64,000 bases of DNA from Verrucomicrobiota bacterium (GTDB lineage Bacteria; Verrucomicrobiota; Verrucomicrobiia; Limisphaerales; UBA11358), in the NCBI GenBank assembly GCA_049517655.1, contig JBEKRQ010000004.1, forward strand, positions 22,838 to 86,837, read 5' to 3'. The position numbers were made by a program, and so were the translations under genes. Numbering within the stretch: position 1 is the first letter of the stretch; every line of letters starts with the position of its first letter. Shown piece by piece: positions 1 through 64,000 of this stretch. Below the pieces are notes generated by a model. That model did no database searches and was not told where the DNA came from. It saw only the letters and a list, made by a program, of their open reading frames with translations.

Positions 1-886
1 CGTCGGTGGGATTCGATTTTTTAATCAACGCCTCGGCCTCGGACAAAAACCGGGCGCACAAGCGTTCCTGCGCGCGGACGAGCGATTCGACGTCCGGCTT
101 CCACTGCGCGTATTGCTCGTCGAACGTGTGCAGGGACGGGCCGCTGATAATGAGCGGCGTGCGCGCTTCATCAATGAGAATCGAGTCCACTTCGTCCACG
201 ATGGCGTAATAATGCCCGCGCTGGACCTGCTCCTCCTTGCGCGCGGCCATGCCGTTGTCGCGGAGATAATCAAAACCGAACTCGGCGTTTGTGCCGTAGG
301 TGATGTCGCAATCGTATTGTTCGCGGCGGATCTTGGGCGACTGGTCGTGCAAAATGACGCCAACCGTGAGACCGAGAAATTTGTATATCGCGCCCATCCA
401 TTCCGAGTCGCGCGCGGCCAGATAATCATTCACCGTTACCACGTGAACGCCGCGTCCGGTGAGCGCATTGAGGTAAATGGGCATGGTGGCGACGAGCGTT
501 TTGCCTTCGCCGGTGGCCATTTCGGTGATTTTTCCCGAATGCTGCGCCATCCCGCCGATGAGTTGCACGTCGAATGGAATCATGTCCCAAATGGTGGGAT
601 GCTCCCGAATAATGACTTCCGTTTTGCGCTCGACCATCCGGCGGCAGGTGTTTTTCACGGCGGCGAATGCCTCGGGCAAAATTTGATCAAGCCGCAGCGC
701 CAACTGCTTGTTGTCCGTGATTTTGGAAAACTCGTCCTTCCACGCGACGGTTTTCTGGCGTAATTCGTCGTCGGAGAGCTTTTGAAGTCCGGCTTCGATT
801 TCATTGATCTGGCGGACGACCGGCCAGAATTTTTTCAACTGGCGGTCATTCCTCGACCCGAAGATCGTTTTTATCAATCCAGTCAT
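1..886 (-). CDS. secA: Preprotein translocase ATPase SecA, N-terminal part (runs off the window)
   Basis: Absent from the ORF track because it is truncated by the window edge. Reverse translation from the ATG at 886-884 gives [20 protein letters not shown]..., then ..[39 protein letters not shown].. and ..[22 protein letters not shown], which are the SecA motor motifs. Confidence 0.9.
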
Positions 887-1190
887 GACAATTTGCGACG
901 GTTTGCGAAAATAACGCGGTAAACGCTACGCGAGGAACCGCAAAGCGTCAAAGTGAATCGCTGTGACCTTGCGCCATTTTCCAGTGGGATTCAGCGCAAA
1001 GGCAGGGTCGCATCGCCTTGTCGCGCCGACTTGCCGCGCCAAAGTGTAACGACGGCGGGAGTGTGGAATGAAGGCGGACGAGGCGACTGGGGTGGGAGGC
1101 GGAACTTCCGCCGGCCGCGCGTCCCTGCCAGCCAAATCATACACTGGCGTCTGTTTCGCCGATTCGTTAGTCTCAGGGCGGAATCACGCG

Positions 1191-2009
1191 ATGAATACCG
1201 CGCTCGAATCTCTCGGCCTGATTGCCGGCAACCGCTCGCTGCCCCTGGAATTTGCCCGGCAGGCGCGCGCCGCCGGCGTCAAACGTCTTGTCGCCGTCGC
1301 CTTTGAAAATGAAACCGATCCCGCGCTCGTGAAGTTCGTGGACGAAATCGTCTGGCTCAAGGTCGGCCAATTGTCAAAAATGATTTCCGCCTTCACCAGC
1401 CGCGGCATCAAACAGTGCGTCATGGTCGGCCAAATTGCGCCGAAGAATCTTTTCGATCTCCGGCCCGATTTGCGCGCAATGTCACTGGCGCTCCGGCTCA
1501 AGGAAAGAAACGCGCACACGATTTTCGGGGCCATTGCGGACGAATTGAAAAAAGATGGCATCGAACTGATAGAAGCGACGCCGTGGCTCAAGCCGCTGAT
1601 GCCGCAAACCGGTTTTCATCTCGGACCAAAATTGTCGGACGAACGGTGCGCGGACGTGGAATTTGGTTTTCTCACTGCGAAGGAAATTTCGCGCCTGGAA
1701 ATCGGCCAGACCGTTGTCGTGAAAAATGGCGCGGTGCTGGCGGTTGAAGGTTTTGAAGGCACGGACAAATGCCTCGCGCGCGGCGGCGAACTTGCCGGCA
1801 AAGACGGCGGCGCGGTCGCCGTGAAGGTCGCCAAGGCCAGTCACGACATGCGTTTCGACATTCCCTGCATCGGCGCGCAAACTCTGGAGACGTGCGCCGC
1901 GTCCGGCGTGGCGGTGCTCGCGCTCGAATCCGGCAGGACACTTTTGCTCGAACAAGAAGCTTGCGAACAAATCGCAAGGAAAAATAAAATCTCCGTCACG
2001 GCCATTTAA
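1191..2009 (+). CDS. lpxI: UDP-2,3-diacylglucosamine pyrophosphatase LpxI (DUF1009 family)
   Basis: From the internal ATG at 1191: MNTALESLGLIAGNRSLPLEFARQARAAG.., EIGQTVVVKNGAVLAVEGFEGTD.., MRFDIPCIGAQT. This is the LpxI-type pattern. The upstream part of ORF 1068..2009 lies in the divergent intergenic region. Confidence 0.8.
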   Translation: MNTALESLGLIAGNRSLPLEFARQARAAGVKRLVAVAFENETDPALVKFVDEIVWLKVGQLSKMISAFTSRGIKQCVMVGQIAPKNLFDLRPDLRAMSLALRLKERNAHTIFGAIADELKKDGIELIEATPWLKPLMPQTGFHLGPKLSDERCADVEFGFLTAKEISRLEIGQTVVVKNGAVLAVEGFEGTDKCLARGGELAGKDGGAVAVKVAKASHDMRFDIPCIGAQTLETCAASGVAVLALESGRTLLLEQEACEQIARKNKISVTAI

Positions 2010-2071
2010 ACCATGGACCTCTGACTTATTTTGACATTGGACTTTGGACTTTAGATTTTGGACTATTAATT

Positions 2072-2578
2072 ATGCTGACGTCGCACGAACTCTTCGGTTT
2101 CATGTCGCCTGGTCTGGCGAACGAAATTGTCAATTACGCCTACGAGTCGGACAAACCCACTTACAAGGCCGCTCTTGGCGCCGTCGCCCAGGCGCGCCAT
2201 GTGCGTCCGGTCTTTCTCGAACGCCAGCCGCGCACGCAGCGTCATGAGGCGATGATTTCAACCCTGTCCCGGCCAGCGCTCGATACCGTGGCCGGCGGTC
2301 TCATCCGCGCGTGGCTCATGAAAAAACACAAGGCAATGCTCGTGGATTTTCTCAATGGATTGGGTATTCAAAACAATGAAGGCGTCGTGGACAACCTGCC
2401 CGCGGCAATGGACGATGCGAAATTGAAATCCGCCATCGAGACGTTGCTGAAAAAATATCCGCCGGAGGCCGTGGCTGTTTATCTGAATGCGTTCAACGAC
2501 ATGAACAGGGCGAATTGGGCCAACTTAAAAACCATTTTGGAATCCGATGCGCGTCTGCAATTGGGCGCGCACGCTTGA
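2072..2578 (+). CDS. Hypothetical protein (168 aa)
   Basis: Clean ORF with protein-like composition. No motif recognised. Confidence 0.5.
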   Translation: MLTSHELFGFMSPGLANEIVNYAYESDKPTYKAALGAVAQARHVRPVFLERQPRTQRHEAMISTLSRPALDTVAGGLIRAWLMKKHKAMLVDFLNGLGIQNNEGVVDNLPAAMDDAKLKSAIETLLKKYPPEAVAVYLNAFNDMNRANWANLKTILESDARLQLGAHA

Positions 2579-2640
2579 AACGGCAAAAATTTCTCGCGCC
2601 GTCCCGCGTGAATAGTATTCTGCACGGACACTTTTGATTT

Positions 2641-4122
<1,482 letters not shown>

Positions 4123-4210
4123 TTCGGGGCGAAGGCGCAAAAAACTTCACAACCGGGCGCTGCCTGTTTCAATGGGCGCGTGAAAGCCCATTACTCGGCG
4201 CCGCGCTGAT

Positions 4211-7200
4211 TTGCCCGAAGGCCGCCGGAATGGTATCCTTGTAACGGTGAAGTCTCGTTGTTTGCCGCGAACATACTGCATCCTGCTTGCAGCGTGTCTG
4301 ATCCTTTTGAATTTCACCGCCGACGGCCAGACCAAACAAATCCGGCTGCGCAATGGAACCATCACCACTGCACCCGCCGCGAAGGCCGCTGCCGCCACGC
4401 AGTCCCGGTCGCAAGCGCTTTCAGTCCAGTCGCCCGTTTCGGGCCTTTTCCTGGTGCAGTTCGAAAGTCCGTTGAAACCCGCCGAGCGGTCGGAGTTGCA
4501 GGCGCTGGGCATTGAACTGCTCAAGTATGTGCCAGATGACGCCTTCATCGCGAAATTCAACAGCGTGTCTCCGGATACGGTCAGGGCGCTGAATTTCATC
4601 CGCTGGGTGGGGCCTTATCGTTCGGACTACAAGATTCATCCCCGGCTGTCCGCCGCTGTGAGCAACGTGTCGCAGACGAACCGGATTGTCACCGTCAACA
4701 TTTTGATTTCGCCCGGAGCCGCGCCGGCGGAAATCGCCGTGGTGCGCTCCCTGCTTTCGTCCGTGCAGCACGAGAGTCATTTGCGTCAGGGCGTCATTTT
4801 GCGGGGCAATCTGGATGCCGCCCGTTTGCCGGCGCTGGCGCAATCCGGTTCCGTTCTTTGGATTGAACCCGCTCCAAGGCGAAAGCTGGTTGACGAGCTG
4901 GCCTCAAAGGTCGTGGGCGGCGATGACGGCAACACCGGAACGCCCACGGTCACGGAGCAACTGGGTTTCGGCGGCGCGGGAGTGACCGTGTGCGTGGCGG
5001 ACACCGGGCTCGATACGGGCAATACGAACACGATGCACCTGGATTTAAGGGGGCGGGTGACGGGCTTCAAATACTACGGCTCACTGACGGATGGCTCGGA
5101 TGGGTATGGCCACGGCACGCACTGTGCGGGCATTGTCGCCGGCAACGCCGCCACGGGCGAAACCGATCCCGACTCCGGGGCTTTCTACGGTCTGGGCGTC
5201 GCGTCGGGCGCCAGCCTGTTCGTCGAGCGAATCTTTGACGACGATGCGAACGAGGTCAACCCGGCGCCCAGCGACGGAGATCTCACACGGGACGCCGTCC
5301 GCGCCGGGGCGCAAATCGGCGGGAACAGTTGGGGCAATGATGTCCAAGGCGAGTATGACCTTGACGCTGCGCAATTCGATGAACTGGTGCGGGACGCGGA
5401 CGCCTCAACGCCCGGCGACCAGCCCTATATCCTGGAATTTTCCGCAGGCAACGCCGGGCCTGACTCCGAAACGATGGACAGCCCGGCTTCGGGTAAAAAT
5501 GTGATTGCCACAGGCGCGTCGGAAAACGTGCCGGGAACACTGGCGGAAACCTACGGGCTTTACGCGGACGGCCCCGACACGATGGCTGATTTTTCGAGCC
5601 GCGGTCCCTGCGAAGACGGTCGCATCAAACCGGACTTGGTGGCGCCGGGAACGTGGATTGCCTCGGCGGCATCGTCCGCAGCCCCGGACGAAGCCGCCAT
5701 CGCCTGGACGGTGATTGACGATTATTACGTGTTCATGGGCGGAACAAGCATGTCCGGTCCGCACGCGGCGGGCGCGGCGGCGGTTTTTGTGCAGTATTAC
5801 AAAAGCCTGCACACAAACGCCGTGCCCTCGCCAGCGCTGGTCAAGGCGGCGTTGATCAATTCCGCCGACGAACTCGATGAAGCCAACGGCGGCCCCGGCC
5901 CGATTCCCAACAACGACGAAGGCTGGGGGCGCGTCAATCTGGCCAACATCGTCGTGACCAATCTCAATGGCGCGCCGCGTTACTACCAATACCTGGATCA
6001 GTCGGTGTTGCTGACCAGCGGCCAGGTTTATGTCCAGCACGTGTTGGTTCAAAATTCCGGCCAGCCGCTGAAAATCACGATGGCTTACACGGACGTGCCG
6101 GGATTTCCCGGAGCGATTCCGGCACTGGTGAACGACCTGGACCTGGAGGTCGTCGGCCCGGATGGAACCCTGTATCGTGGCAACCAGTTTTCGGGCGGTG
6201 AATCGGTGCCGAACGCGCCTTCGGCGGACAGCATCAACAACGTGGAAGCGGTGCATCTGGCGCAGCCGTTGCCGGGCGATTATCTTGTCCGTGTCCGCGC
6301 CCGCAACGTGGTGCAGGACGCGCGGTTGGACACGTCGGCCATTGACCAGGATTTCGCGCTGGTCGTTTCCGGCAATCTCGCGCGGCCCAACGCCGGGTTC
6401 ATCCTGCTCGACCGCTCCAGTTACACCGCGCCGGGCGTCATGCAGGTGGAGGTCATTGACCCCGCCAGGGCCGGCAGCAATTCGGTGAGCGTTCTCGTGA
6501 AAAGCACGACCGAGCCGGCAGGTGAAACCTACGTTCTGCACTCTGCCGGAACGTATGGCGCGTTCACAGGCGCGGTGGCGACGGTGACTGGCGCCGCCGC
6601 GGTGGACGGGGAGCTGGAGATTCACAACGCCGATGCCGTCGAGGCGGACTATGTTGACAGTTCTGGAAGCCTGCGGACGGCCACGGCGGTGGCCGATCTT
6701 GTGCCGCCGGTGTTGAGCAACGTCGCGGTGACGGTTGACACCGGCATCATTACCATCACATGGCTGACGAGCGAGCCGGCCAATGCCGTCATTTACTACG
6801 GCACCAATCTGGTTTTCAACCTGGCGGCGACCAATTCCGCGTTGACGACAAGTCACTCAATAAAGCTGGGCAGATTGATTCCGGGGAGAACGTATTATTT
6901 TTACGTCAGCTCGGCGGATGCGGCGGGGAACACGGTCACGGACAACAACTCCGGAGCCTGGTACAGTTTCGTGGCGGTGGCGACGCCGACGGTGCTGCTC
7001 GTGGACGATTACGACACTGCGGGAGAGGAGGACGCTGGTTCGACGGTCATTCCCGACAGCGCCTACACCAATGCGTTGACTGCGGCGGGATTCAGCTACG
7101 GTTTCTGGAAGGTGAATCAACGGGGTTATCCGCAGCTTTCCGACCTGCAGCCGTTCTTGGTGGTCATCTGGCGGACGACGGATGACATCGTCAACTATGA

Positions 7201-9460
7201 GGGCACCAACAACACGCTTACCGCGCAACAACAATTCATGGTCCAGAATTATCTGAACGGCGGCGGCTCCTTCTTCATGGCCTCGCTGGGCATCTTGAGC
7301 CAGTTGGGAGACATGCCGTTTCGCAGGAACGTGCTGCAAGTGGCCGGGTTCAAACAAAATCCCGACCCGCCCGCGCCCTGCCAGGATTGCGACGAATATT
7401 TTGGCGTGCCGGCCATCTTCGGCGCGCCGGGCGACCCCATATCGGACGGCATCTATTTGACGCTGGATTACGGCAATTATCCGAGTTTCGATTTGGATGA
7501 GGAAACGACTTTGGGGCCGGACTTCTCCGACACGTTCACGCCCGCCACCAACGCCACCGCAATCTGCTTCGAGTCGGCTTCGGGAAAACCGTGCGGGATG
7601 AGTTATCCGCAAATCGGGCAGGACAGCCCCGGTCGCGTTGTTTTTCTTTCCTTCCCGTTGGACGTCGTGCCGGTGGCCGGAACCCCGCCCGACAATGAGG
7701 TGGTTCTCCTGCGGAACATCCTCAACTTTCTGGTGCCGGGCGCGAACGGCGTGGGAACCATTTTCCTCGATAACACGATCTACACCGTGCCCGACCAGAT
7801 CACGGTCGAGGTGGGCGACTCGGACCTGACTGGAACCGGCCAGACGCAAGCCATCTTCTCGACCAGTTCAGCAACCAATCAGGTGACGGTGACTCTGAAC
7901 GAAACGACCCATCCCGGCCTGTTCCGGGGGTTCATCACGCTGGTGGCTACGAACACTGCCGCGAATCAATTGGCGGTTCGCAATGGAGACACGATTACGG
8001 CGAAATATTTCGACGCCTCGAACGGCAGCAACGTGGTCGCCACCGCGACGGTGGACACCGTGCCGCCGGTCATCAGCCAGGTTGCGGCGGTCACCGGCAT
8101 TGGGGCCGCCGTGGTGAGTTGGAAAACCTCGAAGCCGGCGGACTCGCTGGTGCAATACGGCGAATCTGTGCTGCTCGACCGGACGGCCTACGCCGGGGCG
8201 TTGGTGACCAATCATTCTGTCACGGTGTCGGGACTTCTGGCGAACCGGAGCTACTATTACCAAGTGGCCAGCCGTGATGCGGCCGGCAACACAACCGTGG
8301 ACGATAATAATGGCGCGCTGTTCACGTTCACCACGCAAACGGCGCCGCAGCCGCCGTGGTTCGACAATTTGGAGAGTGGCGCGCCCGGTTGGAGCGTCGT
8401 GCCCGATCCCATTTATGGTTCTGACATGAATTGGACGCTGGGCACTCCCAACAACGGTCTCGAGACCAGCGCGCATTCGGGCAGGAATTGCTGGGGCAGC
8501 GATCTCTACGGCCAGTCGTTCGGTTTTCTGGCCAGCAGTTTCCTCTACAGCCCGATGATTGATCTCTCCGGCGTGAGCCAGGCCACCCTCACGTTCTGGC
8601 ATAGTTACGATTTCAGTTCCCAACTCGAGGACGGCCAGCTCGGCATCAGCACCAACAGCAGCACGTCACCGAACTCGATCCCCACATTGGTGGATTATGC
8701 CGGGCAAACGTCCGATGGCTGGGAGGAGGAAACCGTGGATCTGACGCCTTACGTTGGAAAAACCATTCAGGTGGTCTGGTATTACCAGGGAGTTTACATC
8801 GGCGAGCCGCTCTACGGCTGGCTGGTGGATGATGTCAGCATCACGGGCGTGGCTGCGGGCTCGGGCGGAACCATTGTCATCTCGAAAAACCTAGGCCAGG
8901 GGAGCTTCACCCTCACCGGACCGGTGAACCAGTCCGGCACGGCGCTTTTGACCACCATCAGCAACGCACCGCCCGGCCCGTACGCCGTGCAATTCAGCGA
9001 CGTGGCGTTTTATCAGACGCCTCTCGACCAGTCGAACACACTGGCCACCACCGGCACGCTGAATTTCACCGGCAACTACAGCTTTATTGACGTGAACCAC
9101 AACGGTATCTCGGACGCGTGGGAAAAATATTATTTCGGCTCCGTGTCCACCAATCGCACGCAGTTCACCGACTCGGACGGGGATGGGATGTCGGATTACG
9201 CCGAGTTCATCGCGGGGACCAATCCGACCAACGCCGCCTCCAAGCTGTTTTTCCTCTCGACTGCGGTCCAGACGAACCGGCTCGTCCAACTGCAATGGGC
9301 GGCGATTCCCGGCCGGGTTTATCAACTCGAAAGTTCAACCAACCTCGTCACTTGGACGCCGCTCACCGGCTGGCTTCAAGCTTCGGGCAGCCCCATGTCC
9401 TATGCCGGAACCAACTTCAATTCCGGTTCACAATTTTTCCGCGTGCAAGTCCGGCCGTGA
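4211..9460 (+). CDS. Secreted multidomain subtilisin-like (S8) serine protease, 1749 aa
   Basis: Signal-like N-terminus and an I9-like propeptide (LFLVQFESPLKPAE..). Catalytic triad motifs: VADTGLD (Asp codon 5000-5002), HGTHCAG (His 5111-5113), GGTSMSGPH (Ser 5747-5749). Two FN3/purple-acid-phosphatase-N-like modules (..YYGTN..TSHSIKLGRLIPGRTYYFYVSSADAAGN; ..VQYGES..HSVTVSGLLANRSYYYQVASRDAAGN). A MAM/jelly-roll-like module, a calcium-binding DSDGDGMSDYAEF repeat, and a C-terminal beta domain. Confidence 0.85.
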   Translation: MPEGRRNGILVTVKSRCLPRTYCILLAACLILLNFTADGQTKQIRLRNGTITTAPAAKAAAATQSRSQALSVQSPVSGLFLVQFESPLKPAERSELQALGIELLKYVPDDAFIAKFNSVSPDTVRALNFIRWVGPYRSDYKIHPRLSAAVSNVSQTNRIVTVNILISPGAAPAEIAVVRSLLSSVQHESHLRQGVILRGNLDAARLPALAQSGSVLWIEPAPRRKLVDELASKVVGGDDGNTGTPTVTEQLGFGGAGVTVCVADTGLDTGNTNTMHLDLRGRVTGFKYYGSLTDGSDGYGHGTHCAGIVAGNAATGETDPDSGAFYGLGVASGASLFVERIFDDDANEVNPAPSDGDLTRDAVRAGAQIGGNSWGNDVQGEYDLDAAQFDELVRDADASTPGDQPYILEFSAGNAGPDSETMDSPASGKNVIATGASENVPGTLAETYGLYADGPDTMADFSSRGPCEDGRIKPDLVAPGTWIASAASSAAPDEAAIAWTVIDDYYVFMGGTSMSGPHAAGAAAVFVQYYKSLHTNAVPSPALVKAALINSADELDEANGGPGPIPNNDEGWGRVNLANIVVTNLNGAPRYYQYLDQSVLLTSGQVYVQHVLVQNSGQPLKITMAYTDVPGFPGAIPALVNDLDLEVVGPDGTLYRGNQFSGGESVPNAPSADSINNVEAVHLAQPLPGDYLVRVRARNVVQDARLDTSAIDQDFALVVSGNLARPNAGFILLDRSSYTAPGVMQVEVIDPARAGSNSVSVLVKSTTEPAGETYVLHSAGTYGAFTGAVATVTGAAAVDGELEIHNADAVEADYVDSSGSLRTATAVADLVPPVLSNVAVTVDTGIITITWLTSEPANAVIYYGTNLVFNLAATNSALTTSHSIKLGRLIPGRTYYFYVSSADAAGNTVTDNNSGAWYSFVAVATPTVLLVDDYDTAGEEDAGSTVIPDSAYTNALTAAGFSYGFWKVNQRGYPQLSDLQPFLVVIWRTTDDIVNYEGTNNTLTAQQQFMVQNYLNGGGSFFMASLGILSQLGDMPFRRNVLQVAGFKQNPDPPAPCQDCDEYFGVPAIFGAPGDPISDGIYLTLDYGNYPSFDLDEETTLGPDFSDTFTPATNATAICFESASGKPCGMSYPQIGQDSPGRVVFLSFPLDVVPVAGTPPDNEVVLLRNILNFLVPGANGVGTIFLDNTIYTVPDQITVEVGDSDLTGTGQTQAIFSTSSATNQVTVTLNETTHPGLFRGFITLVATNTAANQLAVRNGDTITAKYFDASNGSNVVATATVDTVPPVISQVAAVTGIGAAVVSWKTSKPADSLVQYGESVLLDRTAYAGALVTNHSVTVSGLLANRSYYYQVASRDAAGNTTVDDNNGALFTFTTQTAPQPPWFDNLESGAPGWSVVPDPIYGSDMNWTLGTPNNGLETSAHSGRNCWGSDLYGQSFGFLASSFLYSPMIDLSGVSQATLTFWHSYDFSSQLEDGQLGISTNSSTSPNSIPTLVDYAGQTSDGWEEETVDLTPYVGKTIQVVWYYQGVYIGEPLYGWLVDDVSITGVAAGSGGTIVISKNLGQGSFTLTGPVNQSGTALLTTISNAPPGPYAVQFSDVAFYQTPLDQSNTLATTGTLNFTGNYSFIDVNHNGISDAWEKYYFGSVSTNRTQFTDSDGDGMSDYAEFIAGTNPTNAASKLFFLSTAVQTNRLVQLQWAAIPGRVYQLESSTNLVTWTPLTGWLQASGSPMSYAGTNFNSGSQFFRVQVRP

Positions 9461-9596
9461 GTGACTGCATTGGGCGGATGGGAAGCCGTCCTCCACTGGT
9501 AACCGAACTGGCCGGAACTTTTGCGCTCGCGGCCATCGCTTTCAAATTCATAAATCCAGAGGACAAATGATTTGCTGTTGCTAGAATGCAACGGGC

Positions 9597-9914
9597 ATGC
9601 AGATTCCAAATTTCATTCGCGCGCAGCCGGACGGGACATTGCTGTCGGTAAAACTGCAACCACGCGCGTCCGCCAATGAGATTGGTGAGCCGCTTGGCAA
9701 CGAGTTGCGGATCAAAGTTACCGCGCCACCCGTGGACGCCGCCGCAAATGAAGCGTTGATTCGATTGCTGGCCGGGCAACTGGATTGTGCGCGCGGTTGT
9801 GTCGAGTTGGTTCGCGGCCACAAATCACGGCACAAAGTGGTCAAACTTCACGGATTCACGCCGGAGGAAGTGATTCAGAAAATTTTCGGAGGGGCAAGCT
9901 CTGTAAGTCCCTGA
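9597..9914 (+). CDS. DUF167 (YggU-like) family protein
   Basis: 105 aa. DGTLLSVKLQPRASANEI...LRIKVTAPPVDAAANEALIRLLA...VELVRGHKSRHKVVKL matches the YggU pattern. Confidence 0.75.
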   Translation: MQIPNFIRAQPDGTLLSVKLQPRASANEIGEPLGNELRIKVTAPPVDAAANEALIRLLAGQLDCARGCVELVRGHKSRHKVVKLHGFTPEEVIQKIFGGASSVSP

Positions 9915-10013
9915 TCATCGGAATCTTCAAGGAAATGGGGGCTCGTATAACTCGCCCCTCCGATAGAAATTTTCTGTCACCTTTTCAGCTCGTTTTGCCA
10001 CTGATGCGGTGAC

Positions 10014-10100
10014 ATGATGACAACTAAAACCATGTCCGTTGCCGCACAAAACGATGCCGAATTGGTGAGTGGAATTTTGTCGCGACGTGGAAGCAACTAG
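10014..10100 (+). pseudogene. Truncated remnant of an ECF sigma factor gene (5' end only)
   Basis: MMTTKTMSVAAQNDAELVSGILSRRGSN* parallels MMTIRAMSAATRNDAELVSESLSGNRDAF.. of the intact gene at 15048. The shared nucleotide block also covers the upstream leader (9966-10074 vs 15000-15108). There is a frame shift around TCGCGACG followed by a stop. Confidence 0.55.
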
Positions 10101-10152
10101 TTGTCAGGTTATACAAACTGGTGACACGCATGATTTAGCTGGTTGGTTCGTG

Positions 10153-12378
10153 TCAACGTCCGGACTTTGGATTGTAGGATCGTTGCATCAAGGCTTGGGT
10201 TCGATCGCGGTAAAACCGCGCCTGCTCGTTACTTGGATCCAAACGCAGCGTTTCCTCAAATTCATGTTCCGCTTCCGGGATTGCGTTGTTGATGGCCAAT
10301 GCATAACCAAGCATGAAATGCGCTTCCACACAGTCCGGATCGAGTTGAAGCGCCTGGCGATAGTGTTGAATAGCCTCGGCATGACGATCTAAATCAAAAA
10401 GCACTTTGCCCACGCAGACACTATAGACAGCGTTATGAGGATCCAGTCTCCGTGCCTGCTCGAACTCCTGCAATGCCAATTCAAACTTTTTTCTCTGGCC
10501 GTGGACGTAGCCCAGTAAGAACCAGCCGTCGGCCAGGGTGGGATGCAGCGCCACGGCTTGGGAAAGGTCGAGTTCCGCTTCCGCCCATTGGCCTTGTAAC
10601 ACAAGCAGCGCTCCTCTTTTATAATAGCCTAAGTAATCGTGCGGCAGCAGCTCAATTACTTGCTGCCACTGAGGGATCGCCTGTTTAGAGTCGCCAATCA
10701 GCGTGAGAAATCCCCCAAAATTTTCATGCAACCAGTAATCATCTGGTGTGCGCTGGATGGCCTCCATGTAAATCTCACTGGCTTTAGCCACTGCGGTGGC
10801 ATTCGTCCACTGGCGTAGCTCGCTCTCCTCTCTCTGAGCTGCCTCCAGGCGCCGGGCATTGTTGGGCTGACTGTTTAAAGGCGGTCGTTTAAACCGCTGG
10901 ACGAGTTCTTTGAAGATAAAATGGCGTTCCAAGTCCGTCAGCCCCAGGCGTCGCTCACAGGTCTTCTGCGAAGCCCATCCACCAACAGCCAGGCCCCTTA
11001 CAGCCGCCGGCAACAATGGTTCGATCCGCTCGGCCCAGGCCCGGCCAAGGCGATAATTGCCGTTGAAGTTAAAATGCGCGTGTTCGTAAAATAATTCTTG
11101 GCCACAGATGCCTGTCGGATTGTTGGTCTCCAACGCCGCAACGACATCGAACAAGACCAGATTGGGGCCTGCCAACTGCCGGCCTGTCTGCGCGATTAAA
11201 CCGTTAATCCGCGAGTCGGCGCGAAAGGGCAAAGCGTCATAATTGCACGCCAACTGGAAATGCTCGCGGGCGGCAGCGAAATTGGTCAGTCGCAGCAGAC
11301 AGTCGCCCCAACGGAACTGTAGTTCAGCGAACCGCGGATCCAGCCAGGCCGCCTGCCTGTAAAGTTGTGCGGCCTCTGCAAAGTTACCCTGTCCTTCAGC
11401 GAGGGAACCATTCGCAAACAGCCGGTCGCAGGCGGCACGGTCGGCCACGGACAGATTGGTGGCGGGCATGGAAGCAAACGGCGGGCAGTCTTTGAGGTTC
11501 ACTGCCACGGTATTGAGAAGGATTTTGGCGCCTGAACCCACCCCTATACACACAATGTCCTCCAAATTGCGCTGAAAGTTCCGATAGATCATCTCCCGGC
11601 GGGGGTCATCAGGCCGGATCTGGTTTCCAAGAAACATCTTCATGCCCTTCCAAGAAGCGTTTGCAGTTTTCCATTTAAGTTTGCGGGCCACGGCCATCGT
11701 CAATTGGCCTACGCGGGTCTGCTGGATCGCCAGGCTCAGCCGGACAAACATCAGCGGCGGTGCTTGCGCGCCGAAGACGCTTGCCGCGCCGAATGGCCCG
11801 ATCATTTCGTTGTTGCCCATGTAGATGATCCACAAATCGCCTTGATAGCGGGCGCACTCACGAGCGATGGGCACAATAACGTGCGAGTCAATAGCTGTTA
11901 TTCCCAGATTGACGATTTCGAATTTTTCTCCTGGGAACCGTTCGCGCAACAAAGTTTCCAGATAACGTCCCGCGCCATAGGCTGGCCGCGGATCCCCTTC
12001 TGCCGCCGATTCGCCGAGGATGAAGATACGGTAAGTACCAGGTGGCTTCTTCGCCGCCAGCATTATCGGATCCGGCCATCGTGCCAATTGTGGCGGGAAG
12101 AACCGCAAACCGAAACTGGAGTTGAAGGTCAGGAAGTCCTTCTGGCCGACCCGGATTTTTTCGAAGAAGCTTGTGTTATAACCATAGCCTGCAAGGCGCA
12201 AAGTGGCTTCCAATCCTGCCAGTGCCAGCAACGGGACGATTACCACTGCGAACAGGCGAAAGAGCCACTTGCGGCGGACACTAAGATCCGAGGTTGGTCT
12301 GGAGGAGGCTGGCGTGCCACGCGTGCCGACTGGCTTGTGCCGGCATTCGGACTTCAAATTGTCAGACTGTCGTTTCAA
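10153..12378 (-). CDS. Membrane-anchored SGNH/GDSL-like hydrolase domain plus TPR repeat protein
   Basis: 741 aa. N-terminal TM (LFRLFAVVIVPLLALAGL), YRIFILGESAAEGDP (GDS-type block), WIIYMGNNE, then multiple TPR-like repeats to the C-terminus. Confidence 0.7.
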   Translation of the reverse strand: MKRQSDNLKSECRHKPVGTRGTPASSRPTSDLSVRRKWLFRLFAVVIVPLLALAGLEATLRLAGYGYNTSFFEKIRVGQKDFLTFNSSFGLRFFPPQLARWPDPIMLAAKKPPGTYRIFILGESAAEGDPRPAYGAGRYLETLLRERFPGEKFEIVNLGITAIDSHVIVPIARECARYQGDLWIIYMGNNEMIGPFGAASVFGAQAPPLMFVRLSLAIQQTRVGQLTMAVARKLKWKTANASWKGMKMFLGNQIRPDDPRREMIYRNFQRNLEDIVCIGVGSGAKILLNTVAVNLKDCPPFASMPATNLSVADRAACDRLFANGSLAEGQGNFAEAAQLYRQAAWLDPRFAELQFRWGDCLLRLTNFAAAREHFQLACNYDALPFRADSRINGLIAQTGRQLAGPNLVLFDVVAALETNNPTGICGQELFYEHAHFNFNGNYRLGRAWAERIEPLLPAAVRGLAVGGWASQKTCERRLGLTDLERHFIFKELVQRFKRPPLNSQPNNARRLEAAQREESELRQWTNATAVAKASEIYMEAIQRTPDDYWLHENFGGFLTLIGDSKQAIPQWQQVIELLPHDYLGYYKRGALLVLQGQWAEAELDLSQAVALHPTLADGWFLLGYVHGQRKKFELALQEFEQARRLDPHNAVYSVCVGKVLFDLDRHAEAIQHYRQALQLDPDCVEAHFMLGYALAINNAIPEAEHEFEETLRLDPSNEQARFYRDRTQALMQRSYNPKSGR

Positions 12379-12453
12379 TGGTCTTAGTATAAATGTGCCA
12401 TCTAAAGCCGGGCAATACTTATACCCTGATGGTGCGTGGATTCACCCTTCGCC

Positions 12454-14697
12454 TCAGAAGAGCTGGTTCAGTGGGCTGCTTTCCCCGGTGGGGTGCCAGT
12501 AGTTCACCGTATTGCGCGGCTGTTTGAGCTGCAAAAGATCCTTGCCCGTCAGACGCAAAGCCCAGCCAAGCGGCGTCAAGACCAGCAGGAATAAAACTGC
12601 AAGAACAGCGTAGCCAATCCACTGGCTGGCATAAAAGCCCAGACGGATGGACAATCGGTAGTAACCTCGAAACCAGCGCGGCTGCAGCACGGCGCACAGC
12701 ATCACGCTGGCAAGAACAGAGAGCGCTGCGATCCAACCGGCCACAGGCAGGATGTGCCACCAGCACAGCACCGTGCTGAGAATCGCCAGCCCCAGCGCGC
12801 TCAGCAACGCCACCTTGCGCCATTCCTTCGGATCTTCTTTGAGTTTTAATCTCATCTTGATCCACTTGTGCGGCATGACGCGCCGTTCGATGTGCCGGGA
12901 GGGCTGCGTGGTGCGGTTTAGGACGAAACTGCCGATGACAAGGTAATCCATTTCAGTATTAACGAAACACCGGTAGGCGTCATCAGGCGTGCAAACGATC
13001 GGTTCGCCGCGAACGTTGAACGAGGTGTTCACCAGCACGGCGCAACCGGTGGCCCGTTCGAAGCGTAGCAGCAGGTCGTAGAGCAGCGGATTGCCGTCGC
13101 GTTCCACGGTTTGAATGCGGGCCGAGTAATCGACGTGGGTGACTGCGGGAATTGTGGAGCGGGCTTGCTTAAGTAAATCGAAGCCTTGAATGCCGGGCAC
13201 AGTCGGAAGGCGCAGTTCGGTTTTAACCGGCGCCACCAACAGCATGTAAGGCGACTCCACATCCAGATCGAAGTAATCGGTGGCGCGCTCGCGGCGCACC
13301 ACGGGAGCAAGGGGCCGGAATGACTCGCGGAATTTGACTTTCAAGTTCATCACCGACTGCATGTGTGGCGAGCGGGCGTCACCCAGTATCGAGCGGCTGC
13401 CCAAGGCGCGCGGGCCGAATTCCATGCGCCCTTGGAACCAGCCGACGACCTTCCCGGTTTTTAGCAATTCCACCGTAAAATCAAGCAGATCCCCGGTTGG
13501 AAGCCGTTGATACACCGCACCGTGGGCTCGAAGCGTTGCTTCGATTTCGTCGTCCGAGTATGCGGGACCGAGCAGCGCTGACTGCATGGCATCAGCCTTG
13601 GGCTGGCGGCCATCGCTGGCTGGAGCCGAGGCGTCGGCGCAGTGCGAATGCCAGGCGGCCAAAGCGGCGCCGAGCGCGCCGCCCGCATCACCCGCGGCAG
13701 GTTGGATCCAAAGATGTTCAAATATTTTCTCTTTGAGAATGCGCCCGTTCGCGACGCAATTGAGGGCGACACCGCCAGCCATGCAAAGGTTATTCAAGCC
13801 GGTGACTTCGCGGGCGTGGCGGGCCAGGTGCAGCATGATTTCCTCCGTGACCAACTGGATGGAGCAGGCAACGTCCATATGCCGGCGCTCAATTGGATCT
13901 TCGGGCTTGCGGGGTAGCCCGCCGAAAAGCCGGTAAAACCGCTCGTTGGTCATGGTGGTGCCGCGCAGAAAGTTGAAATACTCGAGATTCAACCAGAACG
14001 AGCCGTCAGGCTTCAAGTCGAGCAAATCCCGGCGGATGATGCCGGCGTATTTCGGCTCACCGTACGGGGCCAGGCCCATAAGTTTGTATTCACCGGAGTT
14101 GATGCGGAAACCGCAGTAATCGGTAAACGCCGAGTAAAGCAGTCCGAGCGAATGTGGGAAGCGCAACTCTTTCAGCAGCCGGATTTCATGTCCATGTCCG
14201 CAGCCGATGGTCGTGGTGGCCCACTCGCCCACGCCGTCGACGGTGAGAATGGCTGCGTCAGTAAACGGCGATGGATAAAACGCGCTGGCCGCGTGTGCCT
14301 GATGGTGTACGGTGAAAAGGATTGAACAGTCCGGTCGCAGGCCCGGCAACTCGTCACGGATGGTTTTGCGCAAGTCGAGTTTTTCACCCAGCCAATTGGA
14401 CAGCACGGCGGGAAAAGTGCGCCAGCCGCCTGGCGCGACGGCGAGATACGTTTCGAGCAGGCGCGCAAATTTGAGAACCGGTTTATCATAAAAGACCACT
14501 GCGTCGAGTTGCGCGACGGTCAGTTCCGCGTGTTGGAGACAGAACTGGATGGCCTGACGCGGGAAATCCATATCGTTCTTCCTGCGCGTAAAACGCTCCT
14601 CCTGCGCCGCGGCGATGATTTCGCCATCGTGGAGCAAGGCGGCAGCCGCGTCATGGTAATAGGCGGAGACGCCAAGAATATTCCGCGAAGCAGGCAT
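12454..14697 (-). CDS. NodU/CmcH-family carbamoyltransferase fused to a C-terminal SxtJ-like membrane domain
   Basis: NILGVSAYYHDAAAALLHDGEIIAAAQEERFTRRKND.., HHQAHAASAF, VNTSFNVRGEPIV. The last roughly 140 aa (from MPHKWIK, about 12454-12876) are polytopic and end ..LTPLGWALRLTGKDLLQLKQP..NYW, as in SxtJ-type proteins. Confidence 0.85.
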   Translation of the reverse strand: MPASRNILGVSAYYHDAAAALLHDGEIIAAAQEERFTRRKNDMDFPRQAIQFCLQHAELTVAQLDAVVFYDKPVLKFARLLETYLAVAPGGWRTFPAVLSNWLGEKLDLRKTIRDELPGLRPDCSILFTVHHQAHAASAFYPSPFTDAAILTVDGVGEWATTTIGCGHGHEIRLLKELRFPHSLGLLYSAFTDYCGFRINSGEYKLMGLAPYGEPKYAGIIRRDLLDLKPDGSFWLNLEYFNFLRGTTMTNERFYRLFGGLPRKPEDPIERRHMDVACSIQLVTEEIMLHLARHAREVTGLNNLCMAGGVALNCVANGRILKEKIFEHLWIQPAAGDAGGALGAALAAWHSHCADASAPASDGRQPKADAMQSALLGPAYSDDEIEATLRAHGAVYQRLPTGDLLDFTVELLKTGKVVGWFQGRMEFGPRALGSRSILGDARSPHMQSVMNLKVKFRESFRPLAPVVRRERATDYFDLDVESPYMLLVAPVKTELRLPTVPGIQGFDLLKQARSTIPAVTHVDYSARIQTVERDGNPLLYDLLLRFERATGCAVLVNTSFNVRGEPIVCTPDDAYRCFVNTEMDYLVIGSFVLNRTTQPSRHIERRVMPHKWIKMRLKLKEDPKEWRKVALLSALGLAILSTVLCWWHILPVAGWIAALSVLASVMLCAVLQPRWFRGYYRLSIRLGFYASQWIGYAVLAVLFLLVLTPLGWALRLTGKDLLQLKQPRNTVNYWHPTGESSPLNQLF

Positions 14698-14700
14698 GAA

Positions 14701-14853
14701 TCACATGAACGGGTAGAGCGCCCACACAATGCCGGAGCTGGCGCTGAGAATGAGAATGGCTCCCAGGAGCAGCAGCACCACAACCAGTGGAACCAGCCAC
14801 CACTTCTTCTCCTGTGCGCAAAAGCGCAGGAATTCTTTAAGAACAGTCCACAT
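14701..14853 (-). CDS. DUF5989 (SxtK-like) micro membrane protein, 50 aa
   Basis: MWTVLKEFLRFCAQEKKWWLVPLVVVLLLLGAILILSASSGIVWALYPFM. The stop lies 3 nt before the carbamoyltransferase ATG. The start was chosen at the internal ATG of ORF 14701..14910. Confidence 0.65.
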   Translation of the reverse strand: MWTVLKEFLRFCAQEKKWWLVPLVVVLLLLGAILILSASSGIVWALYPFM

Positions 14854-15047
14854 GGACGGCCATGTTCTAGCGGTTCCGGCGGGTGCCAGCAATAACGAAG
14901 CCGATTTCAATCCGCTGGCTCATTGCAATTGCCAGAGACACCAACCGTTAGTTGCAAGATCCAATAACACCGGAAAATTTTGTTTTTCAGCGCGCAATTG
15001 AAATTTCTTGTCACCTTTTCAGCTCGGTCAGCCACTCATGCGGTGAT

Positions 15048-16679
15048 ATGATGACAATTAGAGCTATGTCCGCTGCAACCCGCAACGACGCCGAATTGGT
15101 AAGCGAAAGCCTCTCCGGTAATCGCGACGCCTTCGGGCAAATCGTCGCGCGCTATCAATCGCTCGTCTGTTCGCTGGCTTACAGCGCCACCGGCAGCCTG
15201 AGCCAGAGCGAAGATTTGGCACAGGACACTTTTATCACGGCGTGGAAGCAATTGCGCAATTTACGCGAGCCGGAAAAATTGCGCGCCTGGCTTTGCGGCA
15301 TTGCAAGAAATCTCATCCACAACTGGTTTCGCCGTCAGGGCCGCGAACCGAGCCACGCCGCGGAAACACTCGAGACTGTTGCTGAATTCTGCGCGCCCGA
15401 ACCTCTGCTTGTTGACCATATCATCAGCCGTGAAGAGGAAGCCATTCTATGGCGTTCACTCGAGCGCATTCCGGAAATTTATCGTGAGCCGCTGATTTTG
15501 TTTTATCGCGAGCATCAGTCCGTTGAAGCCGTAGCGCAGAATTTGGAGTTGAGCGGGGACGCTGTGAAACAAAGGCTTTCACGTGGGCGAGAACTTTTAC
15601 ACGAACAAGTCCTCGCATTTGTCGAAGGCGCACTGGAGCGGACGAATCCAGGCAAGGCATTCACGGTTGGCGTGCTGATGGCATTGCCGGTACTCACCAT
15701 TTCCGCGAAGGCGGCGACGGCGGGTGTGACGGCGGCCAAAGGCGGTGCGACGGCCAAGGCGGCGGCGGCGACCGGGGTCTTGGGCGCGCTTTTCGGTTCC
15801 TTCCTTATGATTTTCGGAAATTACGTCGCCTATCGCATGAGGCTCGACGCCGCGCGGTCCGATCGTGAACGTGAGTTCATCAAACATTTTTACGGCCGGC
15901 TGTGGGCCTGTATTTTTGGGTTCGGCCTTGCGTTTGTGCCGGTGATGCTGTTCGCCTCGAAATATGCGAGAACGCATCCGCTGTTGATCACAGCGCTGAT
16001 CGGCGGCCTGTCGGGAGTTTACACACTGGCCATCATCGTGCTTTCGGTCTGGTCCATGCAGGAACGCCGCAAAATTCTCGCCGAATTTGGTGCCCAGGAA
16101 CTCACGACGGCGTCCACAAAGCCGGTTTGGGAATATCGCAGCCAATTCGAATGGCTTGGATTGCCGCTGGTTCACATTCAAATCGGCGGCGGTCTTGCCG
16201 CGCAGCGAAAGCCGGTCAAGGCCTGGTTTGCCGCCGGTCGCAGCGCGGTGGGCGGTCTGTTTGCCTTCGGCGGAACGGCGATCGCTCCGGTCAGCTTGGG
16301 CGCTTGCGCCATTGGTTTGCTGCCGTTCGGCGGTTTGGCGGTGGGTTTGATCCCGGTGGGCGGACTCGGCCTAGGCGTTTGGGCCTTCGGCGGGATGGCG
16401 CTCGGCTGGCAGGCGTATGGCGGTTGCGCGCTCGCGTGGAATGCCGCCGCCGGTGGTGCGGCCATCGCGCGCGATTATGCCATCGGCAGTTTCGCCTGCG
16501 CCGTCCAAGCCAACAACGAAATCGCCTGGAATTTCATCAAATCACTGCCCTGGTTCCGGTACTCTGAAATCCTCGTGCGTTACATCATCGGGCTGCAACT
16601 GCTTTGGGTGGTTCCCCTGGTTTTTTGGTGGTGGATGATCCGGCGCGCGCACAGTCAGGAAGAACTGGACGGTCAATAA
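15048..16679 (+). CDS. ECF (sigma-70 family) sigma factor fused to a polytopic glycine-rich membrane domain
   Basis: Region 2 (DLAQDTFITAWKQL) and region 4 (REPLILFYREHQSVEAVAQNLELSGDAVKQRLSRGRELL), followed by about 350 aa of TM segments with GxxxG-type repeats (GGLFAFGGTAIAP..GLLPFGGLAVGLIPVGGLGLGVWAFGGMALGW). The start was set at MMTIRAMS. Confidence 0.8.
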   Translation: MMTIRAMSAATRNDAELVSESLSGNRDAFGQIVARYQSLVCSLAYSATGSLSQSEDLAQDTFITAWKQLRNLREPEKLRAWLCGIARNLIHNWFRRQGREPSHAAETLETVAEFCAPEPLLVDHIISREEEAILWRSLERIPEIYREPLILFYREHQSVEAVAQNLELSGDAVKQRLSRGRELLHEQVLAFVEGALERTNPGKAFTVGVLMALPVLTISAKAATAGVTAAKGGATAKAAAATGVLGALFGSFLMIFGNYVAYRMRLDAARSDREREFIKHFYGRLWACIFGFGLAFVPVMLFASKYARTHPLLITALIGGLSGVYTLAIIVLSVWSMQERRKILAEFGAQELTTASTKPVWEYRSQFEWLGLPLVHIQIGGGLAAQRKPVKAWFAAGRSAVGGLFAFGGTAIAPVSLGACAIGLLPFGGLAVGLIPVGGLGLGVWAFGGMALGWQAYGGCALAWNAAAGGAAIARDYAIGSFACAVQANNEIAWNFIKSLPWFRYSEILVRYIIGLQLLWVVPLVFWWWMIRRAHSQEELDGQ

Positions 16680-16700
16680 CGTTTGCCGAAAGGAATGCCC

Positions 16701-17513
16701 ATGAAACGATTGATGTTGGTTTTCGTATTTGTCGTTGTGTTGAGCAGCGTGGCGTTCGTGGTCACGCGGCAGAAGACACCGCCGGCAGCAAACCCGCCAG
16801 GCAAACAGACGTTGACGGACACTTCGCCGCCGGCGGTTCCGGAAACGCCGGCGTCGCCCCGGCCCGCCTCGCGGCCGGTGGCCGATGATTCCGCTGTTTC
16901 GCCGGGTTCAAGGCCGGCGCCGGTCGCGCTTCCGCCCGCCACCGCCGCCAAAACCGATTTCGAGCGCGCCATTGACCTGCTGGTTTCCCCGCACGCAACT
17001 TTCGAGCAGAAATGGGCCGTGTGGAAACAGTTGCGGGACGCGGGCGAACTGGATCAGGCCATCACAGCGTTGGAAAAGGGTGCCGCAAACAATCCGGCTG
17101 CGCCTGAATACCAGACCGCGCTTGGGGAGGCTTACATCAATAAAATACCCACGTCCACCAATTCACAGGACCCCGCCATTTTGGGGCTGAAGGCCGACCA
17201 GAGCTTCGACAAGGCATTGAGCCTGGATCCTGCCAACTGGGAAGCGCAATTTTCCAAGGCAGCCGCCCTGTCTCACTGGCCGCCCGAACTGAACAAAGGC
17301 GAGGAGGTGATACAACGGTTGTCGAGCCTCATTGACCAACAGGAAACGATGCCGCCGCAGCCGCAGTTCGCCCAGACTTACGTCCTGTTGGGTGAGCAAT
17401 ATCAGAAGGCCGGCAACCCCGACTATGCCGAACAAGTCTGGCGACTTGGCGCGGCCCGGTTTCCCGGCGATCCAACGCTTCAGGGGAAAATCACCAACCC
17501 ACCCCGTCAATAA
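16701..17513 (+). CDS. Membrane-anchored protein with a Pro-rich linker and TPR-like domain
   Basis: MKRLMLVFVFVVVLSSVAFVV anchor, a P/A-rich stretch, then helical repeats (YQTALGEAYI.., FAQTYVLLGEQYQKAGNPDYA). It starts about 20 nt after the ECF gene stop. Confidence 0.6.
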   Translation: MKRLMLVFVFVVVLSSVAFVVTRQKTPPAANPPGKQTLTDTSPPAVPETPASPRPASRPVADDSAVSPGSRPAPVALPPATAAKTDFERAIDLLVSPHATFEQKWAVWKQLRDAGELDQAITALEKGAANNPAAPEYQTALGEAYINKIPTSTNSQDPAILGLKADQSFDKALSLDPANWEAQFSKAAALSHWPPELNKGEEVIQRLSSLIDQQETMPPQPQFAQTYVLLGEQYQKAGNPDYAEQVWRLGAARFPGDPTLQGKITNPPRQ

Positions 17514-17608
17514 TGGGCTGTGAAATGGAAAACGTGATGTGCCGGTGCAACCGGAACCAGCCTTTCCAGCGAAATCGAAAATCAACCAAACAACCACAAC
17601 ACAAACGT

Positions 17609-18550
17609 ATGAAAATCAATCTGCGGATATTCACTTTCATGTTCATCGCCTTATGCGCGTCGGCTGTCTCTGGCGCGGAACCGATAAAGAGCGCCATCAC
17701 CGGACATGGGTTCGTCGCGGATTTTTACTGCACGGAAGGTTCGTCCCCCAAGCCGGGGATTCTGTTTTTGGGCGGCTCGGAAGGGGGAAAACTGGAACAT
17801 CATCTTCCGGAATTTTTCGCGACCAACGGATACGCCGTCCTGTCTTTGGCCTATTTCAAGGCGGAGGGATTGCCCGACACACTGGAGATGGTTCCGCTGG
17901 AGTATTTTGACAAGGCAATCGGGTGGCTGACGGACAACCAGAAGATACAGCATGGCGGAATAGTTGTGTATGGAGCTTCCAAGGGTGCGGAACTGGCGTT
18001 GTTGCTGGCTTCGAAAAAATCCGAAATTAAAGGAGTTATCGCGGTCGCCCCCAGCTCGGTGGTCTGGCAGGGCATGCCCAAAGCATTCTGGCCGCCGCCA
18101 CAACCACGCTCCAGTTGGAGTCTTCAGGAAAAGCCCGTTCCTTTCGTGCCGTATGATTACAGCATGAGATTCGATCCAGGCGACCCGCTGGCCATTTACA
18201 AATTTTACAAACAGTCACTGACACAAAAAGAATCCGTGGAAAAGGCAGCCATTGAGGTCGAGAAAATTCATGGCCCGGTGCTTCTTCTTTCCGGACATGA
18301 TGACGGGCTGTGGCCATCCGAAGAAATGGGGGACGCGATCTGCAAGCGCCTCCAGGAAAAGGCGTTCAAATACAAGGTTGAGCACGTAAAATATAACGAC
18401 GCCGGCCATACGTTAAATGAGTATTACATGCTCGGCGGAACACCGGAGGGCAACCGAAAAGCGAGAATTGATTCCACCGGGAGGATGCTTGAATTTCTCA
18501 AGATGGTGAACAAGTCCATTTCCGGCGACGCGGAGAAGTTGCACCGTTGA
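17609..18550 (+). CDS. Secreted alpha/beta hydrolase, BAAT/acyl-CoA thioesterase C-terminal-like
   Basis: Signal peptide MKINLRIFTFMFIALCASAVSG and the nucleophile elbow VYGASKGAELALLLAS. HDDGLWPS and NDAGH are also present. The start was set at an internal ATG. Confidence 0.7.
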   Translation: MKINLRIFTFMFIALCASAVSGAEPIKSAITGHGFVADFYCTEGSSPKPGILFLGGSEGGKLEHHLPEFFATNGYAVLSLAYFKAEGLPDTLEMVPLEYFDKAIGWLTDNQKIQHGGIVVYGASKGAELALLLASKKSEIKGVIAVAPSSVVWQGMPKAFWPPPQPRSSWSLQEKPVPFVPYDYSMRFDPGDPLAIYKFYKQSLTQKESVEKAAIEVEKIHGPVLLLSGHDDGLWPSEEMGDAICKRLQEKAFKYKVEHVKYNDAGHTLNEYYMLGGTPEGNRKARIDSTGRMLEFLKMVNKSISGDAEKLHR

Positions 18551-18594
18551 ACTTGATTGGTGGGGGACGCCGAAAATCAGGCGGGTTTTGACAA

Positions 18595-19977
18595 TCAAAC
18601 CCGCGCGGCCAGTTCCTCCGCCGGATACGTCCAGATTTCCGCCAGCGTGGGATGATAATGCGGCATGGCGGCCAGCTCCCGCACGGTCATGTTTTTGGTC
18701 ATTGCCGCAGCAATTTCATGAATAAGTTCGCCGCCAACCGGCCCGACGCAACTGCCACCGAGAATTTCGCCTGACTTCGGGTCGGCCAGCAATTTCACGA
18801 GACCGTCCTTCGCTTCCATGATGAGCGACTTGCCGTGGTCGTTGAACGGATAGCTCGCCACCAGATAGGGAATGCCACGTGCCTTCGCTTCCTTTTCAGT
18901 CAAACCGACAAACGCCACCTGCGGCTCGGTGAACACGACGGAGATCAACGGCCGATAATCCATCCGGCGTGGTGACTTTGGATTGGCAATGTTGTGCGCC
19001 GCAATTTCGCCCTGCTGGACCGCGATATGCACAATCTCATGCGGACTGGTGCAATCACCGGCGGTGTAAATGTGCGGTGCGCTGGTCTGCATCAACTCAT
19101 TTGCAAGAATACGACCGTTTTCAGTTTTTACGCCGGCATTTTCCAAATCCAACGAAGCCGTGTTCGGCGCGCGACCGAGCGCGAACAGGATTTCTTCGGC
19201 GGAAACGGAAACCGTTTTGCCGTCGTGTTCGAATGAAACAGTTTTCAGTTTTCCCTTTCGCTTCGCATCCGCGAGCTTCGTTCCGGTGAAAACTTTGACG
19301 CCTTCCCGCCGGAAAACCTTTTCGATTTCAACCGCCGCATCGGGGTCGAATTCCTTCAAAATGTGTTCGCTGCGCTGGATGAGTGTGACCTTGACGCCGA
19401 ACCGCGCGAAAAACTGGGCGAATTCGCACGCAATCGGCCCGCCGCCGAGCACGATGAGCGACTTCGGCAATCGCTGGAGCGCAAGCGCATCGTCGCTTGT
19501 CAAATAGCCGGCTTCACGGAGTGAGGGCAGGGGCGGTTGTGCAACAATCGAGCCGGTGGCGATGATGAAATTTTTCGCCGTCAATTCTTTGCCGTCGCTC
19601 AATTCCAGCGTGTGCGCATCCAGAAAATGTGCATTGGCACGGAGGAATTCAAATCTGCCGTTGGCGAGTTGCTGCCGCCGGTAATCAGCGAATTCCCTGA
19701 CGAGCGCATTTTTGCGCGCCATGACTTTTTTGAAATCAAAACCAACTTTTCCGGCTCGGATGCCCCAGGGTTCGGGATGACCAGCCAGATGCATCACTTC
19801 CGCCGCGTAAAGCAAAGCTTTCGTGGGCATGCAGCCGCGCAGGATGCACAGTCCGCCGACTTCCTTGCCGCCTTCGATGACGATTGCTTTCAAACCTGCG
19901 CCCGCCGCCGTCCGTGCTGCGGCGTAACCGGCGCTGCCGCCACCCAGAATCGCCACATCATAATCAAATCGGTTCAT
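18595..19977 (-). CDS. Class I FAD-dependent pyridine nucleotide-disulfide oxidoreductase (dihydrolipoamide dehydrogenase / glutathione reductase-like)
   Basis: YDVAILGGGSAGYAAA, redox-active GGLCILRGCMPTK, a second Rossmann fold (LIVLGGGPIACEFA), and a C-terminal dimerisation domain with HPTLAE. Confidence 0.85.
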   Translation of the reverse strand: MNRFDYDVAILGGGSAGYAAARTAAGAGLKAIVIEGGKEVGGLCILRGCMPTKALLYAAEVMHLAGHPEPWGIRAGKVGFDFKKVMARKNALVREFADYRRQQLANGRFEFLRANAHFLDAHTLELSDGKELTAKNFIIATGSIVAQPPLPSLREAGYLTSDDALALQRLPKSLIVLGGGPIACEFAQFFARFGVKVTLIQRSEHILKEFDPDAAVEIEKVFRREGVKVFTGTKLADAKRKGKLKTVSFEHDGKTVSVSAEEILFALGRAPNTASLDLENAGVKTENGRILANELMQTSAPHIYTAGDCTSPHEIVHIAVQQGEIAAHNIANPKSPRRMDYRPLISVVFTEPQVAFVGLTEKEAKARGIPYLVASYPFNDHGKSLIMEAKDGLVKLLADPKSGEILGGSCVGPVGGELIHEIAAAMTKNMTVRELAAMPHYHPTLAEIWTYPAEELAARV

Positions 19978-20079
19978 GCGGAAGAAGATGGGAGCGCGCG
20001 GGAGAAATGCAAATTTCAAATTTTACCCCGGAAGGCTTTCGGGATTGAAATTCGGCGCGCACTTTTGGATGATGGTCAC

Positions 20080-20505
20080 ATGAACGACATTATTTATCCG
20101 CGCAGCCCGCGCGAAACGATGGACGGCTGGATGTATCTGCCGCGTTACATTGACAAAATCCGCCTGCACCTCTCCGGCAAACTGCATTCGGATTACACGG
20201 AAAATTTCGGCAAAGGTTTTGACGGCATGTGGCTCAAAGCCGCCGGCGTCGCGCACGAACAGATGATTCAAGTCGTGAAAAATTCCATTACTGACGGCGA
20301 AGTGTGCGATTGGGTGCGCAAGAACGTCAAGAAATCCCCGGTGGAAAAAGCCGCGCACCGCAACGACATATTGTGCCGGCCAAAAGCAGACGATGCGGAA
20401 GCCGTGGCTCGACTAAAAATGCGCAAGGAACAATGCGGCGCGGGAAACCGCGACGACATCAAATGTTTTGTGGATGTGATTGACGCGGACGAGAAACGGA
20501 TTTAG
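20080..20505 (+). CDS. DUF5069 family protein
   Basis: MNDIIYPRSPRETMDGWMYLPRYIDKIRLHLSGKL..EVCDWVRKN. The upstream part of ORF 19537..20505 is antisense to the oxidoreductase and was discarded. Confidence 0.6.
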   Translation: MNDIIYPRSPRETMDGWMYLPRYIDKIRLHLSGKLHSDYTENFGKGFDGMWLKAAGVAHEQMIQVVKNSITDGEVCDWVRKNVKKSPVEKAAHRNDILCRPKADDAEAVARLKMRKEQCGAGNRDDIKCFVDVIDADEKRI

Positions 20506-20585
20506 TTCGGGCTGACGGTTGAGTTCAGTGGCGGCGTTTTCGCCGTCCGCTGCAATGATTGGTTGGCCAACGGAACTTTTCTTTT

Positions 20586-21125
20586 TTAATTCAAGTTAAT
20601 ATTGGTATTTAAGGCCAAATCCTTGATTACTGCCTTCAAAACCCTTGCTTTTGATTTCATATCAGACTTATCGACTTTTTCACGTGCAAGTTTTTCTTCT
20701 GCTTCTTTTATCGCTTTGTTAATTAAGTCAATCGACATTCTTGCACAAATTTTACAATAAAGGTTCATTGATCGACCTTCATTATAATTCTGGAGTAGCT
20801 CTTCCACCAATGCCTGCCTTTCTTTTTGTTCCTTTAGCCAATTTTCCAGACCGACTTCATTGATTTGACGTAAATTATCAGCAGCCGGAATCCACTCTAC
20901 AACTTTTCTTCTCAAGAAGATTGCGCAATTAAATATTTCACTGCATTCGGTACAAGTCTCAAATCCATGCTTCTTTACACAGCAATTCCAAATACTGCAC
21001 CATGAGTGTTGTTCTCCTAATCTGCAACCAATGCATCTGCTCGGCGCTTTTGACTGATACTTGTTACATAATCCGCAATATAACCCGCAGCACCCGATGA
21101 GATTCTTTGCTTCACTACCTTTCAT
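20586..21125 (-). CDS. DUF3795-like cysteine-rich protein (low-GC gene)
   Basis: IGCCGLYCGLCNKYQ..CIGCRLGEQHSWCSIWNCCVKKHGFETCTEC, followed by a helical C-terminal half. Visibly AT-rich relative to flanking genes. Confidence 0.65.
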   Translation of the reverse strand: MKGSEAKNLIGCCGLYCGLCNKYQSKAPSRCIGCRLGEQHSWCSIWNCCVKKHGFETCTECSEIFNCAIFLRRKVVEWIPAADNLRQINEVGLENWLKEQKERQALVEELLQNYNEGRSMNLYCKICARMSIDLINKAIKEAEEKLAREKVDKSDMKSKARVLKAVIKDLALNTNINLN

Positions 21126-21155
21126 TTTTTCACCGATTGTCTTTTTACAGTTGTT

Positions 21156-21299
21156 GTCTAATGATCCAAAGCTGCCTGCCTCAACACAGCTCGGCAATAG
21201 CGAAGATGGGAGCCGCGGCGGATGTTGTTTGTTGAGATTGGCTCCAGCCTGCGGGGCCGTGGCCCCTTCGTCTCGGCGAAGGCCAGTGTGGTGTTAGGC
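21156..21299. repeat. attC-like imperfect palindrome, copy D (GTCTAAT...GTTAGGC)
   Basis: Homologous to the 59137 and 60699 copies: CTAATGATCCAAAGCTGCCTGCC.., ..GATTGGCTCCAGC... It ends in GTTAGGC, whose TTA is the stop codon (minus strand) of ORF 21294..21539. Confidence 0.5.
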
Positions 21300-21539
21300 A
21301 TCAGTTTTCGTATCACCTCGCTTCCGCCAGCAAAAACTGGCAAGGCCGATAATGGTAAATGTAAGCCAAGCCGTGTATGATGGAAACCAAACCGACCACC
21401 ACCTGTCTGAAAAATACTCCGCCTCTGCTTTCTTCAATAAAAGCAACGCGACTAAATTTAAGGCTATCGTAATCGCTAGTCCAAACAATCCGATGAATGC
21501 GAACGAACCAGCCAGTTTGAATGATTTGCATGGCTTCAT
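21294..21539 (-). CDS. Small membrane protein, hypothetical (81 aa)
   Basis: Two hydrophobic helices (GSFAFIGLFGLAITIALNLVALLLL; TAWLTFTIIGLASFCW). Bracketed by GTTAGGC (21293-21299) and GCCTAAC (21561-21567). Confidence 0.4.
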   Translation of the reverse strand: MKPCKSFKLAGSFAFIGLFGLAITIALNLVALLLLKKAEAEYFSDRWWSVWFPSYTAWLTFTIIGLASFCWRKRGDTKTDA

Positions 21540-21560
21540 ATTTTAGGTGCGTGTGCTGAT

Positions 21561-21642
21561 GCCTAACGTTCCAAAGCTGAACCATGCCTGGTCGGTAATA
21601 CAAGGACAAAACTTATTAAACGGCCGGAAGTTCAGGTTTGCC
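21561..21642. repeat. Truncated attC-like site, copy E (GCCTAAC-GTTCCAAA-GCTGAAC ... GTTCAG)
   Basis: Same 5' architecture as the other copies. CTGAAC (21577-21582) can pair with GTTCAG (21630-21635), but no GTTRRRY box follows. Confidence 0.3.
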
Positions 21643-21687
21643 TCGCGCGGGAATTTTCTCTATTCCTTGCGTGTCAGTTTTCATTGA

Positions 21688-22152
21688 ATGAAAAAAACGT
21701 TGAAATGGATTTTCGGCGCGGTCGTTGTGGCGTTCGCCCTGTTGCAATTCACAAACCCGGCGCGCACAAACCCGCCGGTCATTCACGATTTTTTGGCTGC
21801 AACCATGCCGCCGATTGAAATCACCGGGATGTTCCGCGCGACGTGTTATGATTGTCATTCCCACCAAGTCAGATGGCCGTGGTATGGCCGCGTCGCGCCG
21901 GTGTCGTGGCTGGTGGCAGGTGATGTGAAGACGGCCCGGCGGTTTTTGAATTTTTCCGACTGGCCGGTTGATGATCCAGACCGCGCGGCGAACCGGTTGG
22001 AGAACATCAGCGAACAGTTGGGATATAACGAAATGCCGCCGGCCAATTACAAGCTGATGCATCCAGCCGCGCGGCTGACTGCCGCGCAACGCGAGCAACT
22101 CATTCAATGGGCGAACCAGAAAGCCGCGCAATTGAAGGCAAAGGGAAAATAA
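21688..22152 (+). CDS. Haem-binding domain protein (Haem_bd-type, CxxCH)
   Basis: N-terminal TM, then CYDCHSHQVRWPWYGRVAPVSWLVAGDVKTARRFLNFSDW. Confidence 0.75.
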   Translation: MKKTLKWIFGAVVVAFALLQFTNPARTNPPVIHDFLAATMPPIEITGMFRATCYDCHSHQVRWPWYGRVAPVSWLVAGDVKTARRFLNFSDWPVDDPDRAANRLENISEQLGYNEMPPANYKLMHPAARLTAAQREQLIQWANQKAAQLKAKGK

Positions 22153-22157
22153 CATTC

Positions 22158-22784
22158 ATGCTGCACAGCGAACTGATTCCCGCCGCCGAGAAAGATTCCC
22201 GCCGATTGATGATCATGCTGCACGGGCTGGGCGACAGCATTGACGGCTACCGCTGGTTGCCCAGCGAGATGTCCCTTCCGTGGCTGAATTATCTGCTCGT
22301 CAACGCGCCGGACGAATACTACGGCGGCTACTCGTGGTTCGATTTTCCAGACAATATCGTGCCGGGCGTTCAGCGCAGCCGGAAGTTGTTGTTCCAACTG
22401 CTTGACGATTTACGCACCAAGGGTTTTCCGACGGAGCAAATCACACTCGGCGGTTTTTCACAGGGTTCTCTCCTGTCGGTTGACGTCGGTCTGCGCTATC
22501 CGCACCGGCTGGCGGGTATCGTGGGCATCAGCGGCGGAGTTTGCGAACCGGAAAAATTATTGAAGGAACTTTCGCCGGTTGCGCACCAGCAACGTCTGCT
22601 CTTGACGCACGGCACAGACGACCCTTTGATCCCGATTGCTAAGGTGCGCGAGCAGGTTCAATTGCTCAAGGCCGCCGGTCTGTCCGTCGAGTGGCGCGAA
22701 TTTCCCAAAGCACACACAATTCATGGTAGTAAGGAACTTGCCGTGATTCGCGATTTTGTGCGCGCCGGCTATTCAGACAGGTAG
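22158..22784 (+). CDS. Phospholipase/carboxylesterase family alpha/beta hydrolase
   Basis: LMIMLHGLGDS, nucleophile elbow LGGFSQGS, THGTDDPLIP, and His in KAHTIHG. The stop TAG lies inside the GGTAGGG terminus of the downstream repeat. Confidence 0.8.
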   Translation: MLHSELIPAAEKDSRRLMIMLHGLGDSIDGYRWLPSEMSLPWLNYLLVNAPDEYYGGYSWFDFPDNIVPGVQRSRKLLFQLLDDLRTKGFPTEQITLGGFSQGSLLSVDVGLRYPHRLAGIVGISGGVCEPEKLLKELSPVAHQQRLLLTHGTDDPLIPIAKVREQVQLLKAAGLSVEWREFPKAHTIHGSKELAVIRDFVRAGYSDR

Positions 22785-22865
22785 GGCGCGGTCTCCGCAC
22801 CGCGCCGCGGCGGGCTGGGGACCGGTCTTCGCGAGGCTTCGCCCAGGCGAGCAGCCCGCCCTACC
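22780..22865. repeat. GGTAGGG...CCCTACC palindromic element (two stem-loops) between convergent genes
   Basis: GGTAGGGCGCGGTCTCCGCACCGCGCC...GGCGAGCAGCCCGCCCTACC. It fills the gap between the stops at 22784 (+) and 22868 (-). Confidence 0.85.
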
Positions 22866-22867
22866 AA

Positions 22868-23083
22868 TCACACCTTCACTTCGCGGCTCGTGCCGGGAAT
22901 CCAGATTTGCTCCGGTGGCGACTGACCGGCGCTCTGCCAATCCATCGCGCGCTCCACAATTTCACGCATCTGCATGAACCACCAGCCCGCGCGGGCGATG
23001 CGTCCTCCGCGTCGCGCGGGATTGGCGCCCCGACATTGGATGTCGGGGTTGAAGCCGAGTTCGAGTTGTTCGTTTGTCGTCAT
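22868..23083 (-). CDS. Small basic hypothetical protein (71 aa)
   Basis: MTTNEQLELGFNPDIQCRGANPARRGGRIARAGWWFMQMREIVERAMDW... The start was chosen at an internal ATG. No function recognised. Confidence 0.35.
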   Translation of the reverse strand: MTTNEQLELGFNPDIQCRGANPARRGGRIARAGWWFMQMREIVERAMDWQSAGQSPPEQIWIPGTSREVKV

Positions 23084-23295
23084 GATTCGCCTTTCTTTTG
23101 ACGACATTCTGACAGGCGGGGTTGGACAAAGGCTGTCCAAGCCGGAAAGAAATCGGGATGTTATACTTCACAAACCCACAACCCATAGGAGGAAGCTGTG
23201 AATAACCACAATTTTGGGGGACTCCTTAATTTGAAATGGTGGGGGGCTTTACTTCCGGCGGTTTGGCATGAAATTGCGGGATGCAGGTATAAAAT

Positions 23296-24165
23296 TCATT
23301 TTCCGTCAAAATGTCCCAGTGGACGCCCTGTCATATCCATCAAATCAACCGGCATAACCTCGGCATTTGTCTGGCCATTTGCGTTTTTGATTATTTTGCA
23401 GCTAATCATGCCGAGTCGTTGCTTTTGTGCCGGAATTGGAAATTCCCATTTCAGGTCATTTGCAATGACCACAACATTCCCAGAAAGAACATTCACATTA
23501 GAGCCTATTTGCCGCATTTCAATTGAGAAGCCTTTAACTCCATCAAAAAATCCAGCTTGGTTTTGCCACATCCACTTGTTGAAGAAATGGCCATACATAA
23601 CATCGCCAGAATCGTGGAATGATATGACAACATCATGCGTGTCTGGATGCACATTGTTTGGAATAAGATTTAATATGGAAATGTTGGCTGCATCCGCTCC
23701 AAGTCCGATGCTTGGAATTTTGTCAGAAACGTTTGTGCCTTGGAGAAACATTATGCCAGCACCGGTCATTTCTTCTAAATTAGAATATGGCAGCGGCGGC
23801 GGAGAAAAATCGCCCTTGATTCTAAATGTGGCAACCGCCGAAATGGAAGTGATTGGGCGTTTTAATGGGTCGTTTTTGGCCTCATCAATTTTGATTTGTC
23901 TAATTTCCAATCCATCTCTTGCCGCAAATGTGCCGGCAACAATAGTTTCAATGGCGATACCAACCATTAACATATTCCAGCCGCGCCCCGTTGATTTTTT
24001 AGATGCCCTAAAATCGGCAATGTCTTGGAACATTTCTTTGGCGGATTTTTTTTCCTTCCATAGTCCCCAAAACACAAGGCCGCCACCCAGCATGGCAAAA
24101 AACATAGTGACTAATTCCACAACCAGCCATGACAGCGCATCTGATGAAAAAACAGCCGAAAACAT
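23296..24165 (-). CDS. Hypothetical membrane protein (2 N-terminal TM helices plus beta-rich C-terminal domain), AT-rich island
   Basis: LSWLVVELVTMFFAMLGGGLVFWGLW and GWNMLMVGIAIETIVAGTFAA helices. Normal amino-acid composition, unlike the fully overlapping + strand ORF 23198..24241. Confidence 0.55.
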   Translation of the reverse strand: MFSAVFSSDALSWLVVELVTMFFAMLGGGLVFWGLWKEKKSAKEMFQDIADFRASKKSTGRGWNMLMVGIAIETIVAGTFAARDGLEIRQIKIDEAKNDPLKRPITSISAVATFRIKGDFSPPPLPYSNLEEMTGAGIMFLQGTNVSDKIPSIGLGADAANISILNLIPNNVHPDTHDVVISFHDSGDVMYGHFFNKWMWQNQAGFFDGVKGFSIEMRQIGSNVNVLSGNVVVIANDLKWEFPIPAQKQRLGMISCKIIKNANGQTNAEVMPVDLMDMTGRPLGHFDGK

Positions 24166-24435
24166 ATATGTTTTAATTTGGACGATTTGCGGGTTGGCTT
24201 ATTTGGCGCTTGTGATTTTTGTCATGACCCGCAGAAAATAATTTTTGCAATCTTCAAAATGCGTGCAATTTTCCAATCGTTTTGGGTGCGACCGATAGCA
24301 AGAGAATGTCCGCATCTAAAAACCCTGACAACAATAAAGAGGGGGGCGAAAAATGACACCTAAACTTTTGCCCCCGTTTTTCCAACAAAATAACTGGCTG
24401 GACGATTTTCAGGCGTTTGTGGATGATTTGACAAT

Positions 24436-25206
24436 ATGGCAGAAAAGCCCTCTAAAAGGCGACATTCCTATCTGGTTAAGGCCATTCTCAAAACCGGCGA
24501 GGACTTTGGAGCCACCGAAATCATTTCAGAAATCGTGGGAGGCATCGTAATTGCATTCCTTGCATATCAACGGGGAATCGCAAACCAAGCTGAGCTTCGA
24601 GCTTTGATTTTTCTATGTGTCGGGGCGGCTATAATTGCACCCATTTTCGGATTTTTAATGAGGCTCGTTTTCATAACGCCCTATAAAATTTATAAAGACC
24701 AAGAGTCCGAAATTGAAACGCTTCAGACTGAACTTGAGAAACAAAAAGCTACGAAAGCCAATCTTGAGATAATCCCCAAGGTTGTGCCAAATTACGAAGG
24801 ACAATATGTTTTTATTTGCGTCCATAATATCGGGCCTGCCTTTGCCAAAGAAGTTGAGGTTAAGTTAGAAAAATTTTTATTTAAGGATTCAATCAATGAA
24901 ACAATCGCTTCTCGCATAGGAAGGAAAGGGATTAAGGAAGATACGCCGGAAAATGCAATCACTGATATTAACGCTCAAAGCGAAGATACATGGGTACTTC
25001 TTTCCAATAACAGCGTTCAGCTATTCACAGATCTTCGGCTATTTATAATCCCCGACATCCGCATTTACGAACGTGCCGTGAATTTACGTGAATTTGAATT
25101 TTGGGTCAGCGCAAATGCCCAAAACGCGGCTTCTAAAAAAGAGATTTATATCAAGCTAAGGCTAAACGAGGCAGGAAAGGCAACGCTTGAAACGAAATGC
25201 TTGTGA
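24436..25206 (+). CDS. Hypothetical membrane protein (2 TM helices, short coiled coil, beta-rich C-terminal domain), AT-rich island
   Basis: IISEIVGGIVIAFLAY and ALIFLCVGAAIIAPIFGFLMRLVFI helices, then QESEIETLQTELEKQKATKANLE. No motif recognised. Confidence 0.55.
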   Translation: MAEKPSKRRHSYLVKAILKTGEDFGATEIISEIVGGIVIAFLAYQRGIANQAELRALIFLCVGAAIIAPIFGFLMRLVFITPYKIYKDQESEIETLQTELEKQKATKANLEIIPKVVPNYEGQYVFICVHNIGPAFAKEVEVKLEKFLFKDSINETIASRIGRKGIKEDTPENAITDINAQSEDTWVLLSNNSVQLFTDLRLFIIPDIRIYERAVNLREFEFWVSANAQNAASKKEIYIKLRLNEAGKATLETKCL

Positions 25207-25335
25207 ATAAAAGTGTCACAAAGCTGGAAGTAAAAATAGAGAGCGTTATTTAGGCCAACCGCTTGCTGGTCTTTTCTTTTGAAGGGACTTTTTGATCGCC
25301 GCTTGCCACCTGCCATTGAGCTTTAACATTTCCAG

Positions 25336-25692
25336 CTATTCGTGAAGCGTAATGGTGTCGCCCGGCTGGAGCGGCACGTCATGGCCATGAAGCAGATCTT
25401 TTGGATCAATTCGAGTCGTTTCACCCTGCCGCGTCAGGATGATTTCCTTCGGATTTCCATGGCCGGTGTAATTTGCCGCGACGATGGCCTGCGCAAGCGT
25501 CAGTCCCTCCGTCCACTGGACTTCGGGGTTTTGCACTTGGCCAATGACGACGATATTTGTGCGTTGCATCGCGGCGTAGGCATCGCGCTGTCCGGCCAGA
25601 TAAGCCGCCCGCACATCGGCTTGGGATGGCGAATGTGTCCTGCAACCGCCGCCGGCGAATGCCAAGAGCAAAACGACAACCAAGAATTTCAT
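25336..25692 (-). CDS. Lipoprotein with SLBB-like (soluble ligand-binding beta-grasp) domain
   Basis: Lipobox LLLAFAGGGC. IVVIGQVQNPEVQWTEGLTLAQAIVAA...ILTRQGETTRIDPKDLL...LQPGDTITL resembles polysaccharide-export SLBB modules. Confidence 0.6.
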   Translation of the reverse strand: MKFLVVVLLLAFAGGGCRTHSPSQADVRAAYLAGQRDAYAAMQRTNIVVIGQVQNPEVQWTEGLTLAQAIVAANYTGHGNPKEIILTRQGETTRIDPKDLLHGHDVPLQPGDTITLHE

Positions 25693-25735
25693 TTATAATT
25701 CCAACACCGCCATTCCACGAAACGTTGCTAAAAAT

Positions 25736-26518
25736 TTATTTATCCGCGCCCGGTGATTGCACGGAATTTTTCCATGCCGCCACGGCGGATTTAATTTCCT
25801 CTCCGACATGGCACCGGGGCTTTACGAATCGTGGCGTGAACCACGGGAACATTCCGATCAAATCCGGCGTGACCAAAATCTGCCCGTCGCAATCCTGACC
25901 GGAGCCAATCCCGATGGTTGGAATCGAAAGAGCTTCGGTCAATTCTTTCGCGACCGGCGGCGTGATTAATTCCAAAACGATTGCAAACGCACCGGCGTCC
26001 ACCAGCGCTTTTGCATTTTCAAGCAATGCCTCGCGCTCCGTTTCGTTTTTGCCTTTGCGGTGATAGCCGCCTTCCTCCAGCACATGTTGCGGTAACATGC
26101 CGAGATGACCGCAAAACGGAATTCCGGCGGCAATTATTGCACGAACTTGAGGCAGGATTTCGCGCCCGCCCTCGGCCTTCACAAATTCCGCGCCGGCGGC
26201 GGCGAGGCGCTTTGCATTTTCAACCGCGGTTTCCGGCGTTTCGTAACTGCGGAACGGCATGTCGGCCCCAAGCAACGCGCATGGTTTGGCGCGGGCGGCA
26301 GCACGAACGTGATGTTCCATTTCCGCCATCGTCACATGCGTTGTGTCGGGATAACCCAGCACGACCATGCCAAGTGAATCGCCGACGAAAATGATCGGGA
26401 TGCCCGCCTCGTCGAGCAATTTCGTCATGGGAAAGTCATAGGCCGTGAGCGCGGCGATTTTTTCGCCGCGGCCTTTCATGGCGCGAATCGTTTCAGCGGT
26501 GATTTTAGTTTCAGTCAT
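25736..26518 (-). CDS. panB: 3-methyl-2-oxobutanoate hydroxymethyltransferase
   Basis: KIAALTAYDFPMTKLLDEAGIPIIFVGDSLGMVVLGYPDT, VKAEGG, FCGHLGMLPQ. Confidence 0.95.
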   Translation of the reverse strand: MTETKITAETIRAMKGRGEKIAALTAYDFPMTKLLDEAGIPIIFVGDSLGMVVLGYPDTTHVTMAEMEHHVRAAARAKPCALLGADMPFRSYETPETAVENAKRLAAAGAEFVKAEGGREILPQVRAIIAAGIPFCGHLGMLPQHVLEEGGYHRKGKNETEREALLENAKALVDAGAFAIVLELITPPVAKELTEALSIPTIGIGSGQDCDGQILVTPDLIGMFPWFTPRFVKPRCHVGEEIKSAVAAWKNSVQSPGADK

Positions 26519-26529
26519 TGAATTTTATT

Positions 26530-26659
26530 GTAGCACCTGCCTCCGGCGGGTGGAATCCGGCGTCTCGCCGGATTTTTCGGTGTTAACGATGGTTTCGTAG
26601 TTTTATTAAAAGGCAATTCGGCGGGACGCCGAATTGAACCCGCGAGACGCGGGTGCTAC
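26530..26659. repeat. GTAGCACC...GGTGCTAC palindromic element with three internal hairpins
   Basis: Internal hairpins AATCCGGCGTCTCGCCGGATT, AATTCGGCGGGACGCCGAATT and CCCGCGAGACGCGGG. The terminal CTA (26656-26658) is the stop codon of the kinase gene on the minus strand. Confidence 0.8.
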
Positions 26660-27669
26660 CGCATAAAACTCTTCAGCAATTCCTGCGGTGTCGTTATGGC
26701 CGTGCCGATTTTGCCGACGACAATGCCCGCCGCGTGGTTCGAAAGAATCGCGGCTTCGAGCGGCGACGCGCCCGCCGCAATCGCCAGCGTGAACGTGGCG
26801 ATGACGGTGTCGCCCGCACCGGAAACGTCGAATACTTCCTGCGCGACGGTCGGGATGTGAAACGGCTTTTGCCCGCGCCGGCAGAGCAACATGCCCAGTT
26901 CGCCGAGCGTGATTAAAAGCACCGCCGGTCGCAGTTCGTTGAGCAATCGTTCCGCGACGAGCATGAGATTTTTATCGGCAAGCGGATTCGCGTTGTGGGT
27001 TTCATCCGGCAGATTCGCCAGCTCAAAAGCCTCCTTGCGATTCGGTGTGATGAGCGAAAGGTTGGAGAGATTCAAATGGTGAACCGGCTTGGGATCGAAG
27101 CTCAACCAGACGCCGCGCGCGCGGCAGAGCGATTTGATTTCATTGAGCAGCGGTTGCGTCACGACGCCCTTGCCGTAATCGCCGACAATGACGGCGGCGG
27201 CCCGGGGGAGTTTTGATTTCAATTGCGCGAGCAAACGGCCCGTCAATTTCGCATCCAAACCGTCGCGTGTTTCGCGGTCAATGCGGACGAGTTGTTGCTT
27301 GTGCGCAACGATGCGGGTTTTGATGCTCGTGTGCCGCGCGGTGTGAGTGACCAATCCGCCACAATTGATTTTTTGCCCGGCCAGAAGTTTTTTCAACCAG
27401 CGGCCGGCGTTGTCATTGCCGATCGCGCCGAAAATTTCCGTGGACAGGCCAAGCGCGGTCAAATTGCGGGCGATATTGGCCGCGCCGCCGGGCATGAAAC
27501 TTTCGCGCTCGAATTCGACGACCGGCACGGGCGCTTCGGGCGAAATGCGCGCGACGCTGCCCCAAATGAATTGGTCGAGCATCACGTCGCCGACGACGAG
27601 CACACGGGTTTTGGCGGCGGTGTTCAAAATCTGCCGTGCGCGGGGAGCGGACAAGGTTGTGCGATTCAC
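26656..27669 (-). CDS. hldA: D-glycero-beta-D-manno-heptose-7-phosphate kinase (RfaE domain I / HldA type, PfkB family)
   Basis: VLVVGDVMLDQFIWGSVARISPEAPVPVV, GGAANIARNL, DVSGAGDTVIATF. Confidence 0.8.
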   Translation of the reverse strand: MNRTTLSAPRARQILNTAAKTRVLVVGDVMLDQFIWGSVARISPEAPVPVVEFERESFMPGGAANIARNLTALGLSTEIFGAIGNDNAGRWLKKLLAGQKINCGGLVTHTARHTSIKTRIVAHKQQLVRIDRETRDGLDAKLTGRLLAQLKSKLPRAAAVIVGDYGKGVVTQPLLNEIKSLCRARGVWLSFDPKPVHHLNLSNLSLITPNRKEAFELANLPDETHNANPLADKNLMLVAERLLNELRPAVLLITLGELGMLLCRRGQKPFHIPTVAQEVFDVSGAGDTVIATFTLAIAAGASPLEAAILSNHAAGIVVGKIGTAITTPQELLKSFMR

Positions 27670-27762
27670 ACCCCATCTTTTAACCGGATTTGGCCTGTGA
27701 AGGAAACAAAGAATTTATAGCAAGTTTCAGTCAACATTGGCACAGTTTGATATGCCTCCGGG

Positions 27763-27864
27763 AAAAGCGGCGGAGGGCCGCCGCAGTCCAAGACGCTGCG
27801 CGCAACACGATGATTTCTCAAATACGCGAAGCGTTTTGGAGTGCGCCAGTCCCCTGGCGCTTTG
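27763..27864. repeat. Inverted pair of a roughly 32-bp hairpin unit (GTYTTGGASTGCG-stem-loop-CGCTTTK)
   Basis: AAAAGCGGCGGAGGGCCGCCGCAGTCCAAGAC ... GTTTTGGAGTGCGCCAGTCCCCTGGCGCTTTG. The same unit occurs at 33661-33763 and 39567-39648. Confidence 0.85.
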
Positions 27865-28019
27865 CACGAGGACGAACTGTCCTCGAGATTTCCTCATGAA
27901 CCTGTTTGTGCCAATGATAATATGAACTGCTATAGAGTGGAGGCAATTTGCAAAGGCCGGTTTCCTTTAAGGAAAATGGCGGATTGTTTGGAGGAATTTT
28001 TACGCGGATTAAACCCGGC

Positions 28020-28667
28020 CTAGAAAGTCCACGTTAACTTGGCCACAACGGAGTGAATGTAAACCCCGTCAATCTTAATATGATCGCTTAAGCCGCTAAG
28101 ATAGTAACGTTGGTTAAGCGTGCCGAGGAATTTGTAAGCGATGCCGATGGAAATGTTTTTTGACAACGCATAGTCCAATCCGGCTTCCGCCTGATAAGCA
28201 AAAGTAAAGTCGGTGTCACGATAATCGGTTCCCCGGTTGTTAAGGTCAAACATGCTGACTACTCCGCCGGCGCCAACACCGAGATAAGGAGTACACGGGG
28301 TTTTTGTTGGCATCTTATAGATAACATTTGCCAATATCGGAACTGAAGACATGTCAATGTTTTGGGAAACGGAGGCAAGAAAAACCCCGTTTATTGTATC
28401 TATGGAGTTCCACATGAAGCCTGATTCCAACTCCACGGCCCACGAATCATTGAGGTTGTAACCCAGATTAATATCAGCGCGGATGCCGGGGTCAAAAGTG
28501 GCATTTCTAACGTTTCCTTCTTCGATGAAAGACGCCTTCTGTTGGAACATATCACCGACACCAGCGCTTAGATAAAAATTGTCGCTCCAATCCGCCGCAC
28601 GCGCGCCTGCGGCAGACATGAGGAGAGCCGCACTCACCATTGTGACTGAACGAATGGTTGTTTTCAT
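28020..28667 (-). CDS. Small outer-membrane beta-barrel protein (OmpW/Opa-like)
   Basis: Signal peptide MKTTIRSVTMVSAALLMSAAGARA, alternating beta-strand pattern, terminal ..AKLTWTF. The start was set at an internal ATG. The gene is AT-richer than its neighbours. Confidence 0.7.
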   Translation of the reverse strand: MKTTIRSVTMVSAALLMSAAGARAADWSDNFYLSAGVGDMFQQKASFIEEGNVRNATFDPGIRADINLGYNLNDSWAVELESGFMWNSIDTINGVFLASVSQNIDMSSVPILANVIYKMPTKTPCTPYLGVGAGGVVSMFDLNNRGTDYRDTDFTFAYQAEAGLDYALSKNISIGIAYKFLGTLNQRYYLSGLSDHIKIDGVYIHSVVAKLTWTF

Positions 28668-28806
28668 AATTTTTCCATTTGCCCCAACCGCAACGTGCCG
28701 GCGTTGCCTTTTATTGTTTCGGGGAAAACTTGTTCCTCTATCCGGGATTCGGGTTTGACTGTCAATAATAAAAACTTTCCCGTTCTGCGTCAAACATCCA
28801 TTGCGT

Positions 28807-29604
28807 CTAATCAAGAAACGTTGTCAACGGACTGGTTGCACTGGCGGTTTCCTGCGCCGCAGCCAGTCCGGTCTCAAATGCGGCGCGTCCGGCTTCAACG
28901 GCCATTTTGAACGCGACGGCCATCCGGTTCGGATCACTCGAAACAGCGACGGCGGTGTTGACGAGCACGGCGTCCGCACCCATTTCCATCGCCTCCGCCG
29001 CGTGGCTCGGCGCCCCAAGTCCGGCGTCCACGACGACGGGCACGGTGGCTTGCTCGATGATGATGCGGATTTGGTCGCGCGTTTGCACGCCGCGGTTCGA
29101 GCCAATGGGTGAGCCAAGCGGCATCACGGTTGCGCAGCCGGCGTCCTGCAGCCGTTTTGCCAGGACCGGATCGGCGTTGATGTAAGGCAGCACGGTAAAA
29201 CCTTCCTTCACCAGAATTTCTGCGGCTTTGAGTGTCTCAACCGGGTCGGGCAGCAGGTAGCGCGGGTCGGGATGGATTTCCAGCTTGATCCATTTTGGCA
29301 AACCGGCGGCGGCGGCGAGGCGCGCGAGGCGCACAGCTTCATCGGCATTCGTCGCGCCGCTGGTGTTGGGCAGCAGCAGAAACTTTTTCAGGTCAATGAA
29401 TTCCAGAATGTTCGCGAACGGGTCGCGTTTGCCGCTCAAATCGGCGCGGCGTAGGGCGACGGTGACCATTTCCGCGCCGCTGGCGTCAAGCGCGTTGCGC
29501 ATGGCTTCGGGCGACGAGAACTTTCCCGTGCCCATGATGAGCCGCGACCGGAAAGTTCGTCCCGCGATGGTCAATGGCTGGTTTGAAAACGACATTGTGA
29601 CCAA
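28807..29604 (-). CDS. thiG: Thiazole synthase
   Basis: [68 protein letters not shown]. Confidence 0.95.
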
Positions 29605-29970
29605 TTTAGAATAATGCGCCGGTTTGTCGAGGCGGGAAGGGGCATATCAACCACGGATGGACACGGATAAAACTTGATGTTTTAGCCTGATTTAGGAAGC
29701 GGGTTGGCGGGCTTCCGGTTCATGGGTTTTGAATAGCCCGTTTGCGGGAAATTGGCAAGCGTGCTTTGTTACGGGGAGCACACGCGCCTCGCGTGTCATG
29801 TTCGACGCCCCCGTCGGACACATTTTCCCATCCGATGTTTCCAGCGTGGGCGCTGGGAACCGCACCCGAGGCGGGCGCGCTCCCCATCCTCCGCCGCTTT
29901 ATGATTTGCGATTTGCGCGCGGAATGACAAAATTCGCGTCAATCGTAATTCGTAAATCATAAATCGTAAC

Positions 29971-30786
29971 ATGTTTCGTCCGTGCATTGACCTGCATGAA
30001 GGCAAAGTGAAGCAAATCGTCGGCGGCACGCTTGGCGAGCCGTCCGCGTTGCGCACGAATTTTGTCTCCGACCATTCAGCCGCGTGGTTTGCCGAACTTT
30101 ACAAACGCGATGGCCTGACCGGCGGCCACGTCGTCATGCTTGGCCCCGGAAATGAAACTGAAGCGCGAGCGGCGCTCGCGGCATTTCCGGGCGGATTACA
30201 AATTGGCGGCGGCATCAACGCGCAAAACGCGAGCGGCTGGCTCGCCGCAGGCGCGTCGCATGTCATCATCACAAGCTGGGTTTTTCGTGAAGGCCGCGTG
30301 GATTGGGAACGGCTCGGCGAACTGGTCAAAACCGTTGGCAAAAACCGGCTGGTGCTCGACTTGAGTTGCCGCAAAGCCCTCACCCGGCGAGACGCCACCC
30401 TCTCCCCATCTGATGGGGCGAGGGGCGATTATTTCGTTGTCACCGACCGCTGGCAAAAATTCACGGAATTGACCATCGCGCCGGACACGTTGCAAAAGAT
30501 CGCCAAAAGCTGCGCGGAATTTTTGGTTCATGCGGTGGATGTGGAAGGTTTGTGCCGAGGCATTGACCGTGAACTGGTCGAGAAACTTGGCCGGTGGACG
30601 CCCATTCCGACGACCTACGCCGGCGGCGCCAATTCGTTAAGTGATTTGGAGGAAGTCACGCGGTTGGGGCGGGGGAAGATTGACCTGACCATCGGGTCGG
30701 CGCTGGACATTTTCGGCGGCAGCGGCGTTCGATACACGGATGCCATTGCGTTTAATCGACGAATGCGCCCTTTGGCGTCATCTTAA
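29971..30786 (+). CDS. hisA: ProFAR isomerase HisA, eukaryotic-type (His6-like)
   Basis: MFRPCIDLHEGKVKQIVGGTL, LQIGGGIN, LVLDLSCRK...VVTDRWQKFT, HAVDVEGLCRGID, TYAGGA. It contains an extra palindromic segment at about 30376-30427. Confidence 0.85.
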   Translation: MFRPCIDLHEGKVKQIVGGTLGEPSALRTNFVSDHSAAWFAELYKRDGLTGGHVVMLGPGNETEARAALAAFPGGLQIGGGINAQNASGWLAAGASHVIITSWVFREGRVDWERLGELVKTVGKNRLVLDLSCRKALTRRDATLSPSDGARGDYFVVTDRWQKFTELTIAPDTLQKIAKSCAEFLVHAVDVEGLCRGIDRELVEKLGRWTPIPTTYAGGANSLSDLEEVTRLGRGKIDLTIGSALDIFGGSGVRYTDAIAFNRRMRPLASS

Positions 30787-30788
30787 AA

Positions 30789-30842
30789 TCGGAGGGACGA
30801 GTTTGTTTTTAATTGAGGGACTCGCATAGCTCGCCCCTCCGA
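30789..30842. repeat. TCGGAGGGACGAG...CTCGCCCCTCCGA palindromic element
   Basis: Same family as 45138-45230. A half copy lies at about 9938-9965. Confidence 0.8.
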
Positions 30843-30847
30843 AGTTG

Positions 30848-31192
30848 TCATTTGACCGGCTCAATTTTTGTGGGCGTCAGCGTTTCCTTGCCATCCACCA
30901 TGGCCACGGTGCCGGTCACGGTCACTTTTTCCGAACTGCCACCACAAATAGGATCGTGCGCAGCTTTGCTCACGTCATTTTGTGTCAAATAATAATTCAC
31001 AGTTTTGCCGTCCTTTTCGACCTGGACAACGTTTTGGCAGGATTTGGTCTCGTGCAGCGCGCATTTGCCGCAGACCATCGCGCCGGTGATGGTGACTTCC
31101 TTGCTCGAAGCATCCGCAGCGAGCATGCGGGAGGTTGAAACCGCCAGCAAAAGGCCGGTGGCGACAGTGAGGAACAATACGGATTTTTTCAT
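30848..31192 (-). CDS. Small secreted cysteine-containing protein, hypothetical (DUF6370-like pattern)
   Basis: Signal peptide, then ITGAMVCGKCALHETKSCQNVVQVEKDGKTVNYYL..HDPICGG..VTVTG. Confidence 0.5.
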   Translation of the reverse strand: MKKSVLFLTVATGLLLAVSTSRMLAADASSKEVTITGAMVCGKCALHETKSCQNVVQVEKDGKTVNYYLTQNDVSKAAHDPICGGSSEKVTVTGTVAMVDGKETLTPTKIEPVK

Positions 31193-31267
31193 AGGTTATT
31201 TAGATTTTTTATTTTCAAGGTTAAGACAGCTTGACTCCAATTTAGTTCAAACAATAAATCCGTGGGA

Positions 31268-31753
31268 TTAATGCGCCTGCGGCTGTGAGGCAAACAGCTC
31301 GGCGACGACGATTTGAAATTCGGGAATCAATGCTTCTGTCAACATTTCGCTCCCGGCCAAAATGCCTTTGAGGGCCAGCCCCCACTCGGTGCTATGATAA
31401 ATCTCAACGTTGTCGTAACGGGGATCAATCATCCACAACCGCGGCACCCGGATGTCTTCGTAAACCTGCTTTTTGACGACCGTGTCGGCGTGATGGTCAT
31501 CGCGGCTGATAATTTCCACCGCGAGCCAGAGTTTGCCGGTGGATACCGTCACGAGCGCGAGGTCGGGGCAGATTGTAATTGAGTGTGAAACATGGATTTT
31601 TGTGCGTGGCGCCAGCAGTTGTGTGCTGGAAAGGTTGGAGACGCTGGCCATCAGCGCTGTGCGCAGGCGCTCGCAAATCATTTCATGGCGTTCGCCTGGC
31701 GCGGAGCGCGAAAGGAATTTACCGCCCAAAGTTTCTTCATACGGCCGGCTCAT
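31268..31753 (-). CDS. Uma2 (DUF820) family putative endonuclease
   Basis: ..ICPDLALV..LAVEIISRDD...KKQVYEDIRVPRLWMIDP.. matches the PD-(D/E)XK-like Uma2 pattern. Confidence 0.75.
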   Translation of the reverse strand: MSRPYEETLGGKFLSRSAPGERHEMICERLRTALMASVSNLSSTQLLAPRTKIHVSHSITICPDLALVTVSTGKLWLAVEIISRDDHHADTVVKKQVYEDIRVPRLWMIDPRYDNVEIYHSTEWGLALKGILAGSEMLTEALIPEFQIVVAELFASQPQAH

Positions 31754-31838
31754 TTGATTAAGTTTCAGGCCTCAAATCCCAAGTTTCAAGTTTTCATTTC
31801 AAGCCGTCAGCGCATGGCTTTTACCCGGCACTTGAAAC

Positions 31839-31866
31839 TTGACACCTGGCCTCCGGCAGCTAATCT
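31839..31866 (+). promoter_or_regulatory. Candidate sigma-70-type promoter of the rpsP operon
   Basis: TTGACA (31839-31844), a 16-nt spacer, TAATCT (31861-31866), located 22 nt before the rpsP ATG. Motif match only. Confidence 0.35.
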
Positions 31867-31887
31867 CCACGTTCTTTTAATAAATTT

Positions 31888-32139
31888 ATGGCAGTAAAAA
31901 TTCGAATGAAGCGCGTCGGAGCCAAGAACGCTCCATTTTTCCGCATTGTGGTCGCCGATGGCCGCAGTCCGCGCGATGGCAAGTTCATCGAGGAAATCGG
32001 CACGTATCAGCCATTGAAAAAAGGCGACAATTGCAAGATCGACCTCGACCGCGCCAAATACTGGATCAGCAAAGGCGCGCAGCCGAGCGAGACCGTCGCC
32101 AGCTTCATCAAAAGGGCGGGCAAAACAGCCGCCGCTTGA
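31888..32139 (+). CDS. rpsP: 30S ribosomal protein S16
   Basis: [42 protein letters not shown]. Confidence 0.95.
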
Positions 32140-32160
32140 TTTTTGTTTTTTTGACACATC

Positions 32161-32412
32161 ATGCAGGCGTTTTTGGAATATGTCGTAAAAGGGTTTGTGC
32201 AGCATCCCGACGCGGTGAGCGTCACGCCGGTGGAGCGGGGGGGCATGACGGTCTATGAACTGCGCCTGGATCCACAGGACATGGGTCAGGTGATTGGCCG
32301 GCAGGGCATGACAATCAATGCGATCCGGTCGTTGTTGCTGGCAGGCAGCGCCAAAAAAGGGATGCGTTGTTCGGTGGAAATTGTTGAAGGCAAAGACAAA
32401 CCGCCGGGTTGA
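32161..32412 (+). CDS. KH-domain RNA-binding protein (UPF0109 / YlqC-like)
   Basis: LRLDPQDMGQVIGRQGMTINAIRSLL contains the GxxG KH motif. Conserved position after rpsP. Confidence 0.85.
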   Translation: MQAFLEYVVKGFVQHPDAVSVTPVERGGMTVYELRLDPQDMGQVIGRQGMTINAIRSLLLAGSAKKGMRCSVEIVEGKDKPPG

Positions 32413-32438
32413 GTTGAAAATTTCAAGCACGTTTCAAA

Positions 32439-33107
32439 ATGAAAATCGACGTGCTCACCTTGTTCCCGGCGATGTTCGCTGGACCGCTCGACGAAAGCAT
32501 TGTCAAGCGGGCGCGTGAAACCGGTCTGTTGGACCTGAAAATCCACAACCTGCGCGACTGGACGCATGACCGGCATAAAACGGTGGATGACCGTCCTTTC
32601 GGCGGCGGGCCGGGGATGTTGCTGAAGCCCGAACCGCTCTTTGAAGCGATTGAAAGTTTGAAGCGCGAAAAAACGCGTGTGATTTTATTGTCGCCTGCCG
32701 GGCGGAAATTTAATCAGGTTATCGCGCATGAATTGGCACAGCAGGAAGATTTGCTGCTCGTTACCGGCCATTATGAAGGCTTTGACGAGCGCGTGCGGGA
32801 AAAACTCGCCGACGACGAGCTGTCCATCGGCGATTACGTGCTGACGAACGGCGCGTTGCCCGCGATGGTCGTGATCGACGCGGTTGTGCGGTTGCTGCCG
32901 GGGGCGCTGGGCGACGACGAGAGTTCGCACGATGAATCGTTCAATCACGGATTGCTGGAATATCCGCAATATACGCGGCCGGCGGAATTTCGCGGGATGA
33001 AAGTCCCGGACATTTTGGTTTCCGGCAACCACGCTGAAATTGAAAAATGGCGGCGCGAACAGGCAAAAGCGCGGACCAAAAAACGAAGACCGGATTTGCT
33101 GAAATAG
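32439..33107 (+). CDS. trmD: tRNA (guanine37-N1)-methyltransferase
   Basis: [57 protein letters not shown]. Confidence 0.95.
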
Positions 33108-33175
33108 GTAGGGACGAGCCGCCGGCTCGTCCCGTGAATAAAAAGTTTCGGACGCGCGGGCCACGCGTCCCTACC
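33107..33175. repeat. GGTAGGGAC...GTCCCTACC palindromic element (two stem-loops)
   Basis: GGTAGGGACGAGCCGCCGGCTCGTCCC...GGACGCGCGGGCCACGCGTCCCTACC, located between trmD and rplS. Confidence 0.85.
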
Positions 33176-33192
33176 AAAGAAAGAAAAATTTT

Positions 33193-33573
33193 ATGAACCA
33201 GGCATTACAGGAAAAAATTGAGTCGGAACAGTATCGCAAGGACAAACCGGATTTTGCGGTGGGCGACAGCGTTCGTGTGCACACCAAGGTTGTCGAAGGC
33301 GACAAGGAACGCATCCAGATTTTCTCCGGCGTTGTGATTGGGCGTCGTGGTCACGGTCTGAACGAGACCTTTACCGTGCGTCGCATCAGCTACGGCGAAG
33401 GCGTCGAGCGCGTGTTTCCGCTGCACTCGCCGCGCGTGGACAAAATCGAAGTTGAACGCGAAGGTTCCGTGCGCCGTGCCAAACTCACCTACTTGCGCAA
33501 ACGCCTCGGCAAAGGCGCAACGCTGGTGAATGAAAAGCAGGAAAAAGCCGTTGCTGAAACCGCAACGAAGTAA
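33193..33573 (+). CDS. rplS: 50S ribosomal protein L19
   Basis: [61 protein letters not shown]. Confidence 0.95.
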
Positions 33574-33660
33574 TTTCCGGTCGAATTTCACAAAGGCAGT
33601 GCAAAAACCCCGCCTTTTTCCGCTTGGGATATTCGAGGCAGCACCGGCGTCACAAGCAAG

Positions 33661-33763
33661 AAAGCGGCGGATAGCCGCCGCACTCCAAAACCTGTCGGTT
33701 ACTTCGACGATTTTCCCGCAACGCGCCAGCGTCTTGGACTGCGCCAGTCCTCTGGCGCTTTGG
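33661..33763. repeat. Inverted pair of the roughly 32-bp hairpin unit (second copy)
   Basis: AAAGCGGCGGATAGCCGCCGCACTCCAAAAC ... GTCTTGGACTGCGCCAGTCCTCTGGCGCTTTGG. Confidence 0.85.
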
Positions 33764-33775
33764 CATCACGAATCG

Positions 33776-34309
33776 CTATCTACTAATTTCACGCAATGCC
33801 ACCTTGTAAATTTCCAGCGCGCTTGCGCCGAAACAAACCAAAATCACCTTCTCGACCGACCGGTTCCGTTCCAGAAAACTTTTCGTCTCGCGAATGGCAA
33901 TCCGTGCCGCGCGTTCCATCGGAAAGCCATACGCGCCGGTGCTGATGCACGGAAACACCACGGTTTTGATTCCATGCTGTTCCACCAGCGCGAAGCAACT
34001 GCGATAACAACTCGCAAGCAATTCATCCTCGCTGTGGTTGCCGTCGCGCCAGACCGGGCCGACGGTGTGAATGACCCATTTGGCGGGGAGCTTGTAGCCG
34101 CACGTGATTTTGGCTTGGCCGGTGACGCAACCGCCGAGTGTGCGGCATTCCGCCAGCAACTCCGGTCCGGCGGCGCGATGAATGGCGCCGTCCACGCCAC
34201 CACCGCCGAGCAACGTTGTGTTGGCGGCATTCACTATCGCATCCACGCGCTGTTTCGTGATATCGCCGGCGATGACGGCAATGCGATTTGAAACCGGCCC
34301 GCTGGTCAT
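33776..34309 (-). CDS. Macro domain protein (O-acetyl-ADP-ribose deacetylase, YmdB-like)
   Basis: [52 protein letters not shown]. Confidence 0.85.
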
Positions 34310-34353
34310 AGGAAATTCTGAAGCGCAATCCGCCAGTCAAAATTGGATTCGGT

Positions 34354-35610
34354 TTATATACGCAAGGCTGTAACGACTTCAACTGGTCTGACCGTTTTTT
34401 CCTCACGTGTTTTCAGCTTGCGGACTTTCACGTTTGAATCATTTTCGAGTTTTGCCGTGAAAGTGGCCTTCAATTCCTGCGCGCGTTTGAATTGTTTATC
34501 CGGCTTGGCGGGCGTGAGCGGATATTCCACGGCAAATCCAGCGGTGCGTAAATCTTGAGCGAGTTTCAAGGATTGTGGTCGGGATTTTTCGTCTTCGATC
34601 AAAACAAAAACATCCACGTTCGCATCAAATTTCGGCAGCAGGCCTCGCGCTTTGAGCAATTCCAGCAGCACCACGTCGCCCATGCCGAAGCCGAGCGCAG
34701 GCAAATCCACTTTACCGCCGCTGATGACTTTGACGAGATTGTCGTAGCGTCCGCCGCCCGCAACGGCGCGGAATTCGCCTTTTACGTCAAAGGCTTCAAA
34801 AACGACGCCGGTGTAATAATCCAGCCCGCGAACGATATGATAATCCACCTTCACGAAGTCGCACAACCCGCGTGCGGTGAGATTTTGTAAAATGCTTTCC
34901 AGTTCAGCCGTCGGTTTGCCTGATTTGATGAATTGGTTCACGTCGGCGAGTGAGAAACCAAAAGCCTTGAGTTTCTTTTCGTTTTCCTCCAGCGACGTCC
35001 GTTCCAATTTGTCGATAGTTTGGAAGAATTCATATTCACTGAATGCCGGGGACGGCGACACGCCGTCCCTCCCACGTTTGTAAAATTCCTGCCAGGCGTT
35101 GCGGCTGCTCAAACGAATGACGAAATCCTGTTCGGTCAGGCCAAATGCGCGCAGCGTGTCGATGAGCAGCGCAATCAATTCCGCGTCCGCCGCCGGATTG
35201 GTTTCGCCGATAATGTCGGCGTTGAACTGGAAGTGTTCGCGCTGCCGGCCTTTTTGCTGGCGTTCGTAGCGGAAGAGTTGCGGGATGGCGAACCACTTGA
35301 TGGGTTTTTTGTAACTGCGTTCGTGCGCGGCGGCCATGCGGGCGAGCGTGGGTGTAATTTCAGGCCGGAGCGCCACAGCGCGTTCGCCTTTGTCGGTGAA
35401 GTTATAGAGTTGCCCGACGATTTCGTCGCCGCTTTTGGCGGTGAACAGTTCGAGCGGTTCGAGGGGCGGGCCGTCATATTCGCGGAAGCCGTAGCGGCGG
35501 GCGGTTTCACGCCATTTGCCGAAAATAAACTGGCGTGCGTCGGCGCTCCAGGCATCGGGATGCGGCAATGGCTCGGGATAGAAGTCGCGGAAACCTGGCA
35601 AACGTTCCAT
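34354..35610 (-). CDS. hisS: Histidine--tRNA ligase
   Basis: LPGFRDFYP, YNFTDKGERAVALRPEITP, QLFRYERQQKGRQREHFQFNADIIG, GGGRYDNL. Confidence 0.95.
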   Translation of the reverse strand: MERLPGFRDFYPEPLPHPDAWSADARQFIFGKWRETARRYGFREYDGPPLEPLELFTAKSGDEIVGQLYNFTDKGERAVALRPEITPTLARMAAAHERSYKKPIKWFAIPQLFRYERQQKGRQREHFQFNADIIGETNPAADAELIALLIDTLRAFGLTEQDFVIRLSSRNAWQEFYKRGRDGVSPSPAFSEYEFFQTIDKLERTSLEENEKKLKAFGFSLADVNQFIKSGKPTAELESILQNLTARGLCDFVKVDYHIVRGLDYYTGVVFEAFDVKGEFRAVAGGGRYDNLVKVISGGKVDLPALGFGMGDVVLLELLKARGLLPKFDANVDVFVLIEDEKSRPQSLKLAQDLRTAGFAVEYPLTPAKPDKQFKRAQELKATFTAKLENDSNVKVRKLKTREEKTVRPVEVVTALRI

Positions 35611-35716
35611 GCCAAAAAGGTAAGAGAAATTTTTAATTAGGAAAGCATGAAGGAAGGAACAAAAAATTCCTGTCTTCCTGACTTCATTATTTTCCGTGTC
35701 ACGCTTGCGGCGGCGT

Positions 35717-36016
35717 TCAGCCTTTGGGCGGGAGCTTGAGCACTTCCGCGCGCATTTCCTTGCCGGCCTTGAACTTCACGGTCGACCGCGCGGGAATTGG
35801 CACGTCGATTTCCGGTTTGTTCGGGTTGCGTCCCACGCGCGCCTTGCGGACTTTGACTTCAAAGACGCCGAAGTTGCGGAGCTCCACCTTGTCGCCCTTG
35901 GCGAGCGCCTCGGCGATGTAGTCGAGGTTTTTTTGCACCACGCTGAAGACCTGCTGCTGCCCAAGACCGGTCTCATTGCTGATGCGAATGACGAGGTCAC
36001 GTTTTGTCAGAGTCAT
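35717..36016 (-). CDS. HU/IHF family DNA-binding protein
   Basis: MTLTKRDLVIRISNETG.., VELRNFGVFEVKVRKARVGRNPNKPE..IPARSTVKFKAGKEM. Confidence 0.85.
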   Translation of the reverse strand: MTLTKRDLVIRISNETGLGQQQVFSVVQKNLDYIAEALAKGDKVELRNFGVFEVKVRKARVGRNPNKPEIDVPIPARSTVKFKAGKEMRAEVLKLPPKG

Positions 36017-36044
36017 AATTTTTCGTCGGGTTAAGTTGATTTAA

Positions 36045-36806
36045 TCATTGAACCACACGGATTGTCCAGAAATCACTGGCTAAATTTTCATCGGTCAAAT
36101 AGGCGTATGGCAGGGTGAAATAACCTTTCATACCCCATTGGTCGCCCCATGAATTGCGGATGATGAACCACTGTTTCGCATCGTCGTAGCCGATGGCCAT
36201 GACCGCGTGACCGCCAATGGCCCGTTCACCTGGATGCGGCAACGAAGCGTGGCCGGTCTGCGCCACTTGCGCGTCTTCAAAACTTTCGTAAACGGTGAAG
36301 CCAAAGACAAACGGATAACCCGAAGTGAGACAACCCTTGAGCTGGCTCAACATTTGCATCAAGCGCCGGTACGAAACGGCCTTGTATTTGAGCGCATCGG
36401 CATAGCACTTCCGCGGCGGTTTGGTTTTGAATTTTGCGATGACGTAGGGCCATTCGGTTTCCGGGCAGTCGCCCTGCCTGTTGACGCCTTTGATGCCGTC
36501 GCGGATTTGCGCGCCGCTGTCCGAATCCACTGTGTGTTCGATGACGCGCTCGTTGTAATAAATGAACAGGCGCGATGGCGTGAAGTCGGGCAGCTTTTGT
36601 TTCAGCCGGTCAAACTCGATGGCTGCTGCAATGGCATTGGCGGTGCAACTGCCGAGTTCTCCCTGGTCATAGACCGGCGGGCAACGCGGGCTCAAATCCA
36701 CCTTGGCGGGCAGCATGGCGAGCATTTCCACCGGCGCGGCGTAGAGATGGTCGCGATGATCCGGCAAATCGGGAAGCCAGCCGTAGCGGGAAATTTTGTA
36801 GTTCAC
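36045..36806 (-). CDS. Papain-like (C1 family) cysteine peptidase
   Basis: VYDQGELGSCTANA (catalytic Cys), GGHAVMAIGYDD (His), IIRNSWGDQWG (Asn/Trp). Confidence 0.85.
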   Translation of the reverse strand: MNYKISRYGWLPDLPDHRDHLYAAPVEMLAMLPAKVDLSPRCPPVYDQGELGSCTANAIAAAIEFDRLKQKLPDFTPSRLFIYYNERVIEHTVDSDSGAQIRDGIKGVNRQGDCPETEWPYVIAKFKTKPPRKCYADALKYKAVSYRRLMQMLSQLKGCLTSGYPFVFGFTVYESFEDAQVAQTGHASLPHPGERAIGGHAVMAIGYDDAKQWFIIRNSWGDQWGMKGYFTLPYAYLTDENLASDFWTIRVVQ

Positions 36807-36951
36807 AGGCTTGTTTCTTTTGGGGATTAATCGCTGATTCTCAACTATGGAAATTTGCCGGGCTTGTCCACCACAAAAATCCGGTTTTTTCCAGCCGCCG
36901 CATTCCGACTAAAAACTTTACAGCCTCACCCCGAGTCCGCAAAATATTGGC

Positions 36952-38979
36952 ATGTTGGGCAAGAGGGAATTGAGGATCCAGCCGACGCGGCCATCTTCGG
37001 CGACCCGGTCGCAAACGGATTTTGCGATGGGTCTGGAGACCGCAATTCTGCGGGCGCAGGAGAATTTGCTCGGCCTCCAGCGTCCGGAGGGTTACTGGAT
37101 CGGCGAATTGATGGTGGATTCCACACTGGTCTCCGACACGGTGGCATATCACCATTGGAACGGGAAGGTGGACGCCGAATGGCAGCGCAAGGCGGTCAAT
37201 CGCATCTTTTCAATGCAATTGCCGGACGGCGGATGGAATATTTATTACGGCGGCCCGGTGGAAGTCAGCGCCACCATCAAGGCCTACCTCGCGCTCAAGC
37301 TCGCCGGTGTGCCCGTCACCGACCCGCGGATGTTGCAGGCGCGCGAAGTCGCGTTGCATCTCGGCGGCGTGCCGCGCATGAACACCTTTTCCAAGTTGTA
37401 TCTGGCGCTGCTCGGACTTTATCCGTGGGAATATGTGCCGACGATTCCGTGCGAAGTGTTGCTGCTGGGCAAGTGGTTCCATGTGAATTTTTGGGACATG
37501 AGCAATTGGTCGCGCGCCATGCTCGTCCCGCTGGCCATCATCAATCATTTCAAACCGACGCACCCGGTGGAAGTGGATTTGGACGAGCTTTATCCCGAGG
37601 GCTTTCACGAACGCGATCTGGCGCTCGCGCCCGACCCGGATAGATTTTCGTGGCGGAATTTTTTCCTCTGGCTCGACCGCCTGCACAAATTCGCCGAGTG
37701 GTTTGCAGAACATAAAATTCATCCGTTCCGCAGGATGGCGCTGAAAAAATGCAAGGATTGGATGCTCGAACGCTTTGAAGGCTCGGATGGCCTCGGGGCG
37801 ATTTTTCCCGCGATGCTTAACTCGCTCATCGCGCTCCAGGCGCTCGGCTATCCCGACGATCATCCGCAAGTCGTCCGCGCGGCGCATGAGTTGAAAAAAC
37901 TTGAGCACGAAACCGCTGACAGCGTGCGCATCGAACCGTGTTTTTCGCCGGTTTGGGACACGGCGATTGCCGCCATCTGCCTGCGCGAGTCCGGCATTTC
38001 GGAAAATCATCCTTCGCTCAAAAAGGCCGCCGAGTGGCTGATGGAAAGGGAAATTCATTTTTGCGGCGACTGGCATCACAAAAACCCGGCAAAAGTCGAG
38101 CCGAGCGGCTGGGTCTTCGAGTTCAACAACAAATGGAACCCCGACGTGGACGACACCGTGATGGTGCTGCTGGCGTTGTGCAAAATTCCGACGAACAATC
38201 CAGCGAAACGCGATGAATGTTTCCAGCGCGGCCTCAAATGGATGCTGACGTTTCAGTGCAGGGACGGCGGCTGGGCTTCGTTCGACAGGGACTGCACGAA
38301 GAACATTCTGGAAAAGGTCCCTTTCGCCGATCACAACGCCATGCTCGACCCCGAATGCGCCGACATCACTACGCGCATTTTGGAATTGCTCGGTTATGAA
38401 GGCTGGAAAACCGACAACCCGCAGGTGCAGGAAGCGTTGCAATTCGTTCGTGAACATCAGGAACCCGACGGCTCGTGGTATGGCCGGTGGGGCGTGAATT
38501 ACATTTACGGCACGTGGCAGGTGTTGCGCGGCCTGCAGGCGCTGAACTACAACATGAAAGAACCATGGCTCATGCGCGCGCGCGGCTGGCTCGAAAGCGT
38601 CCAGCACGGAGACGGCGGCTGGGGCGAACGCTGCAACACTTATGATGACCCCGTTTTCAAAGGCCGCGGGCCAAGCACCGCGTCCCAAACCGCATGGGCT
38701 GTCATGGGCTTGTGTGCGTTTGACGACCCGGACAATTCGCATTTGAAACGCGGCATCGAGTATTTGATTCGCACGCAAAATCCCGATGGCTCGTGGGCGG
38801 AGAATGAAACAACCGGCACCGGTTTTCCGCAGGTTTTTTATTTGAAATACGACATCTATCGGAACACCTGGCCGCTGCTGGCGTTCGCCACGTATCGCAA
38901 AATCCTCGCCAACAAAGTGGATGGCCGGCTGCACCCAGGCATGGAAGCAGCGCCCGATGCCGTTCGTTCGAAGAGATGA
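36952..38979 (+). CDS. shc: Squalene-hopene cyclase
   Basis: QW/QxxxGxW repeats (QLPDGGWNIYYGG, QCRDGGWASF, QEPDGSWYGRWG, QNPDGSWAE) and the DxDD-type motif NPDVDDTVMVLLAL. An alternative start is possible at MGLETAI (about 37027). Confidence 0.9.
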   Translation: MLGKRELRIQPTRPSSATRSQTDFAMGLETAILRAQENLLGLQRPEGYWIGELMVDSTLVSDTVAYHHWNGKVDAEWQRKAVNRIFSMQLPDGGWNIYYGGPVEVSATIKAYLALKLAGVPVTDPRMLQAREVALHLGGVPRMNTFSKLYLALLGLYPWEYVPTIPCEVLLLGKWFHVNFWDMSNWSRAMLVPLAIINHFKPTHPVEVDLDELYPEGFHERDLALAPDPDRFSWRNFFLWLDRLHKFAEWFAEHKIHPFRRMALKKCKDWMLERFEGSDGLGAIFPAMLNSLIALQALGYPDDHPQVVRAAHELKKLEHETADSVRIEPCFSPVWDTAIAAICLRESGISENHPSLKKAAEWLMEREIHFCGDWHHKNPAKVEPSGWVFEFNNKWNPDVDDTVMVLLALCKIPTNNPAKRDECFQRGLKWMLTFQCRDGGWASFDRDCTKNILEKVPFADHNAMLDPECADITTRILELLGYEGWKTDNPQVQEALQFVREHQEPDGSWYGRWGVNYIYGTWQVLRGLQALNYNMKEPWLMRARGWLESVQHGDGGWGERCNTYDDPVFKGRGPSTASQTAWAVMGLCAFDDPDNSHLKRGIEYLIRTQNPDGSWAENETTGTGFPQVFYLKYDIYRNTWPLLAFATYRKILANKVDGRLHPGMEAAPDAVRSKR

Positions 38980-39015
38980 CAAACGCGCGTTTGGCTGAAG
39001 AATTGTTAAGTTGCC

Positions 39016-39435
39016 ATGAATAGTTCCCCGAACAACCAAGTCACTGGCGACACTAAATCTCCGCGTCGAAGCGACAAGATCGCTACATATATTGCTAGGG
39101 GGATTAGTTGTTGTATTGGCATTACGCTGCTCATTACTTTTGTCGTAGTCCTGATTAAGGGGATGCCACCAAACTTCGAGAACTTGATGATGTTTGGCGC
39201 GATAATTGGCCTCTGTCTCGGTTATGGGCTGGGAGGAGACATTTGGGGAGCGCGGCTTTTTGGTTTATTTGCCCACTTAAATACTTGGCGGCGCTTTGGG
39301 CAGGATGGAAAGCCCTCGTCCCCTTTCATCCGCTTCATGTCAAAAACATTACTTTTTATCTTCGTTGGAGTTTTGGTCCTTATACTCGCACTTATCGTTA
39401 GAGCGGTGGTGTATAGCCGGTATGCGGCACCATGA
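39016..39435 (+). CDS. Hypothetical membrane protein (139 aa)
   Basis: Three or four hydrophobic helices. AT-richer than the flanks. No motif recognised. Confidence 0.45.
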   Translation: MNSSPNNQVTGDTKSPRRSDKIATYIARGISCCIGITLLITFVVVLIKGMPPNFENLMMFGAIIGLCLGYGLGGDIWGARLFGLFAHLNTWRRFGQDGKPSSPFIRFMSKTLLFIFVGVLVLILALIVRAVVYSRYAAP

Positions 39436-39566
39436 AGTTGTAGCGCTAAAGGCGTATCACGTTTTTTACGCGGTTTGCGGGCATTTGAATATCCTTTCGT
39501 CATTCGGGTTTAATGGGCTGGGAAATTCCGTTCTACTTGCCAATAAACGTTACGAATTACCGCCAG

Positions 39567-39648
39567 GTTTTGGACTGCGCCAGCCCTCTGGCGCTTTGGG
39601 CAACACCGATGGTGGCAAAAGCGGTGGAGGGCCACCGCACTCCAAGAC
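39567..39648. repeat. Inverted pair of the roughly 32-bp hairpin unit (third copy, opposite order)
   Basis: GTTTTGGACTGCGCCAGCCCTCTGGCGCTTTGG ... AAAAGCGGTGGAGGGCCACCGCACTCCAAGAC. Confidence 0.85.
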
Positions 39649-39721
39649 ACTGGCGCGGGCTCGCTGCGGCTCACTGAAAATCCTTTCGTCATTCGGGTTT
39701 TGGAATTAGGATTTTCACCGG

Positions 39722-40507
39722 ATGCTTGAGCAAACCGTCCAAATCGTTTCCAACGAGCGCGATACCGACTCTTATTTTCGCCTCGTGGTGCGCGCGCCGC
39801 AAATCACCCCGCTCATCCAGCCGGGACAATTCGCCCATATCCGTGTCCCGACAATGAAGGACGCCTTGCTGCGACGGCCATTCAGCATTTTCCAAGTCAG
39901 GGACGATACCTTTTCCATCCTCTACAAAACCGTCGGCAAAGGAACAGATGCGCTCGCCCGGCTGGGTGCCGGCGAGGAATTGAGCGTGATTGCACCCCTC
40001 GGACACGGATTTACCATCCCAAAGCCCGGCGGCGAAACGCCGTTGCTGGTCGCGGGCGGTTATGGCATGGCGGCGTTGTATCTGCTGGCGCAACGTTCGC
40101 CGCAAAAGGGCATCGCGTTCGTTGGCGGTCGGCGGCGCATGGACATTTTGTGCGAAAAGGAAGTTCGCGCGCTCGACTGGGACGTTCGCGTAACCACCGA
40201 GGACGGCAGCCACGGCGAAAAAGGGCTTGTGACCCAGCCGCTCGTAGCCGAACTGCGGCGGAACGCAGCCCACCGGAAGGTGTTCGCGTGCGGCCCGACG
40301 CCGATGCTCGAGGCCGTCGGCAAGATTGCCGAAGAATTCAATGTGCCGGCGGAACTTTCGATGGATGAACACATGTGTTGCGGTGTGGGCGTCTGCCTGA
40401 CGTGCGTGATTCCGGTGAAGACCGGCGATGGTTGGGAATACCAGCGCACCTGCACCGAGGGCCCCGTTTTTGATTCGCAAAGAATTGTGTGGGAGGAAAT
40501 GAAATGA
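39722..40507 (+). CDS. pyrK: Dihydroorotate dehydrogenase (class 1B) electron-transfer subunit
   Basis: RRPFSI FAD-binding motif, LLVAGGYGMAAL, and a C-terminal 2Fe-2S cluster motif MCCGVGVCLTCV. Confidence 0.9.
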   Translation: MLEQTVQIVSNERDTDSYFRLVVRAPQITPLIQPGQFAHIRVPTMKDALLRRPFSIFQVRDDTFSILYKTVGKGTDALARLGAGEELSVIAPLGHGFTIPKPGGETPLLVAGGYGMAALYLLAQRSPQKGIAFVGGRRRMDILCEKEVRALDWDVRVTTEDGSHGEKGLVTQPLVAELRRNAAHRKVFACGPTPMLEAVGKIAEEFNVPAELSMDEHMCCGVGVCLTCVIPVKTGDGWEYQRTCTEGPVFDSQRIVWEEMK

Positions 40508-41418
40508 ATTTGTCCGTCCAAATTGGCAAACTGAAGTTGCAAAACCCCGTGATGGTGGCTTCGGGCACGTTCGGCTACGGCGTCGAATACGCGCGGCTCA
40601 TTGACCTGAATCAACTTGGTGCGGTGGTCGTGAAAGGCATACGGCTTGAGCCGGTCCGTGGCAACCCGACGCCGCGCACGGTCGAGGTCGCCAGCGGCCT
40701 CATCAACGCCATCGGTCTGCAAGGACCCGGTGTGGATGGATTCATCAAAAAATACTGGCCGTTCCTCAAAGGATTGAAGGTGCCGACCATTATCAACATC
40801 TGGGGCACAACGATTGAGGAATACGCCGAAGTGGCGCGGCGCTTCGACGCGCTGGGAGGGGTCGGCGCGCTGGAACTCAATGTCTCCTGTCCGAACATCA
40901 AAAAGGGCGGGGCGCAGTTTGGAACCGATGTGAAACTGCTTGCAAAAGTCGTGGCCGCGTGCCGCAAGGCGACAACGCTGCCGTTGATTACGAAGATGAG
41001 TCCGAACGTGATGAGCATTGCGCCTTACGCCAAGGCGGCGGCGGACGCGGGCAGCGACGCGCTGGCGATCATGAACAGTTACCCGGCCATGGCGATTGAT
41101 ATTGAGACGCGCAAGCCGAAGCTGGCCAATGTCACCGGCGGCCTGACCGGACCGTGCATCAAACCCATCGCCATCAAGCTGGTTTGGGAAGCGGCCAATG
41201 CCGTGAAAATTCCCATCATCGGCATGGGCGGCATCCAGAACGCGGCGGACGCGATTGAGTTCATGATGGCCGGTGCGACGGCGGTGGCGGTGGGCACGGC
41301 GAATTTCTACGAACCGCAGACGGTGTTGCAGGTGATTACCGGCATTCGCGAGTTCATGCAACGCCAAGACATCAAGGACGTGCGGGAAATCACCGGCAGC
41401 GTCCGGACTGCGGAATAA
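40504..41418 (+). CDS. pyrD: Dihydroorotate dehydrogenase (class 1B) catalytic subunit
   Basis: LKLQNPVMVASGTFGYG, LELNVSCPN, GGLTGPCIKPIA, IIGMGGI. The ATG overlaps the pyrK stop (ATGA). Confidence 0.9.
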   Translation: MNLSVQIGKLKLQNPVMVASGTFGYGVEYARLIDLNQLGAVVVKGIRLEPVRGNPTPRTVEVASGLINAIGLQGPGVDGFIKKYWPFLKGLKVPTIINIWGTTIEEYAEVARRFDALGGVGALELNVSCPNIKKGGAQFGTDVKLLAKVVAACRKATTLPLITKMSPNVMSIAPYAKAAADAGSDALAIMNSYPAMAIDIETRKPKLANVTGGLTGPCIKPIAIKLVWEAANAVKIPIIGMGGIQNAADAIEFMMAGATAVAVGTANFYEPQTVLQVITGIREFMQRQDIKDVREITGSVRTAE

Positions 41419-41461
41419 TTTTAATGGCAATTCTGTTTTTGCACTTCGTACCGGCAGCGGT

Positions 41462-42331
41462 ATGCTTTCGACCATGCTTTGGGCATTTGCCAAATATCAC
41501 GCGCTGGGGAATGACTACATCGTCATTGATCCGAAGAACCTGCCGTCGCCGCTGACGGCAGAACGGATTAAAACGATTTGCAACCGCAATTTCGGCATTG
41601 GCTCGGATGGCATTTTGCTCGGGCCACTACCGTCCAAAAAGGCGAAATTCGCGCTCCGCATTTTCAACCCCGACGGCAGCGAGGCTGAAAAAAGCGGCAA
41701 TGGCCTGCGGATTTTTTCACGTTACTTGTGGGACCGGAAACGGGTCGGCAAGGATGAATTCGCCATTGAAACCCGTGGCGGTCTTGTGAAGGCGACGGTC
41801 ATGGAACGCGGCAAAACCGTGCGCGTCGAAATGGGCAGGGTCAGTTTCTGGAGCGATGAAATTCCCGTGACCGGCCCGCGCCGCGAAGTCATCAACGAAC
41901 CGATTCACCTGCGCGGACAGCGATTCAACTTTTGCGCGGCGACGGTGGGCAATCCGCATTGCGTCCTGCCGCTGCCGAAGATCAGCGCGGAACTGGCGAA
42001 GAAATACGGGCCGCTGCTGGAAACGCACCTGCGCTTTCCGAACCGCATCAATGTGCAGTTCATGAAAGTGCTCGACCGGCGGAACATTCAAATTGAGATA
42101 TGGGAACGCGGCGCGGGTTACACGCTGGCCAGCGGCAGTAGCAGCAGCGCGGCGGCGGCGGTGGCGAACAGACTTGGACTGTGCGACCGCGACATTTCCG
42201 TGCACATGCCCGGCGGCAAAATTCAAATCGAAATTGGCGACGATTATTCGATTCGGATGACCGGTGCGGTGACAAAAGTTGCGGAAGGAATCATGGACAG
42301 GGAAATGTTCAGCGCGTCCATTCCAGCCTGA
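41462..42331 (+). CDS. dapF: Diaminopimelate epimerase
   Basis: FAKYHALGNDYIVID, FNPDGSEAEKSGNGLR, TVGNPHCV, ERGAGYTLASGSS. Confidence 0.9.
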   Translation: MLSTMLWAFAKYHALGNDYIVIDPKNLPSPLTAERIKTICNRNFGIGSDGILLGPLPSKKAKFALRIFNPDGSEAEKSGNGLRIFSRYLWDRKRVGKDEFAIETRGGLVKATVMERGKTVRVEMGRVSFWSDEIPVTGPRREVINEPIHLRGQRFNFCAATVGNPHCVLPLPKISAELAKKYGPLLETHLRFPNRINVQFMKVLDRRNIQIEIWERGAGYTLASGSSSSAAAAVANRLGLCDRDISVHMPGGKIQIEIGDDYSIRMTGAVTKVAEGIMDREMFSASIPA

Positions 42332-42480
42332 CGAATCCCAGTTGAGCCACGCCGAAACCAAAACGTCGTCCACGAAAGGCAGGGCTAGAGAGGTGGGGAA
42401 TCCGCATGATAATTAACATCGAACGTCGAAGATTGAAGATGGAAACAGGCAAGATGACTGTTACCACTGTTTGAGTTCGG

Positions 42481-42533
42481 CTTGCGAGGATCAGCCTTCG
42501 TCAGACTTCGGCCAGACGAGCGCTCGCCCCACC
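42481..42533. repeat. Repeat unit CTTGCGAGGATC..GGCCAGACGAGCGCTCGCCCCACC (reverse complement of 61601-61653)
   Basis: A near-identical reverse-complement copy lies at 61601-61653. It abuts the stop codon (42539) of the TPR gene. Confidence 0.8.
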
Positions 42534-42538
42534 CGCCT

Positions 42539-43951
42539 TCACTGGCTGGCGTAATAGGCGTCCACTTTGGCGGCAACGTCCTTGTAACCGATGTCCATTT
42601 CGTAGATGAGTTTGAATTGTTCGATGGCTTCCTCTTTTTTGCCCATGCTTTCGAGCACGCAGCCGAGGTTGTAGGTGAGGTCTTTTTTTTCGTCGTCGAA
42701 AACGATCTTTTCCTTGATGGCGTTTTGAAGTTGGCGCGCGGCGATGTCGAACATTTTCTTTTTCGCGTAGCACTGTGCGAGACAATTCATCGCGGCAATG
42801 CGTTTGTGCGGATTGCCCTGCGCCTTCTGGAATTCCTGAATGGCCTCGTTGATTTTGCCCGCCTGGAAATAAAGCTGCCCCATTTCAAACCGGATTACCA
42901 TATCCGTCGGATATTTTTCGACGCGTTTCTGGCAATCAGTAACTTGGAAATTTAATTTTTCCGCCTGAATTTTCGCGGATTGCTCTGCGTAATCGGGCGC
43001 GGACGGATCAAGTTGCTCCAGTTGGTAATCGAACCGTCGCGCGACGGTGTCGGAGATGGAGCGTCCAAGCGACGGGTCATTGCCCATTTCGGAATTTTTG
43101 ACGCGGTCGTAAAGCTCCAGTGAACGTTCGAACTGCTTCTTTTGCGTGTAAAGTTCCGCGAGCGAGCGCACGAGCTTGAGATTGTCCGGTTCGGTTTTCA
43201 GGCGCGTTTCATATTCTTCAACGAGCTGCCCGGTGACGTCCTCGGTTTTCTGGACGCGCTTTTCCTGTTCGAGCGAGACGGCTTCCCTTTTATTCTTCAA
43301 AATGTCGCGATAGGAACCCTCTCCGCCTTCGAGCGCGGCATAACCGCCCTGGTCCAGCGTCTTGCGCGCGGACAAATCCTTGAGCGCCTGGCTCAACTCG
43401 CCGTCGTTGGGTGTCTGGCTCAATAAATCCATCAGGATTTTTTCGCCACGATTCTGGTCTCCCTTGACGACGTCGCCGGCTGCGGCGAGCGCGCGGGCAA
43501 ATGCAATCGCCAGGTCCCTGTCCTTCGGCGAATTGTTCGACAGCGTTTCATAGGACAAAACCGCGGTGCTCGGCAACTCCAACGCATTTGCCGCTTCCAC
43601 GATGAGCCGGTGTGCGGCGGAACTGTGCGGGTCGTTGTTCAAAATCTGCTCGGCGATGGCGAGCGCCTCGGCGGGGTTGCGGCGCAGGGCAATCTGGCCT
43701 TTGGCCACGAGCGGCGAAGAACTGGCGCCGCTCCACATCTTTTTGAAAAATCCGCTACCTTTATTGCCAGCTTTCTTAAACTGCGTTTCGCGCAGCGCCT
43801 TGCGGCACTCAAAAAATTCCGGCTCCTTTTCGAGCACCTGGTTGAACAGATCAATCGCGTAATCCAGATTTTCCCGTTGCGCGGCTTCGGTGGCTTTGGT
43901 GTAGAGCCTCCGTGAGTCGGCTGAAATCTCATTGATGCTTTTTTCTGCCAT
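42539..43951 (-). CDS. TPR repeat protein (470 aa)
   Basis: Repeated 34-residue helical units throughout (..YAIDLFNQVLEKEPEF.., ..GKINEAIQEFQKAQGNP.., ..KKEEAIEQFKLIYEMD..). Confidence 0.7.
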   Translation of the reverse strand: MAEKSINEISADSRRLYTKATEAAQRENLDYAIDLFNQVLEKEPEFFECRKALRETQFKKAGNKGSGFFKKMWSGASSSPLVAKGQIALRRNPAEALAIAEQILNNDPHSSAAHRLIVEAANALELPSTAVLSYETLSNNSPKDRDLAIAFARALAAAGDVVKGDQNRGEKILMDLLSQTPNDGELSQALKDLSARKTLDQGGYAALEGGEGSYRDILKNKREAVSLEQEKRVQKTEDVTGQLVEEYETRLKTEPDNLKLVRSLAELYTQKKQFERSLELYDRVKNSEMGNDPSLGRSISDTVARRFDYQLEQLDPSAPDYAEQSAKIQAEKLNFQVTDCQKRVEKYPTDMVIRFEMGQLYFQAGKINEAIQEFQKAQGNPHKRIAAMNCLAQCYAKKKMFDIAARQLQNAIKEKIVFDDEKKDLTYNLGCVLESMGKKEEAIEQFKLIYEMDIGYKDVAAKVDAYYASQ

Positions 43952-44017
43952 TTGATTTATCGTGTTAAGTTAAAATTGCTGCTGTCACGTTAAAAATCAA
44001 CATAGGACACCTTCAGA

Positions 44018-45097
44018 TCAATCGCACTGCGCCTTGTGCCGCAGTGCGTGATCCACGAGAACGAGCGCGGTCATCGCCTCGACCATCGGCACTGCGCGCG
44101 GCAACACGCACGGATCGTGTCGCCCACGGGCCTTTAATTTCGTGTTGCGGAATTGCGCGTCCACCGTGTCCTGCTCGTGCAGGACGGTCGCCACCGGTTT
44201 GAACGCGACGCGGAAGAAGATCGTCTGGCCGTTTGAAATTCCGCCTTGAATGCCGCCGGAAAAATTCGTTGTCGTAAAAACCTTCCCATGTTTCGCGCGA
44301 AACGGGTCGTTGTGCTGGCGGCCAGTCAATAAGATGCCGCCGAAACCAGAGCCGATTTCAAACGCCTTGGACGCGGGCAGGCTTAACATTGCCTTCGCCA
44401 GGTCTGCTTCAAGCTTGTCAAAAACGGGTTCGCCCCAGCCGGCGGGCACGCCGCGTGCGATGCCTTCAACAATGCCGCCGACGGTGTCACCCGCGCGCCG
44501 CATCTTTTCGATAAGCTGGATCATTCTTTTTGCCGCCGTTGTGTCGGGGCAACGGACGATGTTCGACTCGATGTCCTCGAACTTCACCTTGTCCGGGTTC
44601 ACGTCAGCGACGAGTTGCCGGACTTGTTTGACGTAAGCGAGGATTTCGACGCCGAACCGTTCGCGTAAAATTTTCCTGGCAATGGCGCCGGCGGCGACGC
44701 GGCCAACCGTTTCGCGCGCGCTGGCGCGACCGCCGCCCTGCCAGTTGCGAATGCCATATTTGGCAAAATACGTGAAATCCGCGTGCGACGGGCGGAACTT
44801 CGTTTTCATTTCGGAATAAGCTTCAGGACGCGCATCCTCGTTTTTAACCCACATGCAAATCGGTGTGCCGAGCGTTTTGCCCCCGAATGTGCCGGAAAGG
44901 ATTTGCACCGTGTCGGATTCCCGGCGCGGCGAAACAATTTTGGATTGGCCCGGACGGCGGCGATCCAAATCCGGCTGGATGTCCGCTTCGGTCAGTTTGA
45001 GGCGCGGCGGGCAGCCGTCCACGACCACACCCACGCCGCCGCCATGGGATTCGCCCCACGTCATGATGCGAAACAGTTGCCCAAAGATATTTGCCAT
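44018..45097 (-). CDS. aroC: Chorismate synthase
   Basis: [65 protein letters not shown]. Confidence 0.95.
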
Positions 45098-45137
45098 GCG
45101 GTGATATTGCTAAAAAATCACGACGCGGTCAAATCCA

Positions 45138-45230
45138 TCGGAGGGACGAGTTACACGAGTCCCAAACTAGATTTGTGGGCTTCAAATTCATTTGATTAAA
45201 GTCAGAGGCTCGCGTAGCTCGTCCCTCCGA
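45138..45230. repeat. TCGGAGGGACGAG...CTCGTCCCTCCGA palindromic element
   Basis: The 13-nt terminal arms are perfectly complementary. It lies in the divergent aroC/trpA spacer. Confidence 0.85.
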
Positions 45231-45285
45231 GTCGGTGAACTTGCCGCTTGAAACTTGAAACTTCCCCCTTGAAACTACCCGCTGC

Positions 45286-46086
45286 ATGAACCGCATTGAG
45301 GAACGCTTTGCCCGGCTCAAACACGAGGGCAAAAAAGGTTTCATCGTTTATATCGGCGCGGGCGATCCGAATCTGGACGCCACGCGCCGGCTCGCGCTTG
45401 CCTTTGACGAGGCCGGCGTGGACATTCTTGAACTCGGTGTGCCGTTTAGTGATCCGCTCGCCGACGGCCTGGTGAACCAGCTTGCGGCGCAACGCGGTTT
45501 GGAATCCGGCGCCACGCCGCCCAAAGTGCTGGAAACCGTCGCTGCAATCCGCAAACAGTCGCAGATCCCGATTGTGCTCTACATTTATTTCAACCTCATT
45601 CACCGCGCCGGAATGGAAAGATTCATCGCGGATGCGGCCACGGTAGGTGTGGACGGCCTGCTCGTGCTCGATTTACCACCGGAGGAATCGGCCGATTACG
45701 AAACGCTCATGCGCAAGGCCGGTCTCTGCCACATTTATCTCGTCGCGCCGACGACACCGGACGACCGCATCGAACTCATTGTCAAACGCGGCAGCGGTTT
45801 TATTTATTACATTTCGCGCGAAGGCGTGACCGGCATGCAGGCACGAGTCGCGGCGAACATCGCACAGCAGGTCGCCAGAATCCGCGCGCATACGAATTTG
45901 CCGGTCGCCGTCGGTTTCGGCATCTCAAATCCCGAACAGGCCAAACTCGTCGCGCAAAACGCGGACGCCGTCGTTGTGGGCAGCGCGGTGGTGAATCAGA
46001 TCGCCAGGCACGGAAAATCGAAGGATTTGGTGAAGCGCGTGGGTGAATTTGTGAAATCGCTGGCCGATGCGGTAAAGACTATTTAA
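45286..46086 (+). CDS. trpA: Tryptophan synthase alpha chain
   Basis: LELGVPFSDPLADG, YISREGVTG, PVAVGFGIS. Confidence 0.95.
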   Translation: MNRIEERFARLKHEGKKGFIVYIGAGDPNLDATRRLALAFDEAGVDILELGVPFSDPLADGLVNQLAAQRGLESGATPPKVLETVAAIRKQSQIPIVLYIYFNLIHRAGMERFIADAATVGVDGLLVLDLPPEESADYETLMRKAGLCHIYLVAPTTPDDRIELIVKRGSGFIYYISREGVTGMQARVAANIAQQVARIRAHTNLPVAVGFGISNPEQAKLVAQNADAVVVGSAVVNQIARHGKSKDLVKRVGEFVKSLADAVKTI

Positions 46087-46088
46087 GC

Positions 46089-46174
46089 CACAGATGAACA
46101 CAGATGAACGCAGATGAAAAGGTAGAGCGCGTTCTCCTAACGCACCACGGCTGGCTCGGAGAGCCGGCCCTACC
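46089..46174. repeat. Three tandem decamers (CACAGATGAA) followed by a GGTAGAG...GCCCTACC palindromic element
   Basis: The CACAGATGAA|CACAGATGAA|CGCAGATGAA array occupies 46089-46118. GGTAGAGCGCG..GGCTCGGAGAGCCGGCCCTACC occupies 46121-46174. Confidence 0.8.
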
Positions 46175-46183
46175 AGATGCAGA

Positions 46184-47329
46184 TTGAATTTTTGCATGAA
46201 AATGAAAACTGACGTGAAAAACCGTTTCGTCGTCATCATGGCGGGCGGGCGCGGCGAGCGGTTCTGGCCGGTGAGCCGCGAGAAAATGCCCAAGCAACTG
46301 CTCACGCTGCTCGGCAAACGCTCGTTTCTCCAGCAGGCCGTTGACCGCGTGCTGCCGCTCGTGCCGGCCAAAAACATTTTCGTCATCACCAACGCGACGC
46401 AGTTGCCGGAAGTCCGCAAACAACTGCCGAAAATCCCGAAACAAAATCTCATCGCCGAACCGATGGGCCGCGACACCTGTGCTGCCGTCACGCTCGGCGC
46501 GGCAATTGTCGGCGCGCGTTCGACGACCGGCGTCATGGCGGTGTTGCCGGCGGACCACGTCATTCCCAACGAGAAAAAATTTCAGCAGGTTTTGACCGAC
46601 TCGTTCGATTTGGCGGGTCGTGGCCGGGCGATTGTGACGATTGGTATCAAGCCGACCGAGCCGTCAACGGGTTACGGTTATATTCGCGTTGGTGAAGCCT
46701 TGCCGCCTCCGCAGGGCGTGAAGAAATACAAGACGACTTTTTTCCGGGCGGAGCAATTTGTCGAGAAACCGCACTTTGACCGCGCGCTCGAATACGTCAA
46801 CAGCGGCCGGTATCGCTGGAACGCGGGGATATTCGTCTGGTCGTTCGTGACCATCACGGAAGGTTTGCAGAAACACCAGCCGGAAATGTATGCGGCGTGC
46901 CAGCGCTGGTTCAAAGTGGCGAACAAGCCGGCCAGGCTCGCGAAAGTTTTGGCAAAGGAATATCCCGACATCAAAAAAATCTCGACTGATTATGCGCTGA
47001 TGGAACACGCGCAAAATGTCATTGTGGCCGACGGCGCATTCGAATGGGACGATTTTGGTTCGTGGACGGCCCTGGCGCGGCATCTCAAAGCCGATGCCGA
47101 AGGCAATTGCGCCGTGGCGGACTTCATTCACGTGGATGGCGCGCGCAACATCATCTACGACGCGCGCACCAAAGACCGACGCACGCCGATTGCGGTGGTC
47201 GGTTTGCGCGATTCCATTTTGGTTCAAACCGACGATGCGGTGCTGCTCGCGCACAAGAGTCAGGCGCAAAAAGTCAGGGAGTTGGTCAGAAAACTGGCGG
47301 AAATGAAAAAGTACAAGCAACTCATGTAA
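46184..47329 (+). CDS. Mannose-1-phosphate guanylyltransferase (GDP-mannose pyrophosphorylase)
   Basis: FVVIMAGGRGERFWPVSRE, LPADHVI, GYGYI, F.EKP, YRWNAGIFVW. The start is uncertain (46184, 46196 or 46202). Confidence 0.85.
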   Translation: MNFCMKMKTDVKNRFVVIMAGGRGERFWPVSREKMPKQLLTLLGKRSFLQQAVDRVLPLVPAKNIFVITNATQLPEVRKQLPKIPKQNLIAEPMGRDTCAAVTLGAAIVGARSTTGVMAVLPADHVIPNEKKFQQVLTDSFDLAGRGRAIVTIGIKPTEPSTGYGYIRVGEALPPPQGVKKYKTTFFRAEQFVEKPHFDRALEYVNSGRYRWNAGIFVWSFVTITEGLQKHQPEMYAACQRWFKVANKPARLAKVLAKEYPDIKKISTDYALMEHAQNVIVADGAFEWDDFGSWTALARHLKADAEGNCAVADFIHVDGARNIIYDARTKDRRTPIAVVGLRDSILVQTDDAVLLAHKSQAQKVRELVRKLAEMKKYKQLM

Positions 47330-47416
47330 GATTTGGGTGTGTGGAAGCGGGAAACTATCCTTAAAAGATTTTCTTTACATACTCTTCATGCCTATTCAGC
47401 TTCACCCGTCCCGTAT

Positions 47417-48127
47417 ATGAGAGCTTCAGATTTTCAGCGATTTTTTAGTGCCGACGGTGGTGGAACTCCTGATGAGCTAAGCGGACCGCGCATTGAAAAA
47501 GTGCGAAGAATTTTCGCGGAGTCAAACGCGAAGACGATCCTCGACGTTGGCTGTGCCAACGGCGCAATCCTCAAGCTATTGCCCGGTGCCCGTGAATTGC
47601 ACGGCGTGGACATTTCCGAGGTGTTGGTCAAAAGGGCTAATGCTATTGGCGTGAAAGCATTGGTGCATGATGTGGAAAGTGGCCCGCTGCCGTATTCGGA
47701 CGCCACCTTCGATGCCGTTTTTTCCGGTGAAGTCATTGAACACCTGGTGAACACTGATTGGCTGCTTTCCGAGATCAATCGTGTGCTTAAACCGGGAGGC
47801 ATGATCGTGTTGACCTTTCCCAACATCCGCACCGTCCTGTCTTTGTTGATGATGGCGTTTTTCGACATTCCGCCGATGTATGCGGCGCGCTATCGGGCAG
47901 GACATGTCAGGGATTTTACTCTTAAGACAATTAAGATGGCGCTGCAAAAAAACGGCTTCGTATTCAAGAAAGCTGTTGGGAGCGCATTCTATTTTCCTAA
48001 AATCGGCGAGTTTGGCAGAGGATTGGCGGAGTGGTTTCCATCCTGGGCGCACACCTCAATTGTCGTTGCCACCAAAGAAAAAGAAGCTGTTTACCCTCCT
48101 CCTGATCTGAGGGATGTGATTTATTGA
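47417..48127 (+). CDS. Class I SAM-dependent methyltransferase
   Basis: ILDVGCANG motif I, FDAVFSGEVIEHL, LKPGGMIVLTFPN. The start was set at an internal ATG. Confidence 0.75.
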   Translation: MRASDFQRFFSADGGGTPDELSGPRIEKVRRIFAESNAKTILDVGCANGAILKLLPGARELHGVDISEVLVKRANAIGVKALVHDVESGPLPYSDATFDAVFSGEVIEHLVNTDWLLSEINRVLKPGGMIVLTFPNIRTVLSLLMMAFFDIPPMYAARYRAGHVRDFTLKTIKMALQKNGFVFKKAVGSAFYFPKIGEFGRGLAEWFPSWAHTSIVVATKEKEAVYPPPDLRDVIY

Positions 48128-48296
48128 GCTGGGAGACATTCATTCTTCAATTTGTCTCACACGCTTCTTGACCTTTTCCGCATAAAAGACAAACTGTCCA
48201 GCTGAACTTTAGTTTTTAGTGTTGAGTTTTGAGTTTTGAATTGTTTGCAGCAAATTGAGTTCAAAACTTGGAACTTAAAGTTCAAAATTAAATCAA

Positions 48297-50132
48297 ATGC
48301 AGCACATTCGGAACATCGCCATCATCGCGCACGTTGACCACGGCAAGACGACGCTCGTGGACTGTCTGCTCAAGCAGTCCGGCACGTTCCGCGCCAATGA
48401 GGCCAAGGCCAGCGAGGAGCGCATCATGGATTCGATGGATTTGGAGCGCGAAAAGGGTATTACCATCAAGGCCAAAAACGCCGCGTTCAAATACAAGGAT
48501 TACCACATCAACATCGTGGACACGCCCGGCCATGCGGATTTCGGCGGCGAAGTCGAACGTATCATGAACATGATTGACGGCGTGTTGCTGGTCGTGGACG
48601 CCGCGGACGGCCCGCAGGCGCAAACGCGCTTCGTGCTGCGCAAGGCGCTCGAAGCGGGCGCCAAGCCGATCGTTGTCATCAATAAAATTGACCGCGAGAA
48701 TGCGAATCCAAAAAAAGTCCTCGACCAGGTTTTCGAGCTGTTCATTTCGCTCAACGCCACGGACGAGCAATTGGATTTTCCGTTCATCTTTTGCTCGGCC
48801 AAAGTCGGCTATGCGAAACTCGATCTTGAGCAGGCCAGTGACTCGATGGTCCCCCTGTTTGACGCCATCGTGAAATACATTCCGCCGCCGCGCGCCAAGG
48901 CGGGCGAAGGTTTTCAAATTCTCGTCGCGAACCTGGATTACAGCGATTATCTCGGCCGCATTGCGTTCGGCAAAATCATGGAGGGCAAGGTGAAGGTCGG
49001 CGACACGGCCAGTTGCCTGCACGGCCACGGCAGGATCACCCAGGGCAAAATCACAATGATTTATCACTTCGAAGGCTTGAAACGCATCGAAGTGGAGGAG
49101 GCGCACGCGGGCGACATCGTTGGCATCACCGGTTTTGAGGACGTGTTCATCGGCGAGACCATCGCGGACAAACCAGAACATGGCGCGCTGCCTTACATTC
49201 CGATTGATCCTCCGACGATTCAGATGGAATTCGCCGTAAATGACAGCCCGCTCGCCGGCCAGGACGGCAAGCTCGTCACCGCGCGGCACATTTGGGAGCG
49301 GTTGCAAAAGGAAATCCGCACCAACGTCGCGTTGCGCATCAAGCAGACCGACGATCCGAAAATTTTTGAGGTCGAGGGCCGGGGCGAAATGCAAATCGCC
49401 ATCCTCGTCGAGCAAATGCGGCGCGAAGGCTATGAAGTTTTGGTTTCGCGTCCTGAAGTGCTTTATAAGAAAGGCCCGGGCGGCGAGCTCCTGGAACCGA
49501 TTGAACAGTTGTTCCTCGAAATCCCGCAGGAATTCATGGGCGCAGTCATGGAAAATCTTTCCGGCCGCAAGGCTGAAATCACCAGCATGAACCATCACGC
49601 CGATCAGGTGACCATCGAGGCGCTGATTCCCACGCGCGGCCTGATTGGATTCGAGACCGACCTCGTGAACCAGACACGCGGTCTTGGCGTGATGAGCCAC
49701 CTGTTCCATGAATACGGCCCCGACCGGGGGGAAATCGCCGCGCGCAAGAACGGTTCGCTCGTCAGCATGGAAAGCGGCCGGGCGATGGCTTACGCGCTGA
49801 ACATGATTCAGGAACGCGGCCGGTTGATGGTGGAACCGGGCGACGCCATTTACGCCGGCATGATTGTGGGCGAAAACGCGCGCGAAAACGACATTCCGGT
49901 GAATCCCTGCAAGGCGAAAAGACTGACGAACATGCGGTCTGTGGGCGATGGCAAGGGCATCCAACTCAATCCGCCGCTCAAAATATCGCTCGAACGGGCG
50001 CTCGAATACATCAGCTCGGACGAATATGTCGAGGCCACGCCGAAAAATCTGCGATTGCGAAAGAAGATTCTGGATGAAACGGCCAGAAAACGCTCGGAAA
50101 AATCGCGCGTGATAAAAATCCTGGCGGAATGA
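48297..50132 (+). CDS. typA: Translational GTPase TypA/BipA
   Basis: [43 protein letters not shown], and a BipA-specific C-terminal domain. Confidence 0.95.
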
Positions 50133-50144
50133 CAGGCGCGGCAA

Positions 50145-52532
50145 CTATTTCTGCAGCGGCTTTCCTGTAAATTCCATTCCGACGAGGCAGACGTCGTCGT
50201 CAAATTCGTGATCCACGGAAAATGCGCGGATGGTTTCAAGCAATTTGTCGAACAGTTGCGCGGCGGGTTTGTCCAGCAGGTTTTGCACGTCCAGCAGCAA
50301 CCGTTCCTGTGAATACAATTTCTCGTTCAAGCCCTGCACTTCGTAGAGGCCATCGGTGAACAGCATCACAAGGTCGCCGGGCGCGATGGCGGCTTCACTG
50401 GTTTGATAGGGCGGGGCTTCGAACAGGCCGAGCGCGGGCTGGCTGCGGCCGGTGGCGTTGGCGAGCGGCTCAACGCGATTGGCCGAGCGACGCACGAGCA
50501 GGGGCTTGGGATGGCCGGCGTTGGCGAAGCGCATGTGGCCGGTGCGCCAGTTGGCAACGAGATAAAACGCAGTGGTGAGCATCGGCGAGCCGGTGGTTTT
50601 GAGAATGATGAACAAGTCGGAGTTGAGCTTGCGCAAGAACATTCCCGGATCGTGCGCCAACGGTTTCAATTCCTCGCCGAGCGCGCGAATCATGGCGGTG
50701 ACCAGCGCAGCGCGAACGCTGTGCCCGGTCACGTCACAAATAAAAACGCCCACTTCATCGTCCGAAAGGGCGGACACGCTGAAAAAGTCGCCACTGACGG
50801 TTTCCGCCGGCTGATAACGGTGAATGAACTGGAAAACGCTTTTCCCCGGCGGCGCGTTGCGCGGGAACACCGGATATTGTTGCGGCAACATGGCAAGCTG
50901 GATCTCTCGCGCCATGCGGAGGTTTTCCTCCATGAGCAGGTTTTTGGTGCGCAATTCCTCGCGGCTGCGGGCGAGTTCGGCGTTTGTCTGGCGGATTCGT
51001 TCTTCGGCGAGTTTTTGAGCCGTGACGTCCCAGAAGATGCCCTGCAAGCCGATGATTTTCCCGTCGGCCCCGTAAAGAGGTGTTTTGACGACCTGGGTTA
51101 TCCTTTGCTCCTGTCCCAAAGGGTGATGTTCCTCGACGATTTCATAGGTCTTGCCGGTTGCCATGACCCGCTGGTCGTCCCTGGCATATTGTTCCGCCAA
51201 CTCCTTCGGGAAAAAGTCGAAATCCGTTTTGCCAAGGATGTCCTCCAGCTTGCAGTTGTAATGTTTGCAATACTGTTGATTGGCGAAGGTGAACCGCCCC
51301 TGGGTGTCTTTGCGAAAGACGTTTTGGGGCATCGTTTCCACCAGTGAATGGTAAAGGGATTCCGAATTCCGCAAAGCCTCCTCGATCTGGCGCTGTTTAG
51401 TGACGTCCCAGAAGATGCCCTGCAAGCCGATGATTTTTCCGTCGGCCCCGTAAAGCGGGGTTTTGACGACCTGGGTGATGCGTTTTTCCTGCCCCAGCGG
51501 ATGGTGTTCCTCGACGATTTCGTAGGTCTTGCCGGTTGCCATGACCCGCTGGTCGTCCTTGGTATATTGTTCCGCCAACTCCTTTGGGAAAAAGTCGAAA
51601 TCCGTTTTGCCGAGGATGTCCTCCAGCCTGCAGTTGTAATGTTTGCAATACTGTTGATTGGCGAAGGTGAACCGCCCCTGGGTGTCTTTGCGGAAGACGT
51701 TTTGCGGCATCGTCTCCACCAGCGAATGATACAGCGCTTCGGAATTGCGCATGTTTGCTTCGGCTTGCCGGCGTTGCGTCATGTCCTCGACTGTGCCTTC
51801 GTAGTAAAGCAATTTGCCGCGCGCGCCGCGCACCACCCGGCAATTTTCCGAGACCCAGATGATTGAGCCGTCCTTGCGATAAATCCGCGACTCGAAATTC
51901 GTGATGGTATCGTTCTTTTTCATCAACCGGATGAAGTCATCGCGCCGGCCCGGATCGACGTAAAGGCTGCGCCCGATGTCCCTGATGCTCGCCATCAATT
52001 CCACCGGCGAGTCGTAGCCGTAAATGCGCGCCAATGCCACGTTGGCCAGGAGATAACGTCCGTCGGGCGTGGTGCGGAAGATGCCTTCGACGAGATGGTC
52101 AAAAAGATCGTAGTAATCCTTCTTTTCCTTGATCAACGCGTTCCATTCGTATTGACGTTCAATCGCGCGGTGAATCACCGGCGCCAGCGCGTGTGTGCCG
52201 AGTCGCTGCTTGGCGAAGTATTCCTGCGCGCCCGCCCGAATGACTTCCACTGCAAATGTCTCGTCTTTCGCCGGGCCCAAAACCACAATCGGCAAAGTGG
52301 GGGCTTTGGTGGCGAGGGATGTGACCTGGAACAAGCCGGCAGCGTTCGCCGTTGGAAGTTCGAACAAAACGACGCCGAACGAACTGGTCGCCAACCTGGA
52401 CAGCCCGGCCTCCATCGTCGGCGCGGCGGCGACTTCGGTTTTTTCCTTGTCGTTGCGGAAGTTGCCGGCAACCGCGCGCGCAAGACGCTTGTCGCCGGCA
52501 ATCAACAAAACCTTTAGCGATTCAGTTTGCAT
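50145..52532 (-). CDS. Pseudo-receiver, three PAS domains and a PP2C (SpoIIE/RsbU-type) phosphatase
   Basis: N-terminal CheY-like fold with Glu in place of the phospho-Asp (VVLFELP). Three PAS modules, two of them near-identical. C-terminal ETVSGDFF...FICDVTGHS...LMLFTDGLYE, characteristic of PP2C. Confidence 0.85.
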   Translation of the reverse strand: MQTESLKVLLIAGDKRLARAVAGNFRNDKEKTEVAAAPTMEAGLSRLATSSFGVVLFELPTANAAGLFQVTSLATKAPTLPIVVLGPAKDETFAVEVIRAGAQEYFAKQRLGTHALAPVIHRAIERQYEWNALIKEKKDYYDLFDHLVEGIFRTTPDGRYLLANVALARIYGYDSPVELMASIRDIGRSLYVDPGRRDDFIRLMKKNDTITNFESRIYRKDGSIIWVSENCRVVRGARGKLLYYEGTVEDMTQRRQAEANMRNSEALYHSLVETMPQNVFRKDTQGRFTFANQQYCKHYNCRLEDILGKTDFDFFPKELAEQYTKDDQRVMATGKTYEIVEEHHPLGQEKRITQVVKTPLYGADGKIIGLQGIFWDVTKQRQIEEALRNSESLYHSLVETMPQNVFRKDTQGRFTFANQQYCKHYNCKLEDILGKTDFDFFPKELAEQYARDDQRVMATGKTYEIVEEHHPLGQEQRITQVVKTPLYGADGKIIGLQGIFWDVTAQKLAEERIRQTNAELARSREELRTKNLLMEENLRMAREIQLAMLPQQYPVFPRNAPPGKSVFQFIHRYQPAETVSGDFFSVSALSDDEVGVFICDVTGHSVRAALVTAMIRALGEELKPLAHDPGMFLRKLNSDLFIILKTTGSPMLTTAFYLVANWRTGHMRFANAGHPKPLLVRRSANRVEPLANATGRSQPALGLFEAPPYQTSEAAIAPGDLVMLFTDGLYEVQGLNEKLYSQERLLLDVQNLLDKPAAQLFDKLLETIRAFSVDHEFDDDVCLVGMEFTGKPLQK
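51022..51777. repeat. Tandem duplication, 378-bp period, inside the regulator gene (two PAS modules)
   Basis: GTGACGTCCCAGAAGATGCCCTGCAAGCCGATGATTTT recurs at 51022 and 51400. The two copies align over most of their length with scattered substitutions. Confidence 0.9.
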
Positions 52533-52700
52533 GATGCAAACCGGTCTCGCGGCGTGCGCGAAGGCCGGTTCATTTCAATTTGTTCTGAATAAACATACGA
52601 ATTTAACGCGCCGCCGCAAGAAAGTTGCGCGCACGCCGGGTTTTTGATTCAATCCACACTTCGCGGGATTATGCGGAGCCTGAACGTGTGACATGAATTT

Positions 52701-54791
52701 ATGAAAACCTATCAACCAGCGGATATCCGAAACTTCGCCATCGTCGGCCATGCGTCGTCGGGCAAGACGATGTTAAGCGAGGCAATGCTCGCCTGCGGCG
52801 GCGTCATCTCGCGCATGGGCCGCATCGCGGACGGCTCGACGGTGTCGGACTATCACGTCAGCGAAAAGAACCGCCAGATTTCCGTCTCGGCGTCGTTGCT
52901 CCACACGGAATGGGCGGGGAAGAAATTCAACATTATTGACACGCCGGGCTATCTCGATTTCATCAGCGAAGGTTTGGGGGCGTTGCGCGTGGGCGATTTT
53001 GCGTTGGTGGTGATTCACGCGCAACACGGCCTCGGCGTCGGCACCGAACGGGTATGGGATTACGCGACGAGCTATGGCATCCCTAAAATGATCGTCGTGA
53101 ACGCCGTGGACAAGGAGAACTTTGATTTCGACGCGGTGGTGAAACAGGCGCAGGAACGGTTTGGGCGGCACGTTTTTCCGTTGAGTTTCCCGGTGAATCC
53201 CGGCCCCGGCTTCAACCGCGTGCTGGACGTGTTACGCAAGGAAATCGTGACCTATGCGACTGATTACAGCGGCAAATACAAGGAAGAACCTGCCACAGGC
53301 GAATGGGAGGCGAAGGCCGGCGAGTTGCACAACCAGCTCATCGAGCACATCGCCGAGTCCGATGATGAGTTGATGAACAAATTTTTCGAGAAAGGCAGCC
53401 TCACGGAGGAGGAATTCCGCGCAGGCATCCACGCGGCGGTGCAGAAGGAATCGCTCATTCCACTGTTCTGCACATCGGCGGAAAACAACATCGGCGTGGC
53501 GCGGTTGATGGATTTCATCGCCAAATATGGTTCGTCGCCGGTGGATCGCCGGAAAGTAAAGGCCTTCAACACCAATGACGCGGAGGTGGAGGTGGCGTTG
53601 GATGATCCCGAACCCGTTCTTTACATTTTCAAGACCATGTCCGAGGCGCATTTCGGCGAGTTGTCGTTTTTCCGCATCTATGCCGGGTCGGTGTCCACGG
53701 GCATGGATTTGTTCAACAGCGACCGCAAGATCAATGAACGCATCGGCCAGATTTATGTGCTCAACGGCCAGATCCGCGAGGCGGTCAACACGCTCGGTCC
53801 GGGCGACATCGGCGCGGTCGTGAAGCTCAAGGGCACGCACACCGGCAACACGCTTTGCAGCGCGAAAAAGGCCGTGACGCTGTCGAAGGTCGTTTATCCC
53901 AAACCAAACATTCACGCGGCGCTGGTCGCAAAAGTAAAAGGTGAAGAGGATAAAATCGCCTCCGGTCTTGCCGCGTTGCATCAGGAAGACCCGACGTTTC
54001 TTTACTTCGTGGATTCGGAATTGCACCAGACCATCATCTCCGCCCAGGGCGAATTGCATTTGGAGGTCGTGGCCGACCGTTTGCGCCGCCGGCACAACGT
54101 TCATGTGGAACTCGCCGAACCGCGTGTGCGTTATCGCGAAACAATCAAGACGAAGGCGGACTCAAAATACCGTCATAAAAAGCAGACCGGCGGCGCGGGC
54201 CAGTTCGCCGAAGTCTGGATGCGCATCGAACCGAAACCGCGCGACACAGGCGTTGAGTTCATCAATTCGCTGGTCGGCCAGAACGTGGACCGCGTGTTCG
54301 TGCCGTCCGTCGAGAAGGGCGTAAAGCAAGCCTGCACCGAGGGCATTCTCGCCGGTTACCGCGTGGTGGACGTGCTGATTGATTTTTACGACGGCAAGAT
54401 GCACCCGGTGGATTCGAAGGACATCGCGTTCCAGATTGCCGGTTACTTCGCGTTCAAGGAAGCGTTCATGAAGGCGCGCCCGTGCCTGCTCGAACCCATC
54501 AACACCGTGGAAATTCGCATCCCGGAGGATTGCATGGGCAAGGTGATGGGCGATTTGTCAAGCCGGCGCGGCAAAATTCAGGGCATGGACACCGACGGCG
54601 GTTTCCAGGTCATCAAGGCGCATGTGCCCGCCAAGGAACTTTATCACTATTCCAGCACCCTTCGTTCGTTGACCGGCGGGCGTGGCGTGCATATGGAGGA
54701 TTTCAATCACTACGAGGAAATGCCGCGCGACGCGGTCGAAAAGGTGATTGAAGAAGCGAAGAAACGCAAAGCGAACCCCGAACTGCATTAA
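52701..54791 (+). CDS. Elongation factor G family GTPase (EF-G paralog)
   Basis: IRNFAIVGHASSGKTMLSEAML, IIDTPGYLDFISE, VVNAVDKE, and domains II-V are recognisable (..HKKQTGGAGQFAEV..). The G1 region and the lack of str-operon context suggest a second-type EF-G. Confidence 0.85.
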   Translation: MKTYQPADIRNFAIVGHASSGKTMLSEAMLACGGVISRMGRIADGSTVSDYHVSEKNRQISVSASLLHTEWAGKKFNIIDTPGYLDFISEGLGALRVGDFALVVIHAQHGLGVGTERVWDYATSYGIPKMIVVNAVDKENFDFDAVVKQAQERFGRHVFPLSFPVNPGPGFNRVLDVLRKEIVTYATDYSGKYKEEPATGEWEAKAGELHNQLIEHIAESDDELMNKFFEKGSLTEEEFRAGIHAAVQKESLIPLFCTSAENNIGVARLMDFIAKYGSSPVDRRKVKAFNTNDAEVEVALDDPEPVLYIFKTMSEAHFGELSFFRIYAGSVSTGMDLFNSDRKINERIGQIYVLNGQIREAVNTLGPGDIGAVVKLKGTHTGNTLCSAKKAVTLSKVVYPKPNIHAALVAKVKGEEDKIASGLAALHQEDPTFLYFVDSELHQTIISAQGELHLEVVADRLRRRHNVHVELAEPRVRYRETIKTKADSKYRHKKQTGGAGQFAEVWMRIEPKPRDTGVEFINSLVGQNVDRVFVPSVEKGVKQACTEGILAGYRVVDVLIDFYDGKMHPVDSKDIAFQIAGYFAFKEAFMKARPCLLEPINTVEIRIPEDCMGKVMGDLSSRRGKIQGMDTDGGFQVIKAHVPAKELYHYSSTLRSLTGGRGVHMEDFNHYEEMPRDAVEKVIEEAKKRKANPELH

Positions 54792-54825
54792 GGTGGCCGG
54801 CTGCAGCGCAGCAGATGTGGAATGT

Positions 54826-55080
54826 TCAATGAACAAGAGCCGTCTCGCTTTTGCGGATGGCGGCGTAAAGCATGTCCTTCAATCTTGCGCGTTTGAACTT
54901 GAGTTCTTCAATTTCCTGGTCCGTCGCAAACTCAATTTCTTCCTCGAAGCGGCAGATCGCATCGTCCAACTGGTGATATTCCTCAAACATCTGGCGGAAG
55001 TGGTTGTCGCCCAGCCGCAGCCTGCGGATGGTTTCGCGATATTCTGGAAATTCACTCAGGAACGGATGATGTATGTCCAT
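54826..55080 (-). CDS. DUF465 (YdcH-like) small protein
   Basis: MDIHHPFLSEFPEYRETIRRLRLGDNHFRQMFEEYHQLDDAICRFEEE... The start was set at an internal ATG of ORF 54826..55251. Confidence 0.75.
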   Translation of the reverse strand: MDIHHPFLSEFPEYRETIRRLRLGDNHFRQMFEEYHQLDDAICRFEEEIEFATDQEIEELKFKRARLKDMLYAAIRKSETALVH

Positions 55081-55386
55081 TGGAAGTCCTCCATGTTGAA
55101 GGTTTGCGGTCGTTGCACTGCGTTTTTTGTTACCATGACCTGTGGTTAATAAAGCGCAGCTTGCCGCCGCGCGCCAGCCAAATTTTGAAAATAATTCACG
55201 TTTTCTTTTCGCCGCCTTTGCCTCTGGGCAGCAAGATAAATCGCAGTTCAAAGAATCCCAGGATGTTTCGTCTGGGATATTTTTGTCTTACGCGGATCTG
55301 TCGTTGTTCGTATTTATCCCCGGCCCGTTCGTGCGTCGGAATTCCACTCGACTTGCCCTGCCTGCCGGTTTAAAAGGCGCGGCATC

Positions 55387-57609
55387 ATGGTCTGGCTTTT
55401 TGTCGCCGCCCTGTTCACCAGCGCCACGCTCCTGTTCTGGGTGCAGCCCATGGTGGCCAAGATGCTGTTGCCGTTGCTGGGCGGCACGCCGGCGGTCTGG
55501 AACACCTGCATGGTTTTCTTCCAAACCATGTTGCTGGCCGGCTACGCTTACGCGCATTGGCTGACAACCCGCTTTCCCGTTCGTATCCAGACCATCATTC
55601 ATTTCTGCCTCCTGTTGGTTGCTCTTGCGGTCTTGCCGATCGGGCTTTCTTCCAGGGCCGTGCAAAGCGCACCCTGGCAATCCGACCCGACCCTCTGGCT
55701 GCTGTGGGCTTTGGTGGTGGTGGTGGCCTTGCCATTCTTCATTCTGTCTGCGAGCGCGCCACTGTTGCAAAGCTGGTTCAGCCGCCTGCGCCATCGTTCG
55801 TCCGCGGACCCGTACTTCCTTTATGCCGCCAGTAATCTGGGAAGTCTGATGGGATTGATCGGTTATCTGGTATTGATCGAACCCGGTTATCCGCTGCGAA
55901 TGCAAAGCAGAATTTGGGATGCCGGCTACGGGCTGTTGCTGGTTCTCTTCGCTGGTTCCGCGTTAATGCTCTGGCGAAGGCAAAATGTATCCGCCGGTGA
56001 ACCCGCTTCGCCCCCGGAAGTTCCGGGCAAAGCCGGGCCTGCAACTGAAACGGGAGAGGTGAACTGGCCGCGCCGTCTGCGTTGGATTTTTTGGGCGTTC
56101 ATCCCATCGAGTTTGATGCTGGGCGTCACGACGTATCTCAGCACGGACATCGCCAGCGTGCCGCTGCTCTGGGTGGTTCCGCTGGGAATTTACCTGCTGA
56201 CGTTCATTCTGGTCTTCAGCCGGCGGCAAATCTTCCCGCTTCAATGGCTCACCCGCGTGTTGCCGCCCATGGCGGTGTTTCTGGTCTTGGTGATGTTGGA
56301 CAACGCGGACAATCTGTCGTGGCTGCAGATGACGTTTCACCTCGGTTTCTTTTTCCTCGCCGCGCTGGTGTGGCATACGCGATTGGCCAACGATCGTCCG
56401 TCCAGCCGGCGACTTACCGGGTTTTACTTCTGCCTGGCGGTCGGCGGCGTGCTCGGCGGTGTATTCAACGCTCTGCTCGCGCCAATCATTTTCCGCACCG
56501 TTCTGGAATACCGGCTGATGATTGTCGTGGCCTGTATTCTTTGGCCCGCGAAAGGCGAGGCGTTCTTTGCGGGCCGCGGGTTTGGGCGCGACCTGATCTG
56601 GCCTTTGGGAATCGGGCTGCTGACGGCCGGTCTGGCGGTGATGGTTCCCCGGTTTGGCGTCGGATTGCAGATGAGCATGATGATCATGTTCGGCGTGCCG
56701 GTGATCTTGTGCTATGTCGTTTCCAAACGACGGCAACCGTTTCACTTTGCGCTGGCTCTGGCGGCCGTGCTGATAGCGAGCGGATTTTACGCCCCACTGC
56801 ATGGCCGCACGTTGCACGTCGAACGGAATTTTTTCGGAACCTTGCGGGTTGCGATTGATTCCACAGGCCGGTTTTGCCGGCTCTATCACGGAACCACCGT
56901 GCATGGCATGGAATTCGTCGCGCCCGGACATCAGGGCGAACCGCTGGCCTATTACCATCGCGCCGGTCCGTGCGGACAGGCCATGAAAGCATTCAACTCC
57001 AGGCCGGATGGCGCCAGCATCGCGATCATCGGTCTGGGCGCGGGTTCAATGGCCGCTTACGCGCAACCGGGCCAGCATTGGACGTTTTATGAAATCAATC
57101 CGGCGGTCATCCGGCTGGCGCAGGACACGAATTATTTCACGTTCCTCCATCGTTGCACGAACGCTTCGGTGGATTTCAAGCTGGGCGACGCGCGGCTGCG
57201 GCTGCGCGAAGCGGCGGCGAATCAATTTGATTTGCTCGTTTGCGATGCCTTCGGCTCCGACGCGCCGCCGTTGCATTTGCTGAACCGGGAGGCGATGGAT
57301 TTATACCTTTCCAAACTCTCGCCCAACGGCCTGCTGCTGTTTCATATTTCCAGCCGGTTCCTGAATTTACGTCCGGTCATCGGAAATCTGGCCGCGCATT
57401 TTCAACTTCAGGCCATTGTGAACGCCGACGACGAACCGGCAACGCCGGGCGGCAAACTCCCGTCCTGTTGGGTGGCGCTGGCGCGCCGCCCGGAAGATTT
57501 GGGCTTGCTCCGGGACGACCCGCGCTGGCTCCCGCTCCCGCCTGAGCCGGGCATGAGGCTTTGGACCGACGATTACTCGAACATTCTCAGCATTTTCGAT
57601 TGGCAGTAG
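55387..57609 (+). CDS. Fused polytopic membrane domain / spermidine synthase-like methyltransferase-fold protein
   Basis: About 12 TM helices, then IIGLGAGSMAAY..WTFYEINPAVI..DLLVCDAFGSDAPPLHL..LSPNGLLLFHIS. Confidence 0.8.
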   Translation: MVWLFVAALFTSATLLFWVQPMVAKMLLPLLGGTPAVWNTCMVFFQTMLLAGYAYAHWLTTRFPVRIQTIIHFCLLLVALAVLPIGLSSRAVQSAPWQSDPTLWLLWALVVVVALPFFILSASAPLLQSWFSRLRHRSSADPYFLYAASNLGSLMGLIGYLVLIEPGYPLRMQSRIWDAGYGLLLVLFAGSALMLWRRQNVSAGEPASPPEVPGKAGPATETGEVNWPRRLRWIFWAFIPSSLMLGVTTYLSTDIASVPLLWVVPLGIYLLTFILVFSRRQIFPLQWLTRVLPPMAVFLVLVMLDNADNLSWLQMTFHLGFFFLAALVWHTRLANDRPSSRRLTGFYFCLAVGGVLGGVFNALLAPIIFRTVLEYRLMIVVACILWPAKGEAFFAGRGFGRDLIWPLGIGLLTAGLAVMVPRFGVGLQMSMMIMFGVPVILCYVVSKRRQPFHFALALAAVLIASGFYAPLHGRTLHVERNFFGTLRVAIDSTGRFCRLYHGTTVHGMEFVAPGHQGEPLAYYHRAGPCGQAMKAFNSRPDGASIAIIGLGAGSMAAYAQPGQHWTFYEINPAVIRLAQDTNYFTFLHRCTNASVDFKLGDARLRLREAAANQFDLLVCDAFGSDAPPLHLLNREAMDLYLSKLSPNGLLLFHISSRFLNLRPVIGNLAAHFQLQAIVNADDEPATPGGKLPSCWVALARRPEDLGLLRDDPRWLPLPPEPGMRLWTDDYSNILSIFDWQ

Positions 57610-57673
57610 TTTCCACCTTCTCCCTTTTCAACTCATCATTCGTGGCGTATTTTCCACTGCCGTTTTCCGCGCC

Positions 57674-59134
57674 ATGCCAGGTGTTTTTATTAAAACCTAC
57701 GGCTGCCAGATGAACGAGCGCGACAGCGAAGCCGTCGCCGCGCAACTCGTGGCGAAGGGTTACACACTCGCGCCGTCCGAGGCATCGGCGGACGTGATTC
57801 TGCTCAACACCTGCAGCGTGCGCGATTTCGCAGAGCAGAAAGCCATCGGCAAGATGCAGAACATCGCCGCTGATGTCCGAAAAAATCGTCCGAACGTCGT
57901 GCTCGGTTTCATGGGTTGCATGGCGCAGAGCCGCGCACAGGAACTCATCGACCGCCTGCCGGACGTGGATTTGGTGCTCGGCACGCAAAAATTTCATCAC
58001 GCGGCGGATTATCTCGGCGAAATTATTTCCGGCCGGCGCGAAAAAATCGTGGACGTGGCGGAAGAGCAGGGGAGTGAAGCAACGATTCGCGAGCATTTGC
58101 TTTACGGCGCGAACGGAAAAAATGGCGTCGGTCACAGACCGCCGCTACAGGTCACCGCGTTCGTCAGCATCATGCAAGGCTGCAACCAGCGCTGCACGTT
58201 TTGCATCGTGCCGGCGACGCGCGGAGAGGAACGCAGCCGGAGCATCGCCGACATTGTTGCCGAATGTCGCGAACTCGTTTCGCGCGGTGTGAAGGAAATT
58301 ACGCTGCTCGGCCAGATTGTCACCAGTTATGGACGGAGACGCTCGCCCGACGTTGTGACGGTAGGTAGGGCTCGCTCTCCGAGCGAGCCGGTTGGTGTTC
58401 GGCGCGATGGGGACATCGCGCCCTACCGAATAAAGGACGGCAAAACTCCTTTCGTCCAGCTTCTCGATGCTGTTCATGAGATTGACGGTTTGGAACGCAT
58501 CCGTTTTACTGCACCGCATCCGAAAGGTTATGGCGATGATTTGGTCGGGGCTTACGCCCGCCTGCCAAAACTTGTCGAGCATGCGCATCTGCCCGTCCAA
58601 AGCGGCAGCGACCGCGTCCTGAAATTGATGCACCGCGGTTACACGCGCAAACGCTTCCTCGGCATCATTCAAAAATTGCGCCGCGCGAAACCGGACATCG
58701 GCATCACAACCGACCTCGTCGTCGGTTTTCCGGGCGAGACGGAGGACGACTTCGAGCAAACCCTTTCGCTCGCGCGCGAGGTTGAATTCGACAACGCCTA
58801 CATCTTTAAATATTCGCCTCGCCGCGACACGCCGGCGGCGGAGATGCCGGACCAAATTTCGCGCGAAGTCCGTGAAGAAAGAAATCAAATCCTGTTACGA
58901 ATAATCAACGAAATTGCTGCGCGCAAATACAAAAGGTTTGTCGGACGGCGGACTCAGATTCTCGTCGAAGGGCCGAGCAGGAAAAATCCGGCGCGCATGA
59001 CCGGACGCACGCGCTGCAATAAAATTGTGGTGTTCGACGGTTCAGAACGGCATCGCGGCCAGCTCATGGACGTGAAAATCACCCGCGCCGGTTCCTTCAC
59101 GCTTTACGGCGACCCGGCAATTGTGAATTTGTGA
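57674..59134 (+). CDS. miaB: tRNA-2-methylthio-N6-dimethylallyladenosine synthase
   Basis: FIKTYGCQMNERDSE, radical-SAM motif GCNQRCTFCIVP, LLGQIVTSYG, RIRFTAPHP, and a TRAM domain. It carries an in-frame palindromic insert at 58365-58426. Confidence 0.95.
   Translation: MPGVFIKTYGCQMNERDSEAVAAQLVAKGYTLAPSEASADVILLNTCSVRDFAEQKAIGKMQNIAADVRKNRPNVVLGFMGCMAQSRAQELIDRLPDVDLVLGTQKFHHAADYLGEIISGRREKIVDVAEEQGSEATIREHLLYGANGKNGVGHRPPLQVTAFVSIMQGCNQRCTFCIVPATRGEERSRSIADIVAECRELVSRGVKEITLLGQIVTSYGRRRSPDVVTVGRARSPSEPVGVRRDGDIAPYRIKDGKTPFVQLLDAVHEIDGLERIRFTAPHPKGYGDDLVGAYARLPKLVEHAHLPVQSGSDRVLKLMHRGYTRKRFLGIIQKLRRAKPDIGITTDLVVGFPGETEDDFEQTLSLAREVEFDNAYIFKYSPRRDTPAAEMPDQISREVREERNQILLRIINEIAARKYKRFVGRRTQILVEGPSRKNPARMTGRTRCNKIVVFDGSERHRGQLMDVKITRAGSFTLYGDPAIVNL
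58365..58426. repeat. GTAGGG...CCCTAC palindromic element located inside the miaB reading frame
   Basis: GTAGGGCTCGCTCTCCGAGCGAGCC GGTTGGTGTTC GGCGCGATGGGGACATCGCGCCCTAC has two stem-loops. It is translated as ..GRARSPSEPVGVRRDGDIAPY... Confidence 0.85.
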
Positions 59135-59136
59135 GG

Positions 59137-59312
59137 AGCTAACGATCCAAAGCTGCCTGCCCCGGCGTAGCTCGGCTAGAGCGAAGATGGGAGCCACGGC
59201 CATAGGAGGCTAGGCCAGCTATGCAACTCTGATAATCGAATTTCATTTGTCGGTCGAAACTGAAGGGGTCCCGATGCTGTTTATCGGGATTGGCTCCGGC
59301 GACTTGTCAGGC
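59137..59312. repeat. attC-like imperfect palindrome, copy A (AGCTAAC...GTCAGGC)
   Basis: The left 62 nt and right roughly 45 nt are identical to copy B. Architecture: box, GATCCAAA, GCTGCCTGCC ... GGCTCCGGC, GACTT, box. Confidence 0.5.
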
Positions 59313-59335
59313 GGCACGTGCGGTTCCTCCGTGAG

Positions 59336-59788
59336 TTATTCCTTGACCCGCTTGGCTTCCCAATCGCGCGTGAAGGACTCGCCCGCCCACTTGGTTTCAA
59401 CGGTGCCTTGGATCATGTCACCAGTGATCTTCCCGTGGAATTTCTTCACGGCGTTTTGCCCTTTCCCCGATTCTGTGTGGAGGATAACGGTAAAGGAAAT
59501 CTCGCTCGCCTTGAGCTTCGCGTCTTGGAGGACCATTTTGATGTCTTGCTGGCCGCGACGGCGAGTCAATGTACCTGTCAACTTGTCTCCTTCCAGCTTG
59601 AGTTTGAGAGTGGGTTGAAACGTCTGACTCTTGCCAGAGTTGTTCGTCTGGCCTTTGCCAGAGTCAATGTAAGTCACCTTCCAAGTCCCAGTGAGGTTGG
59701 CTGTAGGCTCCTCGGCGCTGACGGTTGGGCCGGTGACGGCTAGGAACAGTAATGCGGTTGTTAAACAGATGCTTTGCTGTAGTTTCAT
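59336..59788 (-). CDS. Small secreted protein, hypothetical (150 aa)
   Basis: Signal peptide MKLQQSICLTTALLFLAVTGPTVSA followed by a beta-rich sequence. No motif recognised. Confidence 0.55.
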   Translation of the reverse strand: MKLQQSICLTTALLFLAVTGPTVSAEEPTANLTGTWKVTYIDSGKGQTNNSGKSQTFQPTLKLKLEGDKLTGTLTRRRGQQDIKMVLQDAKLKASEISFTVILHTESGKGQNAVKKFHGKITGDMIQGTVETKWAGESFTRDWEAKRVKE

Positions 59789-59866
59789 AGGTGTTTACGT
59801 GGTTAATGTTGAACTTTCACACAACTCTTCGGACAGTCTTGCAATCAAATCGTCACACTCAATGCC

Positions 59867-59996
59867 GCCTAACGATCCAAAGCTCAGCCACGCGGGACCA
59901 AAAACCGTGAACCGCGAAGCGGAACTGGCTTGTCGCGCCATAGCGTAGCGACGGCGGAAGCGGCCATCCCGCCTTGGCTGCAGCGATTTGTCAGGC
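59867..59996. repeat. attC-like imperfect palindrome, copy C (GCCTAAC...GTCAGGC)
   Basis: GCCTAAC-GATCCAAA-GCTCAGCC-A-CGCGGGA ... TCCCGC-CTT-GGCTGCAGC-GATTT-GTCAGGC. The arms pair with a single bulged base. The TCA at 59991-59993 is the stop of the PEP-CTERM ORF. Confidence 0.55.
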
Positions 59997-60677
59997 AGCA
60001 ATCTTTTTGCATTGCGAATGACGCCATGCTGCCCCTGCTGCCGAGAGAGCGCAGACTACGAACCAGCAAGGGCTCGGTTCTGGTACGGGGACAACCATCA
60101 CATCGTCGACGTACTGATAAGTATCGTCCGCCTGATCGAAATTTCGCAACATCGTGATTCTGATCTCATGATTTCCTGCCGGCACGTTTGTCATGATCCC
60201 AGCGAGCGTGTCCCTTTTGATTTGCCCCGCCAACAATTGACCGGAGGCCCAACTATCTATCACCACCCCATCAAGAAGAAGTTGAAACGTGCCTCCATCG
60301 TTGTTTCCGCCGACAGGGAAGTCGTATTGGGCTGCGACATGGAGCGAAAACTGAAGATTGGTAGCCCCATTCAAGGAAAAATCCTGAAACAGTCCCCCTC
60401 CTTGTTGGCCTGGCTGGCCGTTGAATCGATCACGCCCAACGGAAAGTGTCGCGGCAAATGTGTTGCTGCCAACCCCTGCGACGTCGAACTGGAGCACGGC
60501 AGGTACAGTGTTAAATGTATCACTGATGTCGCCTCCGGGTGTAGTAAACAGAGTCCAAGGAGTAAACAGCCCAGTCTCGAAGTCGGCATTCTGGATCAGT
60601 GTAGCGCCTTGAATAGGCGCTTCTACCCAGAGAACGAACAAGCCTGCCACTAGTTTTAAGAATTGCGTTGTCTTCAT
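59991..60677 (-). CDS. PEP-CTERM sorting-signal protein with jelly-roll-like domain
   Basis: Signal peptide. LIQNADFETGLFTPW resembles a carbohydrate-binding-module opening. C-terminal VPEPSPCWFVVCALSAAGAAWRHSQCKK gives PEP, a TM helix and a basic tail. Confidence 0.75.
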   Translation of the reverse strand: MKTTQFLKLVAGLFVLWVEAPIQGATLIQNADFETGLFTPWTLFTTPGGDISDTFNTVPAVLQFDVAGVGSNTFAATLSVGRDRFNGQPGQQGGGLFQDFSLNGATNLQFSLHVAAQYDFPVGGNNDGGTFQLLLDGVVIDSWASGQLLAGQIKRDTLAGIMTNVPAGNHEIRITMLRNFDQADDTYQYVDDVMVVPVPEPSPCWFVVCALSAAGAAWRHSQCKKIAA

Positions 60678-60698
60678 GCCTCGCTATCCCTCTATGTC

Positions 60699-60908
60699 GC
60701 CTAACGATCCAAAGCTGCCTGCCCCGGCGTAGCTCGGCTAGAGCGAAGATGGGAGCCACGGCCATCCGTCTTCGCTCCGAAGCTACGACGGGACAGACCG
60801 GCGGCCAACTCAGCAATGCAATCTGGACTCTCATATTTCATAACTCAACCGAAAACTCAAGGGGTCCCGATGCTGTTTATCGGGATTGGCTCCGGCGACT
60901 TGTTAGGC
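60699..60908. repeat. attC-like imperfect palindrome, copy B (GCCTAAC...GTTAGGC), with an internal extra hairpin
   Basis: Both boxes are perfect. The interior carries CCGGCGTAGCTCGGCTAGAGCGAAGATGG..CCATCCGTCTTCGCTCCGAAGCTACGACGG. The right arm is translated as the last 17 aa of the TlpA-like ORF. Confidence 0.5.
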
Positions 60909-61492
60909 CTCTGTCTCAACGAATCAATGAACTTGATAACCGACGGGTGAGACCAATCTGCTGACCCGACGTGTTTGAAGACAATCATCCCGTGCGTATC
61001 TATTACAAATGTAGCGGGAATGCCATCGGTCTTATACACACCCGGCAACTGATACCCACTCAGTGAAAAAATGGGAGCTTCAGAATCAAGCGCACCTCTG
61101 TTCTTAAAAATCGTATTGGCGGACTCTTGACTCAAACAAATAACAGCCACGTCCTTGTCGGCTGAATAATGGGCGGCCAGCTTGCCAAGACTGGGCAACT
61201 CTGCCATACAAGGCATACACCATGTCGCCCAGACGTTTAGGATAACCACACGACCGCGATAATCTTTGAAATTCAGTGACGTGCCATTCTTGCCAACTGC
61301 GGTGAACTCGAATCCGGCTGGCTGCGGCGTGGAAAACTCAGGAGGCGAGAGATGCACTTGCTTGAGCATCTTTGTTTCCATGGGCTTGAGCCAAAAATAG
61401 TAAGCGGAAAATATGAGAGCGACAATGCATGTGAAGCAGCTTGCAAAACCTGCCGCAAAAATGAGCCACGATTTAAGTGATGGAATACGCAT
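60857..61492 (-). CDS. TlpA-like thiol-disulfide oxidoreductase (thioredoxin fold, membrane-anchored)
   Basis: N-terminal TM helix. ILNVWATWCMPCMAELP contains the CxxC motif. GIPATFVID. Confidence 0.8.
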   Translation of the reverse strand: MRIPSLKSWLIFAAGFASCFTCIVALIFSAYYFWLKPMETKMLKQVHLSPPEFSTPQPAGFEFTAVGKNGTSLNFKDYRGRVVILNVWATWCMPCMAELPSLGKLAAHYSADKDVAVICLSQESANTIFKNRGALDSEAPIFSLSGYQLPGVYKTDGIPATFVIDTHGMIVFKHVGSADWSHPSVIKFIDSLRQRPNKSPEPIPINSIGTP

Positions 61493-61600
61493 AAAAGGTC
61501 TAACAGTGAGTAGGCGGCGTTGTATGCAGCCTATCTCGTTTCATGATTTTGACTTTGCTCCCAGCGAAAATGTTTGTCCAGAGAAAATGGTTTACGCTTC

Positions 61601-61709
61601 GGTGGGGCGAGCGCTCGTCTGGCCGAAGTCTTACGAAGGCCGATCCTCGCGAGCCGGTTCTGTCGCACGGAGTTTAGTGGTGGCGGCTCGTCAGTAGCCT
61701 CGCCCCACC
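61601..61709. repeat. GGTGGGGCGAG...CTCGCCCCACC bounded palindromic element
   Basis: The left 53 nt are the reverse complement of 42481-42533. The terminal 11-mers are complementary. Confidence 0.8.
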
Positions 61710-61773
61710 AAAACTAAACCCAGATCGAATTTTTCGTGTCCATTTGTGTTCATTCGTGGTTTAATTCCCAAAG

Positions 61774-62328
61774 ATGAAACTGTCGCTGCTTTCCATTTTG
61801 CTCGGTCTCGGCGTGAGCGTGCCACAAATTATTGGTCTGGCCAGACCGGCGCAATTAACCGCTGCCGTGCGCAAATTTCCGCGCAATCTGCCCATCGGTA
61901 TCGTGCTTATGTTACTCGGCACGGCATGGTTTGTGTGGAATGTGAACGTCGAACCGATTGCGGATTTCTCGGTTTTCAAACCGTATATGATGGCCGGTTT
62001 CGTGGCGGTTGGAATTTTATCGTGCATTTTTGTCCGGGATTTTCTGGCCGTGCGTGGCCTGGCCATCCTGATGTTGTTGCTGGCGAAATTAATGGTGGAC
62101 ACGGGCCGTCCACATCTGGGCGAAACGCCGTGGGTGCTGGTGATTCAAGTTTGGGCTTATGTGCTCGTTGTCGCGGGAATTTGGTTCACCATCACGCCGT
62201 GGCGATTACGCGATTTTCTGAATTGGGCGACAGCGACTGAAGAACGCATCCTCATCGGCTGTTCCATTCGATTGGCATTTGCGGTGTTCGTGTTGATTCT
62301 CGGCCTGACTGCTTTCCGCTCGATGTAA
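61774..62328 (+). CDS. Hypothetical polytopic membrane protein (184 aa)
   Basis: Five or six hydrophobic helices. No motif recognised. Confidence 0.5.
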   Translation: MKLSLLSILLGLGVSVPQIIGLARPAQLTAAVRKFPRNLPIGIVLMLLGTAWFVWNVNVEPIADFSVFKPYMMAGFVAVGILSCIFVRDFLAVRGLAILMLLLAKLMVDTGRPHLGETPWVLVIQVWAYVLVVAGIWFTITPWRLRDFLNWATATEERILIGCSIRLAFAVFVLILGLTAFRSM

Positions 62329-62376
62329 TCCGCTTCCGGTCTGCAAGGATTTTGTGGTGTGACAAGCCGCCTGGTT

Positions 62377-62415
62377 TGTCACCAAAATGTAACATTCCCG
62401 CCCCTTGGCTGTAAC
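62377..62415 (+). promoter_or_regulatory. Pho-box-like direct repeats upstream of the porin-pstS pair
   Basis: TGTCAC (62377), TGTAAC (62388) and TGTAAC (62410) are spaced 11 and 22 nt apart. An inverted TGTCAC half-site lies at about 62358-62365. The porin ATG is at 62441. Confidence 0.4.
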
Positions 62416-62440
62416 AGTGTTGTTCTAATTTTCTATCGCG

Positions 62441-63793
62441 ATGCAAACAACGATTATGAAAAAAACCAAAAGACTAAATTCCTCAAAAGCGGCGCTGTTT
62501 GCCGGTGCAGCAGCGTTAATGGCTTTAACCCCGAACACTCATGCGCAATCGTCCGTGGACGCGTTGCTCAACAAGCTGGAGCAAAAAGGCGTTCTCACTG
62601 TGGACGAGGCGCAGGCGTTGAAGACCGAAAACCAGCAGGACTTCAAAATCGATATGGACAAGGCATTCAATTCCAAGTTCCCGATGCCGGACTGGGTGAC
62701 GGGTTACAAATTGAGCGGCGACTTCCGCGGACGATTCGACGACATGAACTCGCACAATGCCGCCATAGTGGATCGTGAACGGTTGCGCTACCGCCTGCGC
62801 GTAGGTTTGCAAGTGAACATGAAGGACGATCTTGAAGTCGGGTTCCGGTTGGCGTCGGGCGATAATAGTCAGGGCAGTCCCAGCAGCCCGCTTTCCAACA
62901 ACCAGACCCTGGCGGGAAATGGCAGCAAGAAGCTGCTTTATATAGACACCGCTTATGGCAAGTGGACGCCCATTCACAATGATGATTGGAAGCTGTCGGC
63001 GACCATTGGCAAAATGGTCCAGCCTTTCGACGCCTCATATATGTTGTTCGACCCCGATTATACCCCGGAAGGCGGCGCTTTGCAGGCGACTTACAAATTC
63101 AACGACAACCAATCACTCCGATTCAACGCCGCGGGTTTCGTGCTGGACGAAATCAAAACTTCAGCCCGCGATCCGTTCATGTATGGCGGTCAAGTGCTTT
63201 GGGATTCAAAGTGGACATCAAAGATTGGCACGACGCTCGGGGTTTCGGCTTACGACATTGTCAACAAGGAAAGCTTGACCAACAATTACGACACAAACCT
63301 GGGTAATACCCTCGTCGGCGGCCTTTTTAAGTATAACTATAATCCCGTTGTTGCCAGTGGCAGCGTCACTTACACGCTGGATAGCTTCCCTCTTTACCCT
63401 GGCGCGTTCCCCATCAAACTCGCCGGTGAATTCATGGACAACCCCGGAGCGCCCAGCAACAATGAGGGCTGGAATGCAGGAGTCACCTTCGGCAAATCGG
63501 GCAAAAAAGGGACTTGGGATATTTCCTATCGTTATCAACGATTGGAAGCCGATGCTTGGTGGGATCAAGTCGTGGATGATGATAATGCAGCGGCCTTCCC
63601 AACCTCTCGCACGGCTGCAGGACTGGCAGGCGGCACAAACATCAAAGGTCATCTCGTCAAATTTGACTATTCGATCTTTGATTCGCTGACCTTCTCATTC
63701 ACGTGCTATGTGAACGATTTGATCAACAATCCTTATCCGCCGGCGAAGACCGACGCTCTTCACGCGATGGCCGACATCATGTGGAAATTCTAA
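62441..63793 (+). CDS. Outer-membrane porin, probably phosphate-selective (OprO/P-like context)
   Basis: Signal peptide, N-terminal helix SSVDALLNKLEQKGVLTVDEAQALK, alternating beta pattern, terminal ..ADIMWKF. Directly followed by pstS. Confidence 0.65.
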   Translation: MQTTIMKKTKRLNSSKAALFAGAAALMALTPNTHAQSSVDALLNKLEQKGVLTVDEAQALKTENQQDFKIDMDKAFNSKFPMPDWVTGYKLSGDFRGRFDDMNSHNAAIVDRERLRYRLRVGLQVNMKDDLEVGFRLASGDNSQGSPSSPLSNNQTLAGNGSKKLLYIDTAYGKWTPIHNDDWKLSATIGKMVQPFDASYMLFDPDYTPEGGALQATYKFNDNQSLRFNAAGFVLDEIKTSARDPFMYGGQVLWDSKWTSKIGTTLGVSAYDIVNKESLTNNYDTNLGNTLVGGLFKYNYNPVVASGSVTYTLDSFPLYPGAFPIKLAGEFMDNPGAPSNNEGWNAGVTFGKSGKKGTWDISYRYQRLEADAWWDQVVDDDNAAAFPTSRTAAGLAGGTNIKGHLVKFDYSIFDSLTFSFTCYVNDLINNPYPPAKTDALHAMADIMWKF

Positions 63794-63847
63794 CCGGAAT
63801 GTAACGTGAACAAACAATGCAAAACTGATTAACTCTTTATTTGAAAT

Positions 63848-64000
63848 ATGAAAAAATTGATTCTCCTGCTCCTCGGCGGCGGCTGTTTGCTCGCCGCGCA
63901 AACCGGCGCGCAAGCGCAATTGCTCATCAACGGCGCGGGCGCGACATTCCCGTATCCAATCTACTCGAAGTGGTTCGACGCCTACACACAGGTGGATCCG
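63848..64000 (+). CDS. pstS: Phosphate ABC transporter substrate-binding protein, N-terminal part (runs off the window)
   Basis: MKKLILLLLGGGCLLAAQTGAQAQLLINGAGATFPYPIYSKWFDAYTQ. The GAGATFPYP..YSKWF block is the PstS signature. Confidence 0.85.
   Translation, partial: MKKLILLLLGGGCLLAAQTGAQAQLLINGAGATFPYPIYSKWFDAYTQVDP

Follow-up and report, generated by a model that had tools for sequence, protein, structure and literature searches.

The region 59137-61535 of the 64,000-nucleotide stretch of DNA that was analysed (the window), which comes from a peat-soil bacterium of the Verrucomicrobiota, is very probably an integrase-less integron cassette array (CALIN) on the minus strand (probability about 0.85). 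The three repeats in this region are genuine attC sites, and they bound three captured genes between two conserved chromosomal genes. Integrase-less cassette clusters are already known as a kind of element; what is less ordinary here is a head site that resembles an integron's own attI. The elements belong to an attC family that is shown to build large arrays beside bona fide IntI in Verrucomicrobiae genomes, and in Verrucomicrobiae from soil and peat this one family fills the chromosomal integron arrays. An earlier note, made from the sequence alone, had proposed the integron-cassette reading, and every test named in it that was run came out in favor. The features of the main cluster, in the order in which they are read on the minus strand, are as follows.

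61498-61535, minus strand: attI-like site, 38 nt, GATAGGCTGCATACAACGCCGCCTACTCACT-GTTAGAC, heading the array
60857-61492, minus strand: cassette 1 ORF, 211 aa, membrane-anchored thioredoxin-fold protein (TlpA/ResA/DsbE-like), 3' end inside attC C
60699-60908, minus strand: attC C, 210 nt, composite, R'' GCCTAAC and R' GTTAGGC
59991-60677, minus strand: cassette 2 ORF, 228 aa, signal peptide and VPEP-plus-hydrophobic C-terminal tail
59867-59996, minus strand: attC B, 130 nt, intact and canonical, GCCTGAC-AAATC-GCT[G]CAGCC-stem/loop-GGCTGAGC-TTTGGATC-GTTAGGC
59336-59788, minus strand: cassette 3 ORF, 150 aa, secreted (signal peptide)
59137-59312, minus strand: attC A, 176 nt, composite, R'' GCCTGAC and R' GTTAGCT

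CALINs were defined, and their origins discussed, by Cury et al. (2016, PMC4889954), where Verrucomicrobia integrons are mentioned only in passing; the origins accepted in the literature include loss of intI and rearrangement. A CALIN consists of at least two clustered attC sites with no intI nearby. The window has three sites at 59137-60908 and a further two or three at 20508-21637, and neither IntI nor an IntI remnant was detected (E < 2) across its 64 kb or in the 8 kb beyond it, as the earlier note had observed for the window. We therefore assign the locus to the CALINs; the arrangement of a complete integron, with intI adjoining attI and a cassette array, is not found at 59137-61535. Like the CALINs of Cury et al., the locus has no intI within 4-10 kb, is small (three sites, and two or three in the other cluster), and carries cassettes unrelated to resistance genes. 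It differs from the definition in being headed by an attI-like site and in that two of the three attCs of the main cluster carry an insertion through the L' box. The genome of the window is not among the matches listed, in which the only related locus is L109 (~80% nucleotide identity), and no integrase is tied to the genome of the window.

The family was gathered by a genome scan with a 17-mer of the window elements, which yielded more than 118 stretches, mostly from Verrucomicrobiae MAGs, and many of these are same-strand arrays. On the ORF-sense strand (the minus strand of the window) the family site reads GCCTAAC-5 nt-GCTG[G]AGCC-stem/loop-GGCTCAGC-8 nt-GTTAGGC, with lengths of 99, 108, and 127-129 nt. 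The L box is formed by GCTG[G]AGCC and GGCTCAGC, where compensatory G-C to C-G changes are observed; L'' has one extrahelical base and the R''/R' box is invariant. This extrahelical base is G on the ORF-sense strand, whereas it is C in L'' of attC_aadA7. Over 48 sites, 93.6% of the cells are paired and 13 pairs show double changes, a level of covariation reached by none of 500 shuffles, and slid controls gave 19-42% pairing. Pairing reaches 98.8% of the cells in the R helix, and at one pair of the inner stem up to 23 of the 48 sequences carry double compensatory changes. As in attC sites generally, the central spacers are unpaired and the terminal structure changes in sequence but keeps its pairing. 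The R box, unpaired spacers, and L box with an extrahelical base that had been described for the window are thus present and covary in the family, and the asymmetry of the spacers (8 vs 5 nt), earlier raised as a caveat, is constant across it.

The copies in the window were scored with R1, a family-specific covariance model built only from other genomes. attC B matches over its full length with 65.3 bits (E 1.8e-17) and shares 91% identity with an attC of L023. Its L box, GCT[G]CAGCC paired with GGCTGAGC, has a C-G pair where the family has G-C, and the same compensatory change is found in 3 of the 48 members. The centroid of its DNA fold is attC-like, showing the R box, the 5- and 8-nt spacers unpaired, and the L box with one bulge, which bears out the fold that had been predicted for 59867-59996. 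The R''/R' boxes follow RYYYAAC/GTTRRRY and are mutually complementary in attC C (GCCTAAC/GTTAGGC); attC B has one deviation in R'' (GCCTGAC/GTTAGGC), and attC A has GCCTGAC/GTTAGCT. All three elements lie where the earlier note placed them and can be aligned at both ends. For 59137-59312 the left box had been given as GCCTAAC and is actually AGCTAAC. Rfam gave no match at the gathering threshold in the whole window, a result that we regard as uninformative because, to our knowledge, Rfam holds no attC model.

attC B is the only intact attC of the three and the other two are disrupted derivatives. Alignment with canonical copies shows that attC C is a family attC of the 129-nt class with a 36-nt insertion inside L'. 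Additionally, a hairpin (CCCGATAAACAGCATCGGG) replaces the 5' arm of its inner stem and there is a further insertion of 29 nt. attC A has the same L' insertion and the same hairpin, and the two sites are near-identical at both ends (96-100%). Both gave only incomplete matches to R1, in parts of 20.2 and 15.9 bits for attC C and split into 16.5 and 12.1 bits for attC A. In these long copies the insertion divides the real L' box, which on the minus strand is GGCTC^AGC, and for this reason the arms GCTGCCTGCC and GGCTCCGGC lack complementarity; the idea that these arms form a variant L box was rejected once the alignment revealed the insertion. The claim that the inner arms stay complementary holds for the 130-nt copy, with its clean L box and one bulge, and fails for the two long copies. 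Pairing of L'' with L' is likewise present in the family and lost through the same insertion in attC D of the second cluster (below). Five copies carry the 36-nt insertion, namely A, C, and D in the window and two in L035, where the composite type of attC C also occurs, and all five may descend from one event. A 16-mer shared by the elements, CTAACGATCCAAAGCT, occurs five times in the window with up to three mismatches, compared to 0.56 expected, and none of 100 shuffles reached five. Insertions that target attC sites are known, such as group IIC-attC introns and IS1111-attC elements. The composite sites resemble these in having foreign sequence inside an attC, but the insertion in the window is only 36 nt long and has no coding capacity.

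A very different explanation would make the elements a generic intergenic repeat of the REP or MITE kind, which has terminal inverted repeats and accumulates after ORFs for non-integron reasons such as transcription termination or RAYT-mediated spread. The extra GC-rich hairpins in the long copies and the other dispersed hairpin repeats in the genome are in keeping with this, as is the RAYT gene with REP elements that occupies the orthologous site in the relative L123. However, the REP sequences in L123 are unrelated to the attC family and there is no model match at that site, and the elements have RYYYAAC/GTTRRRY ends, an asymmetric bulged L box, covarying stems, and ORF-sized units with sense ORFs. 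The arrangement of the family in other genomes also stands against a scattered repeat. Among the matches listed, an IntI homolog is present at 16 loci, and at all 16 the geometry is canonical, with intI adjoining a strictly co-oriented array and transcribed divergently from it. All seven full-length ORFs tested pass the integron-integrase model NCBIfam TIGR02249 (274-456 bits, cutoff 265), and the integrase for which the earlier note proposed a search is therefore found, beside the arrays of related genomes and not in the window. The distribution of the sites is not random: in other genomes they lie in arrays on one strand, a median of 540 nt apart (108 intervals) and with a median coding fraction of 0.84, and for 89 of 107 intervals the longest ORF between sites is in sense. 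In the window as well as in other genomes, the co-oriented sites lie directly 3' of mostly promoterless ORFs. With copies that are co-oriented, spaced by ORFs, and adjoining IntI, an identity as REP or MITE elements is effectively refuted, and we consider it extremely improbable.

The attC family is also large. R1 matched 323 sites (E < 1e-6) in 100 loci among those listed, and 98 further sites (E < 0.01) in 12 more loci among those listed. In the related MAG contig CAVWJH010000003.1 the arrays occupy blocks between 192 and 256 kb, at a density of ~20 sites in 8 kb. These arrays resemble the sedentary chromosomal integrons of the Vibrio VCR type in that one conserved attC family (~100-130 nt) is common to all cassettes, and in that the arrays of related Verrucomicrobiae are very long with a divergent intI at the head. 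They differ in the asymmetric spacers (5 vs 8 nt), and the window, unlike a VCR-type integron, contains satellite clusters only, without intI.

The ORFs of the main cluster lie in cassette position as had been described: the TGA stop of the 228-aa ORF is inside the R'' box (GCCTGAC) of attC B, the 150-aa ORF ends 23 nt short of its box, and about 50 nt of the 211-aa ORF overlap its element. The cassette 1 protein matches Pfam Redoxin (2.6e-15) and AhpC-TSA (1.4e-14), and its matches to NCBIfam ResA and TlpA are below their cutoffs. The cassette 2 and cassette 3 proteins match no Pfam or NCBIfam family; for cassette 2, the earlier label of PEP-CTERM reflects a VPEP-plus-hydrophobic tail recognized by eye. 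The three genes had been called AT-richer than their flanks, and this is true only marginally, with an ORF GC of 0.49-0.53 compared to 0.555 for the window and 0.52-0.53 for the neighboring genes. tblastn searches with the five cassette proteins of the window found no homolog in any fetched integron locus, and exact-protein look-ups for two of them led to no locus other than this one, in the same population.

The earlier note described a three-element array, which is confirmed, and missed a second cluster 38 kb away (21156-21299 and 21561-21637). This second cluster, of two cassettes at 20586-21637, is more decayed. Its features, with a candidate site at its 3' end, are given below.

21561-21637, minus strand: attC E, decayed, 3' half intact (GGTTCAGC-TTTGGAAC-GTTAGGC), L'' region deleted
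21294-21539, minus strand: cassette ORF, 81 aa, two membrane helices, GC 0.45
21156-21299, minus strand: attC D, composite, 36-nt L' insertion and a 39-nt GC hairpin between R'' and L''
20586-21125, minus strand: cassette ORF, 179 aa, Cys-rich, DUF3795-like, GC 0.38
20508-20572, minus strand: weak candidate attC F, short and divergent, GGCCAAC ... bulged hairpin ... GTCAGCC, at the 3' end of the DUF3795-like ORF

attC E scores 10.6 bits (E 0.42) with R1 and its 3' half matches many family attCs. attC D, with ATTAGAC as R', scores 18.2 bits (E 0.002). The match of the 179-aa ORF to Pfam DUF3795 (4.8e-4) is below the cutoff. The hairpin of candidate attC F folds with z = -2.1, its R boxes are unpaired in the minimum-energy fold, and R1 gives no match there. 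Near this cluster the synteny with L109 ends at a DUF5069-like gene.

The main array is flanked by miaB, whose stop (59134) is 2 nt from R' of attC A, and by the divergent gene for a 184-aa membrane protein that has no Pfam or NCBIfam match. In ~45 relatives miaB is followed by the 184-aa gene within 50-330 nt, and these loci contain neither the three cassette proteins nor a family attC. Since miaB abuts the next gene in these relatives, the 2.6-kb cassette block is a lineage-specific insertion. The same gene order is found in all ~100 assembly blocks that carry the cassette proteins; the cassettes thus give no sign of being shuffled at present, and the array is fixed in its population. The variation that the earlier note looked for among relatives is therefore seen as units missing at the orthologous site, and not within the organism's own population, where the array is invariant.

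The insertion begins at the 38-nt head site, whose G|TT crossover core is 5 nt before the ATG of cassette 1 and which shares only the 7-nt core with the attCs; within it, GATAGGC resembles the GTTAGGC core. An nhmmer profile of seven sites from non-syntenic loci, two of them adjacent to intI (L013 and L075), gave the window site as its only significant match (E 2.5e-5), with the next-best match in the window at 2.8. Reciprocally, a profile of orphan sites only had the attI positions of L075, L013, L010, and L121 as its top matches over 13 intI loci. A profile of the three intI-adjacent sites alone was too specific and did not find the window head site. Homology between the window and the relative L125 breaks exactly after GTTAGRC. 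The 5' GTTAGAC was also considered as a chance 7-mer, an idea rejected on the grounds that a recurrent site family includes the 31 nt upstream of it. We describe 61498-61535 as attI-like, given a 38-nt similarity of modest significance and no adjacent intI. Insertion by IntI away from attI has been reported (Loot et al., bioRxiv 10.1101/2022.09.11.507474), and like the SALINs and small CALINs at attG in that study, the window has cassettes that lie between housekeeping genes of the chromosome and away from any integron; their junction is of the G|TT type, and an integrase presumably delivered them in trans. The receiving site differs from attG in that it is not an arbitrary GWT; because its 38-nt family also occurs next to intI, it is closer to attI.

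It could be argued that the locus is the stump of a complete resident integron, in which the ancestor of this clade carried an intI-attI platform between miaB and the 184-aa gene and later lost intI by deletion in situ, so that no trans-acting integrase was involved. In the window and in the relatives L123 and L125 (MiaB 79-81% identical) the attI-like site has the same position but is followed downstream by different sequence content in each case, L039 has a truncated intI fragment 111 nt from its attI-like site, and loss of intI is an accepted origin of CALINs (PMC4889954). However, the gap from the head site to the 184-aa gene is short (238 nt, 61536-61773), consists partly of a dispersed repeat, and contains no trace of intI, and in more distant relatives miaB and the 184-aa gene are directly adjacent without a platform. 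Sites of the same type also head mini-arrays at unrelated loci with no intI in reach, over 2.2 kb upstream in L084 and 2.1 kb upstream in L012. On this evidence we think a resident origin rather unlikely.

Whether the cassettes came one by one is a related question. They may instead have entered as one pre-assembled circle, or as a piece of a large array at another place in the genome, translocated by ordinary rearrangement, which is also a listed origin of CALINs (PMC4889954). The near-identical ends of attC A and attC C agree with such a block, and the second cluster begins with the decayed attC E and not with a bare core, as a translocated fragment would. The main cluster, on the other hand, begins at an attI-like site and not at an attC half-site, and no IS or transposase flanks it. 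We consider entry as a block quite unlikely.

For the preferred reading, successive capture by an integron integrase, we envisage that the array would have been acted on by an IntI, either one encoded at another place in the genome or one since lost. The folded single-stranded attC of circular cassettes would have recombined with the G|TT of the attI-like site, and each new cassette would have entered at the head of the array. Since there is no Pc-intI module, transcription of the three promoterless cassettes probably starts in the intergenic region between them and the divergent gene for the 184-aa membrane protein; a scan of 58900-62000 for consensus promoters and terminators gave nothing above the shuffled expectation. 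The middle attC (59867-59996) alone looks recombination-competent. With the 36-nt L' insertion in the outer sites and the array fixed, the locus is probably now largely sedentary cargo.

A more tentative proposal, which we hold to be possible but somewhat doubtful, is that Verrucomicrobiae chromosomes carry several orphan attI-like landing pads serviced by a single integrase, making the integron a multi-locus system. The candidate pads form a family of 38-60 nt (GATAGGCYGCA-N20-22-GTTAGGC) that lies beside intI in some genomes, and sites of this type without intI head small arrays at unrelated loci in the window, L084, L012, L014, and L125. A recurrent downstream motif, GCCTAATAYGAG-GATAGGCTG, shares the core and flanks some mini-arrays, which hints that pad and cassettes may move as a unit. 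A 3' motif, GCCTAATAYGAGGATAGGCTG, is present in L084, L125, L101, L032, and L014. If the proposal is true, capture sites would be distributed under one IntI and not confined to one platform.

Integron cassettes were thus recognizable to a sequence-only reader with no integrase in view, and a large, highly homogeneous attC family is now documented for uncultured peat and soil Verrucomicrobiae. The family site, GCCTAAC-N5-GCTGGAGCC ... GGCTCAGC-TTTGGATC-GTTAGGC, and the attI-like head site provide handles for cassette-targeted PCR and permit the cassette metagenome of abundant soil Verrucomicrobiae to be mined. Integrase-less arrays that start at an attI-type site would bear on the origin of CALINs and on whether one IntI may serve several capture sites.

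The elements at 59137-61535, between miaB and the gene for a 184-aa membrane protein, are integron cassettes with attC sites typical of their family and an attI-like site at the head, and the integrase is absent nearby. The sites discussed are as follows.

59137-59312, minus-strand cluster, attC A (176 nt)
59867-59996, minus strand, attC B (130 nt)
60699-60908, minus-strand cluster, attC C (210 nt)
61498-61535, minus strand, attI-like head site (38 nt), GATAGGCTGCATACAACGCCGCCTACTCACT-GTTAGAC
21156-21299, second cluster, attC D
21561-21637, second cluster, half-site E
20508-20572, short hairpin with a bulge, beyond the final ORF of the second cluster, candidate F

The elements A to C lie where an earlier note on this DNA had placed them, with an alignment that spans both ends, and the spacing of minus-strand ORFs and boxes is as described there. 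Their common left end, CTAACGATCCAAAGCT, occurs 5 times in the window at up to 3 mismatches (0.56 expected; 0/100 shuffles reach 5), and D and E, 38 kb away, flank two small low-GC minus-strand ORFs. Some details required revision. The left box of A is AGCTAAC, not the box given in the note; the proposed complementary inner arms hold for B, which has a bulged L box in the DNA fold, and fail for both long copies (A and C). The REP-like hairpin ascribed to both long copies is formed in the 210-nt copy by an additional 29-nt insertion paired with a 36-nt insertion. The AT-richness of the cassette ORFs is marginal (GC 0.49-0.53 vs 0.52-0.53 in the next two genes and 0.555 in the window).

With one genome scanned per species, CCTAACGATCCAAAGCT was located in more than 118 stretches. 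Among those listed, nearly all were from MAGs of Verrucomicrobiae and Limisphaerales living in soil or peat, and many were same-strand arrays with 400-1100 nt spacing and up to 12 exact matches per 8 kb. In these other genomes consecutive copies are a median of 540 nt apart. Of 107 intervals between sites, 89 have their longest ORF in the sense orientation, and the longest ORF covers 84% of the interval. The note had proposed a search of the lineage for intI; tblastn, using an IntI1 sequence as a probe only, found full-length homologues with ~50% identity in 16 of the 8-kb blocks listed. All seven full-length ORFs scored passed TIGR02249, the NCBIfam curated integron-integrase model (274-456 bits, cutoff 265), and in 16/16 loci the integrase is at the array head and transcribed away from the array. 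This anatomy is that of chromosomal integrons. It does not fit a REP or MITE family, a reading opposed by the ORF-sized, co-oriented units beside TIGR02249 integrases. The window elements belong to the attC family of these arrays, as the integron-cassette reading of the note would have it.

In ORF sense (window minus strand) the canonical site is GCCTAAC-ACCGC-GCTG[G]AGCC-AA-stem/variable loop/stem-T-GGCTCAGC-TTTGGATC-GTTAGGC, in length classes of 99, 108 and 127-129 nt with asymmetric spacers (5 / 8 nt). The half on the side of the outer box R'' is almost invariant, though it lies outside the search pattern, and the sites are oriented consistently with both the ORFs and intI. Canonical attCs carry an extrahelical base on the side of the inner box L'', and the extra base of the family site sits in L''. 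The proposed pairing was checked on 48 diverse sites, all from other genomes, and was present in 93.6% of cells, with changes on both sides in 13 pairs; 0/500 shuffles attained this value and slid partners paired in only 19-42%. The R box does not vary, as expected for a protein-recognised core, and the L box and inner stem covary (at one pair, 22 sequences have G-C and 21 have C-G). In the family sites the fold suggested for checking was seen, with its R box, unpaired spacers, bulged L box and covarying stem.

A covariance model built from the 48 foreign sites was run unfiltered on the window and matched attC B (59867-59996, minus strand) over its full length (65.3 bits, E 1.8e-17), inside the 30-139 bits of sites in real arrays. 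The DNA-fold centroid of B is that of a textbook attC: the R box is 7 bp long, the 5/8-nt spacers stay unpaired and a single G bulges from the L box, which also has a compensatory C-G in place of the family G-C.

A, C and D gave partial matches only (12-20 bits). Alignment with canonical 129-nt sites identified them as this same attC, central sequence included, and showed that the low scores are due to disruptive insertions: 36 nt are inserted inside L' (GGCTC^...^AGC), and the 5' arm of the inner stem is replaced by a small hairpin. The 36-nt insertion, CCATCTTCGCTCTAGCCGAGCTACGCCGGGGCAGGC on the minus strand, is found as follows.

59155-59190, 60717-60752 and 21174-21209 (plus-strand coordinates), in A, C and D
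~4078-4300 and 4760-4946 of L035, another MAG with two composite attCs

It occupies the identical point of the L' box in five attCs of two genomes, and in 2/5 the complementary 29-nt insertion upstream makes it a long hairpin. It may go back to one ancestral event, or be a small element that targets attCs.

The second cluster (20508-21637), with a DUF5069-like gene on one side and a haem-binding-domain gene on the other, is a more decayed integrase-less cassette cluster 38 kb from the main one. It holds a DUF3795-like Cys-rich ORF (GC 0.38), an 81-aa membrane ORF, composite D, half-site E, of which only the 3' half is kept, and F, possibly a divergent attC and a weak candidate at best. A low-GC island, 23000-25200 (GC 0.41-0.45 vs a window mean of 0.555), contains ORFs without Pfam matches, e.g. 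23296-24165 (minus strand), and no family attC nearby; it may be another acquired segment.

The main-cluster head was considered as a bare 7-mer, GTTAGAC, and this was ruled out as the 38-nt site recurs as a family. Members lie between intI and the first cassette in two loci from other genomes (L013, L075; a related form in L010), head small arrays without intI in four (L084, L012, L039, L014) and occupy the orthologous position in the relatives L125 and L123. A profile of seven non-syntenic sites had 61498-61535 as its sole significant window match (E 2.5e-5; next best 2.8), and among 13 integrase loci the top matches of a profile of orphan sites alone were the true attI positions of L075, L013, L010 and L121. 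A profile of three integrase-adjacent sites, too narrow, does not reach the window head. Homology between the window and L125 ends exactly after GTTAGRC. Because of the site family, the profile matches and this homology break, 61498-61535 is designated a putative attI-like site with moderate confidence.

A motif, GCCTAATAYGAG-GATAGGCTG, was observed at the downstream end of small cassette clusters in five loci and is absent from the window.

L084 4791-4814
L125 9374-9397
L101 3919-3942
L032 ~4871-4894
L014 ~7812-7835

Its GATAGGCTG core is also that of the head site, and direct repeats of GATAGGCTG therefore flank some clusters; in L101 the repeat extends for 45 nt or more on each side of a 1.4-kb segment.

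To the right of the main cluster are the 184-aa membrane protein gene, a porin gene and the pst operon. In ~45 metagenomic relatives (MiaB 27-83% identical) miaB is followed by the 184-aa gene within 50-330 nt, and neither the three cassette proteins nor a family attC was found at these loci. The 2.6-kb block is therefore an insertion specific to this lineage, placed between genes whose adjacency is ancient. The two closest relatives differ at this spot: L125 has another small ORF, and in L123, the closest, the spacer (1622-3240) contains a small membrane ORF, duplicated copies of the miaB 3' end, several REP-like hairpins (GTAGCCGCGGACGTCAGTCCGCGCTGAAA) and a transposase gene of IS200-like/RAYT type. 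This spacer is a hotspot for differing mobile DNAs. The cassette-level variation anticipated earlier is seen in that units are absent at the orthologous site in relatives; within the population, ~100 assembly blocks all have one gene order.

Other repeats were observed in the window.

61601-61656 and 42478-42533, inverted, 56-nt dispersed repeat (GGTGGGGCGAGCGCTCGTCTGGCCGAAGTC...), 95% identity, a REP-like element unrelated to the attC family; its first copy lies in the spacer that separates the 184-aa gene from the attI-like site
27833-27865, 33731-33763 and 39567-39599, with 27764-27798 inverted, 33-nt GC-rich hairpin GTCTTGGACTGCGCCAGTCCTCTGGCGCTTTGG, a separate intergenic family recurring ~5.8 kb apart
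51022-51321 and 51400-51699, 300-nt direct repeat (93% identity), a recent internal duplication of a PAS module in a 795-aa response-regulator/PAS/SpoIIE gene (50145-52532, minus strand)

As the note had remarked, no integrase is in view; neither IntI nor an IntI remnant was found in the window or 8 kb past its right end. The inferred mechanism is that circular cassettes were inserted by an IntI, either encoded at another place or lost since then, which recombined the folded attC of each with G|TT of the head site. Possible alternative origins are in-situ loss of intI from the array and translocation of an array fragment. Insertion by such an IntI would fit the proposal that integrases give rise to small CALINs (attC clusters without a nearby intI) by inserting cassettes at places outside the integron (10.1101/2022.09.11.507474), and the main locus is a CALIN by the published definition (PMC4889954). 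Since no Pc-intI module is present, the cassettes would be expressed from the divergent intergenic region; a consensus promoter and terminator scan of 58900-62000 gave no signal in excess of shuffled sequence. With the L box broken in two of its three attCs and its array fixed, the main cluster is probably now mostly static; B, the middle cassette boundary, is predicted to be the only clearly competent site.

Much larger arrays were also observed. One Verrucomicrobiae MAG has a very large sedentary integron and satellite clusters, with ~20 attCs per 8 kb.

CAVWJH010000003.1, 192-256 kb (L010, L018, L076, L069): intI at ~195 kb, then arrays in blocks spanning at least 64 kb
Two other contigs of this MAG (L062/L107, L098, L111): further arrays

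High-scoring family attCs are also present in MAGs that carry the labels of other phyla.

Vulcanimicrobiota (Ca. Aquilonibacter), Bifidobacteriaceae, Acidobacteriota and Planctomycetota: L047, L063, L109, L117 (MAG SMAG_U14962); L007, L009, L116; L050, L065, L073, L110; L019, L044

L047 is an array of ~20 cassettes, and L109, from an 'Aquilonibacter' MAG, has DNA ~80% identical to window genes. These occurrences suggest that the MAGs are mis-binned or mislabelled, or that cassettes move across phyla.

Integrons in Verrucomicrobia have already been reported (PMC4889954). Less ordinary are the attI-like head site at integrase-less arrays in unrelated loci, the asymmetric 5/8-nt family spacers, the 36-nt L' insertion in a site subfamily and the 3' motif with the GATAGGCTG core in related loci.
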